Source: Rubripirellula sp.
Lineage (GTDB): Bacteria > Planctomycetota > Planctomycetia > Pirellulales > Pirellulaceae
DNA length: 64,000 bases
Assembly (NCBI GenBank): GCA_965216875.1
Contig: OZ244207.1
Location: forward strand, 7,232,001-7,296,000
Direction of reading: 5' to 3'
A program made the translations under genes and the position numbers. Below are positions 1 to 64,000 of this stretch, piece by piece. How positions within the stretch are numbered: position 1 is the stretch's first letter; each line of letters begins with the position of its first letter. The notes under the pieces were generated by a model. The model worked only from the letters and a program-made list of their open reading frames with translations, was not told the DNA's origin and made no database searches.

Positions 1-1859
1 TCGTAAAGACTCTTAAAAGCGTCCCACCCCGATTGAGTCCAAATGTCGGTATCTTGGCTGCTGCGCCAAAGGCGTGAATCGAGAATCACAAAGGTAAAAT
101 CCCGGTTGGGCATCTTCCAGGATCGCCACTTCTTAGGATTTTCAAGTGGGTCGACCTCTTCGGCACCCGTGATCAAGTGATGAACGATCTGAAAGTTGCG
201 GCGCATGTAGCTGGGATCCTGCCCCAGTCCATCGACCTTGCGAATGATGATCTGTTCCGGACCTTTGACATCGTCCATGCCATAGTCGTGGTCACCTGGA
301 TTGATGACGTTCCAGTGACGCATCATTTGCCAACGGCTTGTGGGGCCACAAATCGATGTTGTCACGACTTTGTACGCGTCGTCCGTGCTTGGTGGATAAA
401 GCACCAATTCCATGTACCAAACGTCGTCTTCCCACACCATGACTTGAAAGTCGTAGTCTTCGAGATGTCGGTAGGCATCGACGGTCGGTTGATCGCGAAA
501 CTGCCAATCGTCACCACCGCCGATCATTTTGTAACCATCGGCAGATTTCGTCTGCAATCCGCTGGTGATCGCGTGGCAGGACAGCCCACAAAGCTTGTAC
601 GGCGCTTTGAGTTGTGGCAGGCGACCGACGTAGGTTCCACGATCCGGGACATCGCCAACCATTCCGGTTCCGGGGCCAGTCGCACTTGTTCCGATCCGCG
701 TGTCGGCGGTGACATCGACGCCATCTTTCCAGACGGTGTAATACAACGTTGTCTCGGCGGGATTCCTTGGTAGGATCGCATCGATGACGGCGGTGTTTCG
801 TCGAAAGTCGTTGCTAAGGATCGCCGCACTGCCAGCAACCGGAACCGATTTCCAGCCGCCAGAAGGATTGGGAGAATCGGCGATCCGAATCTCAGCACGT
901 TCACCGTCGTTGGCAAACAACCCGACAAATCGGACCTGCCATTTTCCGCTCTTGGTTTGAGTCAACGTGTCGCCAAGCGGGTAGCAGGCGTAACACGCAA
1001 CGTTGTCCGCTTCGGACGCGTCGGCGTCGGGGGCATCCACCGTAACGTTGTTGACCTCGAAATCGACGAGGCCTCGTCCGACGATTCCAAAGTAGCCTTG
1101 GGTTTGATGCGTCGGCATTTGACGACGTGTGGTCACCGCGTCGTCACCCTTTCGCATGGTCGCCACAACCGCCGAAGTTGCACCATTGGGGACGACTTCG
1201 ACTTCGATCGAGAATCGGTCACCCGGTTTCAGCGATGGCGCGTCCGTTGATTGAGCGTTTCCCTTTTGTCGATTCTTGCCACTGGTCAAACGCAGCGTTT
1301 GATCGTCGGCCCATGCCGCGAAGGATGTATGGCGGATTTTGTCGTAACTTTCAAAAACCGACTTTGCACCAAACGCAATTCCCATCAAAGCGAAGCCGTC
1401 TTGGTGCATCGACCAACCGGCGTTGTCACCCTCGGGAATGTCGGGTCGGTCACCGCGGTAGGTGAATTCGGCAGAGATTCGATACGCGCCCGCAAGCTTA
1501 AGATCGCGCCGATAGATCACGCCGGTTGGAAGCGACGGGTCGTAGTCCGTTTCCATCACACTCCCTTTCGACATCGAATGAAAGGGAAAGCCGGTGCGGC
1601 GGGCGCGATCACCGATGTTTTTCAGACGTCGACGGAGAGCACCTGACTCAATTTTCCAAAAGCCCGGGTTGAGGGATTCCCACTGCGAGGGAATCACAAG
1701 TGAATCAGGCAGGTCAAACCCGAGTTGGGTGGGGCCGGGCGAAGCTGCTGAAGCGGAACCAGCGACCACGGTGGTCGCTGCGGCCATCGCTGCGGATTGT
1801 TTGAGGAACTGGCGGCGCTGAAGTTCGGACGCAGTGGTGGACTTGGAATCGGGTTTCAT
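1..1859 (-). CDS. Tat-exported PhoD-like metallophosphatase (3' end runs off the window; absent from ORF track)
   Basis: Hand translation from ATG at 1859: MKPDSKSTTASELQRRQFLKQSAAMAAATTVVAGSASA (twin-arginine signal). In the same frame further down: LCGLSCH, MVWEDDVWY and NPGDHDYG, resembling PhoD metal-binding segments. I translated the N-terminus and 241-960, not every codon. Confidence 0.7.
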   Translation of the reverse strand, partial: MKPDSKSTTASELQRRQFLKQSAAMAAATTVVAGSASAASPGPTQLGFDLPDSLVIPSQWESLNPGFWKIESGALRRRLKNIGDRARRTGFPFHSMSKGSVMETDYDPSLPTGVIYRRDLKLAGAYRISAEFTYRGDRPDIPEGDNAGWSMHQDGFALMGIAFGAKSVFESYDKIRHTSFAAWADDQTLRLTSGKNRQKGNAQSTDAPSLKPGDRFSIEVEVVPNGATSAVVATMRKGDDAVTTRRQMPTHQTQGYFGIVGRGLVDFEVNNVTVDAPDADASEADNVACYACYPLGDTLTQTKSGKWQVRFVGLFANDGERAEIRIADSPNPSGGWKSVPVAGSAAILSNDFRRNTAVIDAILPRNPAETTLYYTVWKDGVDVTADTRIGTSATGPGTGMVGDVPDRGTYVGRLPQLKAPYKLCGLSCHAITSGLQTKSADGYKMIGGGDDWQFRDQPTVDAYRHLEDYDFQVMVWEDDVWYMELVLYPPSTDDAYKVVTTSICGPTSRWQMMRHWNVINPGDHDYGMDDVKGPEQIIIRKVDGLGQDPSYMRRNFQIVHHLITGAEEVDPLENPKKWRSWKMPNRDFTFVILDSRLWRSSQDTDIWTQSGWDAFKSLY

Positions 1860-1929
1860 TCGGTAGGGCTCAGGTTGGCGAAATCGCGGGAGCCAACATT
1901 CTATCTACCGAATTGTCGATCGTCTCAGG

Positions 1930-3660
1930 TCACTGCGAAAAGACTTCCAAGGCGGCATCGAGCTCTTCGGTGGTCACAAGCTTTTCGGGAAGCTCGACGG
2001 GAGTCACACTGCGTTTGGCGACTTGACGCGGTGCGTTCTTTGGAGCACGCAGCGAAGCCAAAAACTCGATCACCTTGGCACGCTCTTCCGAAGCCAGCTT
2101 TCGATATTTCGAAGCAGCCTCTTTCGCTTCACCTCCGTGCCAACGGATCGCGTTATCCAGTGTTTTTGCACGACCATCGTGGAGATAGGGGGCCGAATCA
2201 GCGACGCCCCAAAGTGGCGTCGTCTTCCAGTAACGTTGCAGGTCGTCCCAAGTGAGTTGGCCATTTTGAAGTGGCAATGGATGCTCGCCACCTGAATTCT
2301 CGCCACGAGGAAACGTGGGTTCTAACGGACGCTCGTAGGGAATCGGAATCGGCTGCGACAAGCGTCCTGCACCACCTGTGTAGGCAGACGAGAGCTGCAA
2401 GCCACTGGGGAGATTCAAACCCATCGCGGGCACGGTTCGGGAATGTGTGTTCGCAAAGTGGCGAAGTGGACGCCGGGGAATCCTTGCTGAAGGGTTGGGA
2501 GACGCGGGCGTGGGAGCTTGAAGCCGACTCCCCATGTCGTGCAATAGAAAATCGCTGTAGACGCCTGTTGCCGGAATGATGTCCTCGACATGGCAATCGG
2601 CGCACCCGATTTTGAAGAACAGTCGTTTGCCTTGTTTGGCAGCTTCGGCGTGCTCGGGCAGCGCCCCTTCAACCGGCCTTGGCAAGGATCGGATGTAGGC
2701 AATCAACTGTCGAACCTCCGGTTCATTCAGGTCCATCCCTGGACTTTGATAGGTGTCGTCGGCGGCGTCAGGTGGCTGTGGTGTCAGGGGCACCTGCAGT
2801 CCGAGCTCGCCTGCACACGCTCCACGCACGAACGTCTCGAGGTTGGGGGTTTGTGCTCGCCAACCGAATACGCCGGCGCCTAGCAATCCGCGAATGCGGC
2901 CGTTGGTTCGCCGGGCTTGTCGGTTTGCAATGGCCATCCTCTGTTGCCGGTCGATCGAATCGATCAGGCCGAGACCGTAGAGCGCAGGTGAGTTTCGTTG
3001 GCTCATGTAGTAGTCGATTGGCCCCATGCGGCCAGCGACCACAGGTTGGTCGGCGATCGCGTCGATGGTTCGCTTCTTTGACACGAACCAGTGGTCGGGT
3101 AGGTCTTCGACATAGTTACCGACCGCTGCTCGAATCGGGTCGTAAAAGGGACGCGACGACGCCTCGTGCAGCACCACTTCGGTCACCGCATTGCCTTGGG
3201 GCGCCAATAGCGTTGGATAAAGATCGACCAAGGCCTTTTTGCCCGCATCATCTTCGACCTGTTCACGATCAAAGAGGGGTGAACGAGGGTCGAGCGCCAA
3301 GAGCGTGACATTGTGTTCGACACCCGCGCCGCCCCCATCCACGTGGCACGCTTGGCATGAGCGGGCATTGAACATGGGTCCAAGACCGTCCCCTTCGATC
3401 CGTTGCCGAGCACTGCCGCGGCGGCCACGAGGATTGGGCACGTTCTGTGGTTCAGTAGCTGGCTTGTTATAGGACCACTCTTTTTCGAACAGCACTTTGC
3501 CGTTGATTGTCGGGTCAGCAGCCGATGCCGTTTGCGGCGATGCGGAAATCAAGGCGGCCATGAACGACAGAGCGGCCATGATCAATGACGTGACAGTGAT
3601 TGGGGCCGTGCAAGACGATTTCGAATGACGCACAGGCCAAAGTATCCCAGGTCGATTCAT
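1930..3660 (-). CDS. Di-haem oxidoreductase (DHOR) family c-type cytochrome, exported
   Basis: Signal-like N-terminus; DGLGPMFNARSCQACH and LFFKIGCADCH haem motifs; RNSPALYGLGLID, LLHDMG, WKTTPLWG and YLHDGRA motifs. Start set at ATG 3660 (ORF track extends to 3708). Confidence 0.85.
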   Translation of the reverse strand: MNRPGILWPVRHSKSSCTAPITVTSLIMAALSFMAALISASPQTASAADPTINGKVLFEKEWSYNKPATEPQNVPNPRGRRGSARQRIEGDGLGPMFNARSCQACHVDGGGAGVEHNVTLLALDPRSPLFDREQVEDDAGKKALVDLYPTLLAPQGNAVTEVVLHEASSRPFYDPIRAAVGNYVEDLPDHWFVSKKRTIDAIADQPVVAGRMGPIDYYMSQRNSPALYGLGLIDSIDRQQRMAIANRQARRTNGRIRGLLGAGVFGWRAQTPNLETFVRGACAGELGLQVPLTPQPPDAADDTYQSPGMDLNEPEVRQLIAYIRSLPRPVEGALPEHAEAAKQGKRLFFKIGCADCHVEDIIPATGVYSDFLLHDMGSRLQAPTPASPNPSARIPRRPLRHFANTHSRTVPAMGLNLPSGLQLSSAYTGGAGRLSQPIPIPYERPLEPTFPRGENSGGEHPLPLQNGQLTWDDLQRYWKTTPLWGVADSAPYLHDGRAKTLDNAIRWHGGEAKEAASKYRKLASEERAKVIEFLASLRAPKNAPRQVAKRSVTPVELPEKLVTTEELDAALEVFSQ

Positions 3661-4071
3661 CGCAGTCGCCTCCGATTCAGAATGGAATCGATCAAGCAAG
3701 AAAAGCAACTTTTGTTATGACCGATTTTTCACGCGCACGCAAACGTCGCTCGCGACGTGATGGACGGACCGAAACGAGTGCCTTGGTTGGTCAACCCTTC
3801 GATGGGTGAAGGCTCACATTGGACCGAATGTGTCCATCGAATGCAGTCTCATTCGGTCGTCGCATGATCAACGGTGTACGCATGCACGCGGTGACATTCG
3901 CACAGTGAAAAACGCGTTTTTCGCAATCATCAATGGAAAACGCTTGAATGTCCGTTGGTCTTGCATTAACACAAATCTTGGGACGGCGATGGCCATGCTT
4001 TGTCAGTCGTTCCATGGACGAGCCGCATCATGATCTGCGGCTTGGGGGACTCCAAAAAACGGGGGCGTATC

Positions 4072-4758
4072 ATGCTTCGCCAATCGGGCACGTCGGACGG
4101 GCAAACGGTTTTTCTTGACAAGTTCATGCCGGCGCTGGAGGTGCTTCAAGAGGCGGTCAACTACGCGGTTGACACCTCGAACGAGCGATGGGTTTTCGCG
4201 GTTGCGATTTCGGAATTGCGCGAGATGGGGCTGAGCGATAACGACGTTCGCTGGCTTGTCTGCAAGGGAGTTGTGCAGCAGGGGAAGGACCTCTCTTGTG
4301 CTGGCGGACGTTGCGTCGAATCTCAGGCGACGCCCAGCCTTCGCTTCAATGAGCAGAGTTGCTTTGTCCTAACAGACGCGGGGCTCGACTTTGTGAGTCG
4401 AATGGAACACGAGAATCTGCCGGGGGCGCTTCCTGATGAACGCCCGGTTGCACCGGTCACTACCCGGCCTCGCTGGTTAGCCGAAACACGTGAGCTCTAT
4501 TTGGACCAACGTGTGATCAAGCGGTTTCGCTGGCAAGCGGCAAATCAAGAAACGGTCTTGGCGGCGTTCGAAGAAGAGGGATGGCCGCCGGTCGTGCTCG
4601 ATCCACTGCCGCCGAAGACCGAAATCGATTGCAAACGTCGTTTGCATGACACCATCAAAGCCCTCAATCGAAACCAGGAACATGACCTGATTCGGTTCCA
4701 CGGTAACGGCTCAGGGGAAGGTGTTCGCTGGAAACTGGTTTGCGATCCGTTGCCATAA
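4072..4758 (+). CDS. Hypothetical protein with C-terminal winged-helix-like domain, possible regulator
   Basis: C-terminal PRW..ETRELYL..RVIKRF..NQETVLAAFEEEGWP..KRRLHDTIKALNR pattern resembles OmpR-type DNA-binding domains. Start uncertain (4000-4126). Confidence 0.55.
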   Translation: MLRQSGTSDGQTVFLDKFMPALEVLQEAVNYAVDTSNERWVFAVAISELREMGLSDNDVRWLVCKGVVQQGKDLSCAGGRCVESQATPSLRFNEQSCFVLTDAGLDFVSRMEHENLPGALPDERPVAPVTTRPRWLAETRELYLDQRVIKRFRWQAANQETVLAAFEEEGWPPVVLDPLPPKTEIDCKRRLHDTIKALNRNQEHDLIRFHGNGSGEGVRWKLVCDPLP

Positions 4759-4893
4759 TTCGAGGGAGGTTCACCAAGCCTTCCCTTGGCTGTCCCTACC
4801 ACGACTGCCTTCAGGCAACCAAACTTGGTTCGCTCCTTGGTGCGCCCATTGGTGTTCAAGTGCCGAAGCAATCGGTTCGTACGTGGTTGAGGG

Positions 4894-5784
4894 ATGTCTT
4901 TGGCAATGACCTCCGGCAAGACTCAGTTCGTTGGGCGGGGTTGGCAACGCGATTTGCCTGACCCTCGCGATCTTTCCTACGAAGATGCAGCGGTTCAGAT
5001 CTCTCTTTCAGGCATTGACCGAAAACTCGATCATTTGCCGTTGAAGGTCGATCTTAGTCGTGACGCCGATGGTTTCGAATTGTCAACGCCCAGCGATCAG
5101 GGACAGCTTCATGTGTCGTCGGCGATGACGTGCGCGGCGCTTCTCGAGTATTTCCAGAGGCGGTGTTTGCTACAAGATTTTGTCGGTTCCGCAGCTTTTG
5201 TTTATCGCATGACAAAACGAATGCAGGGGCTTGAGGGAAACGTGCCAACGGGCCTGCGTGATTCTCTCAAAGTGATTGCTCGCTTTGGCTTGCCGCCAAC
5301 CTACCTGCTGCCGGATCGTTCGCTCGGCGACACCGAACTCCTTTCGGACCTCTGCTTGCTTGGCTTTCAAGACGCAGTGCGAAACATGATCTACTTTCGC
5401 ATTGCGGCCGAGACCGACCCTTGGGACGACGTTCTACATCGTATCAAGCGGTTTCTGGCCGCCGGATTTCCTGTCACGCTGGGGTTCTCGATGCCGCGCG
5501 GGACGGCCGATACAGGCTTTGTTCCCTACCGTCCCAAATATGACAGCTATTCGGGCGGGCAATCGGTGTTGGTGGTTGGTTACGACGACACGCTACGTCA
5601 CCGCCAACTTGGGTCGCTTCGAATCCGTGGTTGCTGGGGACCGCAGTGGGGGCAAAACGGCTACGGCTGGCTTCCGTACTGGTATGTCTCCCGAGGTCTG
5701 GCACATGACTTTTGGACGGCGATTGGCCCAGCCTGGTCGAACTCTCCCTTTCTATTTGATCCGAGACTCCACGTGACGAGCTGA
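4894..5784 (+). CDS. Papain-like C1 peptidase homologue lacking the catalytic triad
   Basis: GWQRDLPDPRD, LPLKVDLS, DQG, VLVVGYDD and WGPQWGQNGYGWLPY mark bacterial C1A proteins. The Cys, His and Asn positions read Ser, Gln and Gly. Confidence 0.85.
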   Translation: MSLAMTSGKTQFVGRGWQRDLPDPRDLSYEDAAVQISLSGIDRKLDHLPLKVDLSRDADGFELSTPSDQGQLHVSSAMTCAALLEYFQRRCLLQDFVGSAAFVYRMTKRMQGLEGNVPTGLRDSLKVIARFGLPPTYLLPDRSLGDTELLSDLCLLGFQDAVRNMIYFRIAAETDPWDDVLHRIKRFLAAGFPVTLGFSMPRGTADTGFVPYRPKYDSYSGGQSVLVVGYDDTLRHRQLGSLRIRGCWGPQWGQNGYGWLPYWYVSRGLAHDFWTAIGPAWSNSPFLFDPRLHVTS

Positions 5785-6065
5785 GATCGGTGTTCCACCC
5801 GGTTCCCCTAGGCCTTCCGTTGCGAGCCAAGTGCATCGGCAAGCATAAAAGAAGGTGGACCGGCAGCCTTGGACGTGAACCACCCAGCCGTGTTGGCTAG
5901 CGAGGTCGCAAACCTGCGTGCCCAAGTGCTGCAACGCGGCGGTTGGCACCGGCGGCGTGTCGTTGATTCGAGCCCAGCGTCACGCCGCCCAATGCCGCAC
6001 GCTTCCAGTCCATCACCATCACCATGCCGCGCCCCGCGGCGAATGTTCGAGCCATACGTGTGACG

Positions 6066-9000
6066 ATGTTGAAACAGCAACAACACTTCGCGATAGCCTT
6101 TGGATCTCTTCTCATGGTGATCGGCCTTTGCGGATGCGCCGAACCCGAACCGACGGAGACTGACGAAGCGTTCAAGCGAGCCGGCGTCGAGGGCGTTTCG
6201 GTCGCGGCCGCGGCGCAACGCTACAACTACAACACGACTCAGCAGTCGGATCGAGATGGGTACGGTGCCGACAAGGAAGACGGTGAAGAGGGCGAAGAGT
6301 CGTACGGTACGCGAGAGTGGATCGTTTATGACTACTTCCCTGGAATGGATGCGATCAGCGTGCGTCTCGAATCGGAGCCCGATTGTCCTGACCAACTTCT
6401 TGACACATTGGTCAAAACCGATGAGCAGGATTCTGATCCGAACAAGAAATTTGAGCCGGAAGGTCGGCCGCAAACTCAAGTCGTCACGCCGGATCTTTCC
6501 AAGAACGAAATCGTTGGTCGCAATACTTGGATGGCATGGTGCGGTGGCAATGAGGGGTTCTGGGATTGGCTCGCCACCGACAGTGTTGGGTTCATCGACT
6601 TCGTCAAATTGGTCGACACCCGCAAACGCGAACTTCGCTTCAAAGACACCGGCATGATCAATGAACCGGGGATGGAACAGCGAAGCCAACATTCGGAGTT
6701 TGGGCTTTGGCTGGACCAACCCGAGGATGAACGGATTCGTGCATGGCGCAAAGCCTTTGTTCGACAGACGTTCGACAAGATCGCCGACCGCAAACACAAA
6801 TCGCAAGTTGGTTTGACAAAGGGCCCCAAGTACAACGAGGCTCAACAAGAGGAGCTTTATCAAGGTGATGCCAAGGCTTACGCCGACGAAGGTTACCTCT
6901 ATCCCTCGGACTACATTCGAACCGACGGCAAGCGACGCCTCGATTTGGAATATCGTGGCGGTAAAGGGAGCAACGACGCAACCGAGTATGGCGACGAGGA
7001 TCCCGACTACCTCAAAAAGCTCTATGACTCGCGCGACCTGGAAGCGATCTCGCTATACAGCTTCCTCGACAAGACAATCTTGCCCCCCGACATGTATGGC
7101 CTCTCCAGCGGTATCGTTGGGCTGAGGCTCTTTCCGAATCCCTACTTCGACGACGATGCTCGACAGGCTTGGAATGCCAGGCGGTTCTACAACAAGAAGG
7201 ACGACTACTCGACCGACCCTGCGCTCATTCGGCCCTATCGGGTCGGTATGGCATGCGCGTTTTGCCACGCTTCGTTCCACCCGCTGCGCCCGCCACGCGA
7301 CAACCATAACCCAAGTTGGGAGAACATCTCCGGGAACATCGGTGCGCAGTACCTAAGCATGCGAGCTACGGTCGGCAATCTGTTGACGCGCGACCAGTTT
7401 GTTTATCACCTGCTCGACAGCCAGCCACGCGGCACCATCGACACTTCATTGGTTGCGTCCGACAACATCAATAATCCCAACACCATGAACGCTGTGTTTG
7501 GGCTCAAAGAACGCGCGTTTCTATCACTGCACAACCCCCGCGAAGTGATCTCTCGCGCGAGTGTTCAGTTGCCTTCTTTGTACGCGGGACAGCCAAATGA
7601 TCCTGTGCCTCAAGCGATCATAGATGAACTGACAGAATACGGTCTAGGCGACAAGCTTGACCACTTGAACGACGAGCAACGCTACGTTCCGCGCATCTTG
7701 TTGGACGGTTCGGATTCGATTGGCACATGGGGCGCATTGGCACGCGTCTATCTGAATATTGGAACCTATTGGGAACGCTGGAATCAGCTTCATCAGGTCG
7801 TCCTCGGTTTTACCCCGCAGCAACCGTTTCGCATCAACGATTGTGAAAAGTACTCGGTCTATTGGAACGCCACCGAACAGCGTGTTCCTGGCCTGCGCGA
7901 CTATTTCCTGAAAATCACACCGCCAATGCCGCTGTTGTCGACCGAAGGCGGACTTGAACGCATTCACCATCGGCCTCCGGCGACCAACGAGCGTTTTGTT
8001 TCGCGTTCGAAGTCGAGGGATCGAGCGAGTGGGGTGAATGTCGATCTACTGCAGCATGGCCGAAAGGTGTTTGCGAACAACTGCATCGTTTGTCATTCAA
8101 GCATTCAACCTGAAACGGCAATGATGATGAACGACTATTCGGATGATTATTCCGAGTTGGTCGAACGTCGAATGGAGATTCGTTCGGCCAACGAATTGAA
8201 TGGCGAATTCTATGAGCACGACCCAGGACAATGGTTGAACGACCCCGACTACATCCGTTGGGCGGAAGCGGCGGTCGAAAAAAGGGACTTCTGGAACAAC
8301 AACTACCTGTCCAATGACTACCGCGTTCCCGTCACGATCGTGGGGACAAACTCTGCCCGCGCGATGGCGACCAACGGGATGACCGATCACATGTGGGAAG
8401 ACTTCGCCTCTGAAGACTACAGGCAGCTTCCCTCGCCCGGCGAGATTCGATACTTCAATCCGTATGCTGGCGAGAAGGGCGAATGGGATACCTACTCGCC
8501 ACGTCACAAGACGGCGGAAGGCGTGCCGCCTCAAGGCGGAGGCCCCGGGTACTATCGCGTGCCGACGCTGATCTCGATTTGGGCGACTGCGCCGCTGCTG
8601 CACAACAACAGCCTCGGTCTCTACAACAATGACCCAAGCGTCGACGGGAGGCTCGAGGCATTTGACGATGCAATTCGCAAAATGCTTTGGCCAGAGAAAC
8701 GTCTGGAGAGCAGTAGCTACAACGGAGCAACCGCGGAACGGCTCAAACAAGACCAGGGGCTGATATGGCGGACTCCACAAGAGACCTACCTGTCACTTGA
8801 TTCACGCCGCGTCCCCGCGTTTGCCAAGCGTGGGATCGCAAGTGTTGGCTTGTGGCACAACCACCCTTGGCTTAGCTGGCTCGATGACGTGACGCTGCCA
8901 TGGTTGCCATCGCTGATTCTCGTCGTCGCTTCACTGTTCTTGTTGGTTACCGTCATGGCGCGTTACCGACGCCCAATCGGGATCCTGCTCTTGGTCGCAG

Positions 9001-9542
9001 CGGCGGTGCTTGGGATTGCTCTTTGGCTCGGCCGAAGCGTCTCGGTGTTGTCTGTCCTTGACTGGTCGCGTTGGATCTACCCGTGGTGGTTGCCTCTGTC
9101 GATCGTTGTCGTCGTTGGGCTGGCACTGGTCTTGCTCAAGTCGGCCGCAAAGGTGCGCTGGATTGCTTATTCCAAACTCATTGTTGGCATCGTTCTTGGT
9201 GGCATTATCTACTTCAACGCGGGCAGGTTAGGAGACGTCCAGATTGGACCGATTCCCGAGGGCACACCCGTAAACCTGTTGGCGAATTTCAATTCGGAAG
9301 CTGACAGGATTGACCAAGTCAAGAGTGTACGGACGGCCGTTGCCGGACTGGCGGAAATCGAGTCACGCAAACTGCCGAACGATGAAGCTCGAAAACTGCT
9401 ACGCGAGAAGGTCGCTCCTGCGTTGATGTCGGTCAACAAATGTCCCGACTTTGTCATGGACCGAGGCCACTATTTCCCCTGGTTCGATTCGATGGACGAC
9501 AAAGACAAGAACGCTTTGATCGAACTGCTCAAGACCTTTTGA
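6066..9542 (+). CDS. Large dihaem c-type cytochrome lipoprotein (RoxA-like/cytochrome c peroxidase superfamily) with inserted transmembrane module
   Basis: Lipobox-like LCGC after a hydrophobic stretch; CAFCH (7254-7268) and CIVCH (8082-8096); GYYRVPTLISIWATAPLLHNNS; C-terminal GHYF..DKNALIELLKTF; about four hydrophobic helices at ~8900-9220. Confidence 0.8.
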   Translation: MLKQQQHFAIAFGSLLMVIGLCGCAEPEPTETDEAFKRAGVEGVSVAAAAQRYNYNTTQQSDRDGYGADKEDGEEGEESYGTREWIVYDYFPGMDAISVRLESEPDCPDQLLDTLVKTDEQDSDPNKKFEPEGRPQTQVVTPDLSKNEIVGRNTWMAWCGGNEGFWDWLATDSVGFIDFVKLVDTRKRELRFKDTGMINEPGMEQRSQHSEFGLWLDQPEDERIRAWRKAFVRQTFDKIADRKHKSQVGLTKGPKYNEAQQEELYQGDAKAYADEGYLYPSDYIRTDGKRRLDLEYRGGKGSNDATEYGDEDPDYLKKLYDSRDLEAISLYSFLDKTILPPDMYGLSSGIVGLRLFPNPYFDDDARQAWNARRFYNKKDDYSTDPALIRPYRVGMACAFCHASFHPLRPPRDNHNPSWENISGNIGAQYLSMRATVGNLLTRDQFVYHLLDSQPRGTIDTSLVASDNINNPNTMNAVFGLKERAFLSLHNPREVISRASVQLPSLYAGQPNDPVPQAIIDELTEYGLGDKLDHLNDEQRYVPRILLDGSDSIGTWGALARVYLNIGTYWERWNQLHQVVLGFTPQQPFRINDCEKYSVYWNATEQRVPGLRDYFLKITPPMPLLSTEGGLERIHHRPPATNERFVSRSKSRDRASGVNVDLLQHGRKVFANNCIVCHSSIQPETAMMMNDYSDDYSELVERRMEIRSANELNGEFYEHDPGQWLNDPDYIRWAEAAVEKRDFWNNNYLSNDYRVPVTIVGTNSARAMATNGMTDHMWEDFASEDYRQLPSPGEIRYFNPYAGEKGEWDTYSPRHKTAEGVPPQGGGPGYYRVPTLISIWATAPLLHNNSLGLYNNDPSVDGRLEAFDDAIRKMLWPEKRLESSSYNGATAERLKQDQGLIWRTPQETYLSLDSRRVPAFAKRGIASVGLWHNHPWLSWLDDVTLPWLPSLILVVASLFLLVTVMARYRRPIGILLLVAAAVLGIALWLGRSVSVLSVLDWSRWIYPWWLPLSIVVVVGLALVLLKSAAKVRWIAYSKLIVGIVLGGIIYFNAGRLGDVQIGPIPEGTPVNLLANFNSEADRIDQVKSVRTAVAGLAEIESRKLPNDEARKLLREKVAPALMSVNKCPDFVMDRGHYFPWFDSMDDKDKNALIELLKTF

Positions 9543-9596
9543 TCGTGCGACCTGTCGACACGACTGCAATTCCTTTTGACCCTTCGAGTGACCGTG

Positions 9597-12500
9597 ATGG
9601 CTGATAACGACAAGCAGCCCGAGAGCAAAGACGAATTCGATTTCATCATTGTTGGATCGGGGGCCGGCGGAGCGCCGCTTGCCGCAAGGTTGGCACGTGA
9701 GGGCAAACGGGTCTTGGTGATCGAGGCTGGTCCCAACCAGTCCGATGCGCCCGCCACTGCACCACAAAACGAAGTCTCACGTGTTCCAGCGACTCACGCG
9801 GCTTCGTCCGAACATCCCGATCTGTCGTGGCAGTTCTTTGTCGATCACTACAAACGCAATCAACGCGGCCAACTACCCGAGGGAATTGAAGAGGACCCCA
9901 AGTGGCATGATCCAGCCGATGGTGACGCCCAGCAGACAGGTATCTTCTACCCGCGCGCATCAGGCGTTGGTGGGTGCACGATCCACAACGCCATGATCAC
10001 CGTCCTGGGCCCGCTCTCGGATTGGGACAACCTGGCCAGCTTTTTGGGCGACGATACTTGGAACGGCCGTCAAATGCAGGCCTATTTCAAGCGTCTTGAA
10101 CACAACGACTATCACCCCGTTCCCGACCATTCGCGATTGTCGCGGTCGCGCGCCTATTGGACTTATGTCAAGAATGGGTTCCTTTATCTGATCGGCCGCC
10201 GCCCTGATACCAACGCCGGCAAACACGGTTTTCAAGGTTGGCTGCACACGAGTTTTACCGACATCACGTTGGGGCTCAAAGACACGCAACTGATCAAGAT
10301 GTTGGCGGCTGCGGTCTGGGGATCCAAAAAAAGTGGCCTCGACACCATTGGTTCGTGGAAACGTTTCTTCTTGCGCGGTCGCTATCGGCAAGCGCTCGAT
10401 CCCAACCATAGCGAAACGATGGCCAATAGCCCCGAAGGGATCGCGCTGATTCCGTTGGCCGTACATGGAGGTCGCACGACGATCCATCAAGATCGCTCGA
10501 TGCCCTTCGCGATGCTGGGGCGACGCAGTAGTCCGCGCGAATACCTTTTGTCGACGCTTGCGCTGCATCCCGAAAACCTCACGATCATGACCGATTGTTT
10601 GGTCACCAAGGTCATCCTAAAAACGCGAGGCCGAGGAGACGACGCAAAGAAGGTGGCTGTTGGGGTCGAATACCAAGAAGGTGCCAGCCTCTACCGAGCT
10701 CACCCCGATCCGAGTGAAAAGGATGGCAAAAAGAAGACGTTGCGCGTTCGACCGGGTGGTGAAGTCATCCTTTGTGGCGGGTCGTTCAATACGCCCCAAC
10801 TTCTGATGCTGTCAGGCATTGGGGAAAAGGACGACGATGGAAACATCTCGCTGTCCGCGTCAAGCGAACCACCGGAAAAGCCAATCAAGTGCGAGGTCGA
10901 TCTGCCCGGCGTTGGCAAGAACCTGCAAGATCGGTACGAAGTCTCGGTGGTCAGCGAAATGAACGAGGAGTTCGCGCTGCTAAAAGGTGCCACCTTCAAC
11001 GTTCCTGAAGATCCCGAACAACCTGATCGACACCTTCGTCGTTGGCGCGAAGAAGGAACGGGACTCTACAGCAGCAACGGTGGCGTGCTCGCAATCCTTA
11101 AACGCTCACGCCCCGACCTTGCTCAGCCCGATCTGTTCATCTTTGGCGTTCCGCTCAAATTTGAAGGCTATGAAGTTGGCTATTCCAACCTCAACCAAAA
11201 GAACCTCTTTTCGTGGGTCATTCTGAAAGCCCATACCGAGAATCGCGACGGCTGGGTCAAACTTCGAAGCACCGATCCACGTGACACGCCCGAGATCAAT
11301 TTCAACTATTTTCAGACCATCTCGCGCGCTGGGAAGAGTGAAACGGATCCGGATTTGCAAGCGGTGGTTCACGGCGTTCGCTTCGTGCGTGATTTCCTAA
11401 AGAACGCAAAACGTATCGTTCGGACAGAAGTGCATCCCGGCAGCGAAGTTTCAAGTGACGATGCGGTGCGTGATTGGGTGCGCCGTGATGCATGGGGACA
11501 TCACGCCTGTGGTACTTGCCGAATGGGACCCGATGGCGACAAAAACGCCGTCCTTGATAGTCGGTTTCGCGTTCGGAACGTGAGCAACTTGCGCATCGTG
11601 GATGCATCGATCTTCCCGACGATCCCCGGCTATTTCATCGTTTCGAACATCTACATGGCTTCGGAAAAGGCAGCCGATGTCATCATCGAAGATCACGCTG
11701 ACGACGAAGAAGTTGATCTGAATGAGTACCCCAAAGAGATGCGGGAACTCGAAGCGAAAACGATTCGTCAACGTCGTGAAGAGGCGAGTCAAACGAGCCG
11801 GTCAGACGTTCCCGAGCCTGAAGAGGTCGAAGTCGCTGGCCAGTGGCCCGCTGACCTGACGGGCTTGGCACTGTCGGGTGGTGGTATTCGCAGCGCAACG
11901 TTTTGTCTCGGTCTTCTGCAGGACCTCGCCAAGAACAATGTTTTGCGGAGAGTCGATTACTTGTCGACCGTATCGGGTGGCGGCTACATCGGATCGTTCT
12001 TGGGACGCTTTTATGATCGGATGCGTGATGCGCAGAATCTGAATTCATTACCCGCTGTCGACCGCGCCGAACGCGAAATTGCATCTCCAACATCTCCCGA
12101 GCTTGATTGGTTGCGCAGCCACGGCAACTACATCGCGCCAGGCGGACGGGGTGATGGACGCTACAACTTTGCGATCTTTTTGCGCAACCTGCTCAGCGTG
12201 CATCTGATTATCTTCCTGTTGCTGTTTTCAGCATTCGGACTCGCAAACGCAATTCGCTACGGATTGTTTGATCAGATTCTTGCGACTTGGATGCTCTTTT
12301 TTCGCCAGCCGTTCCCCGTAGGAAATCTTGTCGAATCGGTCAGTGGTCCATGGTTCAGCCCTTGGTTCATGCTGGCCGAGGCAATCGCGTTGTTTGTCGT
12401 GTTGCCACGAATTCTCGGATACTGGATCGTTTCTCCAACCAAACACAACGCCTACAAGACGATTCCTTTGGTTCTTTTGTTCGTGATCGCTGGGACGCTG

Positions 12501-14390
12501 CTGTTCTTTGGCGTGCACGAGGGCCTCAAGCTGCAACTGGTGTTGTTGGGGTTAGCGATGTTTTCGTCCCTGGCTCACGTCGAATATGCGTGGTATTGGG
12601 GACGCTTGCGTGAGGCAGCTGTTGGCACCGGCGGCCCTGCAGCCCAGCGAGCGAGAACACGCAACGATTTGACTTACGACCTTGGGCTCGCATTGGCCTT
12701 AACAGGCATCACGCTTGCGTTTAGTTTGATCGATACCATTTCCAATGGTCTGCATGAGTGGCTGGTGCGCGGCAACGCAACTTACACGGCCGCATTTGCA
12801 TCGCTGATGGGAGCGATTGTTGCTCTGACGCCAGTCGCGCAATGGCTGGCAAAGTTTTTTGCAAGTGACCAAGCTTCGGGGCCTCGGTCGCTTGTGCGAA
12901 TGCTTCGTCGCGACATGATCGCCGGTTTGCTCGCGATCGTTCTCTTCACACTGCCTCTCGTGTTGTACTGCTTTGCATCGCACGCGGTGTATCGCGGAGG
13001 CGCACCTGAGTTTCTTTGGTGGGGGATCGGGTCGACACTTGTCGCCTTGGCACTCAGCATCGCTTTCACTCTGCCGGGAACATGGAGTTTTGTGAATCGA
13101 TCTTCCTTGGCAAACGTCTATGCGGCACGGCTAGCACGCGCTTACCTTGGCGCGTCGAATCCCGCGCGTCATCGCCCCGAAGGTCGGAACGTTGCTGAAG
13201 TGATGCCGGGTGATGATGTCGACTCGATTCGGCAGTATCGCCCCTATGGTGCGTCTGGGCCACTTCACCTGATCAACGTTACCGTTAACCAAACGATTGA
13301 TTATGGCTCGAGACTGGCCAAACGCGATCGGCAAGGCACGAACATGGCGGTCAGTTCGGTGGGGGTCACCGTTGGCGAACAATGGCACAGTGAATGGGTG
13401 GCACCTTCGGATGCAAGTCAATCGTTGGACACGACTCAACCCGTCGGGCTGAAACCTGTGGGTAGGCATCCCGGCGAAGCGCACCCGTTTATTGATGAAC
13501 TGAATCGATCGGCCGATCGAGCTGAAGTCCTCTCTTTGAGACAATGGATTGCGATTTCTGGCGCAGCCGTCGACCCCGGGCGCGGGCGCAATACCAATCT
13601 TGGGACGGCTCTGCTGTTTGGGCTGGTCAACCTTCGCACTGGCCATTGGTGGGACAGCGGAATCACGGAATCAGATCGCGTTGGTTTCCCAGCCAAATCG
13701 CCGATGCGGCGAATCCTCTATCTGCTACCGCGCGTGTTCACGACGCAGGCGTTGCTGTTATACGAATGGTTGGCCAGGTACCCGGGGCCATGGCAGCGTT
13801 TTTGGCATCTTTCCGATGGTGGCTATTTCGAAAACCTCGGCGTTTATGAACTGATTCGCCGGCGTGTTCCGCGGATCATCGCCTGCGACGGTGGTGCGGA
13901 TCCGAACTATGAGCTGAGTGACTTTTCGGAGTTGGTCCGGAAGGTGCGGATCGATTTCGGAGCAAGGATCGAACCGCTCAGTGAAGCAGAGATTGACGCC
14001 GTCAAGAAGAAGTTCGATACGCAAGATGCCTTCGAGAACATCGGCACGATCGAACAGCTACGTCCTGCGGGAGGTGCGTCGATCCCGAGCAAGCACGCGA
14101 CGCTGTGTTGGGTTCACTACCCGCGCGCACCGCGCCAATCGAAAGATCGCCCCACATCCTCTTCGCTCATGCTATACATCAAAGCGTCGGTCAACGGGGA
14201 TGAATCGGAAGACATTCGCAACTACCACCAAGCTCACCCGTCTTTTCCACATGAAAGCACGGCTGACCAGTTCTTTGACGAGGCTCAGTGGGAGAGCTAC
14301 CGAAAACTGGGCGAACATATCGGCGAGCTCTTTGACACGGATTGGTTCTGGAACGTTGACCTACCCACAAGCATCGAGGAAGTCGCGTGA
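9597..14390 (+). CDS. GMC oxidoreductase fused to patatin/cPLA2-like membrane phospholipase
   Basis: GMC half: IVGSGAGG FAD motif, RASGVGGCTIHNAM, GVGKNLQD, WGHHACGTCRMG, RIVDASIFP. Lipase half: GLALSGGGIRSA, YLSTVSGGGY, multiple TM helices, LSDGGYFENLG, FPHESTADQFFDEAQWESYR. One uninterrupted frame. Confidence 0.9.
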   Translation: MADNDKQPESKDEFDFIIVGSGAGGAPLAARLAREGKRVLVIEAGPNQSDAPATAPQNEVSRVPATHAASSEHPDLSWQFFVDHYKRNQRGQLPEGIEEDPKWHDPADGDAQQTGIFYPRASGVGGCTIHNAMITVLGPLSDWDNLASFLGDDTWNGRQMQAYFKRLEHNDYHPVPDHSRLSRSRAYWTYVKNGFLYLIGRRPDTNAGKHGFQGWLHTSFTDITLGLKDTQLIKMLAAAVWGSKKSGLDTIGSWKRFFLRGRYRQALDPNHSETMANSPEGIALIPLAVHGGRTTIHQDRSMPFAMLGRRSSPREYLLSTLALHPENLTIMTDCLVTKVILKTRGRGDDAKKVAVGVEYQEGASLYRAHPDPSEKDGKKKTLRVRPGGEVILCGGSFNTPQLLMLSGIGEKDDDGNISLSASSEPPEKPIKCEVDLPGVGKNLQDRYEVSVVSEMNEEFALLKGATFNVPEDPEQPDRHLRRWREEGTGLYSSNGGVLAILKRSRPDLAQPDLFIFGVPLKFEGYEVGYSNLNQKNLFSWVILKAHTENRDGWVKLRSTDPRDTPEINFNYFQTISRAGKSETDPDLQAVVHGVRFVRDFLKNAKRIVRTEVHPGSEVSSDDAVRDWVRRDAWGHHACGTCRMGPDGDKNAVLDSRFRVRNVSNLRIVDASIFPTIPGYFIVSNIYMASEKAADVIIEDHADDEEVDLNEYPKEMRELEAKTIRQRREEASQTSRSDVPEPEEVEVAGQWPADLTGLALSGGGIRSATFCLGLLQDLAKNNVLRRVDYLSTVSGGGYIGSFLGRFYDRMRDAQNLNSLPAVDRAEREIASPTSPELDWLRSHGNYIAPGGRGDGRYNFAIFLRNLLSVHLIIFLLLFSAFGLANAIRYGLFDQILATWMLFFRQPFPVGNLVESVSGPWFSPWFMLAEAIALFVVLPRILGYWIVSPTKHNAYKTIPLVLLFVIAGTLLFFGVHEGLKLQLVLLGLAMFSSLAHVEYAWYWGRLREAAVGTGGPAAQRARTRNDLTYDLGLALALTGITLAFSLIDTISNGLHEWLVRGNATYTAAFASLMGAIVALTPVAQWLAKFFASDQASGPRSLVRMLRRDMIAGLLAIVLFTLPLVLYCFASHAVYRGGAPEFLWWGIGSTLVALALSIAFTLPGTWSFVNRSSLANVYAARLARAYLGASNPARHRPEGRNVAEVMPGDDVDSIRQYRPYGASGPLHLINVTVNQTIDYGSRLAKRDRQGTNMAVSSVGVTVGEQWHSEWVAPSDASQSLDTTQPVGLKPVGRHPGEAHPFIDELNRSADRAEVLSLRQWIAISGAAVDPGRGRNTNLGTALLFGLVNLRTGHWWDSGITESDRVGFPAKSPMRRILYLLPRVFTTQALLLYEWLARYPGPWQRFWHLSDGGYFENLGVYELIRRRVPRIIACDGGADPNYELSDFSELVRKVRIDFGARIEPLSEAEIDAVKKKFDTQDAFENIGTIEQLRPAGGASIPSKHATLCWVHYPRAPRQSKDRPTSSSLMLYIKASVNGDESEDIRNYHQAHPSFPHESTADQFFDEAQWESYRKLGEHIGELFDTDWFWNVDLPTSIEEVA

Positions 14391-15724
14391 ACGTTGCGCT
14401 GCTACGCCGATTCCGAATGCAATGTGCGGTGGTCGGAGTCTTGATTGCCGCTGCCCATCTGCACGCATCCGATCACGCCGATCCGATTCTGCTGTTCGGT
14501 CCACCACAGGAACAAGGGCTGACGGGGTTGTTTGTGTTTCCGGTGGATGCGGATGGAAATGTGATTCACGCGTTTACGCGCCCCGCTGGGCTTCCACTTC
14601 ACAAGCCCGAAGCCGATATTGTTCGTCAGCCGTTGACCGAGGAAGAGGTCGACAAGATTCGCAGTGTCGTTTTCATCCTTTGCATTCGCCCGCAACTGAC
14701 CAACAACGAACAGTTTCGACCGTCACCCTATACCTATCGAATCCAGATCGACATCGACAGCTATCCCGAAGTCGATCTGATCAAGGTCGACGCTCCTTCG
14801 GCCGGCGTGATTCCTCGACCCAACGTTGATGAATCAATACCACACTCTCACAACGAGCCGCCGCCGATGAAGTTGATCGAGGCATACGCTCGCTACGGCG
14901 GACGCATTCCCAACTTCAGAGAGATTGAAGAGGACATCACGCTGGAATTCAAACTCAACAACAACGGAACCATCGCGGATGGTTATCCAATCATTGAGTC
15001 AGCGGGGGCGGATCCTAGCGGGATCGTTTGCGAAGCGGGGATTTTCGATGATCCATTTATCTTTCCGATGTTCTCCGACACGAACGTTGTGGCCATCACC
15101 GCGACAGTGCCCGTTGAGGTCTTTCGCGGCAAGACCGATCTATTGGTTTGGGGCACAACCCACAAGAAATCAAAGAAGATCGACCATGTCGGTCGCGCGC
15201 TGAGAACGCAGAACCCGAGATTCGAGATGCTCAATCGGCTTCGCCCCCGCGAGCATGTTGATGCGTTGCTCGCTGAACGCAATGACCCTGGATTGATCCG
15301 CGATCTCGCTCTCAAGTTCAACCTCAGTTCGTTGTTTGCCTATCGCGAGTGGGACTTCGTTCCCGATGTCGCTTGCTATTCGACGCGTTACCCAGCTGGT
15401 TTTCCGAACGGGCGTCTCCTTAGCGATGACATTGCTGCAATGCTCGCCCAGCACGGCGATGTGGTGCTGTTTGAACTTTCTCACGCCGGTGACGACTTTC
15501 GGTGGCCTCGCACGACGAAGCATGACCCCGAGTTTCATTCAGCCGCGCCCTACTTGACCGAAAGGTTTGGAAGTCGCCCACAACCGTCGGGCTACCGCCT
15601 GAGCGTCAAGAACAAGCTCCTACTCTTGGCGATCTTTTGTTTGGCGCTCGTGTTGTACGCGTTGTCGGTGTGGGTGTTCGCTCGGCTGTACTACAAATGG
15701 AAAGTTCGTAAGCGGTACCTCTGA
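14387..15724 (+). CDS. DUF4331-like exported protein with C-terminal membrane anchor
   Basis: Signal peptide then ASDHADP; DDPFIF, IDHVGR and PAGFPNGRLLSDD motifs; C-terminal TM helix plus basic tail; GTGA overlap with the upstream stop. Confidence 0.75.
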   Translation: MNVALLRRFRMQCAVVGVLIAAAHLHASDHADPILLFGPPQEQGLTGLFVFPVDADGNVIHAFTRPAGLPLHKPEADIVRQPLTEEEVDKIRSVVFILCIRPQLTNNEQFRPSPYTYRIQIDIDSYPEVDLIKVDAPSAGVIPRPNVDESIPHSHNEPPPMKLIEAYARYGGRIPNFREIEEDITLEFKLNNNGTIADGYPIIESAGADPSGIVCEAGIFDDPFIFPMFSDTNVVAITATVPVEVFRGKTDLLVWGTTHKKSKKIDHVGRALRTQNPRFEMLNRLRPREHVDALLAERNDPGLIRDLALKFNLSSLFAYREWDFVPDVACYSTRYPAGFPNGRLLSDDIAAMLAQHGDVVLFELSHAGDDFRWPRTTKHDPEFHSAAPYLTERFGSRPQPSGYRLSVKNKLLLLAIFCLALVLYALSVWVFARLYYKWKVRKRYL

Positions 15725-16785
15725 TGAAGTTTGATTCGTCCCACTTCGGCTCACAAGGGTTTGGCGATGAAGATCGTCGTGCCAAGGGATCGCGGTATAG
15801 CGACGTCAAGAAAGCACTTCATCACAATGCCTACTATCTTGAATGGAACGGTCCAGACGAGCCGGGTTTGCCGACGTATGGCGTGACGTTGGGGCGAGTG
15901 CTCAAGGGAATCCTACCCTACGGTCTACCATGGTGCTTTCGAGATGCTGCCGCTCGAACACTCGATTCGAATGCGGACATGCGTTGGGGGCCAGACAACC
16001 GTGGCTTCCGACGTTTGGTGCATCCGAATGGAGTTTGCTTGTTCGGCAAATGGAAGATCGATCAACCGACGCCTTACACGGGTTACTTTGAAGAGGGCAA
16101 AGAGGCGTTGATCATCGGCCGCTACTCGACCTGTTGTTCCGAAACTCGTCGTGGCAACAACCGATCGCTATCGTTGGTTGGAAAGCTTTATCCAACGGTT
16201 GATGAAAACCACACCGAGCTGCTTGAGACAGCAAACTTCATTACCCAAGAAGACCTTGGCGGGATGCGGACCGACTTCATCAACGATGCAAAACTTCGAA
16301 ACGCTCCCGACACAACTCCTTGGCGGCGCGGCTGGGGGGCACCAATTCTCTTGTTGACCGGGGTCGCGTTTCTGATGGTTGATCGCGAACCAACCGTCCG
16401 TCAACTCTATCCCGTCGCCGAACTTGGCAAGCCACGCGGTGAAGCGACGTATTGCCCGCGGTTCATGCAATTGACGGTTGGGTCGTCAATGCCGCGGATT
16501 GATGGCGATGGGTTGGATTTCCGAAATGAAATCATGGAACACATTTACGGAGACCGGGGAACAGGCAAGCTGACCTTTGACATTGAGGTCACCGACCACG
16601 GAACCACACATGGGTTGGTGATTCAAAGGCGTCGGTTTCCTAGAGGATGGCGTCGTATTGGGTCGATTGAGTTTACCGAGGCCGTCGTTTCATACAACAG
16701 CGACTTCGTGATCCACTTTCAGCACCCTCCCTGGCGCCGCGACCGCAACGACGCTGGCAGCGTGATTCGGAAACCGGACCGCTGA
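15724..16785 (+). CDS. Catalase-fold (catalase-related) protein
   Basis: RRLVHPNGVCLFG (distal His motif), IGRYS (RFS-like), SLVGKL, ANFITQ; TGATG overlap with the upstream gene. Confidence 0.65.
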   Translation: MKFDSSHFGSQGFGDEDRRAKGSRYSDVKKALHHNAYYLEWNGPDEPGLPTYGVTLGRVLKGILPYGLPWCFRDAAARTLDSNADMRWGPDNRGFRRLVHPNGVCLFGKWKIDQPTPYTGYFEEGKEALIIGRYSTCCSETRRGNNRSLSLVGKLYPTVDENHTELLETANFITQEDLGGMRTDFINDAKLRNAPDTTPWRRGWGAPILLLTGVAFLMVDREPTVRQLYPVAELGKPRGEATYCPRFMQLTVGSSMPRIDGDGLDFRNEIMEHIYGDRGTGKLTFDIEVTDHGTTHGLVIQRRRFPRGWRRIGSIEFTEAVVSYNSDFVIHFQHPPWRRDRNDAGSVIRKPDR

Positions 16786-16808
16786 ACAGCGTCATCGATT
16801 CTTCAGGG

Positions 16809-17333
16809 TCAACGATTCTTCGAAGCGCGATAGGAACGTCGCGTTTCGGGTTGCAGTCGTGATGATGGATCGCTGTCAGACATGCCGCCAAGACGCCATG
16901 CCTGCGATTCGCCCGACTTGAGATAGGCTTCGCGGAAGGCATCGAACGTGGTTTCGTGCAACACCTTGTCCATCGCTTCGTTGACCTCGACCAACTTGTC
17001 GTGAAGCGGGCACTTGTCGCCGACGCCACAGATCCCACCACCAAACGGGCAGCTTTCATCTTGGTCTTCGCGCTCGAAGAGTCGGTAGACGTCGTAGAGT
17101 TTGACCTCGATGGGATCCTTGGCGAACGAAAACCCGCCGCCCGGCCCACGTGATCCAACGACGATGCCCACCTGCGAAAGCGTTGAAAGAACTTTGGCCA
17201 CATAGGGACGCTGCAGCCCACGCGACTCGGCGATCTCTGATGCAGAGAGACGGGTATCCCCACCGTCGTACACTTCCGCGAGCCGGCTTAGCGCCGCAAT
17301 GGCTGTCTGGGTTGCACTACCGTAAGGATTCAT
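16809..17333 (-). CDS. Rrf2 family transcriptional regulator
   Basis: EIAE..LQRPYVAKVLSTL..GSRGPGGGF; CPFGGGICGVGDKCPLH Cys/His cluster. Confidence 0.93.
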   Translation of the reverse strand: MNPYGSATQTAIAALSRLAEVYDGGDTRLSASEIAESRGLQRPYVAKVLSTLSQVGIVVGSRGPGGGFSFAKDPIEVKLYDVYRLFEREDQDESCPFGGGICGVGDKCPLHDKLVEVNEAMDKVLHETTFDAFREAYLKSGESQAWRLGGMSDSDPSSRLQPETRRSYRASKNR

Positions 17334-17360
17334 TCAAAGGCAAATTGGGTGTGAGAATGG

Positions 17361-18632
17361 TCAAGATTGAGTGGCTGGTTCCGAGTCGCGGGACATCTGG
17401 CCCGAAAAGACCGAGACAACCAGTTTCAAGATCACGGTCAGGATCAACAGCCCCATCGCCCAAATACCCGCGGTCACTTTCCATTCAACCAAGCTGGGCG
17501 AGTATTCGACGATCTCGTGCAAGGTCGATGGAATGAAGCCTGGAATAATGAGACCCATTCCCTTTTCAATCCAGATGCCGACGATGCAAAGTAGGCACGC
17601 GATGATACGCAGCGACCCTCGTTCGAGCGCGGCCGGCATAAAGAACAGCAACGCCCCAAGCAGGTTGCAGGCAATCGATGTCCAAATCCAGGGAACCAGT
17701 CCGTTGTGCCCGTGGCTGCCAAAGTAAAGGTATTCGCCCGCGCCTTTGTGTGCGCCGCCGGTGTAAAAGATCGTGAAGACCTCGCTGCCCAGCATGATCA
17801 GGTTGGCAACCATCGCGACACGGATGATCTGAATCAACGTGTTGGCGGGTCCCGGATGTCCGTCATAACGCGTCGTCATCCGAATCACTCGCATGACAAG
17901 GATGATGAAGGCCGGCCCGCTGACAAAGGCGGATGCGAGAAACCGCGGTGCAAGCAGAGCTGTGTTCCAGAAGGGACGACCACCGAGACCACAGTAAAGG
18001 AAGGCCGTGACGGTATGGATGCTGATTGCCCAAATGATCGATAGGAACACAAAGGGAACGTACCAAGTTGGGTTCGGCTTTTTGCCCAAATACCGCATGT
18101 AAAGTAGGTAGCCGACGATGTGCAGGTTCAACAGCAGGTAGCCGTTAAGCACAATCACGTCCCAGGTCAGCATCGACATGGGCCAATTGAATCGCCCAAT
18201 CCCCGGGATCAAATGCCAAAAGCGATCTGGGCGACCAAGGTCGACCAAGACAAACGACGTGCACATGATGATCGCAGCGATCGCAACCGCTTCGCCAATG
18301 ATCACCACCTTGTGCATTTCCTCATCGTCGTACAGGTAGGCGGGGATCACCATCATCACGCCGCCAGCGGCAAGCCCGACACAGAAGGTGAAGTTGGCGA
18401 TGTAGAGCCCCCAACTCACGTGATCGGTCATGTTGGTGACGATCATCCCGTCAGCAACCTGATTGGCCCACGCGTTGGCGCCGACCAGGGCGACGGCGGT
18501 TAACGCCACCATCCAAGCGTAAAAGGCAAGTGATCCGTCGGTCGCGACCGAAAGGGATCGACGCAGGAACTGGGGGTAACTGGATATCGCAGTTCCCTTT
18601 CCAGCGGCTTGATTAGCTGTCGTGTCACTCAT
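17361..18632 (-). CDS. NrfD/PsrC/DsrP-family polytopic quinol-interacting membrane subunit
   Basis: VSWGLYIANFTF, DLGRPDRFWH, WPMSMLTWD, HTVTAFLY, RPFWNTALLAPRFLASAF; about 10 TM helices. Confidence 0.92.
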   Translation of the reverse strand: MSDTTANQAAGKGTAISSYPQFLRRSLSVATDGSLAFYAWMVALTAVALVGANAWANQVADGMIVTNMTDHVSWGLYIANFTFCVGLAAGGVMMVIPAYLYDDEEMHKVVIIGEAVAIAAIIMCTSFVLVDLGRPDRFWHLIPGIGRFNWPMSMLTWDVIVLNGYLLLNLHIVGYLLYMRYLGKKPNPTWYVPFVFLSIIWAISIHTVTAFLYCGLGGRPFWNTALLAPRFLASAFVSGPAFIILVMRVIRMTTRYDGHPGPANTLIQIIRVAMVANLIMLGSEVFTIFYTGGAHKGAGEYLYFGSHGHNGLVPWIWTSIACNLLGALLFFMPAALERGSLRIIACLLCIVGIWIEKGMGLIIPGFIPSTLHEIVEYSPSLVEWKVTAGIWAMGLLILTVILKLVVSVFSGQMSRDSEPATQS

Positions 18633-18704
18633 GATTGATTGCGTTGGTAAATCGTCGTGCCTCGACAAGGATTCGTTTCGGCCTGACTATTTTTCATGGA
18701 GCAG

Positions 18705-19646
18705 CTATTTGTCAAAGAAGTAGAAGAACGCAGGCTGCGTTCCCACTTCCTCTTTCAAGACATACACACGCTTGTTTTCTAACAACCAGCGAATCTCTGA
18801 ATCAGGATCAAGGATGTTGCCAAACACGCGAGCACCCGTCGGGCAGGCTTCCAGGCAGGCTGGCAGACGGCCACGACGCGTGCGATGCAAACAGTAGGTG
18901 CATTTTTCGACGGCGCCTTGCGGTCGAATCCGATTGCTCAAATAGCTTTGATCCGGATTGACTTCCTCGGCAGGGACTTCAGGCTTTTTCCAGTTGAAGC
19001 GACGAGCGTGATAGGGACACGCCGCTTCACAGTAGCGACAACCGATGCACCAGTTGTAGTCGACCACAACGATGCCATCTTCCTCTTTCCAAGTTGCTTG
19101 CACCGGGCAAACATCAACGCAAGGTGGGTTGTCGCATTGTTGGCACTGGACCGGCAAATAGAACTTGTCTTCGGCGGGAACCGTATGATCGTAGGTCGTA
19201 TTCCCATGCTCCATGTCCATGGTCCCTTTGGGCATCTCCAGGACACGGATATAGGATTGGTTGGTCGCGCGGTCGTGGTTGTTTTCTTTGTGGCACGCTT
19301 CGACACATTTGCCGTTGCCGTTGCAAACGCTCAAATTGATCGCGTAGACGAACTTGGTTCCAGGGATGGGGCGATCGTCCGAGATCGTGACATCGGCCCC
19401 GTACTGCTCTTTCGTCTCTGCCTCGAGTCGAGCGATGACGGCTTTCTTGTCGTCATCACTGAGTTCCTGGTAATGCTGCTGCATGAACGCAGCCGCCGAG
19501 GTTTCTTTGGCCGCTTTGCGTAGTGGCGAGATGGCGCCGACGAAGGCCGCAGCGCCCAAGGTTGCGAAACCACCCTTGACCGCCGTGCGTCGTGTAACAA
19601 CGGGAAGCGAAGTGTCCGATGGCGATGGGCTCGACTCACTCATCAT
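18705..19646 (-). CDS. Tat-exported 4Fe-4S ferredoxin subunit (NrfC/DsrO type)
   Basis: TRRTAVKGG signal; CNGNGKCVEAC, CQQCDNPPCVDVCP, CIGCRYCEAACPY, KCTYC..PACLEACP. Confidence 0.92.
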   Translation of the reverse strand: MMSESSPSPSDTSLPVVTRRTAVKGGFATLGAAAFVGAISPLRKAAKETSAAAFMQQHYQELSDDDKKAVIARLEAETKEQYGADVTISDDRPIPGTKFVYAINLSVCNGNGKCVEACHKENNHDRATNQSYIRVLEMPKGTMDMEHGNTTYDHTVPAEDKFYLPVQCQQCDNPPCVDVCPVQATWKEEDGIVVVDYNWCIGCRYCEAACPYHARRFNWKKPEVPAEEVNPDQSYLSNRIRPQGAVEKCTYCLHRTRRGRLPACLEACPTGARVFGNILDPDSEIRWLLENKRVYVLKEEVGTQPAFFYFFDK

Positions 19647-20368
19647 TCCACCTCCTCGGTTGCGATCGCTTGATGGTCATCATGTGCTGGGCCGTGACTT
19701 GGCTCGAGGAACCGATCCTTTGGTTTAAACGTCGGTTGCATCGATGGAAACTGGGGTTGGTGAGGGTCATGGCAATCAACGCAGTTGTTGCGTGTTCGCG
19801 GACCACGGGTGAGATCCCAAAATCCATTCATGCCACCGTGACCACCATGTGCAAAATCACGAGCCTGTGGCCCATGGCACTGCGAACAAAGTGTCATCAC
19901 GTTCTCGTACTCGACACTGGTCCCGTCGGCCAAGTGAAGCGTGTCCATGTTTTCGGTGTTGTGGCAGGCATAGCATGTGATTTTGCCGTGATCGAATGGC
20001 ATGCCCTGATGAAACTCGTTCAGGTCCGCGGTGACTTTGTTGTCGCGATTGGGTGGACGAACGGTGTGACAAGTTGAACAGGCAATGCTTCCCGTTCGAC
20101 CCTGTGGATCGGCGTCGGTCAATTCGACGCGCGGCGGACCACTCGGCTTGCGGATCGTCGTTTCAAACGGCTGCGACGAATTGTCTTGAGAAGTTGCAGC
20201 GACTTGGTCGGCAGACGTTGAGATCAAGCGTCGAAGATGCTCGCCCTGTTCGGCGTCGTTTGCCTGGCTCGGATCGCTGGATGTCATCGCAACCGTCAGC
20301 AAACCAAGAGCAACCGAACCAACAACCCAAGGCAGGGCATGCATTTTCGCGATGCGAAGTCGGCTCAT
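19643..20368 (-). CDS. Tetrahaem c-type cytochrome
   Basis: N-terminal hydrophobic signal; CSTCH, CYACH, CSQCH, CVDCH; overlaps the start of the downstream gene. Confidence 0.9.
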   Translation of the reverse strand: MSRLRIAKMHALPWVVGSVALGLLTVAMTSSDPSQANDAEQGEHLRRLISTSADQVAATSQDNSSQPFETTIRKPSGPPRVELTDADPQGRTGSIACSTCHTVRPPNRDNKVTADLNEFHQGMPFDHGKITCYACHNTENMDTLHLADGTSVEYENVMTLCSQCHGPQARDFAHGGHGGMNGFWDLTRGPRTRNNCVDCHDPHQPQFPSMQPTFKPKDRFLEPSHGPAHDDHQAIATEEVE

Positions 20369-20491
20369 GCGAGAAGGCTCCCGTGAAGAGTTTTCGGCGT
20401 CAACGGGAGCGTTATGAAACGGCGGGCGTTTCGATTGTGTCGCTCTCGCGAAGCCTTGACGGGGAAGACCTTATCATTTCCTGATGCCAAT

Positions 20492-20549
20492 TCAAGAGTT
20501 ATTGGTCTTTTGTTCTTGATAAATTCGGACTAAACGATACGTTATCGTT
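20492..20549. promoter_or_regulatory. Candidate operator(s) in the AT-rich divergent promoter
   Basis: TCAAGA-N16-TCTTGA (20492-20519) and perfect AACGATA-cgt-TATCGTT (20533-20549) inverted repeats between the divergent operons. Confidence 0.4.
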
Positions 20550-20574
20550 CGATCCATCCTGGGAAAGGACCGTC

Positions 20575-20892
20575 ATGCCCGTCAGCGGACTCGTCGTATC
20601 TTTGGTCCCCGACCCATCGCAGCGCCGTGATGCGCTCGCGAAGATCGCTGCCCACGCGCGCATCGAAGTCGGCCAAGATGATGGACATTGCGTGGCGATC
20701 GTGACCGACACGCCTTCTGCCCAAGCCGACAAAGCGCTCTGGGACTGGATCTATCAAATCCCAGGTGTGATTCATCTCGAAGTTGCCTTTGTCGGTTTTG
20801 ACGAAGACGTTGATGAATCGACTCAATCGCAAACCAACCAACCATCGTGTCAACAAGGCATCTCGGACCAAGAGATGTCGATAGATAATTGA
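20575..20892 (+). CDS. napD: NapD chaperone
   Basis: MPVSGLVV..IEV..IPGVIHLEVAFV pattern, directly upstream of napA. Confidence 0.8.
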   Translation: MPVSGLVVSLVPDPSQRRDALAKIAAHARIEVGQDDGHCVAIVTDTPSAQADKALWDWIYQIPGVIHLEVAFVGFDEDVDESTQSQTNQPSCQQGISDQEMSIDN

Positions 20893-20908
20893 GCATAGGG
20901 TTTCAAAC

Positions 20909-23338
20909 ATGAATGCTGATCGTCGTTCGTTTTTGAAGGGAGCCGCGATGACTGCAGCGTCGGCTGCTGTGATCGCGAAACAAAAGACAGCTTCCGCTTT
21001 GCCAGTGATCCAGCCCGATACCGGACTAGGCGATGAAACCGATCTGACATGGAACAAGGCGCCTTGCCGCTTCTGTGGAACAGGTTGTCATGTTCAAGTT
21101 GGTGTACGCGACGGCCGCGTCGTCGCAATCGCTGGCGACAAGCATGCCGACGTCAACAAAGGGCTACTGTGCGTCAAGGGTTATCACGTTGGCGGAATCC
21201 TGTACGGCAAAGATCGCTTGACCAAGCCTTTGTTGCGCAAAGGAGATGGGTTCGAAGAGATCGGCTGGGATGAAGCCATCGACATCGTGGCTAAACGGAT
21301 TCATGCCGCCCCCGAGAAGTTCGCGATCTACGGATCGGGCCAATGGACGATTCCAGAAGGCTTTGCCGCTCAAAAATTCATGAAGGGCGGCTTAGGAAAC
21401 AACCACATTGACCCCAATGCGCGACTGTGCATGGCGTCTGCTGTGACCGGTTTCCTGGCGACCTACGGCGTTGACGAGCCAGCCGGTTGTTACGATGACC
21501 TGGATGAATGCGATGTGTTGATCACTTGGGGGAACAACCCTGCTGAAATGCACCCCGTGCTCTTTTCCCGCGTGATCGACCGACGCTCGCGTGGCGAAAA
21601 CGTGCGATTGATTGACATTGGAACGCGGCGCACGCGCACAACCGAGGCGGCCGACGATTTCCTGATGATGAAACCTCACGGTGACGTCGCGATCGCGCTG
21701 GGGATCATGCATTTGCTGATTGCCGACGGTACGTACGACAAGGATTTTGTTGAAGCTAACTGTGCCTTCCGCGCATTGCAGAGCGAAAACCCAACGCTGC
21801 AAGGCGAAGCGATCACCTTTGACGAATACAAAAAGCGAATCGCAAAATACACGCCCGAACATGTCGAAGAGCTGTCCGGGATTCCAGCTGACAAAATCCG
21901 AATGCTCGGCAAGTTGTTTGGCGATCGAAACGTTCGCATCACCAGTTTGTGGTGCATGGGGATGAATCAACACACGATGGGCACGGCGGTCAACTCGCTC
22001 GTCCATGGTGTGCATTTCTTGAGTGGGCACTTTGGCAAACCAGGCGATTCCCCAACCAGTTTGACGGGGCAACCGTCGGCATGTGGCACGGTTCGCGAAG
22101 TGGGGACGCTCGCACATGCCCTTCCCGGTGGCCGGCTCGTTGCGAAAGAAGAGCACCGCCAACATTGCGAAGACTTTTGGAACGTTCCACGCGGTCGCAT
22201 CAACCCGAAGCCGGGTTATCACACCGTGAAGATGTTCGACCAGTTCACCAAGTCGGCCGAGGATGGGGGCGACATCGACACCATGTTTGTCCAGGTGACC
22301 AACCCCGGCCAGACGCTGCCGAACTTGAACAAGCTCTTTAACGACAAAGCGAATCTTAAAGACAAATTCCTGATCGTTGCCGATGTCTACCCAACCGCGA
22401 CAACGGAACTGGCCGATTTGATTTTGCCTGCCGCGATGTGGGTCGAAAAGAATGGCATTTACGGCAACTCCGAACGTCGCACCCAACAGTGGTTCAAAAT
22501 GGTGGATCCGCCGGGCGAGGCTCGTGACGACTGCTGGATCACCATTGCGATCGCCCATCGATTGATGGAACTTGGCCACGAGGGCATGAAGGACAAAGAT
22601 GGCAAGTTTCTGTTCCACGTCGAAGACGACGAAGGCAACGAAGTGCCGATTTGGGAGTGGGAACACTACTACGACGTCAATGTCGACAAGGCGATCTTTG
22701 AAGAGTATCGCCAGTTCGGCCTCATGAAGCACAAGAACCTGGCACCGTACGACGAGTACGTCAAAGCACGCGGACTGCGATGGCCGGTCGTCGAGCAAGA
22801 AGATGGTTCGTGGCGCGAAACGAAGTTCCGTTTTGCAGCGTTTGATGATCCCTTTGTTGCCGAAGGTCGCGACATCGAGTTCTACCACTCGACTTCGGGC
22901 GACGGACGCGGACAGGTCTGGTTCCACGAATACGAACCTCCCGCCGAACAGCCTGACGGCGAATTCCCCTTCTGGTTGTGTACCGGCCGTGTGCTCGAAC
23001 ACTGGCACACAGGGACGATGACTCGGCGTATCGGTCAATTGAATCGATCGATGCCAACCGCTTACGTCGAAGTCCACCCCGAAGATGCCGAGCAGCTCAA
23101 TCTTCGGCAAGGCGAAATGGTGATCGTCGAATCGAGGCGAGGGACTGTAAAGCTTCCGGTTTGGATCGATGGCCGTGGCCAACCGCCAAAGGGAACGATC
23201 TTTGTGCCGTTCTTTGACGAGGTGAAGCTGATCAACAACGTGACGATCGACGCGATTGATCCCTTCTCAAAACAGCCTGATTACAAAAAGTGTGCGGCGA
23301 GGATTCGTCGAATTGGCAGTGAGGTGGCGGCCGGATGA
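20909..23338 (+). CDS. napA: Periplasmic nitrate reductase catalytic subunit
   Basis: RRSFLK Tat signal; KAPCRFCGTGC, NKGLLCVKG, GSGQWT, NARLCMASAV, SLTGQPSACGTVREVG, TGRVLEHWH, DPFSKQPDYKKCA. Confidence 0.97.
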   Translation: MNADRRSFLKGAAMTAASAAVIAKQKTASALPVIQPDTGLGDETDLTWNKAPCRFCGTGCHVQVGVRDGRVVAIAGDKHADVNKGLLCVKGYHVGGILYGKDRLTKPLLRKGDGFEEIGWDEAIDIVAKRIHAAPEKFAIYGSGQWTIPEGFAAQKFMKGGLGNNHIDPNARLCMASAVTGFLATYGVDEPAGCYDDLDECDVLITWGNNPAEMHPVLFSRVIDRRSRGENVRLIDIGTRRTRTTEAADDFLMMKPHGDVAIALGIMHLLIADGTYDKDFVEANCAFRALQSENPTLQGEAITFDEYKKRIAKYTPEHVEELSGIPADKIRMLGKLFGDRNVRITSLWCMGMNQHTMGTAVNSLVHGVHFLSGHFGKPGDSPTSLTGQPSACGTVREVGTLAHALPGGRLVAKEEHRQHCEDFWNVPRGRINPKPGYHTVKMFDQFTKSAEDGGDIDTMFVQVTNPGQTLPNLNKLFNDKANLKDKFLIVADVYPTATTELADLILPAAMWVEKNGIYGNSERRTQQWFKMVDPPGEARDDCWITIAIAHRLMELGHEGMKDKDGKFLFHVEDDEGNEVPIWEWEHYYDVNVDKAIFEEYRQFGLMKHKNLAPYDEYVKARGLRWPVVEQEDGSWRETKFRFAAFDDPFVAEGRDIEFYHSTSGDGRGQVWFHEYEPPAEQPDGEFPFWLCTGRVLEHWHTGTMTRRIGQLNRSMPTAYVEVHPEDAEQLNLRQGEMVIVESRRGTVKLPVWIDGRGQPPKGTIFVPFFDEVKLINNVTIDAIDPFSKQPDYKKCAARIRRIGSEVAAG

Positions 23339-24186
23339 GCGATCAAACAAGTCAATCCACGGGAAAGGGTTCGGCGGGACGAGCGACAACGTTGTTCCTT
23401 GTCGGCGTGATCGGCGTTGCCGTCGTCGGCTACTGCGTGGGGATCACTGACGGGGTTCCCGAAGCTGGGCTCGAAACAGCAAGCCAAAACGACACACTCA
23501 AGCCGGACGCGCAAGTCGAAGGGGGCGCGGGACAAGTCATTCCCGCAACCACGTACGCGATGATGCGCCGAACAGATGATCGGATTGCTGCTGGCAAACC
23601 AACATCAATCAAGACGATTCCCCAGCCCGAATATGATCTGTTCGCCGAGATCAAGCCGAGCGAAGCGGACAAAGCTCGTTCGACCGAGACGCGGGCGTCG
23701 CGGCGGCATTTCAACGGCGCTCCTCCCATCATCCCGCATGCGGTGGAAAAGACGAGCGATGCTGCATGCTATGCCTGTCACGGGAACGGCTTGAAAATTG
23801 GTGACCGAGTGGCCGGGAAGATGTCACATGGTTTCCTCGCCAATTGTTTGCAATGCCACGCACCGCCGACACCGCAGATCTTTGCCTCCTTTGATTTGGA
23901 AGTGCAAACCGACTTTGTCGGGTTGGCTGCACCCATGAAAGGTGATCGTGCCTTCCCTGGCGCACCGCCGACCATTCCCCACTCAACGTGGATGCGGCAA
24001 GATTGTTTGTCTTGTCACGGTGGGACAACGGTCTGGTCAGGTTTTCAGTCGACGCATCCTTGGCGCGTCGCTTGCAAACAGTGTCACGCTCCGTCGGCAT
24101 CACTGAATCAATCACCGATGCTCGAAGTCGGTTTCGTCCCTGGACCTTCGGTTGCAACCTCACCATCCCAGGACACCAGTGAATGA
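23335..24186 (+). CDS. napB: NapB-like cytochrome c subunit, duplicated (four haem motifs)
   Basis: GAPPIIPH..CYACH..CLQCH then GAPPTIPH..CLSCH..CKQCH; ATGA overlap with napA. Confidence 0.88.
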   Translation: MSDQTSQSTGKGSAGRATTLFLVGVIGVAVVGYCVGITDGVPEAGLETASQNDTLKPDAQVEGGAGQVIPATTYAMMRRTDDRIAAGKPTSIKTIPQPEYDLFAEIKPSEADKARSTETRASRRHFNGAPPIIPHAVEKTSDAACYACHGNGLKIGDRVAGKMSHGFLANCLQCHAPPTPQIFASFDLEVQTDFVGLAAPMKGDRAFPGAPPTIPHSTWMRQDCLSCHGGTTVWSGFQSTHPWRVACKQCHAPSASLNQSPMLEVGFVPGPSVATSPSQDTSE

Positions 24187-24827
24187 ACCGGCGCGGCATC
24201 TCCCGACGCGATTTTGTCAAAGGTCGTTTTTGGCGTTGGTCTGCCGAGAACGAAAAACTTCGCAAAGAGGGGATGCGTTATCCGGTTAAATCGACCGACG
24301 TCGGCATCAAAGAGATGCCAGCCGTTGGGCCGCCTCCGGTCAATCGCGCTGCATTGATTCCCGTGCTTCGACCACCCGGCGCGGTCGAAGAATCCGCATT
24401 CCTCGATGGCTGCACGCGGTGCAACGAATGCGCCAGTGCCTGTCCACACGATGCCATTCGTCCGGCGCCCGAGCGTATGCGTGCAGCTGCCGGGACGCCG
24501 ATGCTTGTTCCCGAGGTATCGCCATGCCTGATGTGCGAAGATTATCCGTGCATTGCAGCTTGTGAGCCGAAAGTGCTTCGCGCGGACCTTCCCAAAATGA
24601 TGGGGACCGCGGTGATTACCGCGCACCTGTGTGTTGCCCATCACGGAACACAGTGCGACACTTGCCAAAACGAGTGTCCCGTCGACGGGGCAATCGAACT
24701 CAAAGACGGCAAGCCGGTTGTCAACGAGAACCAGTGCACGGGGTGTGGGGTCTGTCGTTATGTTTGCCCTGCGCCCGAAAATGCAATCCTACTGATGCCC
24801 ACCTTTGTACGGCCAATGCCGAGCTAA
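24183..24827 (+). CDS. NapG/MauM- or NapF-like ferredoxin
   Basis: LRPPGA; CTRCNECASAC, CLMCEDYPCIAAC, C..CDTCQNECP, CTGCGVCRYVCP. Confidence 0.88.
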   Translation: MNRRGISRRDFVKGRFWRWSAENEKLRKEGMRYPVKSTDVGIKEMPAVGPPPVNRAALIPVLRPPGAVEESAFLDGCTRCNECASACPHDAIRPAPERMRAAAGTPMLVPEVSPCLMCEDYPCIAACEPKVLRADLPKMMGTAVITAHLCVAHHGTQCDTCQNECPVDGAIELKDGKPVVNENQCTGCGVCRYVCPAPENAILLMPTFVRPMPS

Positions 24828-24846
24828 ACTTGCGCGATCTTCATTG

Positions 24847-25137
24847 ATGGACGAACCAGAAACCGAACTACCCGATCTGCTGCAAGCTGAATGGCCACCC
24901 GAGCAGGTTGAACAGCTTTTCAATGACCTCGAGGCAGGGGCTGAAGTGCAGCATGTTCAGGTGCGCACGGCTGCCGCGGATTCAAAGACGACGTTGGCCG
25001 AGGCTTTGAAGTTGCTGCAATCGAGCGAAGCCAAGATGGTCCAAGTTCGTTATCGCTTCGAAGGGGCAACCTGGTGCGACACACTGATGCCGCTGGGTGA
25101 ATTGACGCGAATCGTTCGTTCGCAGTTGCCCGAATGA
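24847..25137 (+). CDS. Small acidic hypothetical protein at the end of the nap operon
   Basis: ATG 19 nt after the ferredoxin stop; 96 aa; VQVRYRFEGATWCDTL. Confidence 0.7.
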   Translation: MDEPETELPDLLQAEWPPEQVEQLFNDLEAGAEVQHVQVRTAAADSKTTLAEALKLLQSSEAKMVQVRYRFEGATWCDTLMPLGELTRIVRSQLPE

Positions 25138-25143
25138 AATGCC

Positions 25144-25183
25144 TGCCGGATCAGCGTCGCTGTCGCTCCTTGATCCGGCCTAC
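25144..25183 (-). repeat. GTAG-type REP-like palindrome (family C)
   Basis: Reverse complement GTAGGCCGGATCAAGGAGCGACAGCGACGCTGATCCGGCA nearly matches 61023-61062; lies between convergent genes. Confidence 0.8.
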
Positions 25184-25201
25184 TCTTGATCCGGCGTGCT
25201 C

Positions 25202-26107
25202 TTAGAGTGTTCCTTCGGCAGCTTGGCCACATTGGGCCGCTTCGACGCAGCGTTCGACTTGAATCGTGCTGTGCGTGATCTCGAATTGATGGTGCAGTTC
25301 GTCGCTTGCGCGGCACAGTAGTTCGTCGTCGTTCCCGACTTCGGGGATCACCAAGTGTGCGGTTAGCGCCACTTCGGTCGTGCTGACTGCCCAGACGTGA
25401 AGGTCATGGACTTCAGCAACCCCGGGCAAACTTTCCAAATAGGTTTGCACATCAGGCAGGTGAATGTCCTTGGGGACGGCCTGCATTGCCAACGCAAAGG
25501 ATTCGCGAAACAAGTCCCAAGTGGAAAACAGAATCACCGCTGCAATGATCAAGCTGGTGACGGGATCGACCCAGAACCAATCGGTCAGCATGATAATCAC
25601 GCCTGCGATCACCACACCCAATGACAGCAGCGCGTCGGCGGCCATGTGCAGGTAGGCGCCGCGAATGTTCAAATCGTGTTTTCGACCACGCATGAAAAGC
25701 AACGCTGTTGCGGTGTTGATCACCACTCCGATCATCGCGACCGTGATCACCACCGGCGCAGCCACCTCGGTTGGGCTCGACAGTCGCCGGACCGCTTCCC
25801 AGGCGATTCCGCCGACGGCGAACAGCAACAGCAAGGCGTTGAAGAGCGCAGCGAGGATCGTTGACGCTCGCCACCCGTAGGTTCGGTTCTCACTTGGCGC
25901 GACTTTCGCCAGGGCGTAACCACCCCAAGCCATCAAGAGGCCGAGCACGTCACTGAGGTTGTGCCCCGCATCGGCCAAAAGGGCGAGCGAGCCGACCCAC
26001 CAACCGTACGAGGCTTCGATGATGACGAAGCCAACGTTGAGTAGGACGCCGATCGCGAACGCACGGCCATAGTTGGTTGGAGCGGGATGGTGTGCGCACT
26101 GATGCAT
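25202..26107 (-). CDS. Cation diffusion facilitator (CzcD/ZitB-like) Zn/Co/Cd transporter
   Basis: SLALLADAGHNLSD, DLNIRGAYLHMAAD, VHDLHVW, HSTIQVE. Confidence 0.93.
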   Translation of the reverse strand: MHQCAHHPAPTNYGRAFAIGVLLNVGFVIIEASYGWWVGSLALLADAGHNLSDVLGLLMAWGGYALAKVAPSENRTYGWRASTILAALFNALLLLFAVGGIAWEAVRRLSSPTEVAAPVVITVAMIGVVINTATALLFMRGRKHDLNIRGAYLHMAADALLSLGVVIAGVIIMLTDWFWVDPVTSLIIAAVILFSTWDLFRESFALAMQAVPKDIHLPDVQTYLESLPGVAEVHDLHVWAVSTTEVALTAHLVIPEVGNDDELLCRASDELHHQFEITHSTIQVERCVEAAQCGQAAEGTL

Positions 26108-26188
26108 GGGTGGGCCGCAATGGGGCAGCGACGGATGGGCAGCAAAGCGAGTGAACTGCGACCGCGCCAAGATACACCCATGCGTGCG

Positions 26189-26521
26189 TCAATGGCTACG
26201 CCGATCCGATGCCTCGGAGGCCAGTGTTGGGCGGTCCGGTATCGGCTGGGGACGCTCGTCGTGAAACAGCCCTAGGAAAGAGTCCTGGCTCGACTGAAAA
26301 CGAACGATGTCGGTTTCACCACCGTTTGCGGTCAGTTCGAAAACTACCGTTCCGGTGATCCACGCCATCGAGATCCAAATCGCAGCTACGATTTGCCGGC
26401 GAAGCCTTGTCACCGGTTTGTTGGTGGTCATGATCGCGCCGGCTGACGCATCAACCAGCACAGGATCAGGCGCAGCCGAATCGTTTTCTCGACTCAGCGC
26501 GTCGGATGAACTCGGATTCAT
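26189..26521 (-). CDS. Small hypothetical single-TM protein
   Basis: One hydrophobic segment; TAGAAT -10-like hexamer on the minus strand at 26564-26569; fills an otherwise empty gap. Confidence 0.4.
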   Translation of the reverse strand: MNPSSSDALSRENDSAAPDPVLVDASAGAIMTTNKPVTRLRRQIVAAIWISMAWITGTVVFELTANGGETDIVRFQSSQDSFLGLFHDERPQPIPDRPTLASEASDRRSH

Positions 26522-26735
26522 ATCAATCCCCCGTCGCTTGTGGCTCGAATGTGGAGCAGGCGGATTCTATCGCGAGCCACTTGAAGCTCGATTTGGAATC
26601 AATCGAGATTGCGACATTCCTCAGTTCGCAGTATCGGTCGCTCGGGTTATTGCAAATAAGCAACAACCGCAATTGGCGCCGATCGCTCAGCCTACCGGAC
26701 ACGCCAAAAGCGACAATCGTTACAGCTTCAAGCGG

Positions 26736-27797
26736 CTAGTTGCCGAAACGCGAATGCGGGTTGATCGGCTCACTCGCTCCGTTGAGAGCTCCGATGTAGG
26801 TCGACGCCAACCGAAAGATCAAGAAGATCAACAATCCCATGACGATGACGCGAATCAGGACGGTGGCCGTACCGGCGAGAACCTTGATGGCTCGCCGTGC
26901 ACGTTCTTCGTATTCACGCGTTAGAAACTCAATCGACTCGGCGTCGGTTCCCGAGTGTTCGGCGACTTCGATCCGCTGCAAGAACTCTTTCGGAAACAAC
27001 GATGTCGCTTTCAGCATGCCGGTCAATGTGGCCCCGTTTCGAACCGCAGTTTCTGCGTCACGGGATCCACTTCGGTAGTAGTCACTTGCCGTGCTGTCGA
27101 GCGACAGGTTGACCGATCGGATCGGATCGAGCCCCGACCCAAGTGAAAGTGAAAGTGTCCAACAGAAACGCGAAAGCGTGATCGTTTGGATCGAGGGCCC
27201 AACAACGGGAATGGCGTAGACAAACGGTGCGAGGTTATGGATGCCGCCCAAATTTCGCATGTAGCCCCAAATCAGGAACGCAAGCAGGCCGCCGACCAAG
27301 GCGATGTAGAACCAAAACCAGAGGACGCCGTTGGGTCCGGTCAACCCAAACCCGAGAATGTCGTCCATCGGTCCACCGGTACCTGAGGACAGAATTCCAA
27401 GCAGGAGAATCAGGATCGAAACAATGCCGATACCAGCAACCAATTGCAGCGCCGGCCAACTGATCGAGTTGATGAACCACCGCCGCGTGTCTTGCTGCTG
27501 TTGGTAGTGTTTACAGAGTGTTAATAGGGTGTGTTCGAGTTTTCCCGTCTCCTCGCCGACGCGCACCATGGCAGCCATCAACCGGGGGAAGTAGGGGTTG
27601 CAGGCCATCAAGTCACTCATTTGTTCGCCGGCTTTGACACCGTCAACCAAATGATTCACGGCCGCTCGGTGTGCCGAATTCCCCTGGGATGCTTCGCTGC
27701 GCAACAATTTCATCATGTCGGCACCGGCACCCAGGCCAGTTCCCATGCGATGGCAAAAGTCGATCGCCATCTTCAATCTCATACGCGACGAAAACAC
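26736..27797 (-). CDS. Type II secretion system F / PilC family inner membrane protein
   Basis: FPRLMAAMVRVGEETGKLE, two repeated cytoplasmic domains, three TM segments. Confidence 0.9.
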   Translation of the reverse strand: MFSSRMRLKMAIDFCHRMGTGLGAGADMMKLLRSEASQGNSAHRAAVNHLVDGVKAGEQMSDLMACNPYFPRLMAAMVRVGEETGKLEHTLLTLCKHYQQQQDTRRWFINSISWPALQLVAGIGIVSILILLLGILSSGTGGPMDDILGFGLTGPNGVLWFWFYIALVGGLLAFLIWGYMRNLGGIHNLAPFVYAIPVVGPSIQTITLSRFCWTLSLSLGSGLDPIRSVNLSLDSTASDYYRSGSRDAETAVRNGATLTGMLKATSLFPKEFLQRIEVAEHSGTDAESIEFLTREYEERARRAIKVLAGTATVLIRVIVMGLLIFLIFRLASTYIGALNGASEPINPHSRFGN

Positions 27798-27911
27798 AGC
27801 TGGTATACGCCCTTGAGGTCGAGCAAATCGAAAAGAATCCCTAAATCAGACAATTCGATTATAGCTGTGATTGACCGAAAACGGGACCAAAGTTGATTCC
27901 TTGCCGCGCGA

Positions 27912-27939
27912 GGTGAGCCGAACGCGCTAGCGTCGGGCC
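27912..27939 (+). repeat. TGAGCCG-type REP-like repeat (family A)
   Basis: GGTGAGCCGAACGCGCTAGCGTCGGGCC; copies at 52569-52596, 54500-54526 and 57702-57729. Confidence 0.85.
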
Positions 27940-28003
27940 TCACACTTTCGTCGTCACCCACACCAGAGCGTGGTGGTAGCGGAAAGCGATTTGGCGTTGG
28001 GAA

Positions 28004-28027
28004 CCACCTTCTGGCGAAGGTAGCTAC
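28004..28027 (-). repeat. GTAG-type REP-like palindrome (family B)
   Basis: Reverse complement GTAGCTACCTTCGCCAGAAGGTGG is identical to 52610-52633; variant at 30359-30382. Confidence 0.85.
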
Positions 28028-28043
28028 GGGCCACGAATTCTGT

Positions 28044-28238
28044 GAGCCGTGATCGCGTGAGCGGCCGGGCTTTGCACTCCTAGGCCGATTGCAAAGGCCC
28101 GAGGCCTGACGGCCAGCGGCTCATGGGCCCGAAGCTAGCGCTTACGGCTCAGGGGCCCGACGCTACTAGCGCTTACGGCTCAGGGGCCCGACGCTAGCGC
28201 GTTCGGCTCAGGGGCCCGACGCTAGCGCGTACGGCTCA
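28044..28238. repeat. Composite TGAGCCG...CGGCTCA element plus four tandem ~28-bp family A units
   Basis: Units at 28124-28151, 28152-28182, 28183-28210 and 28211-28238 (GGGCCCGACGCTAGCGCGTTCGGCTCA variants); 28044-28123 is an inverted homologue of 43040-43131. Confidence 0.85.
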
Positions 28239-28517
28239 GGTGTTGAGGCCTTGGAACGCTTCGAGAGTCTCGTCGAGTTGGCGGAGTTGTTCGGCAGCGG
28301 TTTGAGACAGATCGACAAAGAGCGTTTTCACGCCCCCCACTTCGCACCAGGTGGCCTGTTCGTCATCGAGCCATTCGCTGCGAACTTTGAAGCCCATGGC
28401 TTTGGCTTCGCGGATCCGCCGCCGCAAACGGGTGACCACGTTTTCGTCGTCGATGGTGGCAGTGGCCGAAGAGGGTTGCTTGTTTTCGTTGCGGTGCATC
28501 CTGCGGCGCTCCAACAT
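28236..28517 (-). CDS. Small hypothetical protein
   Basis: EAKAMGFKVRSEWL..WCEVGGVKTLFVDLSQTAAEQL, protein-like composition; start uncertain. Confidence 0.65.
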   Translation of the reverse strand: MLERRRMHRNENKQPSSATATIDDENVVTRLRRRIREAKAMGFKVRSEWLDDEQATWCEVGGVKTLFVDLSQTAAEQLRQLDETLEAFQGLNT

Positions 28518-28813
28518 TCCTTTGTTTTGTCTGCAAAGCCCTTCGCGTCAAATGCAAAGGTTTCGTAGCCGGATCATCTTGCCTAATCGGCCCGACGGCA
28601 ATGGGCGTCGCCGCCGTGAGTTTGGCAATTTGTGCGGGAACGCACGCCCCACCTGTAGCAACTAGAGCGGTTACGACGATAGATCATTCATACCGTCAGT
28701 GGGCGGAAATTGTACGGTTCCACGATTCACTTCACCGGCTTTCCAGCACGAGTTTCCCCGAGTTTGTACTCGGTCGAAGCGCGTTCTGAATAGCCCTCCT
28801 TGTCCCAGGCACT

Positions 28814-29656
28814 ATGCAACCGCAACCAGCTTCGCAGAATCAGCCAACTTCGACTCAAGGTTCTCTTACCGGAACTCCCTTGCCGCCTGCCAATAGCAAC
28901 GCGGCAGCAAGCCAGGCTCAACTTGATCACCTTAAGAGTGAACTGCGGAAAACCCAAGCCCTCGCGGCGCTTGGCGAGCTGACCGGCACGGCGACTCACG
29001 AGTTCAACAACGTGTTGATGACCATCATTAACTACGCAAAGTTGGGGTTGCGAAACAAAGACGAAGCTAGCCGCGACAAAGCGCTCACCAAGATCCTGGA
29101 AGCATCGCAACGCGCGGCCAAAATCACTTCAACGATTTTGGCTCAAGCTCGCAATCGCAGCGAATCGTTTGAGCCGACTAACCTCGGCCAGATCATCGAG
29201 GACTCACTGGTTCTGCTTGAGCGTGAAATGCGAAAGTACAGGATCGCGATCGAAACCGACATCGAGCCATCCACGCCGCCCGCGATGGCCTGTGGGAACC
29301 AGATTCAACGCGTCTTGTTGAACCTATTGATCAACGCTCGGCAATCGATGGCCGAGGGCGGAACGGTGCTCGTGAAACTCACTCCGAGTGCGGAAGCAGG
29401 TTTTGTGGAACTGACCGTTCGCGATTCAGGTGTTGGCATCCCCCAGGAATCGTTGCCTCGGATCTTTGACGCCTTCTATACCACCAAGGACGGCCCCGAT
29501 GCTTCCGGAAAAGGGGGAACGGGACTTGGCTTGGCGGCCTGCAAAGAGATCGTCGATTCTCACAACGGTCGAATTCGCGTTGAAAGCACGGTTGGACGTG
29601 GCACTGCGTTCATCATTCGATTGCCCATCTCGGGTGGTCACCAAGCCGCTGCCTAG
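28814..29656 (+). CDS. Histidine kinase (HisKA + HATPase) with no sensor domain
   Basis: HEFNN H-box, NLLINA N-box, DSGVGI, FYTTK, GTGLGL. Confidence 0.93.
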   Translation: MQPQPASQNQPTSTQGSLTGTPLPPANSNAAASQAQLDHLKSELRKTQALAALGELTGTATHEFNNVLMTIINYAKLGLRNKDEASRDKALTKILEASQRAAKITSTILAQARNRSESFEPTNLGQIIEDSLVLLEREMRKYRIAIETDIEPSTPPAMACGNQIQRVLLNLLINARQSMAEGGTVLVKLTPSAEAGFVELTVRDSGVGIPQESLPRIFDAFYTTKDGPDASGKGGTGLGLAACKEIVDSHNGRIRVESTVGRGTAFIIRLPISGGHQAAA

Positions 29657-29756
29657 AAGGCGACTGCATCTGTGGAACTTGGTCATCTCGTTGGGCCTGG
29701 CCAACTTTTAAGTCCTGGGGCGTCAGTTTGCGGTCGCGTGCGGTTAAGATGTCCGC

Positions 29757-30362
29757 ATGCCCCAATGTGATGAAAATGCTCTCCGGTCTCGGTGTGTCTG
29801 GTCGTGCGCGCTTCTTTTTGCAGTTTGTCTAGCCATCGGTTGCGCGCCGACGCAACAAGAGCCTCAGCCGGTTCAAGAAGCGTCGTCATCGGACGCGGCC
29901 ACACCAGCAGTGGAACCAACCGACTCTGAAGCACTTCTCTCGGATGTCCGCTCATGGGAAGGCGACCAAGAAGAACTGCCCGAACAGGAACTCTCGTTCC
30001 TGGATCTTGGAACGCCAGACGGCGCACCGCCCGAGCGTGAACTGAGGCTGCAGAACTTTGCCCGCAAGTTTGGCCATCAAAACATCGTGGTCGTCCGCGT
30101 CGTTGGCTCAGAGAAACTCCGTCCGGGAGTCCTTGCACGAAAGCTATCGACCCAACCCGAGATAGGGTCGCGCGCGACGTTTGCAACAAGACCTGCGGAA
30201 ACCGCCATCATTGCGATGCGGTTTACTGGCGAAGTCAGAATCGTCGCGGACTTGATTGACTTCGGGAGCGTGGAATCGATCGACGAAACCAATCGACTGA
30301 TCTACGTCGATGCGTCGGACGAGAGGCAGAACGCTGCTGCAGAAGATTCGCCATCTCCGTAG
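29757..30362 (+). CDS. Hypothetical lipoprotein
   Basis: Hydrophobic stretch ending LAIGC, acidic linker, small globular domain. Confidence 0.6.
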   Translation: MPQCDENALRSRCVWSCALLFAVCLAIGCAPTQQEPQPVQEASSSDAATPAVEPTDSEALLSDVRSWEGDQEELPEQELSFLDLGTPDGAPPERELRLQNFARKFGHQNIVVVRVVGSEKLRPGVLARKLSTQPEIGSRATFATRPAETAIIAMRFTGEVRIVADLIDFGSVESIDETNRLIYVDASDERQNAAAEDSPSP

Positions 30363-30382
30363 CTACGCTCGCCAGAGCGTGG
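30359..30382 (+). repeat. GTAG-type REP-like palindrome (family B variant)
   Basis: GTAGCTACGCTCGCCAGAGCGTGG; its TAG is the stop codon of the upstream CDS; degenerate inverted partner near 30417-30436. Confidence 0.8.
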
Positions 30383-30462
30383 GGTTGCTGGAAACCAGCC
30401 AGCCGACGCATCTCAGCGTCTGACGAAGGTACCTACGATCTGCCGCGCGAAGCGTCTGCGTT

Positions 30463-31692
30463 CTACTTGGATTCGAATTTGTAGATTCGACCGCCGCCCA
30501 TCATCGTACTCATCAGCACTTCGCCATCGTCGGTTTGACCGAACGTAAAGACCGCGAGGTTGTCCCAGGCAATCGGACGATTCTCCGTCACGGACTTCTT
30601 CTCGCGATCATACCGCAAAGCCCAAAGGCGTCCGCTGACGTAGTCACCATAAAGGTAGTAGCCATCCAAGGAGGGTGTTGACGGGCCACGATAGACAGCA
30701 CCGCCCGTGATCGATTTGCCCCAATCATCGGTGTGAGGGTATTCGACGAGCGGTTCGATCAGATCCCTGCGTGGCCCTGATCCTTTTCCACCACCAAGGG
30801 TGAAACTATGTGCCGCCTCGCGGAGGCTCCAGCCATAATTGCCGCCGCCTTGGATCAAGTTGATTTCTTCCCACGCATTCTGGCCGACATCGGCAGCCCA
30901 AAGGTCACCCGTTTTAGGGTCAAACGCCATCCGCCAAATGTTGCGAATACCCCAAGCATAGATTTCCGGCCACACGCCCTTTCGACCAACCAGTGGGTTG
31001 TCGTTAGGGATTCCGTAGGGCGATGAGTCGGTTGATTGATCAACATCAATTCTCAGAACCGATCCGTGCAATTTGCTTAGGTCTTGGCCGCTGCCAAGTG
31101 GGTCGTTTCCTTTTCCACCGTCGCCAAGAGCAACGTAAAGGTAACCGTCGGGCCCAAAGACGAGCGTGCCACCGTTGTGGTTCCAAAACGGTTGCTGGAT
31201 CTGCATCAACTGCACTTCGCTATCGGGATCGCCCACATTCGGATCGGATTCCGAAACGGTAAAGCGACTGATGACCGAAACGTGCGGACGCTCGGTGGTC
31301 GTGTAGTAAACAAAGAAGTGCCCGTTCTCTTTGAACTTGGGATGAAAGGCCAAGCCCAGCAACCCTTCCTCGTTTTCACGATCCTTGTACGACACCTTTT
31401 TAGTGATGTCGATGAACAAGTTTGCTTCTTCGACTTCGGTATCGTTCTGTTCGATGAAGAAAACCTTGCCTTTTTGGCCAGCGATGAAGAGCCGCCCGCT
31501 GCCATCGCCGGCACCTGTTAAGACGATTGGCCGATCGACGCGCAAATTGGGATAGGCATTGACGACTTTGATCGGCATCGGCGACGTGTTGAGCGACTCG
31601 GGCGGTTTCGCCAAGTTGATCGTCGACGACTGTGCCAGTGCGCCACCGGTGGCCAGTGTGGTTAAGAGGATTGCCGTTGCGAGTCGTTTCAT
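30463..31692 (-). CDS. PQQ-dependent sugar (glucose/sorbosone) dehydrogenase family protein
   Basis: GLLGLAFHP, NHNGGTLVFGPDGYLY, EIYAWGIRNIWR, DVGQNAWEEIN, GGNYGW; signal peptide. Confidence 0.92.
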   Translation of the reverse strand: MKRLATAILLTTLATGGALAQSSTINLAKPPESLNTSPMPIKVVNAYPNLRVDRPIVLTGAGDGSGRLFIAGQKGKVFFIEQNDTEVEEANLFIDITKKVSYKDRENEEGLLGLAFHPKFKENGHFFVYYTTTERPHVSVISRFTVSESDPNVGDPDSEVQLMQIQQPFWNHNGGTLVFGPDGYLYVALGDGGKGNDPLGSGQDLSKLHGSVLRIDVDQSTDSSPYGIPNDNPLVGRKGVWPEIYAWGIRNIWRMAFDPKTGDLWAADVGQNAWEEINLIQGGGNYGWSLREAAHSFTLGGGKGSGPRRDLIEPLVEYPHTDDWGKSITGGAVYRGPSTPSLDGYYLYGDYVSGRLWALRYDREKKSVTENRPIAWDNLAVFTFGQTDDGEVLMSTMMGGGRIYKFESK

Positions 31693-31807
31693 CGATGTCA
31701 CCTTATGCCAAAGAATCAAGATTCCGCGTGGCTCTCAATCGCAACAAAGTCGAAGCGAAACGCGAGAGCCACGGTTGATTGTCGGTAGCCGTGATGCGTT
31801 TGTGGAT

Positions 31808-31833
31808 GCTACTTTCGCGGAGCGAAAGGCGAC
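31808..31833. repeat. Short palindromic intergenic repeat (family E)
   Basis: GCTACTTTCGCGGAGCGAAAGGCGAC; degenerate relatives at about 50633-50694. Confidence 0.55.
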
Positions 31834-31854
31834 TTTGCGGCTACGCGGGTTCAA

Positions 31855-32538
31855 CTAGAGGATGCCAAGCAGTTCGACTTCGAACACCAAGACTTCGTTG
31901 GGGCCAATCGCTCGTCCGCTACCACGTTCGCCATAGCCCAAATCCGATGGGATGTAGATCATCCACTTATCGCCAACCTTCATCTTTTGCAGTGCCATGG
32001 TCCAGCCTGGGATCACTTGGCCAACCGCAAACTGAGCAGGTTGTCCACGCTGAACGCTGCTGTCAAAGACAGTGCCATCGGTTAGCTTGCCTGTGTAATG
32101 AACACGCACGGTGTCGGCGGCAGTTGGCGACTCGCCATCGCCACTTTTGAGGACTTTGTATTGCAGTCCTTTTTCGAGGCTTTTGACACCTTCCTTTTTG
32201 CCGTTTTCAGCGAGCCACTTTTCGCCAGACGCCTTCTTTTCGGCCATCTTCGCGGTGAAGCGTTCTTGAAGAAGTTTTTGAATTGCGGCTTCGGTTGCCT
32301 TCAATTGTTCTTCGTTCAACTTTGGATCGTTCTTGGCGAGTCCATCTTTGAATCCTGAGAGCAACGAATCGAAATCAAAGTCGGTCGCTTCAAAACCAGC
32401 GCCTCCCATTTGCTGGCCCATCGACAGGCCAAGGAAGTAACCAACCGACTTGCCGCTGCCAGCTTCGTCTTGGGCCGAAGCGGTTTGGCAAAGGCCTGTG
32501 ATCGCGACCAATGCAACAAGCATCAAACGTACGGACAT
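31855..32538 (-). CDS. FKBP-type peptidyl-prolyl isomerase (FkpA/Mip-like)
   Basis: GLQYKVL, VRVHYTGKLTDGTVFDSS, VIPGW, IPSDLGYG, LVFEVELL; signal peptide. Confidence 0.95.
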   Translation of the reverse strand: MSVRLMLVALVAITGLCQTASAQDEAGSGKSVGYFLGLSMGQQMGGAGFEATDFDFDSLLSGFKDGLAKNDPKLNEEQLKATEAAIQKLLQERFTAKMAEKKASGEKWLAENGKKEGVKSLEKGLQYKVLKSGDGESPTAADTVRVHYTGKLTDGTVFDSSVQRGQPAQFAVGQVIPGWTMALQKMKVGDKWMIYIPSDLGYGERGSGRAIGPNEVLVFEVELLGIL

Positions 32539-32792
32539 TATTCTTCTTTCCTAGGGTTGATTCGGTCGGCTGAAATAACGGGCCTCTGGCGCGTCGCAAA
32601 TCCGGTCGCCGACTTGCGTAGGTGGGACCGCGGAAATTGGGCCGCGGCCGCGTTATCACCAACATGCGGTGCTAATGCGTAGACCAAGCAGGATAGCAGG
32701 CTGGGTCGGAAACGCCACGGGACAAGGTGTTGAGGGTGGAAAACGTCGCGGAAACCGGCTGATTCCCAGCAAAAGTGGCCCGAGAGAGTTTT

Positions 32793-33809
32793 TCAGCGGC
32801 CCATCGCTGCCGCGGCGGCCACCGCAACAACGAGCGCGACGGCCAACACCGCTAGTTTCGCCCAGCTGACGTTTGCGTGGGGGGTGGCCATCGTCCGATT
32901 GGCAATCTGCTGTTGCAGCTCGGCTCGTCCCAACTCGGTCACACGCCCTGCCCCAACGTCTTCGCTGCTTGCCACGATCGACCCGGGTTCGAATTGATCA
33001 TCAAGCTGCAACATCACCGCTTGGACTTGCCGAGCGTTGAAGGGGCGATCCTCGGGCGACTTTGCCAACAACTGATAAACGACTTCGTCAAGCTCATCGG
33101 GGCAAAGGGGCATCGCTGCTTTGACACGAGGGATTTCACCTCGCAAGTGTTGTTCAAAGAGTTGGGCGAAGTTGTCACCTTGATAAGGCTTACGCCCCGT
33201 CAGCAACTCGTACAGGCAGCAGCCAAGGGCATACAGGTCAGCCTTTCCTGAGATCGTGTTGTCGCCGGTGATCTGCTCAGGTGCCATGTAGGCGTGCGTG
33301 CCAACGGTCAGCCCCGCGTCGGTCAAGTCGGCGTTGTTGGTATCTCGAGCGATTCCAAAATCACCAAGCTTGACGTCGGCTTCCTTGGTCAAGAATAGAT
33401 TGCCAGGTTTCAGGTCGCGATGAATCACCCCATTGTTGTGGGCATGCTGCAGAGCCGAGCAGCCCTGTCGCGCGATCTCGACCACCACGGGCCAGCGAAG
33501 TGGGATGCCATCTTGGATCAACTGCTTGACCGTTCCCCCTTCGATCAACTCCATCACATAGTAGAGCTGGCCGTTGTCTTGGCCGCCGCCATAGTAGGCG
33601 ATGATGTTGGGGTGCCGAAGCCTTTCGAGGATGGTCATCTCGCGACGAAAGCGAGCGGCCATCAATTTGTCTTCGCCAAAGCTTGGGTGCAGCTTTTTGA
33701 TGGCGACGCGAGTGCCGCTACTGCGTTCGGTGCCCAAGTAGATCGTGCCTGCCGTCCCTGCGCCGAGCGGGTCGCCTATTTCGTAGTCGGCAAGATTGGC
33801 TGATGGCAT
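32793..33809 (-). CDS. Hanks-type Ser/Thr protein kinase with C-terminal TM anchor
   Basis: LGAGTAG, VAIKKL, IHRDLKPGN, DFG, GTHAYMAPE, DLYALG. Confidence 0.95.
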   Translation of the reverse strand: MPSANLADYEIGDPLGAGTAGTIYLGTERSSGTRVAIKKLHPSFGEDKLMAARFRREMTILERLRHPNIIAYYGGGQDNGQLYYVMELIEGGTVKQLIQDGIPLRWPVVVEIARQGCSALQHAHNNGVIHRDLKPGNLFLTKEADVKLGDFGIARDTNNADLTDAGLTVGTHAYMAPEQITGDNTISGKADLYALGCCLYELLTGRKPYQGDNFAQLFEQHLRGEIPRVKAAMPLCPDELDEVVYQLLAKSPEDRPFNARQVQAVMLQLDDQFEPGSIVASSEDVGAGRVTELGRAELQQQIANRTMATPHANVSWAKLAVLAVALVVAVAAAAAMGR

Positions 33810-33964
33810 GGTGGACCTGGCAAGTCTGTTCCTTCCGAGTCGCATTAGCGACGTCGCGCGACAAGGCTGGAACCGAAGGACCCACAGTATAAACGAGGCG
33901 AGGGCCGGTTGTGATTACCAACAACCGGCCCTGCGATGAGCGATTTCGTCGATTCTCGGAGCCG

Positions 33965-34279
33965 TTACGCTCCGGTGATTTTCTCGATTCGAACCCGAGT
34001 GTGCAGCTGGCGGTGTCCGGTGCGGGACTTGCTGTGCTTACGACGACGGAACTTTTGGATGTACAGTTTTTTGTCCTGCTTAGGACCCAAAACCGATGCA
34101 GTCACGGTCGCCCCTTCAACGGTGGGGGCACCGAGCTTCATTCCATCGTCACCACTGATGGCCAAAACCTTCTCGAAAGTGATGGTTTCGTCCTTGGGTA
34201 CGTCACGATAATCGACGTCGACTTCCATGCCTGGTTGGACGCGGTATTGGCGACCGCCGTCAACGATGATGGCGTACAT
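33965..34279 (-). CDS. rplU: 50S ribosomal protein L21
   Basis: MYAIIVDGGRQYRV..KFRRRK..GHRQLHT. Confidence 0.97.
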   Translation of the reverse strand: MYAIIVDGGRQYRVQPGMEVDVDYRDVPKDETITFEKVLAISGDDGMKLGAPTVEGATVTASVLGPKQDKKLYIQKFRRRKHSKSRTGHRQLHTRVRIEKITGA

Positions 34280-34442
34280 TTTGGTGTCTCTACTACTATT
34301 GAAATACGTTGATCGTCACAACTTGCTGTTCTGGCGAGCCGCGTAGTTTAGCGTTGGCTGCTCGGGACGCCTAGGCCGTCCGAGCTCTTTTTTGCCCTCT
34401 TTTGCCAGCCCAGTCGCGACGCAGCGAATCCTCGGGATGTGC

Positions 34443-36821
34443 CTATTTTTGCCGGTTGAGCAGGTTTTCCAGCAGAAATCGGTGCGTCATCTGCCCCATG
34501 TGCCAGACCTGCCCGGGATGCCGCACGGCGTGGGCTGCCCCCGGGTAGATCATCAGCTCGAAATCGATGCCCGCCTTTTGCAAGGCATCGGCCATCCGGA
34601 ACGTGCCGCTGGGGTGAACGTTGTCATCCGCTTCGCCATGGATCATGAGCACCCGGCCGTTCAGGTCAGCCGCCTTTGCGACTGGCGAGGTCTTGGCGTA
34701 CCCGTCCTTGTTCTCAAGCGGCAATCCCATGTACCGCTCGGTGTAAAAAGCATCGTATTCGAGCCAGTCGGTGACCGAACCGCCTGCGATGCCCGCGCAA
34801 AATGCGTCGCTGTGGGTCATGGCATACAGGGTCATGAACCCACCATAGCTCCAGCCACGAATGGCCAACCGTTCGTCGTCGACCCACGGTTGCTCCTCAA
34901 GCCATCCAACGGCTTCCAGGATGTCGCCCAATTCCACTTCGCCGAGTCGCCATTTCACACCCCAAGTTTCTCCGATCCCACGGCCCGCACTCGACCGATT
35001 GTCGACCACAAGCGTCGCGATTCCCTCCCGGGCAAGCAGCTCGCGGTAGAGCGCGCGATTGGATGACCACCGCGACGTCACCACGGGTGCTTGAGGGCCT
35101 CCGTAGATTTCAAGAACGACCGGACAGGGCGTTTGCTCGCTTGCGCCCTCGGGCCGATACAACATGGCCGGAAGGGGAACGCCATCCTCGGTTTCGATTC
35201 GAAACACTTCCGGCTCGATCAGCGCCGACTCGAGCAACAGTTCTGACGCTGCGATCTTCTGAACCGATTCGCCCGAAATCTCGCGCAGCAGATCCCCTGA
35301 AGTATCTTGCAGCAGCAACGTTGGTGGTTCACTCGGTGTGCTATGCGCGTCGACGATGAAGTCACCGCGCGGGCTGATCGAGATGTCGTGCCAACCTTTA
35401 GACGTCGTGATGGGTTGAAGCATGGGACCGTCGGCACGCAGGTCAATTCGGTAGGCATGCCGCTCGATCGAAACACCCCTGCGATCTCCCGTCACGATCG
35501 CGAACGTGCCGTCGGTGGCGACGTAGTAGTCGTGTACATCAAAGTCCTCAGGCGAAACCGGGGTCGCGATCGAACCATCCGGCGAAAGGTGGTAAAGCCG
35601 ATAACGTCCGGTCGGAAGTTCACTGCGCCATACCAAACTGCCATCAGCAAGGAATGCGGGGGGCGAAGGAGGCTCAACCCAAGCGGGACTTTCTTCACGC
35701 AGCAACAGCGTCGAGTCATTGGTATTGCCGAGCAGAAAAGCTTCACTTGCAGCGCGCAATTCGCGCCACGTTTGTGTTCGGTCGCTGATGCTGAATAAGA
35801 GCGTCCGATTGCGCGCGTGCCACCAGACGCCCGTGATGATCCGCTGGTCCTGAGGTGTCGAACGGGCAATGAGCCTCGGCGCTGGAATGGTTCCCTGATC
35901 AAAGTTCCGCAGATCCCAGATCAACAAGTTCGCGTGGGGAATCGGGTCGCCTGCTTTCGGGTAGCGTCGAATGATTCCTGCGCCGCGATCACTTGATGCC
36001 AACGGCAGGGTGTAAACCGGGACGCCGCTAATGTCGATCCGCAGCATCGCCAACCAATTGCCATCGGGGCTGAACCAAAAGCCTTTGTAGTTGCCACGCC
36101 CAAAGATCTCTTCCTGGTAGGTCCAATCGAGTACGCCATCAAGCAGCGTGTCGGATTCGTCCCGCGTCATTCTCAGGGTCCGGCCCGTCGCGATGTCGAC
36201 GAGGAAGAGATCGCCATTTTGCGTGTAGGCGACACGGCGTCCGATCGGATCGATCGTCGCGTTTCCCCACTTGGTCGCATCGCGGGTCAACCAACGTGCG
36301 TCATCGGTTCTCGAAACAACGGCAAGTCCCTTGCCAACCCGCGCGAGGACTCTTCCCGACGGCTGCTTGAGTTGGGTCACGGCGGCAGCTGCCGACTCTT
36401 GGGCCTGTTTCGAATCGGTGCCTTGCAAGGTGGACAGTCGGTCCGCGATGGCGCCCACCACCGGCCACTCGAATTCAACACCCGACCGAAGGTCTCGCCG
36501 CATCCACGTGTCGTCGCGCTTGACCAGAAGTTGGGACTCTTGCCCGTCAACCAACCAATGCGTCGCTGGCAGCGAGGTTGTCATCGCTCGCTTCTTTTTC
36601 GGGTGCAGGAGCGTTTCCAGAGAAAGCTCGGGTGGCGAATCCTCCTCTGAAACCGACCCGAATGTGTCCTGGCCGAACAAATCGCCCCCAAAGAGGCACG
36701 TCACACCGATCAGTGTCACAAGACCGATTACCGATCTGCGGTTGCTCGATCTACAATTGTCGCATTCGGACTCCACCACACTGCCCTCGCTGAGTATCCA
36801 CCTTGCTGTTTTCACCATCAT
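34443..36821 (-). CDS. S9B dipeptidyl-peptidase IV family protein
   Basis: GVLDWTYQEEI, YPKAGD, YGGPQ, GWSYGG nucleophile, HGEADDNVH, YPGAAH; start uncertain. Confidence 0.92.
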   Translation of the reverse strand: MMVKTARWILSEGSVVESECDNCRSSNRRSVIGLVTLIGVTCLFGGDLFGQDTFGSVSEEDSPPELSLETLLHPKKKRAMTTSLPATHWLVDGQESQLLVKRDDTWMRRDLRSGVEFEWPVVGAIADRLSTLQGTDSKQAQESAAAAVTQLKQPSGRVLARVGKGLAVVSRTDDARWLTRDATKWGNATIDPIGRRVAYTQNGDLFLVDIATGRTLRMTRDESDTLLDGVLDWTYQEEIFGRGNYKGFWFSPDGNWLAMLRIDISGVPVYTLPLASSDRGAGIIRRYPKAGDPIPHANLLIWDLRNFDQGTIPAPRLIARSTPQDQRIITGVWWHARNRTLLFSISDRTQTWRELRAASEAFLLGNTNDSTLLLREESPAWVEPPSPPAFLADGSLVWRSELPTGRYRLYHLSPDGSIATPVSPEDFDVHDYYVATDGTFAIVTGDRRGVSIERHAYRIDLRADGPMLQPITTSKGWHDISISPRGDFIVDAHSTPSEPPTLLLQDTSGDLLREISGESVQKIAASELLLESALIEPEVFRIETEDGVPLPAMLYRPEGASEQTPCPVVLEIYGGPQAPVVTSRWSSNRALYRELLAREGIATLVVDNRSSAGRGIGETWGVKWRLGEVELGDILEAVGWLEEQPWVDDERLAIRGWSYGGFMTLYAMTHSDAFCAGIAGGSVTDWLEYDAFYTERYMGLPLENKDGYAKTSPVAKAADLNGRVLMIHGEADDNVHPSGTFRMADALQKAGIDFELMIYPGAAHAVRHPGQVWHMGQMTHRFLLENLLNRQK

Positions 36822-38686
36822 CCCGCTGCCGGTTCGTCGTTCGTGTGACCTTGGTCCTCATCTCGTTGCTGGGGGTGACACCGCTGGTGTCCAACGCCCA
36901 GGAGCGACCCAACATTGTATGGATCATGTCCGAAGACAACTCCAAGCACTACCTCAAGCATTTTGATCCAGATGGAGCGCCAGCACCACACATCGAAGCG
37001 TTGGCCGACCACGGGATTACTTTTGACCGTGCATTTTCATGTGCCCCGGTCTGCTCAGTTGCCAGAACCACGCTGATCACCTCCTGCTATGGTCCGCGCA
37101 TCGGAACGCAATATCATCGTCGAAGCTCGATGGCGACCATGCCTGCGGGGCTAAAAATGTTTCCCGCCTACTTACGCGCGGCGGGCTACTACACCACCAA
37201 CAATAGCAAAGAAGATTACAACGCAACCAAATCGGATGATGTTTGGGACGATTCGTCTGGGCGTTCGTCTTGGAAGAAACGCCCCGACAAGTCGGCGCCC
37301 TTCTTTCACGTGCAAACGTCGACACTGTCGCACGAAGGCAGACTGCATTTTCCAGCCAAGGAGATGGAAAAGGCAAACGCAACCGATCCCGACTCGGTCA
37401 AACTTCAACCGTATTTTCCCGACACACCAACCTTTCGCTACACGCGCGCTCGCTACCACGATCGGATGACCGCGATCGACGAAGTGGTCGGCACGATCGT
37501 CGCTGACCTCAAACAAGCCGGGGAACTTGAAAAGACCTTCATCTTCTACTTTGGCGACCATGGTGGAGTTCTGCCGCGATCGAAGGGCTACGCGTATGAA
37601 TCCGGTTTGCACGTTCCCTTGGTCGTTCGAGTGCCCGAAAAGTTCAAGTCGCTGGTCAATCGCGATCTCGGATCACGCACCCATGGTTTTGTCGAGTTCG
37701 TTGACTTTGGACCAACCGTACTGAAGCTGGCCGGAATCGACGTGCCCGACGGTGTTGATGGCAAACCGTTCCTCGGACCAGGCGTTGATGCGAGTGTCAT
37801 CGATCAACGTAACGAAACCTTTGGATACGCTGATCGCTTCGACGAAAAATACGACCTCGTTCGAACGCTGCGTTGGGGTAAGTACAAGTACATCCGTAAC
37901 TTTGAACCCTTCCTGCCTGATGGCCTGCAGAATAACTATCGCTACAACATGCTCGCCTACAAAGAGTGGCGAAAGCTCTACAGGGCGGGCAAACTCAACG
38001 CGGTTCAGCGTCAGTTTTTTGAAGCCAAACCAGTCGAGGCACTCTATGACTTGGAGGCTGATCCCCACGAAACCAACAACCTTGCTGGAAGCGACGACTA
38101 CGCGAACGTCACCTCCAAGATGCGTGAACGGCTTGTCGAGCGTTTGAAGCAGATGCCCGACCTGAGTTTCTTGCCCGAGGCGGTGTTGTTTGACGATGCG
38201 ATGGAGAATCCGGTCGCTTTTGGCAAACAGCACTCGGGTGAAATCGCAGCCTTGATCGATACGGTGAACCTCGCGCTCGAACCTTACTCGCAAGTCGAAG
38301 CTCAACTAAAGTCGGCGATTGAAAGTGAAGACGCTTGGGTCCGTTATTGGGGCTTGGTCGCATGCAGCAGTTTCGGCGAGCAAGCTGAACCGCTTGTGGA
38401 ATTGGTCAAGCAGCGATTGTCCGATCCCGAACCACTCGTTGTCATGCGAGCGGTTGAGTTTCTGGCGATCACCAGCGACGTCGACGTTCGCCCCTACCTC
38501 TATCGTTCGGTAGCGAGGTCGACCAACCAACCCGAAGCATTGCGTGTGCTCAATACGGCGGTCTACCTAAACGACGTTTTTGGGGAGCGATTGAAGATCA
38601 ATCCCGCCGAAATTCACTTCTCAATGCCTGTCGGCAAACGCAGTGAACTGAAACGGCGCATGGATTACTTCGAAGGCGCGCTGTAG
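36803..38686 (+). CDS. Sulfatase (S1) with C-terminal HEAT-like region
   Basis: RPNIVWIMSED, PVCSVAR, GDHG, LHVPLVV, LYDLEADPHETNNL; start uncertain. Confidence 0.92.
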   Translation: MLFSPSSRCRFVVRVTLVLISLLGVTPLVSNAQERPNIVWIMSEDNSKHYLKHFDPDGAPAPHIEALADHGITFDRAFSCAPVCSVARTTLITSCYGPRIGTQYHRRSSMATMPAGLKMFPAYLRAAGYYTTNNSKEDYNATKSDDVWDDSSGRSSWKKRPDKSAPFFHVQTSTLSHEGRLHFPAKEMEKANATDPDSVKLQPYFPDTPTFRYTRARYHDRMTAIDEVVGTIVADLKQAGELEKTFIFYFGDHGGVLPRSKGYAYESGLHVPLVVRVPEKFKSLVNRDLGSRTHGFVEFVDFGPTVLKLAGIDVPDGVDGKPFLGPGVDASVIDQRNETFGYADRFDEKYDLVRTLRWGKYKYIRNFEPFLPDGLQNNYRYNMLAYKEWRKLYRAGKLNAVQRQFFEAKPVEALYDLEADPHETNNLAGSDDYANVTSKMRERLVERLKQMPDLSFLPEAVLFDDAMENPVAFGKQHSGEIAALIDTVNLALEPYSQVEAQLKSAIESEDAWVRYWGLVACSSFGEQAEPLVELVKQRLSDPEPLVVMRAVEFLAITSDVDVRPYLYRSVARSTNQPEALRVLNTAVYLNDVFGERLKINPAEIHFSMPVGKRSELKRRMDYFEGAL

Positions 38687-38848
38687 GTCATGCTGTGCAT
38701 GACATCCGCTGTGGCTGTGCTCGCCAGACCGAGGACTCATCAGCCGCAACGCGATAGCGTGCGGTTTTACACGTAGTCAACCACGCGGGAACCGCAAGCG
38801 ATCGCTCTGCGGCTGATCGTAAACCGCACCCGTCAATTGTGGCGTGGC

Positions 38849-39730
38849 CTACGAGAGGTTGAGCGTCTTGAGCACGGCGGAAGCGATCACGACGGCGAGC
38901 CCGGCGTAGGTCACTCGAAAGATCTTCGATTCGCTGCCGCATGCCATCAGCCCCATCGCGCACACGACAGAGATAAACGTAAACTCTTGACGCAGGCCGG
39001 CGAGCGTGATGATGAATGCGATCAACGACAAGTGTGTGATGGCGCGTTTGGGAATCAGCAGCATCGATAGGCACAGCCAAAGTTCCATCAGCAGAATGGA
39101 CGCCGTGAATCCATAGGTGATCGCCGTGAATGCGGGAAACGGCGGCTCAAGTTTCACCGCATTCAATTCGCCTGGTGGCGTCGTGTGTAACGTCTCGACC
39201 AACTCGGCGTTCGACGTGACAATCGCATGAGTTTCGGGAACCAACTTCAAGAGCGGTCCGCCGAATCCACCACGCGCGAGCTCGAAGCCGATGTACGAGC
39301 CGTCAAGAAAATCGGGTGACAAGAGTTTTTGGACGGTCGCAAACCCCATCAACACGATAAGAAGCGCGCGAGCGTTGAACGACAAACTCTCGACTTGAGT
39401 GGCTTGGTCTCGACATCCGAGCATGCATAGCGAGATGGCAGATGACAAATAAGTCATCATCCAATGATGATTTGGAACGTCCAGAGGCCGCTCGACAATC
39501 CCCATCGCCAAACCGATCGCGACAATGGGCCACGCAAAACAGGCCGCTCGTGATGTGACGCCGACGACCAGCGAAAGAAGCAACGATGCGGTCATCACCG
39601 TCGCCAACGTTTCATCAACGCGAGTCGACGTGAACAGGTATGCGATGATGACAATCGCGCAAACACTCAGCATCACCCGAAGGATGTTGTTGGTCTGTGC
39701 ACCTTGCAGGTCCGTCTTTGGCTCGCTCAT
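38849..39730 (-). CDS. Polytopic membrane protein, HTTM/SdpB-like
   Basis: About 8 TM helices; PNHHWM and FATVQKLLSPDFLDG motifs recall HTTM-domain proteins. Confidence 0.55.
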   Translation of the reverse strand: MSEPKTDLQGAQTNNILRVMLSVCAIVIIAYLFTSTRVDETLATVMTASLLLSLVVGVTSRAACFAWPIVAIGLAMGIVERPLDVPNHHWMMTYLSSAISLCMLGCRDQATQVESLSFNARALLIVLMGFATVQKLLSPDFLDGSYIGFELARGGFGGPLLKLVPETHAIVTSNAELVETLHTTPPGELNAVKLEPPFPAFTAITYGFTASILLMELWLCLSMLLIPKRAITHLSLIAFIITLAGLRQEFTFISVVCAMGLMACGSESKIFRVTYAGLAVVIASAVLKTLNLS

Positions 39731-40197
39731 TGATTGCCCTCCGATTCAATAAGGAGCAGTTGCCGACGAGACAGTTCTCCGCTTGCGACATCAAACTTCA
39801 GGCCAGTGATTTCGGTCTTTTGGGGCGGATCGTCGAGCTTTGACAGGTCATCTCGAAGCGCGTCGGGCCGAGGGAATGTCAGGTGCGGCCGGACCACACG
39901 GTAGAGTTTCGAGTCTTCCTTGCTGTGTTTCCAAAAACGCTGGGGTGGATCGTCAGGGCTTGCCGTGACCCAAGCATCATTTTGCACGGGATGAAAACCG
40001 GCATACATTCCGAACCCGCCACCGCGCCAAGTGCTCAAGCCAACGCCGCGCTGGGCGGAGTCTTCTTGCGTTTGGGCGGATGATGCCCGAGTGATTTGCA
40101 CGGTGATCAAGTGACCCGTGGCCCAAGTCGCCATGACGCAAGCCACGCCATAGCGAATCCAGGATGGGGCAGATCGGGACGGATTGGGCTCGGTCAT
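39727..40197 (-). CDS. Small membrane-anchored hypothetical protein
   Basis: N-terminal TM, GLSTWRGGGFGMYA motif; ATGA overlaps with both neighbours. Confidence 0.7.
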   Translation of the reverse strand: MTEPNPSRSAPSWIRYGVACVMATWATGHLITVQITRASSAQTQEDSAQRGVGLSTWRGGGFGMYAGFHPVQNDAWVTASPDDPPQRFWKHSKEDSKLYRVVRPHLTFPRPDALRDDLSKLDDPPQKTEITGLKFDVASGELSRRQLLLIESEGNQ

Positions 40198-41690
40198 GAA
40201 GGCACCAGGTTTGGCAACGGATAGCGGGCAACTGCGTTTTCGGTAGCCCAGGCAAACAGGTAGTCGTAGTCGGAGGTGCGAAATGCGGTTTCATTCAGAC
40301 GAACCGATCGATTCACACGGCGGAAGAGTTTGCCTGGCAACAGCCCCGCCGTCTTCACGACGCCACCGGCAGCGACCGCGCGAGCGCGAACGGAAGTGGC
40401 GTGCAACATGTGAGTTGCCCTTTGACTGCGACGCACAGAGGAAAGCCATTGCGAAAAGTCATCGAGCGACTGGTTCGACAAGAATGTGCGGCGGTCAAAC
40501 AGCAGAACGGAAGCGGCCTTCTTTTCTTGCGCGTACAAGCTTGCGTCCACACCCGCTTCGCTCAATACACGTCGGCAAAAGGGTTTGTCGTAGGCGTTGC
40601 TGCTGCACCAAGGCTGCATGTCCTCACTGCGGTTGACCTGTTCAATCCCGCCTCCACTTCGTAGCCCCAGCGTTGGCAATGGCAGATGCAAGAATCCCGC
40701 CCACAAACGGTATTCGGTGAGCGACAGTCCCGATTGATCGGCACGCGTGAGTTCGGTGAGGGGTTGGTGACGCTTTGCCCACGCACCTGCTGCGTAACCG
40801 GTCAGCAACAGTCGGTCGCGGAGATGGTCTTCCGCGCCCGCAAAGTAGACGTCTTCGCCTTTTGCATCAGCGGCAAGGAATGGCACTTCGGGACGATCCA
40901 GGTCACGCCACCGATCACGATCAAGTGAGTGAACGAGGATCCCAAGTTGGTCGCCGATCCGTTTGCCTGAATCGTCAGAGCCACCACGCGCCGAGTCAAA
41001 GGTAATCGCTTCCTGCAGTCCCGCCGTTTGCCCTAGCGCGCATACGGTCGGTGAATCGAATCCGCTTGAGATGGTTCCAAGTGGCCGGTGGGGCCTTTGT
41101 CGCGCCGGATCGACTGCGTTTTCAACGCATCGCACCAAACTCGATTCCAAGAATTCTCGATACGCACCATAGGACGAAGCTTTACGCGGGACGATCGGTT
41201 TGGCGCAGACGCGAAGTCCTTTTCGGGTCCACTTCAAGTTGTCGTGATAGAGCAAGCGAACCGTTGGCGTAACCTCTGCCAGATCGCGCCGGTAACCGGG
41301 CATTCCTGAGACGACGGTTAAAAAATCGGCCGGATATCCCGTATGGAACCGGTTCACCTGCAATTCCAACGCGGCCAATAGGGCGGGCAGCGAATTGCTG
41401 ACCCAGTCGGTGTTTTCGTTTTCACACCACACCAATCGATCCATGGTGTGTGATGCCGACACGAATACGAAAGCGTCGTCACGCTTTCGGCCACCGCTCC
41501 CGAACATCAAGTCGGTTTGATCAAAGCTTGCCGCGTCGAATTGGCCGTCCCAGGCCGCTTCGCAAAACCATTGGTCTCGAACCTCGACACCCGTCCCATG
41601 AAAAACGTGGACGTCCCCGCCGCTTCGATCGGCTTTGGCAACCCAGGCGAGCGACGGCCAAAGGGGACAGAGTTGGTAGGTCAAGTTCAT
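40194..41690 (-). CDS. Asparagine-synthetase-like (PP-loop) protein
   Basis: GTISSGFDS resembles the LSGGLDS ATP-pyrophosphatase loop; LLLTGY and YDKPFCRRVL follow the AsnB C-terminal layout; no N-terminal Cys. Confidence 0.6.
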   Translation of the reverse strand: MNLTYQLCPLWPSLAWVAKADRSGGDVHVFHGTGVEVRDQWFCEAAWDGQFDAASFDQTDLMFGSGGRKRDDAFVFVSASHTMDRLVWCENENTDWVSNSLPALLAALELQVNRFHTGYPADFLTVVSGMPGYRRDLAEVTPTVRLLYHDNLKWTRKGLRVCAKPIVPRKASSYGAYREFLESSLVRCVENAVDPARQRPHRPLGTISSGFDSPTVCALGQTAGLQEAITFDSARGGSDDSGKRIGDQLGILVHSLDRDRWRDLDRPEVPFLAADAKGEDVYFAGAEDHLRDRLLLTGYAAGAWAKRHQPLTELTRADQSGLSLTEYRLWAGFLHLPLPTLGLRSGGGIEQVNRSEDMQPWCSSNAYDKPFCRRVLSEAGVDASLYAQEKKAASVLLFDRRTFLSNQSLDDFSQWLSSVRRSQRATHMLHATSVRARAVAAGGVVKTAGLLPGKLFRRVNRSVRLNETAFRTSDYDYLFAWATENAVARYPLPNLVPS

Positions 41691-41704
41691 CGACGTGCCC
41701 TCGA

Positions 41705-42874
41705 TCAAACTCGATGCGCGATGGCTTGATGGTAGATGTTCATCAGGATGTCGTAGTTGCGGTCGGCGGTGTACTTGAGTTCGAATTCTGATCGGGCCGC
41801 GCGGCACATCTGGTCGTACTCGCGATCTTTTTGAAACAGGCTGACCACTTTCGCTGCCAAGTCGCCTGCGTCGCCGGACTGAAAGTGCAATCCATTGACT
41901 CCGTCACTGACGAGTTCCAACATCGATCCGAGATTCGACGCGATCACAGGTGTTCCGGTCGCAAACGCTTCGATCATCGTGCGCCCGAACGTCTCGTACC
42001 AGATCGAAGGGCAAATGAGCGTTCGCGCCTCGCCGACGCGTTTCAAGACTTGGTCGTAGGGCAATTGGCCCAACCACTCAATGGCTGCGTTGTTCTTTTG
42101 CGCCTCGAGGACGCGTTGGCGCATTGGGCCATCGCCAATGATTTTGAGAGTGATCGACGAACCGAGGATGTCCCAAGCATCAAGTAACGTGTCGATCCCT
42201 TTTTCGATCGAGAGTCGGCCCACGAAGACCGCTTCACGATTGACCGCAGGGAAGACTCCGGGATCAGGCCGCACGAAGTTGGGTTTCACCGCAACCATTT
42301 CCGGCTGTAAACCGCTGGCGATAAATCGTTCGCGTGAATGCTGGGTCAGTGCAATGTAGCGGCTGATGCAGCGATTCCAGGTGCCGCCCAAGCGATGCAC
42401 GCCAGCTGACAGTGCCGTGATCACCGAAGCGCCACGGCTGTTGCGATAACACTTGTGCATCACGCCGGGCCAAGCAAACGTTTTGCGAATGCACTTTTCA
42501 CATACCGTGTGCTCGCGCAGCAGCGTTGAACCGGGACAGATGGTGCGGAAGTTGTGCATCGTCTGCACAACGGGCACGCCGCAGCGTTGGGCCGCATAGT
42601 AGCCGCTCGGCGAAATCAGCGGGAACGTGTTGTGAAAGTGGGCGACATCGGGCCGGTGCTTGCGGATCAGTCGGGTAATCTCGCGGTAGCTATCGTGGCT
42701 CCAGAGCGTTGCTTGGGCGGTTGCGAGCCGGCTTGCTTGGTCGATGTCATGGTTGTCACGCTCAAAGCGAATGACCTCGTGGCCAAAACGTTCCAACAGC
42801 CATCCCTCGTCGCGGTAGACGTGGTCTTCTCCGCCCGGTTGCTGATAGAAGTTGTGGCACAGCAGGATTTTCAC
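41705..42874 (-). CDS. Glycosyltransferase family 4
   Basis: HNFYQQPGGED, HFHNTFPLIS, FVGRLSIEKG, PSIWYETFGRTMIEAFATGTPVI. Confidence 0.93.
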   Translation of the reverse strand: MKILLCHNFYQQPGGEDHVYRDEGWLLERFGHEVIRFERDNHDIDQASRLATAQATLWSHDSYREITRLIRKHRPDVAHFHNTFPLISPSGYYAAQRCGVPVVQTMHNFRTICPGSTLLREHTVCEKCIRKTFAWPGVMHKCYRNSRGASVITALSAGVHRLGGTWNRCISRYIALTQHSRERFIASGLQPEMVAVKPNFVRPDPGVFPAVNREAVFVGRLSIEKGIDTLLDAWDILGSSITLKIIGDGPMRQRVLEAQKNNAAIEWLGQLPYDQVLKRVGEARTLICPSIWYETFGRTMIEAFATGTPVIASNLGSMLELVSDGVNGLHFQSGDAGDLAAKVVSLFQKDREYDQMCRAARSEFELKYTADRNYDILMNIYHQAIAHRV

Positions 42875-43039
42875 GGCAGTGGTGCGCGCAGCATCGAAAA
42901 GAGGAGTGACTGAAGACTGCTGCCAGATTAGTTGCGTGATTCCCCTCTACAGAATGTAAAGGCAGGGAAAAGTGAGCTCCGTCGGTTCACCAAGATCGAA
43001 TGCCGCTACAACCGCTACCGCCGTCACAGGTAGCGCCCT

Positions 43040-43131
43040 TGAGCCGCTGGCCGTGAGGCCTCGGGCCCTTGCCGACGCGCAGCTAGTTTGAAGGCGAGTA
43101 AGGCCTGGCCGTTTACGCGAGTCTCGGCTCA
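43040..43131. repeat. Composite TGAGCCG...CGGCTCA palindromic element
   Basis: TGAGCCGCTGGCCGTGAGGCCTCGGGCC ... GGCCTGGCCGTTTACGCGAGTCTCGGCTCA; homologous (inverted) to 28044-28123. Confidence 0.75.
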
Positions 43132-43161
43132 CTTGCGGATTCGCAATCAAAGCCCGTGGCA

Positions 43162-46100
43162 CTACCGGTCGGCTGCCACGATGCGATGCTCGAGTAGACT
43201 CCAAGTCGCATCACCATTGCCTAAGTCAATTTCCATTGCCTCACCCTTCCGGATCGCGGTGCCGATTCGAAAAGAGAATTGTGTTTGGTCTTCTGAGACG
43301 CCGAGATTCTCGATGCCAATGGATGTCCATGAACGAGTCTGAAGCCGATAAAGAGACGCACCTGTTGAAGGTTCTAACGATCCGCCGACAACAGTAACCG
43401 TATCCCCAGGACGGACAATGATCGGTCCAGAACTGATCAGTCCAGAACTGATGGGGGACTCGACTCCGTTGACGAGAATCGCACTCGCATAGGGAATTTG
43501 CATGATTTCACTTCGCCCGCCGACGCCCGCAACGGAAATCCCCTTGGCGATGTCGTCATAGGTAAGGCCACGAACCCGAGGATCGTCCCAGCTAAACGTG
43601 TAGCTCCCCGCAAAGACCTCTTCGTCCGACAGTGGGACTTCGAACTGACCAATCATGACCTTGTCGCCGAAGTCAACGCCTCGGAAATGAATGGTTAGGT
43701 CGGAGGTGTTTTCACGACTATAGATTTCGGGAATGACTTGGACATAACGCTCTGGGCTAAGCAATCCCCAACGCATCATGCCCGTCACAGCATTGTCGGG
43801 CACTTGATAGGGAGCGGTGTAGTACTCGAATTCGTCTACGTTGACGGCGGCCGCCGTCCACGACGCACGTTCGGGAATCGATTCGCCGTTAGCGTTTGTT
43901 CTCCGCGCAAAGACAACGGTATCGCCTGTATCAACGATCGATTGTGGGGCGGAAAGCACTTGCCCTGCATTGACGCTCGGAATGCTTGGGTCGGCCGGTG
44001 TTCCGGAAGTGGCAACGAGTGACGCGTGAAGATCGGCTACCCCTTCGGCTTCACTCGGATTCCACGAATGTGATCCCCAACCGTTGCTGATAACAATCGG
44101 CTCCGACGGCAGCGTTTCGAGATTGTCGGGGCCCAGCCAAACACCAGACTCCAATGCTAGACGACCATAGCCGACCCACCAATGACGAATGATTGAGGTC
44201 GGATCGGGCGAATAAGAAGTAGGCGACCTCAAATACACGTTAGGTCGATAGGTGACGTGCGTGTCGTTGTAGTCGATCTGCCAGTGGTGATCGCCCCAAT
44301 CGACATCGAAAACGAATCCATATTCGAACCTTTCAATTTCGAGGTCCAGCCAAGTCTCCCGGTCATAGCGTCGCTCGGAGGAGTATTTGAGGACAGAACG
44401 CACTTCATTGAGCTTGGGGACGATAGGCAGCAAGTTGAGCGAATTGCCAGTTCGATCGCCAAAGATCATGAGTGGTCCCGCAGAAGAAGCGACGGTTTCA
44501 AACTCAAGTCCATCTTGTTCGGAATACGACAGGGGCCGTTCCGATTTTCCCGCCGCCTCGCTACCTCGGCCGATGAGTTGTTGTCGAAAACGATAGGGAG
44601 GCCACGAATCGGCGTCGCATTGGTAATCGTCCGTTGGCGTGCAATCAACGAAGTAACGGAAAGATTGCCCGTGGTTGGCCGATGGTAAACCGTCGAAAAG
44701 GGGAGTGCCAACCGACGCCACCGGCATCTCCAACTCGTCCCACCATGGATCGAGTTGATCGAGTGTTGCAACGACCTCGTCTAATTCAATCTGCAGCTTG
44801 CCGTCAGTGACTTCTGGCGGCACGGTCAATGCGAGCGTTTCAAGTTGAAGGCCTTCGGCTGGCGGTGCGAACTCGGACACCACGTCGATTCCATCGATCG
44901 AAAACGCGGCCTGACCGAGATTGATTCCGGCGAGCAAGATCGTTGAACCAGGTTGCTGCGAATCGCCACTCGCGCCGACAACGGTCGGTGCAATCTTGAT
45001 GGGGAAACCTGCGTCGGCTGGCAACGCACGGTTTGGAGGCGGCTCGATCATGATCGAACCGCCATGAAAGCCGATGGGAAGCCGTACAAAGTATTCAAAC
45101 GAAGCGGTTGCTCCGGCGCGACGGCGATCAAAGAAATAGGGATCTCCGTCGCCGCTTTGCAAGAGAAACGTCAATCTTTGCGGCGGCGGTGCGGTGTTGT
45201 TTGGGTCAGTCGGTCGTACGCGAACTGTAACCAAACTCCCGCCAACTTGATGCTCGTCAGACAACCCCGCGTACGAATAGTCCTTTGCGAATTCATGAGA
45301 GTGGGTGCTTAGACTCTCAATTTCCCACTCACCGGGTGATGACTCGAGCGGTGATGGTACTTCAAGGCGATGACGTCCCGCGGCAGTAACCACTTCCAAT
45401 GAACGCTCAATCAGCGGGGTGGCTTGAGGCAAAGCGATCGGATCACAGACGTCCGGCAATGGAAGCTCGCAACCACTAATCAACTTGTCATCAATCAGTA
45501 CAGCGAAGGGTTCGCTTCCCAAGCCGGTGATGTCGTACGCGATGATACTTCGCTCACGGCTTGGCATGTCCCCGCGAATCGAGTTCGGTTCAGTAATCCG
45601 CGGGACAATGTTGAGCCAAACGCCGCCAGACTGGTCCCTCGTTCGTACCATTCCACTGGTAGCCGAGTCGGGCACACTCACGATTGCTCTGGTCCCATCC
45701 TCTGAGACATCGCGCAAAACTGAAAGGCGGCTCCCATGTATTTGTGAGTAGTGCCGGAAGGTCGGAAACATCCTCGAATCGAGCTCGAAAACGAGCGACA
45801 TTCCGGGCCTCAGGTTTTCACCAATCACCTCAATGCTTTGGTACATGTTTGCAGACGGAATCGTAGGATCCGTTGGCTCGCCATCGTTTGCGACGGATAC
45901 GATCTGGTGAATAGCAGGTGTGCCTTGTGCAGGATGATCAACCCGTTCGACAAGACGCTCACGTCGAATCGTATCGGGATCTCGATTAGAATTTTCCAGC
46001 AAATACAACCAGTCGTTTCGGAATGCCGCCCGGGTCAGATTCTCTAGCGGGTATTCAGAGTATTCGATCGCTGTCGACGGTGTGAATTGTTCGATGGAGT

Positions 46101-48303
46101 GATCAAAATCGAACAACCGTTGGGCGTATCGCACGAATCCGTTCTCTCGCAACAACAATCGAATCACGCCCGCAGCATCGTCCCAGAAAATCGCTCCCTT
46201 TAAATCGCTATTGAATTCCGGCCCGACAGACGCGGTGTATTCCGATGGCAACGAATCGGCAAGGTCTCCTTCGGCAATGACCGTTCCCGTTTTGAGCGAG
46301 ATTTCGCGCCACCGACTTCCGTCACGCCAAAGCTGGAACAGACTTTCGCGTTGAGGGTTGTAGACGCTTTCAGCGTCATGATCCGAAATGTGATAGTCGA
46401 CAGAATCATCGACTGTCCCAATCAACGTGCCTTCGGTAGCATCGATCAACAACCATTGTGGGTGTTCGGTCGGCAACGTGAAACGAACGGCGACGACTTC
46501 GGTCGCCGGCTCGAGGCTGGTCTGCTGCGAAGCGAAATGAACTCGATCACCAAACGAATCAAGCGAGACGAGATGGAGCTCCGCGATAACACCTGCGACT
46601 GGCGCGAGCGCCGAGACATCCACCACCGCGGTGGCTTGTCCGGTGAGTTGATCAACGCGAGTCAGTATTTGGTAGGCACTCAACCAAAACGCATCGCCAC
46701 CGGAATTCAACACATGTTGGTCAATGGCGGATACGTCGGGACTTGCCTCCAACACTTCGATTGGCCCTGAAACACCTTTATCGCCGGCAAGCTGCACCGT
46801 TCCAAATCCATAGATGGCCCGTGCGCCATGCTGGACGATCGGCCATTCCAACGTTTCTTCGCGCGTGACCACTTGATCAATCGCTGGATCTGAAAGGTCA
46901 TCGGTGCCCAGTGTCCGCATCCGAGGACCGCCAGCCTCGATGTCGATGCCGCCGAAAATTCGACGGTCTAGATCCCAAGTCCTCCTCCAAACGTTAGGCA
47001 ATCGGTTGTTGGGAATCACGTCCAGATCGAACAGAGCATTGCCGTAATGGTCGAGCACCATCCCCGAGATTGCGTTATCAGGAATTTGAAATTCGTAAAC
47101 TCCGAATGGCGACCTGGGGTCGCGACGGAGGGTCACTTGCCTGATTCCTTCAACGACGGTTCCGTCGCGCCATTTTCCTTCGATCACTGGAATATCGGCA
47201 TAGACCAGAGAGTCTGTGTGGGGCAATTCCACGTAGACAACCTGCCCAGCGCGTACCGCCGGACGCGACGAATCAAAGGCGGCCCCCAGGTCCGGAGTGA
47301 ATGGAAACTCTCCCACTCGCTGTGGTTGGGGAAGATGTGCGACTCGATCAACGGTACGTCGCACTGGTAAGGTCGTCGTATTGCCAGCCACGTCTTCAAG
47401 CACACCATCAAGTTGAAGATCGACGTAGGGGTTGTGGTCGGCCAAGCTAAACCGAGCCAACTCGAAATCGACAAGCGTTCGCCCGTCGGATTGCGCGTGC
47501 GTCTCGTAGGTCCGTTGCGAAATAACACCTTTGCCAGCATGATCGAATTGTCGAATCGAAAGCGTTTCCAAACTGGATTGGGTCACGCCGCTCGCGTCAG
47601 TCACGGCGAAGACCATCGTGCTGCTAGAAGTTTCGATGCTGCGTGGCAGAACGACCTCGGGGGACGTTGTGTCAAGGACAAACGAAAGGCGTGCAAGGAC
47701 CTCCGTTTGTTCTCCGTAGGGGTCACCGCTGTGCGCGACCAATTCGAGAGCCGCTGGGTAGACTTCGTGCCGACGATAGTCGTGGAAACGTCCTACAACG
47801 ACGTTGGATGGCAGTTCGAAAACGCCGTTTTCAATGATGTTGGTAATGTCAATCGACTTTTCATAGCCGAGAGCACTGACGCCACGGATTGCGAGACTCG
47901 GGCTGTCGTCATGCGATGACCAATCGATCGTTCCGCGCAGGGTTGCGTCGTTGGTGATTTTGTCATCGTTGGTCGTGCCCCCCGGGGCCGAATCGTGCGC
48001 AAGCTCGAGTTTGGCGCTGGGGAGCGATGGATCAATTTCATTGATGACCCTAAGTCGGTTGACGACAATCAGTGCATCAAGTGCCGTCACGAACCCGCTG
48101 TCATCGACGTCTCGCTGCCTTGCTTGGTACGAATTTGCGACTGAGTTGGATCCGTTTCGACGCATCCAGTTGATCACGCTGATCGCGTCCGATGCGGTGA
48201 CCTGGCCATCCGCGTTGACATCCAGCGGATCGTAAGCATCGTCGACATCCCCGGCCAATAGATTTCGTTGGCCGAGTTTTTCGAAGGTGGGTTTACGACG
48301 CAT
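43162..48303 (-). CDS. 1713-aa planctomycete extracellular protein with dockerin and Ig/IPT-like repeats
   Basis: N-terminal FEKLGQRNLLAGD (Planctomycete extracellular motif), DVNADGQVTASDA/DVDDSGFVTALDAL dockerin pair, DDKITNDATL..LDTTSP Ig-like unit, internal repeats. Confidence 0.85.
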   Translation of the reverse strand: MRRKPTFEKLGQRNLLAGDVDDAYDPLDVNADGQVTASDAISVINWMRRNGSNSVANSYQARQRDVDDSGFVTALDALIVVNRLRVINEIDPSLPSAKLELAHDSAPGGTTNDDKITNDATLRGTIDWSSHDDSPSLAIRGVSALGYEKSIDITNIIENGVFELPSNVVVGRFHDYRRHEVYPAALELVAHSGDPYGEQTEVLARLSFVLDTTSPEVVLPRSIETSSSTMVFAVTDASGVTQSSLETLSIRQFDHAGKGVISQRTYETHAQSDGRTLVDFELARFSLADHNPYVDLQLDGVLEDVAGNTTTLPVRRTVDRVAHLPQPQRVGEFPFTPDLGAAFDSSRPAVRAGQVVYVELPHTDSLVYADIPVIEGKWRDGTVVEGIRQVTLRRDPRSPFGVYEFQIPDNAISGMVLDHYGNALFDLDVIPNNRLPNVWRRTWDLDRRIFGGIDIEAGGPRMRTLGTDDLSDPAIDQVVTREETLEWPIVQHGARAIYGFGTVQLAGDKGVSGPIEVLEASPDVSAIDQHVLNSGGDAFWLSAYQILTRVDQLTGQATAVVDVSALAPVAGVIAELHLVSLDSFGDRVHFASQQTSLEPATEVVAVRFTLPTEHPQWLLIDATEGTLIGTVDDSVDYHISDHDAESVYNPQRESLFQLWRDGSRWREISLKTGTVIAEGDLADSLPSEYTASVGPEFNSDLKGAIFWDDAAGVIRLLLRENGFVRYAQRLFDFDHSIEQFTPSTAIEYSEYPLENLTRAAFRNDWLYLLENSNRDPDTIRRERLVERVDHPAQGTPAIHQIVSVANDGEPTDPTIPSANMYQSIEVIGENLRPGMSLVFELDSRMFPTFRHYSQIHGSRLSVLRDVSEDGTRAIVSVPDSATSGMVRTRDQSGGVWLNIVPRITEPNSIRGDMPSRERSIIAYDITGLGSEPFAVLIDDKLISGCELPLPDVCDPIALPQATPLIERSLEVVTAAGRHRLEVPSPLESSPGEWEIESLSTHSHEFAKDYSYAGLSDEHQVGGSLVTVRVRPTDPNNTAPPPQRLTFLLQSGDGDPYFFDRRRAGATASFEYFVRLPIGFHGGSIMIEPPPNRALPADAGFPIKIAPTVVGASGDSQQPGSTILLAGINLGQAAFSIDGIDVVSEFAPPAEGLQLETLALTVPPEVTDGKLQIELDEVVATLDQLDPWWDELEMPVASVGTPLFDGLPSANHGQSFRYFVDCTPTDDYQCDADSWPPYRFRQQLIGRGSEAAGKSERPLSYSEQDGLEFETVASSAGPLMIFGDRTGNSLNLLPIVPKLNEVRSVLKYSSERRYDRETWLDLEIERFEYGFVFDVDWGDHHWQIDYNDTHVTYRPNVYLRSPTSYSPDPTSIIRHWWVGYGRLALESGVWLGPDNLETLPSEPIVISNGWGSHSWNPSEAEGVADLHASLVATSGTPADPSIPSVNAGQVLSAPQSIVDTGDTVVFARRTNANGESIPERASWTAAAVNVDEFEYYTAPYQVPDNAVTGMMRWGLLSPERYVQVIPEIYSRENTSDLTIHFRGVDFGDKVMIGQFEVPLSDEEVFAGSYTFSWDDPRVRGLTYDDIAKGISVAGVGGRSEIMQIPYASAILVNGVESPISSGLISSGPIIVRPGDTVTVVGGSLEPSTGASLYRLQTRSWTSIGIENLGVSEDQTQFSFRIGTAIRKGEAMEIDLGNGDATWSLLEHRIVAADR

Positions 48304-48485
48304 TCAAGAAGATTGGTTGCTACGGGTGTGCCGAAACGCCAGGAAAGACGCCCCTCTGGTGAGCTTGCACTTTAACCAAAAAGGTGAGAGTGTGTCATCG
48401 GCCTGTGACATTTCGTTGGGATCTCTCAACGGATCGAGATCAGTACAATGCGGCTTTTTCGTGGTGAGATTGCGAGTTTTGCTCG

Positions 48486-49190
48486 ATGACAGCGGACGAT
48501 CCCTTTTTCGAACCCTATGACCGTAGCGAGATTGCTTACGGCGAAACGCCCTCGGCGCCATTGGCTGCGTACATCGCTCAGGTGGATCGCCGCGGGTGCG
48601 TGTACGATCTTGGTGCAGGCGCCGGCCGCGATACGCTCGCGCTCGCTCGCGCCGGTTTTGATGTCACGGCAGTTGACCTCAGTGCCCGCGGACTTGAACG
48701 AATCGTCGAACGCGCTGAATCCCAACAGATCGGCGATCGCGTCAAGACGATGGTGAGCGACGTGCGTGAGGTTGTGTTTCCCGAGAAGTTGGACGGCATC
48801 GTCGCGACGACCGTGCTCGATCACATTCCCGCCCATGATGCGCGGCCGGTTTGGGAGCGGATGGTCGCCGCGCTTGATGAGCAAGCATTTCTGTACGTCG
48901 AAGTGCACACCACCGAAGATCCAGGCTCCGACCAAGAACCGGGCGCAAGTAGCGATGCACCGGTCAGCGAGACCGCTGGTGCAGTGATCAACTACCTTCA
49001 GCCGAATCAACTTGTCGGCTGGGCGACCGAGCCCGAAGCGAACTTGCGGATCTTGCGGTACGAAGAACGATTGGAATGGGACTACACGCACGGCCCAGAA
49101 CATTTGCACGGCAAAGCTGTGCTGATCGCAGTGCGGCGCGGATTCCATCCGAGCTGGTATGGTCAACCGCCAGCATTTCCGCGCCGCTAA
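48486..49190 (+). CDS. Class I SAM-dependent methyltransferase (TehB-like)
   Basis: YDLGAGAGRDTLALARAGFDVTAVDLS motif I. Confidence 0.88.
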   Translation: MTADDPFFEPYDRSEIAYGETPSAPLAAYIAQVDRRGCVYDLGAGAGRDTLALARAGFDVTAVDLSARGLERIVERAESQQIGDRVKTMVSDVREVVFPEKLDGIVATTVLDHIPAHDARPVWERMVAALDEQAFLYVEVHTTEDPGSDQEPGASSDAPVSETAGAVINYLQPNQLVGWATEPEANLRILRYEERLEWDYTHGPEHLHGKAVLIAVRRGFHPSWYGQPPAFPRR

Positions 49191-49248
49191 CCACAGCTCG
49201 CGCAACTAACTTCAAGTCGCGTGAGTGCATCGCGAGACTTGGGCGGCG

Positions 49249-50274
49249 CTAGAACAGCCAACCTGACGGTTTGGGACCCACTTTGAACGACTTGAAAAAG
49301 ACCTCCTGCTCTTCGCGTTCAAGGTTGCGGTCAAGTTCCATCTGAACTGCTGGATCGGCATCCATACTGGCGGCAAGGTAGCCGATGATGATGAATCGCC
49401 CTTCAACGTGATAGGCTTCAAGCATCATGTTGGGAACAAACAGACTTCCATCGAGTCGGCCTTTGATGCCTTTGTATCCATTGCGTTCTGAAGGCGTTCC
49501 GCCCAAGAAGTCACCGCCGAGTTGGCGACTTGCTTTCTTGCGCATTTGTTCGTTGTCGATTTCGCGCGTGCCGCCGTCCATCGCGCCAAAGAAGTAGTAG
49601 GAACCGGTGGCGGTGCTTTCGACGACCGTGCAGTCGTCTGCAATGACTGTGCGAAGTTTGGTGCTAACGTCTCTTCCCTTTGGGACGAGGGCGACGCAGC
49701 CATAGTGACTTACCGCTTGATAGCCCGAAGGTGCCGACGCCTTCAGCTTGACGAATGGATCTTCCTCGGCTTCGCCTCCGCCGCCACCGCCGCCCGCCAT
49801 CATCACACCAACGCCGACGACCATCATCACCAAGACTCCGACACCTGCGATGATGCCAACGACCATGCCGGGGCTTAGCTTTTTCGAAGGGGCAGCGACC
49901 TGGCCCGGCGCGCCTCCCATGTTGGTCGATCCGTCGCCGAGAGTGGACGGGTCGACGCCGCCCTCGGGTGTGACACCTTCGAGTGGGTCGCCCGGAATCG
50001 GCCCGGTGTAAACCTCCATGTGCTCGTTGGCGACAGGAAAGTGCGACACCGCGGTTTGGTTCGAGGCGGTCGGGTAATTGAGTTGTGCGAAATCAAAACC
50101 TTCGTCATCGGGATCAAGGTTCTGTGGCGCCGCTGCGGCGACAGGACGCTGCGCGGCAGCACGAGCTTGGACCGGCACGGCGCCATTGCACTTTGGGCAT
50201 TTGACTCGTCCCGATGCGGGAGCCTGTTTGAGCCGTAAAGATGTATTGCAATGCGGGCAAGTGACGGTCAACAT
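49249..50274 (-). CDS. Zinc-ribbon domain single-TM protein
   Basis: CPHC..CPKC N-terminus, disordered linker, TM helix, poly-Gly, C-terminal domain. Confidence 0.8.
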   Translation of the reverse strand: MLTVTCPHCNTSLRLKQAPASGRVKCPKCNGAVPVQARAAAQRPVAAAAPQNLDPDDEGFDFAQLNYPTASNQTAVSHFPVANEHMEVYTGPIPGDPLEGVTPEGGVDPSTLGDGSTNMGGAPGQVAAPSKKLSPGMVVGIIAGVGVLVMMVVGVGVMMAGGGGGGGEAEEDPFVKLKASAPSGYQAVSHYGCVALVPKGRDVSTKLRTVIADDCTVVESTATGSYYFFGAMDGGTREIDNEQMRKKASRQLGGDFLGGTPSERNGYKGIKGRLDGSLFVPNMMLEAYHVEGRFIIIGYLAASMDADPAVQMELDRNLEREEQEVFFKSFKVGPKPSGWLF

Positions 50275-50766
50275 CGACGGGGTGTCTCTAATTGGATGAC
50301 AGTTGGGAAACAATCAGGTTAGTCAGGCCAAGTCCAGAGCGGGTCGAGGCGCGAAAGATAAAACGCTGGTTCCGAACATGCTAGTTTAACGCAGACCTGG
50401 TCAACTGAGAAATGTGCCGTCACAACCGGTACTTTTCCCACCCCAGCCTGATCGCCCAACGCGACATGAAAGCGCGCCTCGGCATCGCGTGGCCCACTTC
50501 CCCGGCACCTTCAGGCGGGTATCCTTTTTCTGTCTCGGCCTTCCGCGTTGGTTCGAGACTGCTGAAATCGCCCCAAACTGTCGCCCCGAACCCCGCTTCG
50601 ATCCCTCGCCCCTAGGCTGTGATTCTTTCAAAGTCGGCTTTCTCTCTGTGAAAGCAGCGTCCAGCGACGCAACTTTTGTGGAGCAAAATGCGACTCGACT
50701 GAAAAACTCATCGCTTTGCCGCCTGGAATCTTCCAACCCTCTCTACTGTCAAGGACGTTGACCCCG

Positions 50767-52566
50767 ATGAGCACTGCCACTTTGCCGCTTCGCAAGGATG
50801 TTGCTCCCGAAGACTGCTGGGATCTTTCCAGCCTCTACGGCGATGACGCTGCATGGGAATCGGACTTCAAAAAACTCGAAGAACAGATTGCCACCTTCGA
50901 AACCTTCAAGGGACGACTGGGAGAATCGGCAGCAGTGTTGGCGGAGGCACTCACGTTCGACTCCGATTTTGATCGGACTGCCGAACGCCTCGGCTACTAC
51001 GCGTTCTTGAAGACGACCGAAGATCAAGGCAACAGCGACTACCAGGCGATGAAGTCGCGGTACCAGAATCTCGCTGTTCGCGCCAGTCAAGCGGCGAGCT
51101 ACATCCGGCCTGAGTTGTTGGCGATCGACCAGGAAAGCATGGCGTCGATGATGGAGGACGAATCGATCGCGCCGTTTCGTTTGCAGCTCGAACGGCTTGT
51201 TCGCTATCGACCCCATACGCTGAGCGACAACGAAGAACGTTTGCTGGCCATGCAAGGCGAAATGGCTGGCGCGGCAGGCAACGCGTTTCGTCAACTCAAC
51301 GATGCCGACTTGCGATTCGGAGAAGTCGAGGATCACAACGGTGACAAGATCGAACTGTCGCACGCGACCTTCGGTCAGCTCTTGATCAGCCCCGAACGCG
51401 CCGTCCGACGCAAAGCCTTTGATCAGTACTACGAACAATTCTCGGGGCACGAAAACACCCTTGCCGCGACCCTTTCGGGAAGCATTCAGCGTGACGTCTA
51501 CTATGCCCGCGCACGCAACTACGAAAGCAGTTTGCAGTCGGCGCTGTTCCCCGACAACGTTCCCGTCGATGTTTACGACAACCTCATTTCTGCAGTTCGC
51601 GACTCATTGCCCAGCGTCCATCACTACTTTGATGTTCGACGACGCAAGATGGGACTCAAAGACATTCACCACTACGACACGTACGTGCCGATCCTGAGTG
51701 ACATCGAGAAACACCACACTTGGGACCAAGCCGTCGAAGTGATTCTCGAGTCGCTCGCACCACTTGGAAGCGAGTACGTTGCTGCACTCGAAGATGGTCT
51801 AAGCGGCCGCTGGGCTGATCGCTATCCAAATCGTGGAAAACAGAGCGGTGCATTCAGTTGTGGTTCGTTCGACGGCGATCCCTACATTTTGATGAACTTT
51901 AAAGAACAGGTTCTCAATGATGTCTTCACATTGACGCACGAAGCGGGGCATTCGATGCACAGCTTCTATTCGGCACGCAATCAGCCCTACCAGTACTACA
52001 ACTACACGATCTTCGTCGCCGAAGTTGCAAGTACGTTCAATGAACAACTGTTGACCGAACATTTGCTCAACAATGCATCGGACGATAATGAACGGGCTTA
52101 CTTGATCAATAACGAACTTGACAGCATCCGCGCGACGGTCGTTCGCCAAACGATGTTTGCCGAGTTTGAAAAGAAGACGCACGAGATGGCGGAAGCAGGT
52201 GAGCCATTGACCGTGAAGTCATTCCGAGCCGTGTACCGAGAACTGCTCGACGCTTACTTTGGCCCCGACTTCGTGATCGACGAAACGCTCGAACTCGAGT
52301 GCTTTCGTATCCCGCACTTTTACCGCGCGTTTTACGTTTACAAGTACGCAACCGGCTTGAGCGCCGCGGTGGCTTTGTCACGCCGCGTCCTTGCTGGCGG
52401 TGAAAAAGAGCTGGCCGACTACCACACCTTCTTGTCGGGCGGTTGCAGCAAAGACCCTCTCGACTTACTGCGTGATGCGGGCGTCGACATGGCGAGCTCC
52501 GAACCGGTCACAACCACCCTCAAGCGATTCGCGGAACTGACCGAAGAGCTCGATCAACTGATCTAG
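50767..52566 (+). CDS. pepF: Oligoendopeptidase F (M3B)
   Basis: WDLSSLY, GKQSGAFS, HEAGHSMHS, AEVAST, RQTMFAEFE, IPHFY..FYVYKYATG. Confidence 0.96.
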   Translation: MSTATLPLRKDVAPEDCWDLSSLYGDDAAWESDFKKLEEQIATFETFKGRLGESAAVLAEALTFDSDFDRTAERLGYYAFLKTTEDQGNSDYQAMKSRYQNLAVRASQAASYIRPELLAIDQESMASMMEDESIAPFRLQLERLVRYRPHTLSDNEERLLAMQGEMAGAAGNAFRQLNDADLRFGEVEDHNGDKIELSHATFGQLLISPERAVRRKAFDQYYEQFSGHENTLAATLSGSIQRDVYYARARNYESSLQSALFPDNVPVDVYDNLISAVRDSLPSVHHYFDVRRRKMGLKDIHHYDTYVPILSDIEKHHTWDQAVEVILESLAPLGSEYVAALEDGLSGRWADRYPNRGKQSGAFSCGSFDGDPYILMNFKEQVLNDVFTLTHEAGHSMHSFYSARNQPYQYYNYTIFVAEVASTFNEQLLTEHLLNNASDDNERAYLINNELDSIRATVVRQTMFAEFEKKTHEMAEAGEPLTVKSFRAVYRELLDAYFGPDFVIDETLELECFRIPHFYRAFYVYKYATGLSAAVALSRRVLAGGEKELADYHTFLSGGCSKDPLDLLRDAGVDMASSEPVTTTLKRFAELTEELDQLI

Positions 52567-52568
52567 GC

Positions 52569-52633
52569 GGTGAGCCGAACGAGCTAACGTCGGGCCTGGG
52601 TAGTCAACCGTAGCTACCTTCGCCAGAAGGTGG
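52569..52633 (+). repeat. Family A plus family B REP-like repeats
   Basis: GGTGAGCCGAACGAGCTAACGTCGGGCC and GTAGCTACCTTCGCCAGAAGGTGG just after the pepF stop. Confidence 0.85.
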
Positions 52634-52747
52634 GATGCGCTGTTGATCACACTGCCTACGCCGTGGCGAGCCTAGCGTGCTCCGCTCCGACGAACGCTCG
52701 ATCGTTGGTTAGTCCACACGCTTTGCCATGGACGATTCCATCACCGC

Positions 52748-52753
52748 TAGAAT
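52748..52753 (+). promoter_or_regulatory. Putative sigma70 -10 element
   Basis: TAGAAT 50 nt before ATG 52804. Similar hexamers precede minus-strand genes at 1898-1903, 26564-26569, 27858-27863, 34345-34350 and 50383-50388. Confidence 0.4.
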
Positions 52754-52803
52754 ACGCTCGAAACCCTTCTTGTCTCGATTGTCTTTTTGAAGCGGACAGG
52801 CAC

Positions 52804-54390
52804 ATGACGACGCTTACCTTCTGTGGTGCCGCTGGCACGGTCACTGGTTCTTGCTCGCACATCGATAGTGAAGCGGGAAAATTCCTCGTCGACTGCGGGC
52901 TCTTCCAGGGCAACCGCACAACCCAAGAGTTGAACCTAGGCGAGTTTCCATTCGATGCTTCGAAAGCTGAGTTCCTGGTTCTGACTCACGCTCACATTGA
53001 CCACAGCGGTCTGCTTCCGAAGCTGGTGCGAGCCGGTTTCGAAGGCACGATCTTTGCCACGGAAGCGACGTGTGACTTGCTGGAGTTCATGATTCGTGAC
53101 TCGGCGCACATTCAGGAATCGAATGCCGAGCGGCAAAACAAGAAACGCCAACGCCGAGGACAGGAGTTGGTGCAGCCGATCTACACGATCCCCGACGCCG
53201 AAAAAACGATGCAGCTGGTCAAGCCCGTGAAGTATGAAACCTGGTTCGAACCGAAGCCGGGCATTCGCGTCCGTTTTTGGAATGCGGGCCACTTGCTCGG
53301 ATCGGCATCGGCCGAAGTTGAAATCACAGAGTGTGCGTCGAGCAAAACTTTGCGGCTGCTCTTTTCTGGCGATCTTGGTCCAGAAGAAAAGGTGTTTCAT
53401 CCCGAACCCGATGCGCCCACCGGCTACGACTACATCATTTGCGAAAGCACTTATGGCGACCGCGAACGCGAAGACTACACGCTGGAAAAACGTCGTGAGG
53501 CGATGCGCGCGGAACTTGTTCGCGGTTTGGAGCGAGGGGGCAATGTGGTGATTCCTTCGTTCGCGGTCGAACGAAGTCAGGAATTGTTGCACGACATCGG
53601 CGTGCTCCTATCGACCGGCCAGATCCCCGACGCCAATGTCTATCTCGATTCGCCACTGGCACGCAAAGTTACCGAGGTCTTCATTCGTCATTCTTCCGCA
53701 ATGGAAGATATCGAAGTCAATGAAAGCGAGTTGTTTCGGCATCCGAATTTTCACTTGGTGCAAAGTGTTGATGAGAGCAAAGCGGTCAACCGAATCAAAG
53801 GGGGCGCGATCATCATCTCGGCCAGTGGCATGTGCAATGCGGGACGCATCAAACACCACCTGCGCAGCAACATCTGGCGTCCCGAATCGACGATCCTGTT
53901 TGTTGGCTACCAGTCGCCAGGCACACTCGGGCACATCATCACCAGTGGGGCCAAAGAGGTGCGGATCCACGGCAAGGATTGTAAGGTCGCGGCCGAGATT
54001 CGTCGGCTCGGCAACTACTCGGCTCATGCCGACCAAAGCGAACTGATTGATTGGATCCTTGAACGAGGGCCGGCGACGGGTGGATTGTTTCTCAACCACG
54101 GTGATGACGAAGCACGTGCCGAACTGCGTCGATTGCTCGTCGAGCGTGGTCTCGACGGCGATCAGATTTTCATGCCGCAATTCGATGAGCGTTTCGAATT
54201 GGTGGCCGGCGATGCGGCAAAATCGACAGGGCGACCCGAGCCACGCATCGATCACGATTCGCTGCTACGCGATTGGCACAACGACTATGCAGCATTCGTT
54301 TTGGAATTGGGCAATCGGTTGCAAAACGCGGATTCGGCCAGCGCAAAGAGGGCACTGATTTCGAAGCTGCAATCGGTCTTGGAAGAGTGA
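52804..54390 (+). CDS. MBL-fold beta-CASP ribonuclease (Ysh1/CPSF-like)
   Basis: GAAGTVTGS, VDCGLFQG, THAHIDHSG, AGHLLGS, FSGDLG, ESTYGDR, SASGM, YSAHAD, NHGD. Confidence 0.93.
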   Translation: MTTLTFCGAAGTVTGSCSHIDSEAGKFLVDCGLFQGNRTTQELNLGEFPFDASKAEFLVLTHAHIDHSGLLPKLVRAGFEGTIFATEATCDLLEFMIRDSAHIQESNAERQNKKRQRRGQELVQPIYTIPDAEKTMQLVKPVKYETWFEPKPGIRVRFWNAGHLLGSASAEVEITECASSKTLRLLFSGDLGPEEKVFHPEPDAPTGYDYIICESTYGDREREDYTLEKRREAMRAELVRGLERGGNVVIPSFAVERSQELLHDIGVLLSTGQIPDANVYLDSPLARKVTEVFIRHSSAMEDIEVNESELFRHPNFHLVQSVDESKAVNRIKGGAIIISASGMCNAGRIKHHLRSNIWRPESTILFVGYQSPGTLGHIITSGAKEVRIHGKDCKVAAEIRRLGNYSAHADQSELIDWILERGPATGGLFLNHGDDEARAELRRLLVERGLDGDQIFMPQFDERFELVAGDAAKSTGRPEPRIDHDSLLRDWHNDYAAFVLELGNRLQNADSASAKRALISKLQSVLEE

Positions 54391-54403
54391 CGCTCGGCAG
54401 TTT

Positions 54404-54630
54404 GTAGTCCCGCCTTCAGGCGGGTTGTGAGAAGATTCCGGCTAAAGCTCGGTACTACGAACAGGCCTTCCTCGTTGCCACGCTCGGCGTCCCTACCCCG
54501 TGAGCCGAACGCGCTAGCGTCGGGCCTTACACTCTTTTCGATCTCGAGCCCGACGCTAGCGAGTTCGGCTGATGCGTGAGCTGCAAGGTGTTTGCAACAC
54601 ACCAACCCTTCCGGCTCTCGGTACTACGAA
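54404..54630. repeat. Cluster of REP-like repeats (family D GTAG pair plus inverted family A pair)
   Basis: GTAGTCCCGCCTTCAGGCGG (54404) with inverted partner ending GGTACTAC (54458); family A at 54500-54526 and inverted at 54548-54570; another D copy near 57897-57916. Confidence 0.8.
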
Positions 54631-54934
54631 CGGCGCCCGCGAAGCACCGCCAGGAAATTTTCAAGAAAAGCGCAAAGCCGATGTAAGAGGCTCGATTTGG
54701 CTTGCCACTAACGGTCTGGCGGTTGTTGTCGAAGCCTCGCAGGCGGTTTGGATCGGCAAAATCGTTTCGATCGAGAGAGCACTCCGCACGGGCTTCGGTA
54801 TTACGATAGGTTCAGTCGCAGTTGTTGCGGCACACCCCCTTTTTGCTGATGGGCCAGGTGTCACTGGTCGGTCAGTCGCCTTCCGCCACATCGAGCACCC
54901 TTCGGTGTGGTGATAAAAGTCGGGTTGAATAGGT

Positions 54935-55555
54935 TTGACGCGAATCGACGCCGGATCCTCGGAAGCACACACGACACCTTACGCTGATGATCGGCGTTTG
55001 GTCGATCAACTGGTGCGCGGTGATGGTCAAGCCTGGCAGGAATTTGTTCAAACGCACGGACGACTCGTGCGGTCTCGTGTCGCCGATGTCGCTTCCACGT
55101 TTGGACGCAGCGAGGATGATTCGGCCATCGACGATGCAACTGCCGAAGTGTTTGCGGCGCTACTGGGCAACAACGCTGCTGCACTCCGAGCGTTTGCTGG
55201 CCGTTCGTCCCTGGGAACGTATGTCGCCGTCATTGCCACTCGCAGCGCGACGCGTGGGTTCGCACGAAAGCGATTGGTGGTGCCTGCGTCAGAAAACGAA
55301 CTCGATCAGGCACGCGATGGGGCGGTCGATCCTGCGCATGGAGTCATCAACGCGGAACAACGCCAGCGATTGCATTTGATGTTGGAGCGATTACCCCCGA
55401 AACAACGCCACGTCGTCAGTCTATTCCATTTGCAAGGCAAAAGTTATGCCGACATCAGCCAACAACTCGACATGCCCATCGGGTCCATTGGCCCCACACT
55501 TCGACGCGCCGAAGCGAGACTCAGGCAACTGATGGAAAACGAAACGACGCATTGA
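54935..55555 (+). CDS. ECF RNA polymerase sigma factor
   Basis: GDGQAWQEFV region 2, RSSLGTYV, LERLPPKQR..GKSYADISQQLDMPIGSIGPTLRRA region 4; TTG start uncertain. Confidence 0.92.
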   Translation: MTRIDAGSSEAHTTPYADDRRLVDQLVRGDGQAWQEFVQTHGRLVRSRVADVASTFGRSEDDSAIDDATAEVFAALLGNNAAALRAFAGRSSLGTYVAVIATRSATRGFARKRLVVPASENELDQARDGAVDPAHGVINAEQRQRLHLMLERLPPKQRHVVSLFHLQGKSYADISQQLDMPIGSIGPTLRRAEARLRQLMENETTH

Positions 55556-55591
55556 AGCCGTTATGACAAACCCTATGACAAGTTTGATTTT

Positions 55592-57691
55592 GTGAACCGC
55601 CAAACGATCTTAGCCAGCATCGAACAGCATCTTCGCGACGATTTCGCGAAGACTGGTCGTGCGCGCCCACTCGGCGAGATCGTTCCAGCGGTCGCACAGG
55701 AGATTCGATCAGGATTTGTTCCTGGCCCCGACGCGCCCAAAGCTCGCGTGATCCCCATCGAACAAGTCGCTGCCTTTGTCGGTGGGCAGTTGTCGGAACA
55801 GGAGGACGAGAAGATTTGCCAAGCGGTGTTGACCGACAACAGTGTGCTTGCCGAAATCATCGCAGCGGTTCGCGCCGGGCAAACGTCAAATGATGCACAG
55901 CCGCCGCTTTCCAACGCGTTGATGTCGCGGCTGATGTCAATGTCATCCGAACTCCCCAACGCACAACCGACGCCGACCCTTTCGCTAGTCATTCCCGAGC
56001 ACGAAGCCGATCCGTCGTTGGTAAACGTGACGCCGCTCGATCTTGAACAACGGCAAGGGCAGCAAGCAAATGATCCAACCGGTCAAGAAGTAGCGGAAGT
56101 TGGCGTTGCGAAGACGCCACTGAATCCGACGGTTGTTCGCTGGGCTTCGGTTGCGGCGCTTGCAGTCGCAGCGACCATCATTGGCGTGATCCTTGCCGTG
56201 GCCACCAATCGCGAGTCTGTTCAGCCAACCGAGCATGAGATCGTTGAAAACACGCCTAACGAACTTGAGCCCAACGGTATCGAACGCGAAATTCCGGATG
56301 GGCCGAATCTCGAGCCGGAAGGTGATCCGGTCGTTGTTGCCGTCGAGACGCCTGACAATAACACTCCCCGACAAAGTCCTGATGATGTCGAGCCGGTTGA
56401 GTTGGAAAAGGTCGACCCCGATCCAATGTTGGATCCGGTCCCTGAGTCGATCGTCAACGATGAGGTGCTCGATGAAGAGCCATCCATGCTCGAGATCCCT
56501 GAGCTGATTGACCAGTTACCGGAAACGCCTGCCACGGCGCCGCCGACTCGACTGGCCGCCATGCGATGGACAGAAATCAGCGGGCTGTTGACCCAGCAAA
56601 GCGTTCCATCGGGGACGGCGGCGCGGCGACCGTCTTGGAAAGCGGTTGCCGAGCGAGAAGGTAATCTGGATGTTGCTGCCGGCGCAGTGAGTTTGAGGAC
56701 TCTGCCACTTTCGCGAGCTCAAGCCGAGATTCCGGGTGGCGGTCGAATCGTTTTGGCTGCGGATAGCGGGATGTTGGTCAGCTCGGGCGGATCGCGCGCG
56801 TCGGTGGTGATCGATTTGCACCATGGTTCGCTTGCCCTGCTGGACCTACCCGATGGTACCGTTGTTGCGGTACGTGGCGGCGACCGGTGGTTTGCACGAT
56901 TGAAGTGGACGGAAAAAGCAGCGGTGGTGTTGCAACGAGCCGCAGATGGTTTGCAGGTTCACGTCAATCGCGGTGAAGTTGCCGTCAACGATCAACCTCG
57001 TCAAGCCGAGTCGATCAACGTCACGCTTGACCAGGATGTCGAGCCAATCGATCGACCGAAACGCTTGCCCAACTGGGTGGATCGTCCGGTCGATTCGGTG
57101 ACCATCCCGCGCAATATCCTCGCACAAATCGCCGATACCGATAATGTGATGGTGACATTGAATCAGCGCATCAACGACTACGCGAGCGCACCCCAGCTCA
57201 ACGCGGCGGACCAGCGAACACTCGCCACGCTCGCAGGTTGGCAAGTCTCGATGGCGGGGCCCAATCTTTTTCGTTTGATCAGCAGCCGCGTTCCCGCTGT
57301 TCGCTTGGCGGCCATGCAACGACTGGTTGCGATGTCAAAAGCCGATTCACGCTACAACCTGACATGGCGAGTGATCGAACGGACGCATCCCAACAAGCAA
57401 CGTGTGCAACAGATTCGTCGCTGGTGCGAAATGGCGCGTCAAGGCATTCCGCCCAATCGCAGCCAAACCGAGCAGATGGTCACCGGGCTGGCGGCTCAAG
57501 ATTTGGCGGGGCGAGCAATGGCCGACTTTATGCTGCGTCGATTCTTCGGCAACCAAGTCCCCGCCGCGGATCCAACCTGGACCGGAGCACGCCAGCAGCG
57601 AGTGATCAACAACTGGCGCCAAAAACTTGGTTTGCCCGCCACTCGCGGAAACGCAAACGGTGCCGCGCTGTCGCCCGCCGCAGCCAACTAG
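55592..57691 (+). CDS. Single-TM protein, probable anti-sigma factor
   Basis: Directly after the ECF sigma; cytoplasmic N-domain, one TM, Pro/Glu linker, beta-rich FecR-like segment, helical C-terminus. Confidence 0.65.
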   Translation: MNRQTILASIEQHLRDDFAKTGRARPLGEIVPAVAQEIRSGFVPGPDAPKARVIPIEQVAAFVGGQLSEQEDEKICQAVLTDNSVLAEIIAAVRAGQTSNDAQPPLSNALMSRLMSMSSELPNAQPTPTLSLVIPEHEADPSLVNVTPLDLEQRQGQQANDPTGQEVAEVGVAKTPLNPTVVRWASVAALAVAATIIGVILAVATNRESVQPTEHEIVENTPNELEPNGIEREIPDGPNLEPEGDPVVVAVETPDNNTPRQSPDDVEPVELEKVDPDPMLDPVPESIVNDEVLDEEPSMLEIPELIDQLPETPATAPPTRLAAMRWTEISGLLTQQSVPSGTAARRPSWKAVAEREGNLDVAAGAVSLRTLPLSRAQAEIPGGGRIVLAADSGMLVSSGGSRASVVIDLHHGSLALLDLPDGTVVAVRGGDRWFARLKWTEKAAVVLQRAADGLQVHVNRGEVAVNDQPRQAESINVTLDQDVEPIDRPKRLPNWVDRPVDSVTIPRNILAQIADTDNVMVTLNQRINDYASAPQLNAADQRTLATLAGWQVSMAGPNLFRLISSRVPAVRLAAMQRLVAMSKADSRYNLTWRVIERTHPNKQRVQQIRRWCEMARQGIPPNRSQTEQMVTGLAAQDLAGRAMADFMLRRFFGNQVPAADPTWTGARQQRVINNWRQKLGLPATRGNANGAALSPAAAN

Positions 57692-57701
57692 CAAACCAGA
57701 A

Positions 57702-57920
57702 GGTGAGCCGAACGCGCTAGCGTCGGGCCCCTCATCACATCACGAGCAGCAAGACGCTGGCACTGCGTGTTAGCACTCTCCCTTGGGAGAGTCGGGCTCT
57801 AAGGCCCGGAGAGGGTTTGTTTGATGATAATCATTCCCTCGCCGGACTTTGCATCCGACCCTCCCGCACGCGGGAGGGTGATTGTCTTCATGCATTCCGC
57901 CTGAAGGCGGTACTACGAAC
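57702..57920. repeat. Cluster of intergenic palindromic repeats
   Basis: Family A copy (57702-57729), hairpins CTCTCCCTTGGGAGAG and CCCTCCCGCACGCGGGAGGG, family D copy CCGCCTGAAGGCGGTACTAC; between convergent genes. Confidence 0.75.
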
Positions 57921-57938
57921 GGAACAGCGGCGGCCCGC

Positions 57939-59489
57939 TCAACCTTTTCGTTTGGGTCGCTTCGGGCGGCCGAGGTTTTCGTCAACGGGTACTTGGAACT
58001 TGCGACGCAAACGCTTCAATTCGGTTTGCAATTCTTCCTGGACTTTGACGTAGTCTTTGTGTCCGTAGACGCTCGACAACTCGTTGGGATCTTTCTTGAG
58101 GTCAAACATCTCCCAGTCGTTGATCTTCTCGCCTTCGAGAGCGTAGAACCGCATCAACTTGAACTCACCATCGGTCACGCCGTAGTGGCGAGCGACGTTG
58201 TGGGCACCCGGGTTTTCGTAGTAGTGGTAGTAGAAAGTCTTACGCCAGTTTTTGGGTGTAGCGCCTTTCAGGATCGACGTGAAGCTACGTCCTTGCATGT
58301 CTTCGGGGACTTCAACACCGGCGATGTCCAGAAACGTTTCGGCGAAGTCGAGATTCGAGACGATGTCGTTGTTGATTGATCCTGGTTTGGTCACACCCGG
58401 CCAACGGACAAGCAAAGGTGTTTTGAGCGATTCTTCGTACATCCATCGCTTATCGAACCAACCGTGTTCGCCCAAATACCAGCCTTGGTCGGACGAGTAG
58501 ATCACGACGGTGTTGTCGGTCAGTCCTGCTTCATCGAGGTACCCGAGCACTTGGCCGATGCCGTCATCAACGCTTTTGACGCAGCGTAGGTAATCCTTGG
58601 CGTAGCGTTGGTATTTCCACTTGATGATTTCTTCTTCGGTCATTCCCGCACGAGCTTTTTGGAAGGCTTCGTTCTTGGGTTTGTATGCGGCATCCCAAAC
58701 CTTTTTTTGTTCGTCATTCATGTTGCCGTGACCGGTCAACTTCAAGTCACGATCATTCAGATGAGACTTGACGGTCATCGTTTGACGACCTGCGGCCCGC
58801 GTGCGGCCCGAGTAGTTGTCCCAAAGCGTCTCTGGCTCAGGCAACGTGACATCGTCGAGCCAATTGAGGTATTTGGGGGCGGGCATCCAATTGCGATGCG
58901 GAGCCTTGTGTTGGTACATGACCATGAATGGCTTGTTGGGATCACGGTCATTCTTGAGCCAGTCGAGTGTCTTGTCCGTGATGATTTCGGTGGTGTAGCC
59001 GGTGTGTGGCCGCGTGACCGGTTGGCCGTCCTCGCCCGCGGTGATCATCGGTGGGTTGTAGTAGGGGCCTTGGCCTTTCAGCACGTCGTAGTAGTCATAG
59101 CCTTGGGGTGTTGATGCCAAGTGCCACTTTCCGATCACGGCTGTCTGGTAGCCAGCGGCTTGTAACAGTTTCGGGAACGTTTGTTGGTCGCCGTTGAAAC
59201 GATTGCCGTTGCGAATGAAACCATTGAGGTGGCTGTACTTGCCCGTCTGGATCACCGCACGACTGGGGCCGCAGATTCCGTTGGTGACGTAGCAGCGATC
59301 AAAACGCATGCCCTCCGACGCAATCCGGTCCATGTTGGGAGTTGAGATGCGCGTGGGATCGTATGCACTGAGCGCTTGTTGGCAGTGATCATCCGTAAAG
59401 ATGAAGACGATGTTCGGCGGCTGGTCGGCCGCAAGTACAGAGGTGGTTAGCAGTCCGCAGAGAATCGCGGCAGACAGAAGGCGTGACAT
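57939..59489 (-). CDS. Sulfatase (S1, N-acetylglucosamine-6-sulfatase-like)
   Basis: PPNIVFIFTDDH, CGPSRA, GKWHL, KAPHRNW, SDQGWYLGEHGWFDKRWMYEES; signal peptide. Confidence 0.94.
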   Translation of the reverse strand: MSRLLSAAILCGLLTTSVLAADQPPNIVFIFTDDHCQQALSAYDPTRISTPNMDRIASEGMRFDRCYVTNGICGPSRAVIQTGKYSHLNGFIRNGNRFNGDQQTFPKLLQAAGYQTAVIGKWHLASTPQGYDYYDVLKGQGPYYNPPMITAGEDGQPVTRPHTGYTTEIITDKTLDWLKNDRDPNKPFMVMYQHKAPHRNWMPAPKYLNWLDDVTLPEPETLWDNYSGRTRAAGRQTMTVKSHLNDRDLKLTGHGNMNDEQKKVWDAAYKPKNEAFQKARAGMTEEEIIKWKYQRYAKDYLRCVKSVDDGIGQVLGYLDEAGLTDNTVVIYSSDQGWYLGEHGWFDKRWMYEESLKTPLLVRWPGVTKPGSINNDIVSNLDFAETFLDIAGVEVPEDMQGRSFTSILKGATPKNWRKTFYYHYYENPGAHNVARHYGVTDGEFKLMRFYALEGEKINDWEMFDLKKDPNELSSVYGHKDYVKVQEELQTELKRLRRKFQVPVDENLGRPKRPKRKG

Positions 59490-59715
59490 AAAGATCTCGT
59501 TCAGCAATGCGTGTGGTGGGACGGAGAGGTGGGATGTCGAGCCAACATCATAACCCAGCCCTGGCACCGACGCGTGTCGCCGTTTGGGGCTGGTTGGTCG
59601 TCAAAACCGGCAAATTCGGAGCGGGGTTCCTCCGCGACAAATCGCTCGGGAGTGATTATTTTGGAGGCCTTACCTCAAGTCCCACCATCCTGCTGATCGC
59701 CTTCAAGGACCCCCC

Positions 59716-61011
59716 ATGCCACGCGTTCTCGCAACGTCATTTGTTTCCCGTCTCGTCTTGGCAGCGACTGTCGCGACGTTTTCTGCCGGGATCTATGCCC
59801 AAGACAAAAAGGGCCCGGCTTTCACCGAACCGCCCAAGAACGATCCCAATTTCAATTTGCAGGGCGAATTCGTCGGCCGGCTCACCATCGAGGGCGAAGA
59901 GCAGGAGCCGCTCGGACTTCAGATTCGTCCAACCGGTGGAAACCATTTCGAAGCCGTTTCGTTCATGGGTGGCTTGCCCGGTGAAGAAAACCACAAGCCC
60001 GAACCGGTCAAGATGATCGGCCGTCGCAGCGGCGACTTCGTGATTCTCTCGGGCGGACCCTGGGCGATTTTCGTGGAGGCCGATAAGTGCCTTGTCGTCG
60101 ATCGTGAAGGAAACAAAGTTGGCCAACTTGAACGCATCAAGCGGAAGAGCCCCACCATGCACGCGCCCGCTCCCGAAGGCGCCGTGGTTCTTTTCGACGG
60201 TTCCAATATCGATCACTTCACCAAAGCGTCGATGACCAAAGACGGCTTGTTGATGCAAGGTGCTGATTTGAAGCCGATGTTCCAGGACTTTGACCTGCAC
60301 GTCGAATTTCGATTGCCCTACATGCCGCAAGCTGTTGGCCAATCACGCGGCAACAGTGGTTTGTACCTGCAAAGCCGTTACGAGTGCCAAATCCTCGACT
60401 CGTTCGGGCAAGACCGATTGATCAACGGTTTGGGCGCGCTCTACAAGCTTCGCAAGCCCGACGTAAACATGTGCTTTCCGCCGTTGGTATGGCAAACCTA
60501 TGACGTTCGCTTTACGGCGCCACGTTGGGCAGCCGATGGATCAAAGCTGCGTGATGCTCACATCACTTCTTGGATCAACGGTGTCAAAGTGCAAGACAAC
60601 GTTGCACTGCCAAGCAAGACAGGTGCGGGAAGCCCTGAGGAGCCAACGCTACGACCATCAAGGCTGCAAGACCATGGTGACCCCGTTCGTTTTCGAAACA
60701 TTTGGTTGGTCGACCGCGGCATGACACCGGGGGTCGAATTCCCAGTCATCCCAACCGAAGAACAGCTGGCTGAGATGGCAGCGGCAAAGGAAAAGGTTGC
60801 ACAGGAAAAGAAAGCCGAGGCCAAGCGAAAAGCGGCCGAAAAGGAAAAGGCTCAAAAGGCCGCCGAGGCTAAAAAGAAAGCGGAAGCAGAAGCCAAGGCT
60901 GCCGAGAAGAAACCAGAGCCTGAGACCCCTACAAAGCCAGCTTCCGAGCCCAAGGCTGAAGAGAAACCGGCGGAGGATCAACCCGCCGCAGACGAAGCAA
61001 CCGAGAACTAA
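59716..61011 (+). CDS. DUF1080 (3-keto-disaccharide hydrolase-like) protein with Lys/Ala/Glu-rich tail
   Basis: AVVLFDG, DFDLHVEF, RGNSGLYL, YECQILDS, WQTYDV, LQDHG..VRFRNIW. Confidence 0.88.
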   Translation: MPRVLATSFVSRLVLAATVATFSAGIYAQDKKGPAFTEPPKNDPNFNLQGEFVGRLTIEGEEQEPLGLQIRPTGGNHFEAVSFMGGLPGEENHKPEPVKMIGRRSGDFVILSGGPWAIFVEADKCLVVDREGNKVGQLERIKRKSPTMHAPAPEGAVVLFDGSNIDHFTKASMTKDGLLMQGADLKPMFQDFDLHVEFRLPYMPQAVGQSRGNSGLYLQSRYECQILDSFGQDRLINGLGALYKLRKPDVNMCFPPLVWQTYDVRFTAPRWAADGSKLRDAHITSWINGVKVQDNVALPSKTGAGSPEEPTLRPSRLQDHGDPVRFRNIWLVDRGMTPGVEFPVIPTEEQLAEMAAAKEKVAQEKKAEAKRKAAEKEKAQKAAEAKKKAEAEAKAAEKKPEPETPTKPASEPKAEEKPAEDQPAADEATEN

Positions 61012-61022
61012 GCTCGGCCGCC

Positions 61023-61062
61023 GTAGGCCGGATCAAGGAGCGACAGCGACACCGATCCGGCA
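61023..61062 (+). repeat. GTAG-type REP-like palindrome (family C)
   Basis: GTAGGCCGGATCAAGGAGCGACAGCGACACCGATCCGGCA; matches 25144-25183 inverted. Confidence 0.8.
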
Positions 61063-61112
61063 CGACACAATGACCAAGTGCGTGCTTGCACGTGCAGGTA
61101 CACACCCGACGT

Positions 61113-63317
61113 TTAGTTTTCGGCGGCTTGATCTTGTTCCGGCTCTTCCTGAGTCGACGGAAGTTGCGCTCTTGGCTTCTCGGTGATTGTTCCGGGGACC
61201 AGCCACGGTCCGCTACTGTTGTCTTCGATCAACTTCATCAGTTCATCGTTGTTGATCGATTCGACTTCGAGCAAACGTTGCGTGACCGCTTCGAGGACTT
61301 CCCGGCGTTGTTCAAGAATCTCGCGGGTGTGAGCGAGGGCTTCTTCGACAATGCGTGAGACTTCTTTGTCGATCAGTTTTGCCATTTCGTCGCTGTGCAT
61401 CATCTGAAACCCTTCCTGACCGCCACCGGCAAGGAAGGGAGATCGCGAGCTGCGTCGGTAGTTGATGCGTCCAAGTCGACTCATGCCGTAGTCCATCACC
61501 ATGCTGCGTGCGACTTCGGTGCAGCGTTCCAAGTCGTTCTGAGCACCGGTGCTGATGTCTTGGAACACCATCTCTTCGGCGAGTGTTCCGGCAAGCAGCA
61601 CCTTCATGTTCGATTCGAGCTCGCTCTTGGTCATCAGGTAGCGTTCCGATTCGGGACGCTGCATCGTGTACCCCAAAGCGGCCAAGCCGCGCGGGATGAT
61701 GCTGACTTTGTGAACGGGATCAGTGTTTGGTAGGGCGGCGGCGACCAATGCATGGCCGGTTTCGTGATAAGCAACGCGGATCTTTTCGTCCTCGTTCATC
61801 ACGCGGTTTTTCTTTTCCAACCCAGCGGTCACGCGTTCGACCGCTTCATTGAATTCGCGAATGCCAACGGCACGTTTTCCGGCTCGGGCGGCAAGCAACG
61901 CCGCTTCGTTGACGAGGTTCGCCAAATCGGCGCCCACGAAGCCGGGGGTGATCGATGCCACTTCTTTCAGTTCGACCTTTTCGTCCAGTTTGACGTTCTT
62001 GATATGAACACGAAGAATCTCTTCTCGCCCGCTCACGTCAGGTCGATCCACTAGGACATGGCGATCGAAACGACCCGGTCGCAAGAGTGCCGGGTCAAGT
62101 GTTTCAGGGCGGTTGGTCGCGGCGATCACGATCACGCCCGAATTGGAATCGAACCCATCCATTTCGACCAGCAACGCGTTGAGTGTTTGTTCGCGTTCGT
62201 CATGTCCGCCAACGGTCGAACCGCTTCGGCTTTTTCCAAGCGCATCCAATTCATCGATAAAGATGATGCAGGGAGCGCGGCTTGTCGCTTGTTGAAACAT
62301 GTCGCGCACGCGGGCGGCACCGACGCCGACGTACATTTCAACGAAGTCGCTTCCGGAGAGGCTAAAGAAAGGCACGCCTGCTTCGCCCGCGATCGCTTTG
62401 GCCAACAACGTTTTTCCCGTACCGGGAGGGCCAACAAGCAGAACACCTTTGGGAATGCGGCCACCAAGTGCGTGGTACTTTTCGCTGTTCTTGAGGAAGT
62501 CGACGACTTCGCGGACTTCTTCGACCGCTTCATCGATTCCAGCCGCATCGTCAAACGTGATGGCAAGGTCTTCTTGACCATACAGTTTGCCGCGACTGCG
62601 CGAGAAGGACATCGGCGAACTGACACCGCCGATGCGTCGCAGCATCAGAAAACCGAGAAAGATGAGGACACCGATCATCAACAGCTGCAACCAGTGTTCT
62701 TCGAAAAAGCGACTCGGCCGATCGTTGTCCCAAACGACTTGCGAAGATTCCAAGACGGTCATGAACCGCTCGTCTTCGGCAAGATTACGGATTGTGCGTA
62801 CCGTTGTGAACTTTTTCAGCTTGGGAGACGACTCGGACTTGCTGCTGCTCGTGCCGATCGTCTTGAATTGGATCATGCCGGTGATCGTTTCATCGGCAAC
62901 CTTGATCTCGGTCGGCTGACTGAACTCGACCCAATTGTCTTGGTTCTTCGTCGAGCGGACCTTCAGTACGGGGTGTCGAGGTTTCTTCGGGTCAGCTACC
63001 GAATCCTCTTTTGCATCGTCCGCTGTGTCGGCCTGAGGTGTTGCGGAAGCATCTTCGGCGTCCGCGCCGTCGCTGGGTTGTGATGCCTGATTCTCGCCTT
63101 CTTGCTTTGCCGCTTCATATTTTGCCAGCTCCGTTTGGTACTCGGCTTCGAGTTCCAACAGAGCGACCAAGTCGGGGTAGCGCAAGCGTGTTTCGTTGCG
63201 TCCGTACACGAAAGCACATAACAGGACGACTAACGTGATTGCGATAAGAACAAGCCAGACGTTTCCACCCTTTGGCTCGTTGCTGTTGGAACCACCGCGG
63301 TTTTCTTCATCACTCAT
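61113..63317 (-). CDS. ftsH: ATP-dependent zinc metalloprotease FtsH
   Basis: Two TMs, [40 protein letters not shown]. Confidence 0.97.
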
Positions 63318-63618
63318 GCGTAATCTCGATCACTCACATCAAAAGGGGCAAAACCCAGTGTTGGCTGATCCCCAGTGTCGTTAAGCATTCTTTGATCGAC
63401 CATCTTCGACGACAACCGCCCGGTTCGAACAAGGAAAGTTGCGGTCGGGTCGTATCAACCGTGCCGATCGTCCATGATATCGGGCTCAGCCGTCGTAAAC
63501 GCGAGGGTTCGGTGTTCTGGTCCAAGCCGCCGCGGCGGGTGCCAGGGAGCAATAATTGTCCGTTGAACCGACGGCGGTTCTTGCGGACACCCACGTTTTG
63601 ACCTGCAGGATCACGATT

Positions 63619-64000
63619 TTGTCTCCCAGCAATTCGCAATCGACCCCTTCGATCGCCGATCGATCTCGCCGCTGTGTCGCCGTCATGGGCGCCACCGGCA
63701 GTATCGGGTTGGCCACGATCGATGTGCTCAAAAATCTGGGAAACATCGACGACCGATGCCAGTGGGATCTTTTTGCGGTGTCCGGTCACAAGAATATCGA
63801 TGCTTTGGCCGAAATCGCGTCGGACTCAATGCTTGCGCCCAAGAGGGTCCTGCTCTCGGCTCCGGAAATGGCCGGCGAGTTCGCGAGTCGATGCCCATCG
63901 GTCGAGACTGCGACCGGTGCCGACGCTCTGATCGACGTGGCATCGAGCGACGAAATTGACACGCTTGTTGCTTCCATCGTTGGTCGGGCTGGTCTGGAGA
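63619..64000 (+). CDS. dxr: 1-deoxy-D-xylulose 5-phosphate reductoisomerase (N-terminal part only; runs off window; absent from ORF track)
   Basis: Hand translation from TTG 63619 (AGGA upstream): VAVMGATGSIG..AVSGHKNIDAL..DTLVASIVGRAGLE. Confidence 0.92.
   Translation, partial: MSPSNSQSTPSIADRSRRCVAVMGATGSIGLATIDVLKNLGNIDDRCQWDLFAVSGHKNIDALAEIASDSMLAPKRVLLSAPEMAGEFASRCPSVETATGADALIDVASSDEIDTLVASIVGRAGLE

Follow-up and report, generated by a model that had tools for sequence, protein, structure and literature searches.

The chemistry of the RoxA clan of di-haem proteins is known so far from the rubber oxygenases and from a Pseudomonas oleate pair only. PA2077 (10S-dioxygenase) and PA2078 (7,10-diol synthase) of P. 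aeruginosa are described in PMC4496055 as RoxA-like di-haem proteins that oxygenate oleic acid, and the FadCcp/oleate-diol synthase pair is also covered in bioRxiv 10.1101/2021.09.08.459554. The substrates given in PMC4496055 for the characterised small-molecule enzymes of the clan are oleic acid and the hydroperoxide of this acid; PA2078, which converts the latter, is described there as having no inter-haem Trp. As PA2078 mutated in its haem ligands stayed active according to the same source, this precedent is itself not understood. A second group relevant here is that of catalase-related haemoproteins, which includes the coral allene oxide synthase cAOS (1u5u, 3dy5; PMC5617202), a Mycobacterium 33 kDa catalase-related protein (3e4w), and the chanoclavine synthase EasC (9jdb; PMC12003167).

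The locus described here lies in a window of 64,000 nucleotides, the whole stretch of Rubripirellula sp. DNA that was analysed, where its neighbours are respiratory and metal genes. It consists of four genes, named A to D, with the following features.

6066-9542, + strand: A, 1158 aa counted from the ATG at 6066
7254..7268, + strand: A, haem 1 motif CAFCH (C397-H401)
7698..7763, + strand: A, segment aligned to the RoxA distal pocket (two-step profile alignment)
8082..8096, + strand: A, haem 2 motif CIVCH (C673-H677)
9462..9473, + strand: A, C-terminal RGHY containing His1135, 23 residues before the chain end
9597-14390, + strand: B, 1597 aa
9597..11711, + strand: B, GMC flavoenzyme domain (residues 1-705)
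11712..14390, + strand: B, patatin/cPLA2-type domain, interrupted by eight membrane helices (residues ∼865-1157)
14387-15724, + strand: C, 445 aa, GTG start
15724-16785, + strand: D, 353 aa

A second in-frame ATG for A is found at 6024. A and B are separated by 54 nt, whereas B/C and C/D overlap by GTGA and TGATG, respectively. The four plus-strand open reading frames and their overlaps thus agree with a first-pass annotation, which had noted four co-directional genes, the last three coupled, and membrane segments in three of them (A, B, and C have helices; D has none over threshold). The families that it proposed for A-D were likewise borne out by profile searches and by the predicted structure of D. 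A literature search found no paper on an A-D operon.

Judged from its sequence, A belongs to the RoxA/FadCcp clan as a di-haem cytochrome c lipoprotein. It displays a lipoprotein signal with the lipobox LCGC (Cys24), a catalytic domain that is predicted to be periplasmic, and four membrane helices (about 947-1048) inserted ahead of the C-terminal His1135. Two CxxCH motifs are present in 117/117 aligned relatives, and the MauG-like motif PLLHNNS, which includes H846, is a variant with Asn for Gly. Searching the PDB by sequence with A gave no direct match, and scores for existing models are below cut-off: 13.1 bits for RoxC model NF051462 (cut-off 900), 19.6 for PF21419 (26.7), and 35 for NF040606, which represents CcpA/MauG di-haem cytochrome c peroxidases (150). 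The profile of A does, however, match that of RoxA-like paralogues (hhalign probability 99.2, E 1.4e-19), whose own top match is RoxA 4b2n (E 3.8e-33). Aligned rows of A relatives have His at the position of His1135 in 145/149 cases, with gaps in the other 4, and this residue is probably the second axial ligand of haem 2 (compare RoxA His641 and PA2077 His611). In CcpA/MauG peroxidases, the sixth ligand of haem 2 is Met or Tyr. A does not fit such a peroxidase, because NF040606 is under cut-off and, beyond haem 2, it is His1135 that is conserved as a candidate ligand, Met1131 being present in only 82/149 rows. Elsewhere in the chain, Met94, which is conserved in 122/149 rows, might serve a haem as its sixth ligand; a role in electron transfer would then be indicated.

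In a two-step profile alignment that contains an insertion of 4 residues, the RoxA distal-pocket stretch F301-W302-D303-G304...A316-F317-G318 aligns to L545-L546-D547-G548, D550, R560, N564, I565, and G566 of A. Three of these (D550, R560, and G566) are found in 149/149 rows, N564 in 148, and I565 in 145. On this indirect mapping, the W302 position is mostly Leu (63), Lys (34), or Phe (26) among 149 relatives, and the Phe317 equivalent is Ile in 145/149. The pocket of A, with an invariant Arg560 and a near-invariant Asn564, thus appears closer to that of a peroxide-using enzyme, and the earlier proposal that A activates O2 like RoxA does not fit these replacements, as far as the indirect mapping goes.

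A resembles PA2077 and PA2078, as their features are published in Table 1 of PMC4496055, in having a CxxCH pair ∼240-280 residues apart, a MauG-type motif, a His ∼23 residues from the C terminus, an export signal, and a lipid context; with PA2078 it shares the absence of the inter-haem Trp. On the other hand, the Pseudomonas proteins are described as ∼630 aa long and secreted, whereas A has 1158 aa, is lipid-anchored, and contains four inserted membrane helices. In addition, PA2077 and PA2078 are described as two paralogues, whereas the partners of A are a GMC enzyme, a membrane patatin, the DUF4331-like C, and the catalase-fold D. With RoxA/RoxB (4b2n; PMC6311187), A shares a core through the two-step profile link and a putative bis-His haem 2, and A and RoxA have a common C-terminal GH...LIE.LKT end; unlike the rubber oxygenases as described there, A does not keep Phe317/Trp302, is membrane-bound rather than secreted, and has no rubber context.

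B combines two enzymes. GMC_oxred_N and GMC_oxred_C both exceed their Pfam cut-offs, at 109.9 and 75.2 bits. In the PDB, the sequences that this domain matches best are those of fatty acid photodecarboxylase (5ncc; 1e-34) and choline oxidase (2jbv; 3e-32); choline dehydrogenase models remain well below cut-off (225 vs 605). Like these two enzymes and aryl-alcohol oxidase, B has the GxGxxG FAD motif and a catalytic His (His636; HH in 36/36 motif matches). Its His130 (45/45 motif matches) aligns to choline oxidase His99, the covalent-FAD His. Unlike the three enzymes named, B has a Phe (Phe680, Phe in 37/37 motif matches) at the usual second active-site His/Asn position, so that alcohol oxidation and O2 use by this domain are not assured, and it is fused to a membrane patatin. 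The patatin domain harbors SGGGIRS (oxyanion G761-G763/R765), STVSGG (Ser793), and DGG (Asp1407), all kept among aligned fused relatives. Pfam Patatin reaches 23.8 bits against a cut-off of 27.7, covering only the N-half of a domain that is split by the membrane helices; for a relative (locus L127) it exceeds the cut-off with 37.2 bits. The GMC domain has no signal peptide, and both it and the two patatin halves are predicted to be cytoplasmic.

C has a signal peptide, a mature N terminus beginning S-D-H, and a single C-terminal membrane anchor, and is predicted to be periplasmic. Its match to DUF4331 (PF14224) is weak and under cut-off (E 0.004, 16.8 vs 27 bits), two of four scanned homologues exceed the Pfam cut-off, and ESM Atlas agrees with the assignment (0.94). 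A literature search on DUF4331 found no paper; the fusion of C to D described below is a first functional lead for this family.

D, which has no Pfam match, no signal peptide, and no hydrophobic segment over threshold, is predicted to be cytoplasmic. Its predicted structure (pLDDT 94) is a catalase fold that superposes on cAOS, 3e4w, and 9jdb with Z 11.3-11.7 and rmsd 3.5-4.4 Å across 187-193 residues, compared with Z ≤ 5.9 for unrelated barrels. Among its residues R97, H100, R133, S135, C137-C138, Q175, and invariant H334, the distal His100 (126/127 sequences) and the two haem-propionate Arg (R97 and R133, 127/127; cAOS Arg64/Arg102 in PMC5617202) occupy positions shared with catalase-related haemoproteins. 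However, the chain stops short of the proximal Arg-x3-Tyr helix, the superposition ending at cAOS residue 340. As no Tyr occurs beyond W337 in 127/127 sequences, D is without the proximal Tyr helix (cAOS Y353), and no RxxxY motif was found in 49/49 fused D tails checked. Leu/Ile/Val99 replaces cAOS Thr66, and Gln175 and Glu/Gln176 lie near Asn137, a position aligned by eye. With no equivalents of this Tyr, of Thr66, or of Asn137, D lends no support to the suggestion of a mechanism like that of the coral allene oxide synthase. The haem ligand may come from elsewhere in the chain, with His334 as a candidate; His334 and Cys137-Cys138 are extra features relative to the cAOS group. The D family comprises 2233 clusters, and a catalase fold without proximal Tyr in such a large conserved family would be a new use of the fold.

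The grouping of A-D is beyond chance, as unrelated genomes repeat either the gene order or the set of parts. Clustering at 90% leaves at least 3063 members in the A family, and among planctomycetes, verrucomicrobia, and rhizobia, A is accompanied by a flavoenzyme and a lipase. Where 600 nt or more of sequence follow A, the gene directly behind it encodes GMC in 44/51 loci (43/47 plus L078, where GMC begins ∼630 nt off, and 0/4 in a second locus set); these loci include kin (L067/L068 are nearly identical) and are thus not independent. Five of the seven exceptions (L011, L046, L146-L148) have RoxA-like paralogues, which keep the inter-haem Trp, directly behind A; the others are L145, whose contig breaks off just as a look-alike gene begins, and the fragmentary L066. 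Rhizobial loci carry both GMC and paralogues, so this either-or pattern is not strict. Of the loci in which 5.5 kb or more of sequence follow A, 27/31 have a patatin near A, in three arrangements, one with a patatin unlike that of B (two rhizobial patatins are not matched by B's patatin domain). B-type patatins are near A in 22/28 long loci, no patatin is within range in 4/28 (L011, L038, L045, and L046), and verrucomicrobial loci without GMC have one in 3/3. The proposals of a conserved operon and of a lipid theme are upheld by these counts, but that of one fixed four-gene unit is not, since C is found in 12/19 and D in 8/19 long loci, and all four parts together in 8/19. C and D together form an accessory part of the module. 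Longer D relatives are C-TM-D fusions in 50/53 clusters, with one each of D-A, GMC-D, and patatin-D, which could be assembly or read-through artefacts, and none of the 53 has a lipoxygenase fused to D, in contrast to the cAOS group. In L127, a catalase-related domain is fused to a B-type patatin. D-bearing genomes were a subset of A-bearing genomes in two samples (2/4 and 1/5).

These features suggest, with a probability of about 0.4, that the module oxidises membrane fatty acids, the lipase freeing the acid and A oxidising it with peroxide, coupled to GMC. The module is predicted to span the inner membrane, with A and C outside, and GMC, patatin, and D inside. The substrate would be a fatty acyl chain, because only a membrane-soluble substrate easily reaches both faces. 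The patatin domain of B would free a fatty acid, periplasmic A would oxygenate or rearrange it with peroxide instead of O2, and the resulting alcohol would be converted to a ketone or aldehyde by B's GMC. If the latter is an oxidase, its H2O2 would pass through the membrane and re-prime A, for a net cycle CH2 + O2 -> C=O, to which fungal peroxygenase/alcohol-oxidase pairs offer an analogy. In loci without GMC, the RoxA-like paralogues with the inter-haem Trp might supply lipid hydroperoxide instead. D, for its part, might act on cytoplasmic-side peroxide or detect it, using a non-Tyr haem ligand (candidate His334) or being haem-free. A bolder version, which we consider rather unlikely, is a lipoxygenase-free, self-priming oxylipin machine made of an outer A that would represent a new, peroxide-driven class of RoxA-like enzymes, an inner oxidase-lipase fusion that feeds it, and a receptor-shaped C-TM-D. 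There, a periplasmic domain with a possibly metal-binding Ser-Asp-His N terminus would be connected to a domain of catalase fold; the latter would have lost its Tyr ligand and would either bind haem via His or be a peroxide sensor.

Other readings divide the same evidence differently. A might be an O2-using fatty-acid dioxygenase like PA2077, with D converting the hydroperoxide and GMC, joined in rhizobia by an old-yellow-enzyme reductase, tailoring an oxylipin signal. The loci have the same lipid linkage, the rhizobial clusters begin with an Oxidored_FMN gene, the RoxA bis-His layout is kept for haem 2 with haem 1 left open, and the scanned neighbours include no lipoxygenase, so that a hydroperoxide source is needed. 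However, the W302/Phe317 positions changed in A are both kept in PA2077 as described in PMC4496055, and D, besides its missing cAOS residues, is absent from 11/19 long loci, which makes this reading doubtful. We find it improbable that the module serves membrane repair, in which patatin would excise peroxidised chains, A and D would reduce or break down hydroperoxides, and GMC would oxidise toxic alcohols or aldehydes, with no signal produced. The polar Arg/Asn of A's putative pocket, the catalase fold of D in a genome with no PF00199 catalase, and an animal-type haem peroxidase after GMC in L042 are in keeping with it, but A is very patchily spread for a housekeeping role (3/401 genomes in the phylum, 5/201 in the family, and 5/401 in a second phylum, counting the centre genome) and the cluster is without an obvious periplasmic electron donor.

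It is quite improbable that the substrate is something other than a membrane lipid (isoprenoid, wax, or aromatic ester) or that A accepts electrons from a GMC dehydrogenase. The A-GMC link is the tightest of all (44/51), flavoprotein-cytochrome c sugar dehydrogenases are an analogue, Met94 could ligate haem, and RoxA itself cleaves polyisoprene (PMC6311187); yet GMC, which lacks an export signal, is predicted to lie on the membrane face opposite A, and patatin stays beside A in three loci that have no GMC. A defence module that generates or consumes H2O2 had been put forward earlier as an alternative; such a module might be directed against phages or serve antagonism, through H2O2 production or self-membrane damage via patatin. 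Defence systems are known to use patatins as effectors, the distribution is patchy, and TIR-domain genes flank L011. This idea is nevertheless very improbable, as PADLOC profiles match 0/5 proteins at E 0.01, the scanned neighbours contain no recurrent sensor or nucleotide-signalling gene, and respiratory and metal genes adjoin the locus in the window.

Because a flavoenzyme and a lipase accompany the A family across several phyla, it allows a direct test of a third RoxA-clan chemistry and of how common lipoxygenase-free oxylipin production is among bacteria. The Rhizobium and Mesorhizobium copies are on plasmids, which makes the A system genetically tractable.

The A-B-C-D operon is real, conserved and uncharacterised. 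It comprises four ORFs, whose layout, with a 54-nt gap between A and B, GTGA and TGATG overlaps and several membrane segments, reads as described in the first-pass annotation:

6066..9542, + strand: A, di-haem lipoprotein
9597..14390, + strand: B, GMC flavoenzyme-patatin fusion
14387..15724, + strand: C, DUF4331-like protein
15724..16785, + strand: D, catalase-fold protein

The GC content of the operon is the same as that of the remaining window. All four genes are single-copy in their own (Rubripirellula) genome, except for distant GMC and patatin paralogues. A separate scan of a genome-contig collection with A alone gave one locus. Promoter and terminator scans of the region found fewer sites than in shuffled sequence. 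Four candidate RNA runs yielded no contig over the region or the genes beside it, a result that carries no weight for expression. Among the matches listed, Stieleria and Rhodopirellula supply the nearest named relatives of A, which makes a planctomycete of this group the probable host; a cluster look-up of ten distant relatives produced no informative names. Our literature search, which covered the main text of mostly openly available papers, found no paper on the operon, the A subfamily or DUF4331.

The earlier proposal of a lipid-oxygenation operon called for a survey of gene neighbourhoods, in which the linkage of A, GMC and patatin does recur, with C and D present at part of the loci. We found 65 other A loci, after exclusion of our own genome and of L054 (a duplicate of L050); 47 with at least 600 nt downstream were counted and 18 left out. 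The next gene after A encodes a GMC protein in 43 of the 47 loci, and in L078 a GMC gene follows A across a 630-nt gap. Four verrucomicrobial loci, one of them cut, have no GMC gene next to A, and three of these carry RoxA-like paralogues followed by a B-type patatin (E about 1e-128). The A-GMC total is 44/51 loci. Patatin lies near A in 22 of the 28 loci with 5.5 kb downstream, and in 3/3 verrucomicrobial loci; two further, rhizobial loci have a patatin that differs from that of B. Where 8 kb is available downstream, C is found in 12/19 loci, D in 8/19 and all four parts in 8/19; C and D vary in their order and strand. Because the loci are partly kin, these counts are not independent. Named hosts are Planctomycetota, Verrucomicrobiota, Rhizobium, Sinorhizobium and Mesorhizobium. 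The module is rare (3/401, 5/201 and 5/401 sampled genomes), and two same-genus genomes gave no match with this query. D was seen only in genomes having A (three besides our own). The tree of 31 A proteins is a quick version, from which no order of events is drawn.

Gene fusions also join the parts. Of the 53 longer D relatives, 50 have the architecture C-membrane helices-D, mostly with three helices, which predicts that C is outside and D inside. D-A, GMC-D and soluble patatin-D fusions each appear once among the protein sequences, so that at this level each of the four genes has a fusion partner within the operon. A further planctomycete joins a catalase-related domain of the Tyr type to a B-type patatin:

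L127:4012-9186 (genome G662): 1724-aa protein, Tyr-type catalase-related domain plus B-type membrane patatin

A has a lipobox at Cys24, a MauG-like motif and two CxxCH motifs, the latter present in 117/117 aligned relatives. NF040606 (E 9e-9) and PF21419 (E 7e-4) both match A below their cut-offs, and PDB sequence searches with A and with its profile returned nothing significant. However, the A profile matches that of ten PF21419 proteins (nine encoded at A loci, the tenth at another site in our own genome) with a probability of 99.2 (E 1.4e-19), and the profile of these ten in turn matches RoxA (4b2n) with E 3.8e-33, the next match being 26 orders worse. This two-step profile comparison provides a clear sequence-level link between A and RoxA, although by membership tests A is not RoxA. 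CcpA/MauG was rejected as an identity for A on the basis of ligand pattern and score.

The second ligand of haem 2 is His641 in RoxA (PMC6311187) and His611 in PA2077 of Pseudomonas aeruginosa (Table 1 of PMC4496055). The probable equivalent in A is His1135, 23 residues before the C terminus, where His occupies 145/149 aligned rows. Directly before it lies a membrane-helix insert that varies from 0 to 12 helices among relatives and whose flanks are both predicted to be periplasmic from loop charges. In the same two-step alignments, RoxA F301-W302-D303-G304 corresponds to A L545-L546-D547-G548, and A316-F317-G318 to N564-I565-G566. At position 546, Leu, Lys and Phe predominate, whereas R560 and D550 are found in 149/149 rows and N564 in 148/149. 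Met94 is kept in 122/149 rows. Haem sites that cleave peroxides typically have polar Arg/Asn residues on the distal side. In PMC4496055, the dioxygenase PA2077 retains the Trp and Phe, whereas PA2078, which acts on the hydroperoxide, lacks the Trp. Together, the conserved Arg/Asn at the mapped pocket and the Trp pattern of this pair favour, without proving, a peroxide-using enzyme.

The GMC domain of B scores above both Pfam cut-offs and retains the catalytic His636, with Phe at the second active-site position. His130 aligns to His99 of choline oxidase, the residue of the covalent FAD link in that enzyme. The best PDB matches, fatty acid photodecarboxylase and choline oxidase, have scores too close to fix a substrate from sequence. 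In the patatin, which is split by eight helices, the oxyanion, Ser793 and Asp1407 motifs are intact; a PDB sequence search with the patatin half returned nothing significant. Alternation of Lys/Arg-rich loops fits the positive-inside rule, predicting that the patatin halves and GMC are cytoplasmic. Tat export of GMC was rejected since the aligned N termini lack a signal.

C is predicted to be exported and anchored in the membrane at its C terminus. Directly after the signal peptide, 12/12 printed homologues have S-D-H-A-D; an N-terminal Xaa-Xaa-His is the ATCUN pattern, here a putative Cu/Ni-binding site. In Mesorhizobium, C is flanked by HupE/UreJ and DUF4198 genes. Several loci have a second DUF4331-TPR-HupE cassette upstream of A; a DUF4331, TPR and HupE/UreJ cassette recurs there in L031, L034, L045 and L059, preceded in L045 and L059 by phosphoesterase and ceramidase-like genes.

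D, likened initially to coral allene oxide synthase (cAOS), resembles it only in part. Its predicted fold from 127 sequences has pLDDT 94 and pTM 0.93 (pLDDT only 29 from a single sequence). Structure comparison of the model gave six catalase-fold chains with Z 11.0-11.7, the next row being at 5.9, and Foldseek and a second comparison agree. PDB sequence searches with D and its profile, and a profile comparison with small catalase-related proteins, found nothing significant, a Pfam scan of 60 members gave no catalase match, and the profile match to catalases is weak (E 0.011 over 45 columns), so the catalase-fold call rests on the predicted model, which indicates such a fold. R97, H100, R133 and S135 correspond to the catalase haem site, with cAOS residues as given in PMC5617202. 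The chain ends a median of 19 residues beyond W337, with Tyr in 0/127 rows there, and stops short of the Arg-x3-Tyr helix into which aligned small catalase-related proteins extend. The fold and these haem-site residues agree with cAOS, but the proximal Tyr is absent, and D fails membership of the catalase-related allene oxide synthases and hydroperoxide lyases. A working catalase was rejected on the same ground. A circularly permuted Tyr helix is considered unlikely, as the invariant Tyr37 lacks the Arg-x3-Tyr pattern. A Pro lines the proximal side in catalase; the invariant His334 adjoins this Pro and is therefore a candidate haem ligand. No PF00199-type catalase was found in our own genome (99% complete).

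Lipid oxidation of some kind is probable overall. The predicted split topology (A and C outside; GMC, patatin and D inside) suggests a membrane-resident substrate. Our main reading, to which we give a probability of roughly 0.40, is a peroxide-using A coupled to lipase and GMC. Judging from its motifs, the patatin would free a fatty acid, which A, by its residues and precedent, may oxygenate or rearrange with peroxide; GMC would then oxidise the hydroxyl and give back H2O2, and C and D might, speculatively, be an accessory sensing or peroxide-handling pair. Such a scheme parallels the oleate-diol synthase route of Pseudomonas and has a looser likeness to lipase-dioxygenase-catalase-related cascades. 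That A tends to be followed by GMC or by Trp-keeping RoxA-like paralogues is consistent with A needing a peroxide supplier, though both occur together in rhizobial loci, against an either-or pattern.

The tie to RoxA would also suit an O2-using dioxygenase, which the residues at position 546 make somewhat unlikely. Repair of peroxidised lipid, in which A would break down hydroperoxides, is unlikely. A non-lipid substrate or a role in electron transfer appears quite unlikely, and defence, an alternative raised at the outset, is highly improbable.

Several genes flank the operon:

1930-3708, - strand: di-haem protein of the DHOR family (PF06537), transcribed away from the region, with several genome paralogues
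4000-4758, + strand: unnamed 252-aa gene, paired with the papain-like gene upstream of A
4894-5784, + strand: papain-like protein, 281 nt upstream of A
16809-17333, - strand: Rrf2 regulator (profile scan), convergent with D across 23 nt
17361-25137: NrfD/ferredoxin/multihaem-like set and periplasmic nitrate reductase (Nap-like) cluster, identified by eye

The DHOR-family protein was not seen at other A loci. The papain-like protein has no Pfam match, and its motifs, inspected by eye, seem to include neither the catalytic Cys nor the catalytic His. Together with the 252-aa gene it forms a pair that recurs once away from the operon, at G000:5653972-5655795 (G000 being our own genome), and that lies upstream of A, on the opposite strand, in L079. 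Related genes elsewhere are as follows:

L118:8591-10069 (G000:5388590-5390068): second di-haem gene of the RoxA-like PF21419 type in our own genome, smaller and with no operon around it
L081:6497-10633 (G000): unfused 1378-aa patatin, membrane-split and related to the domain in B (E 4e-31)
L013:4825-17177 and L014:4786-17163: rhizobial clusters of old-yellow-enzyme reductase, two RoxA-like paralogues, small gene, A, GMC and a different patatin
L012:402-2357, - strand: LodA/GoxA-family oxidase, about 7 kb upstream of A, Mesorhizobium

The patatin gene of L014 is split into two pieces. The LodA/GoxA family produces H2O2.
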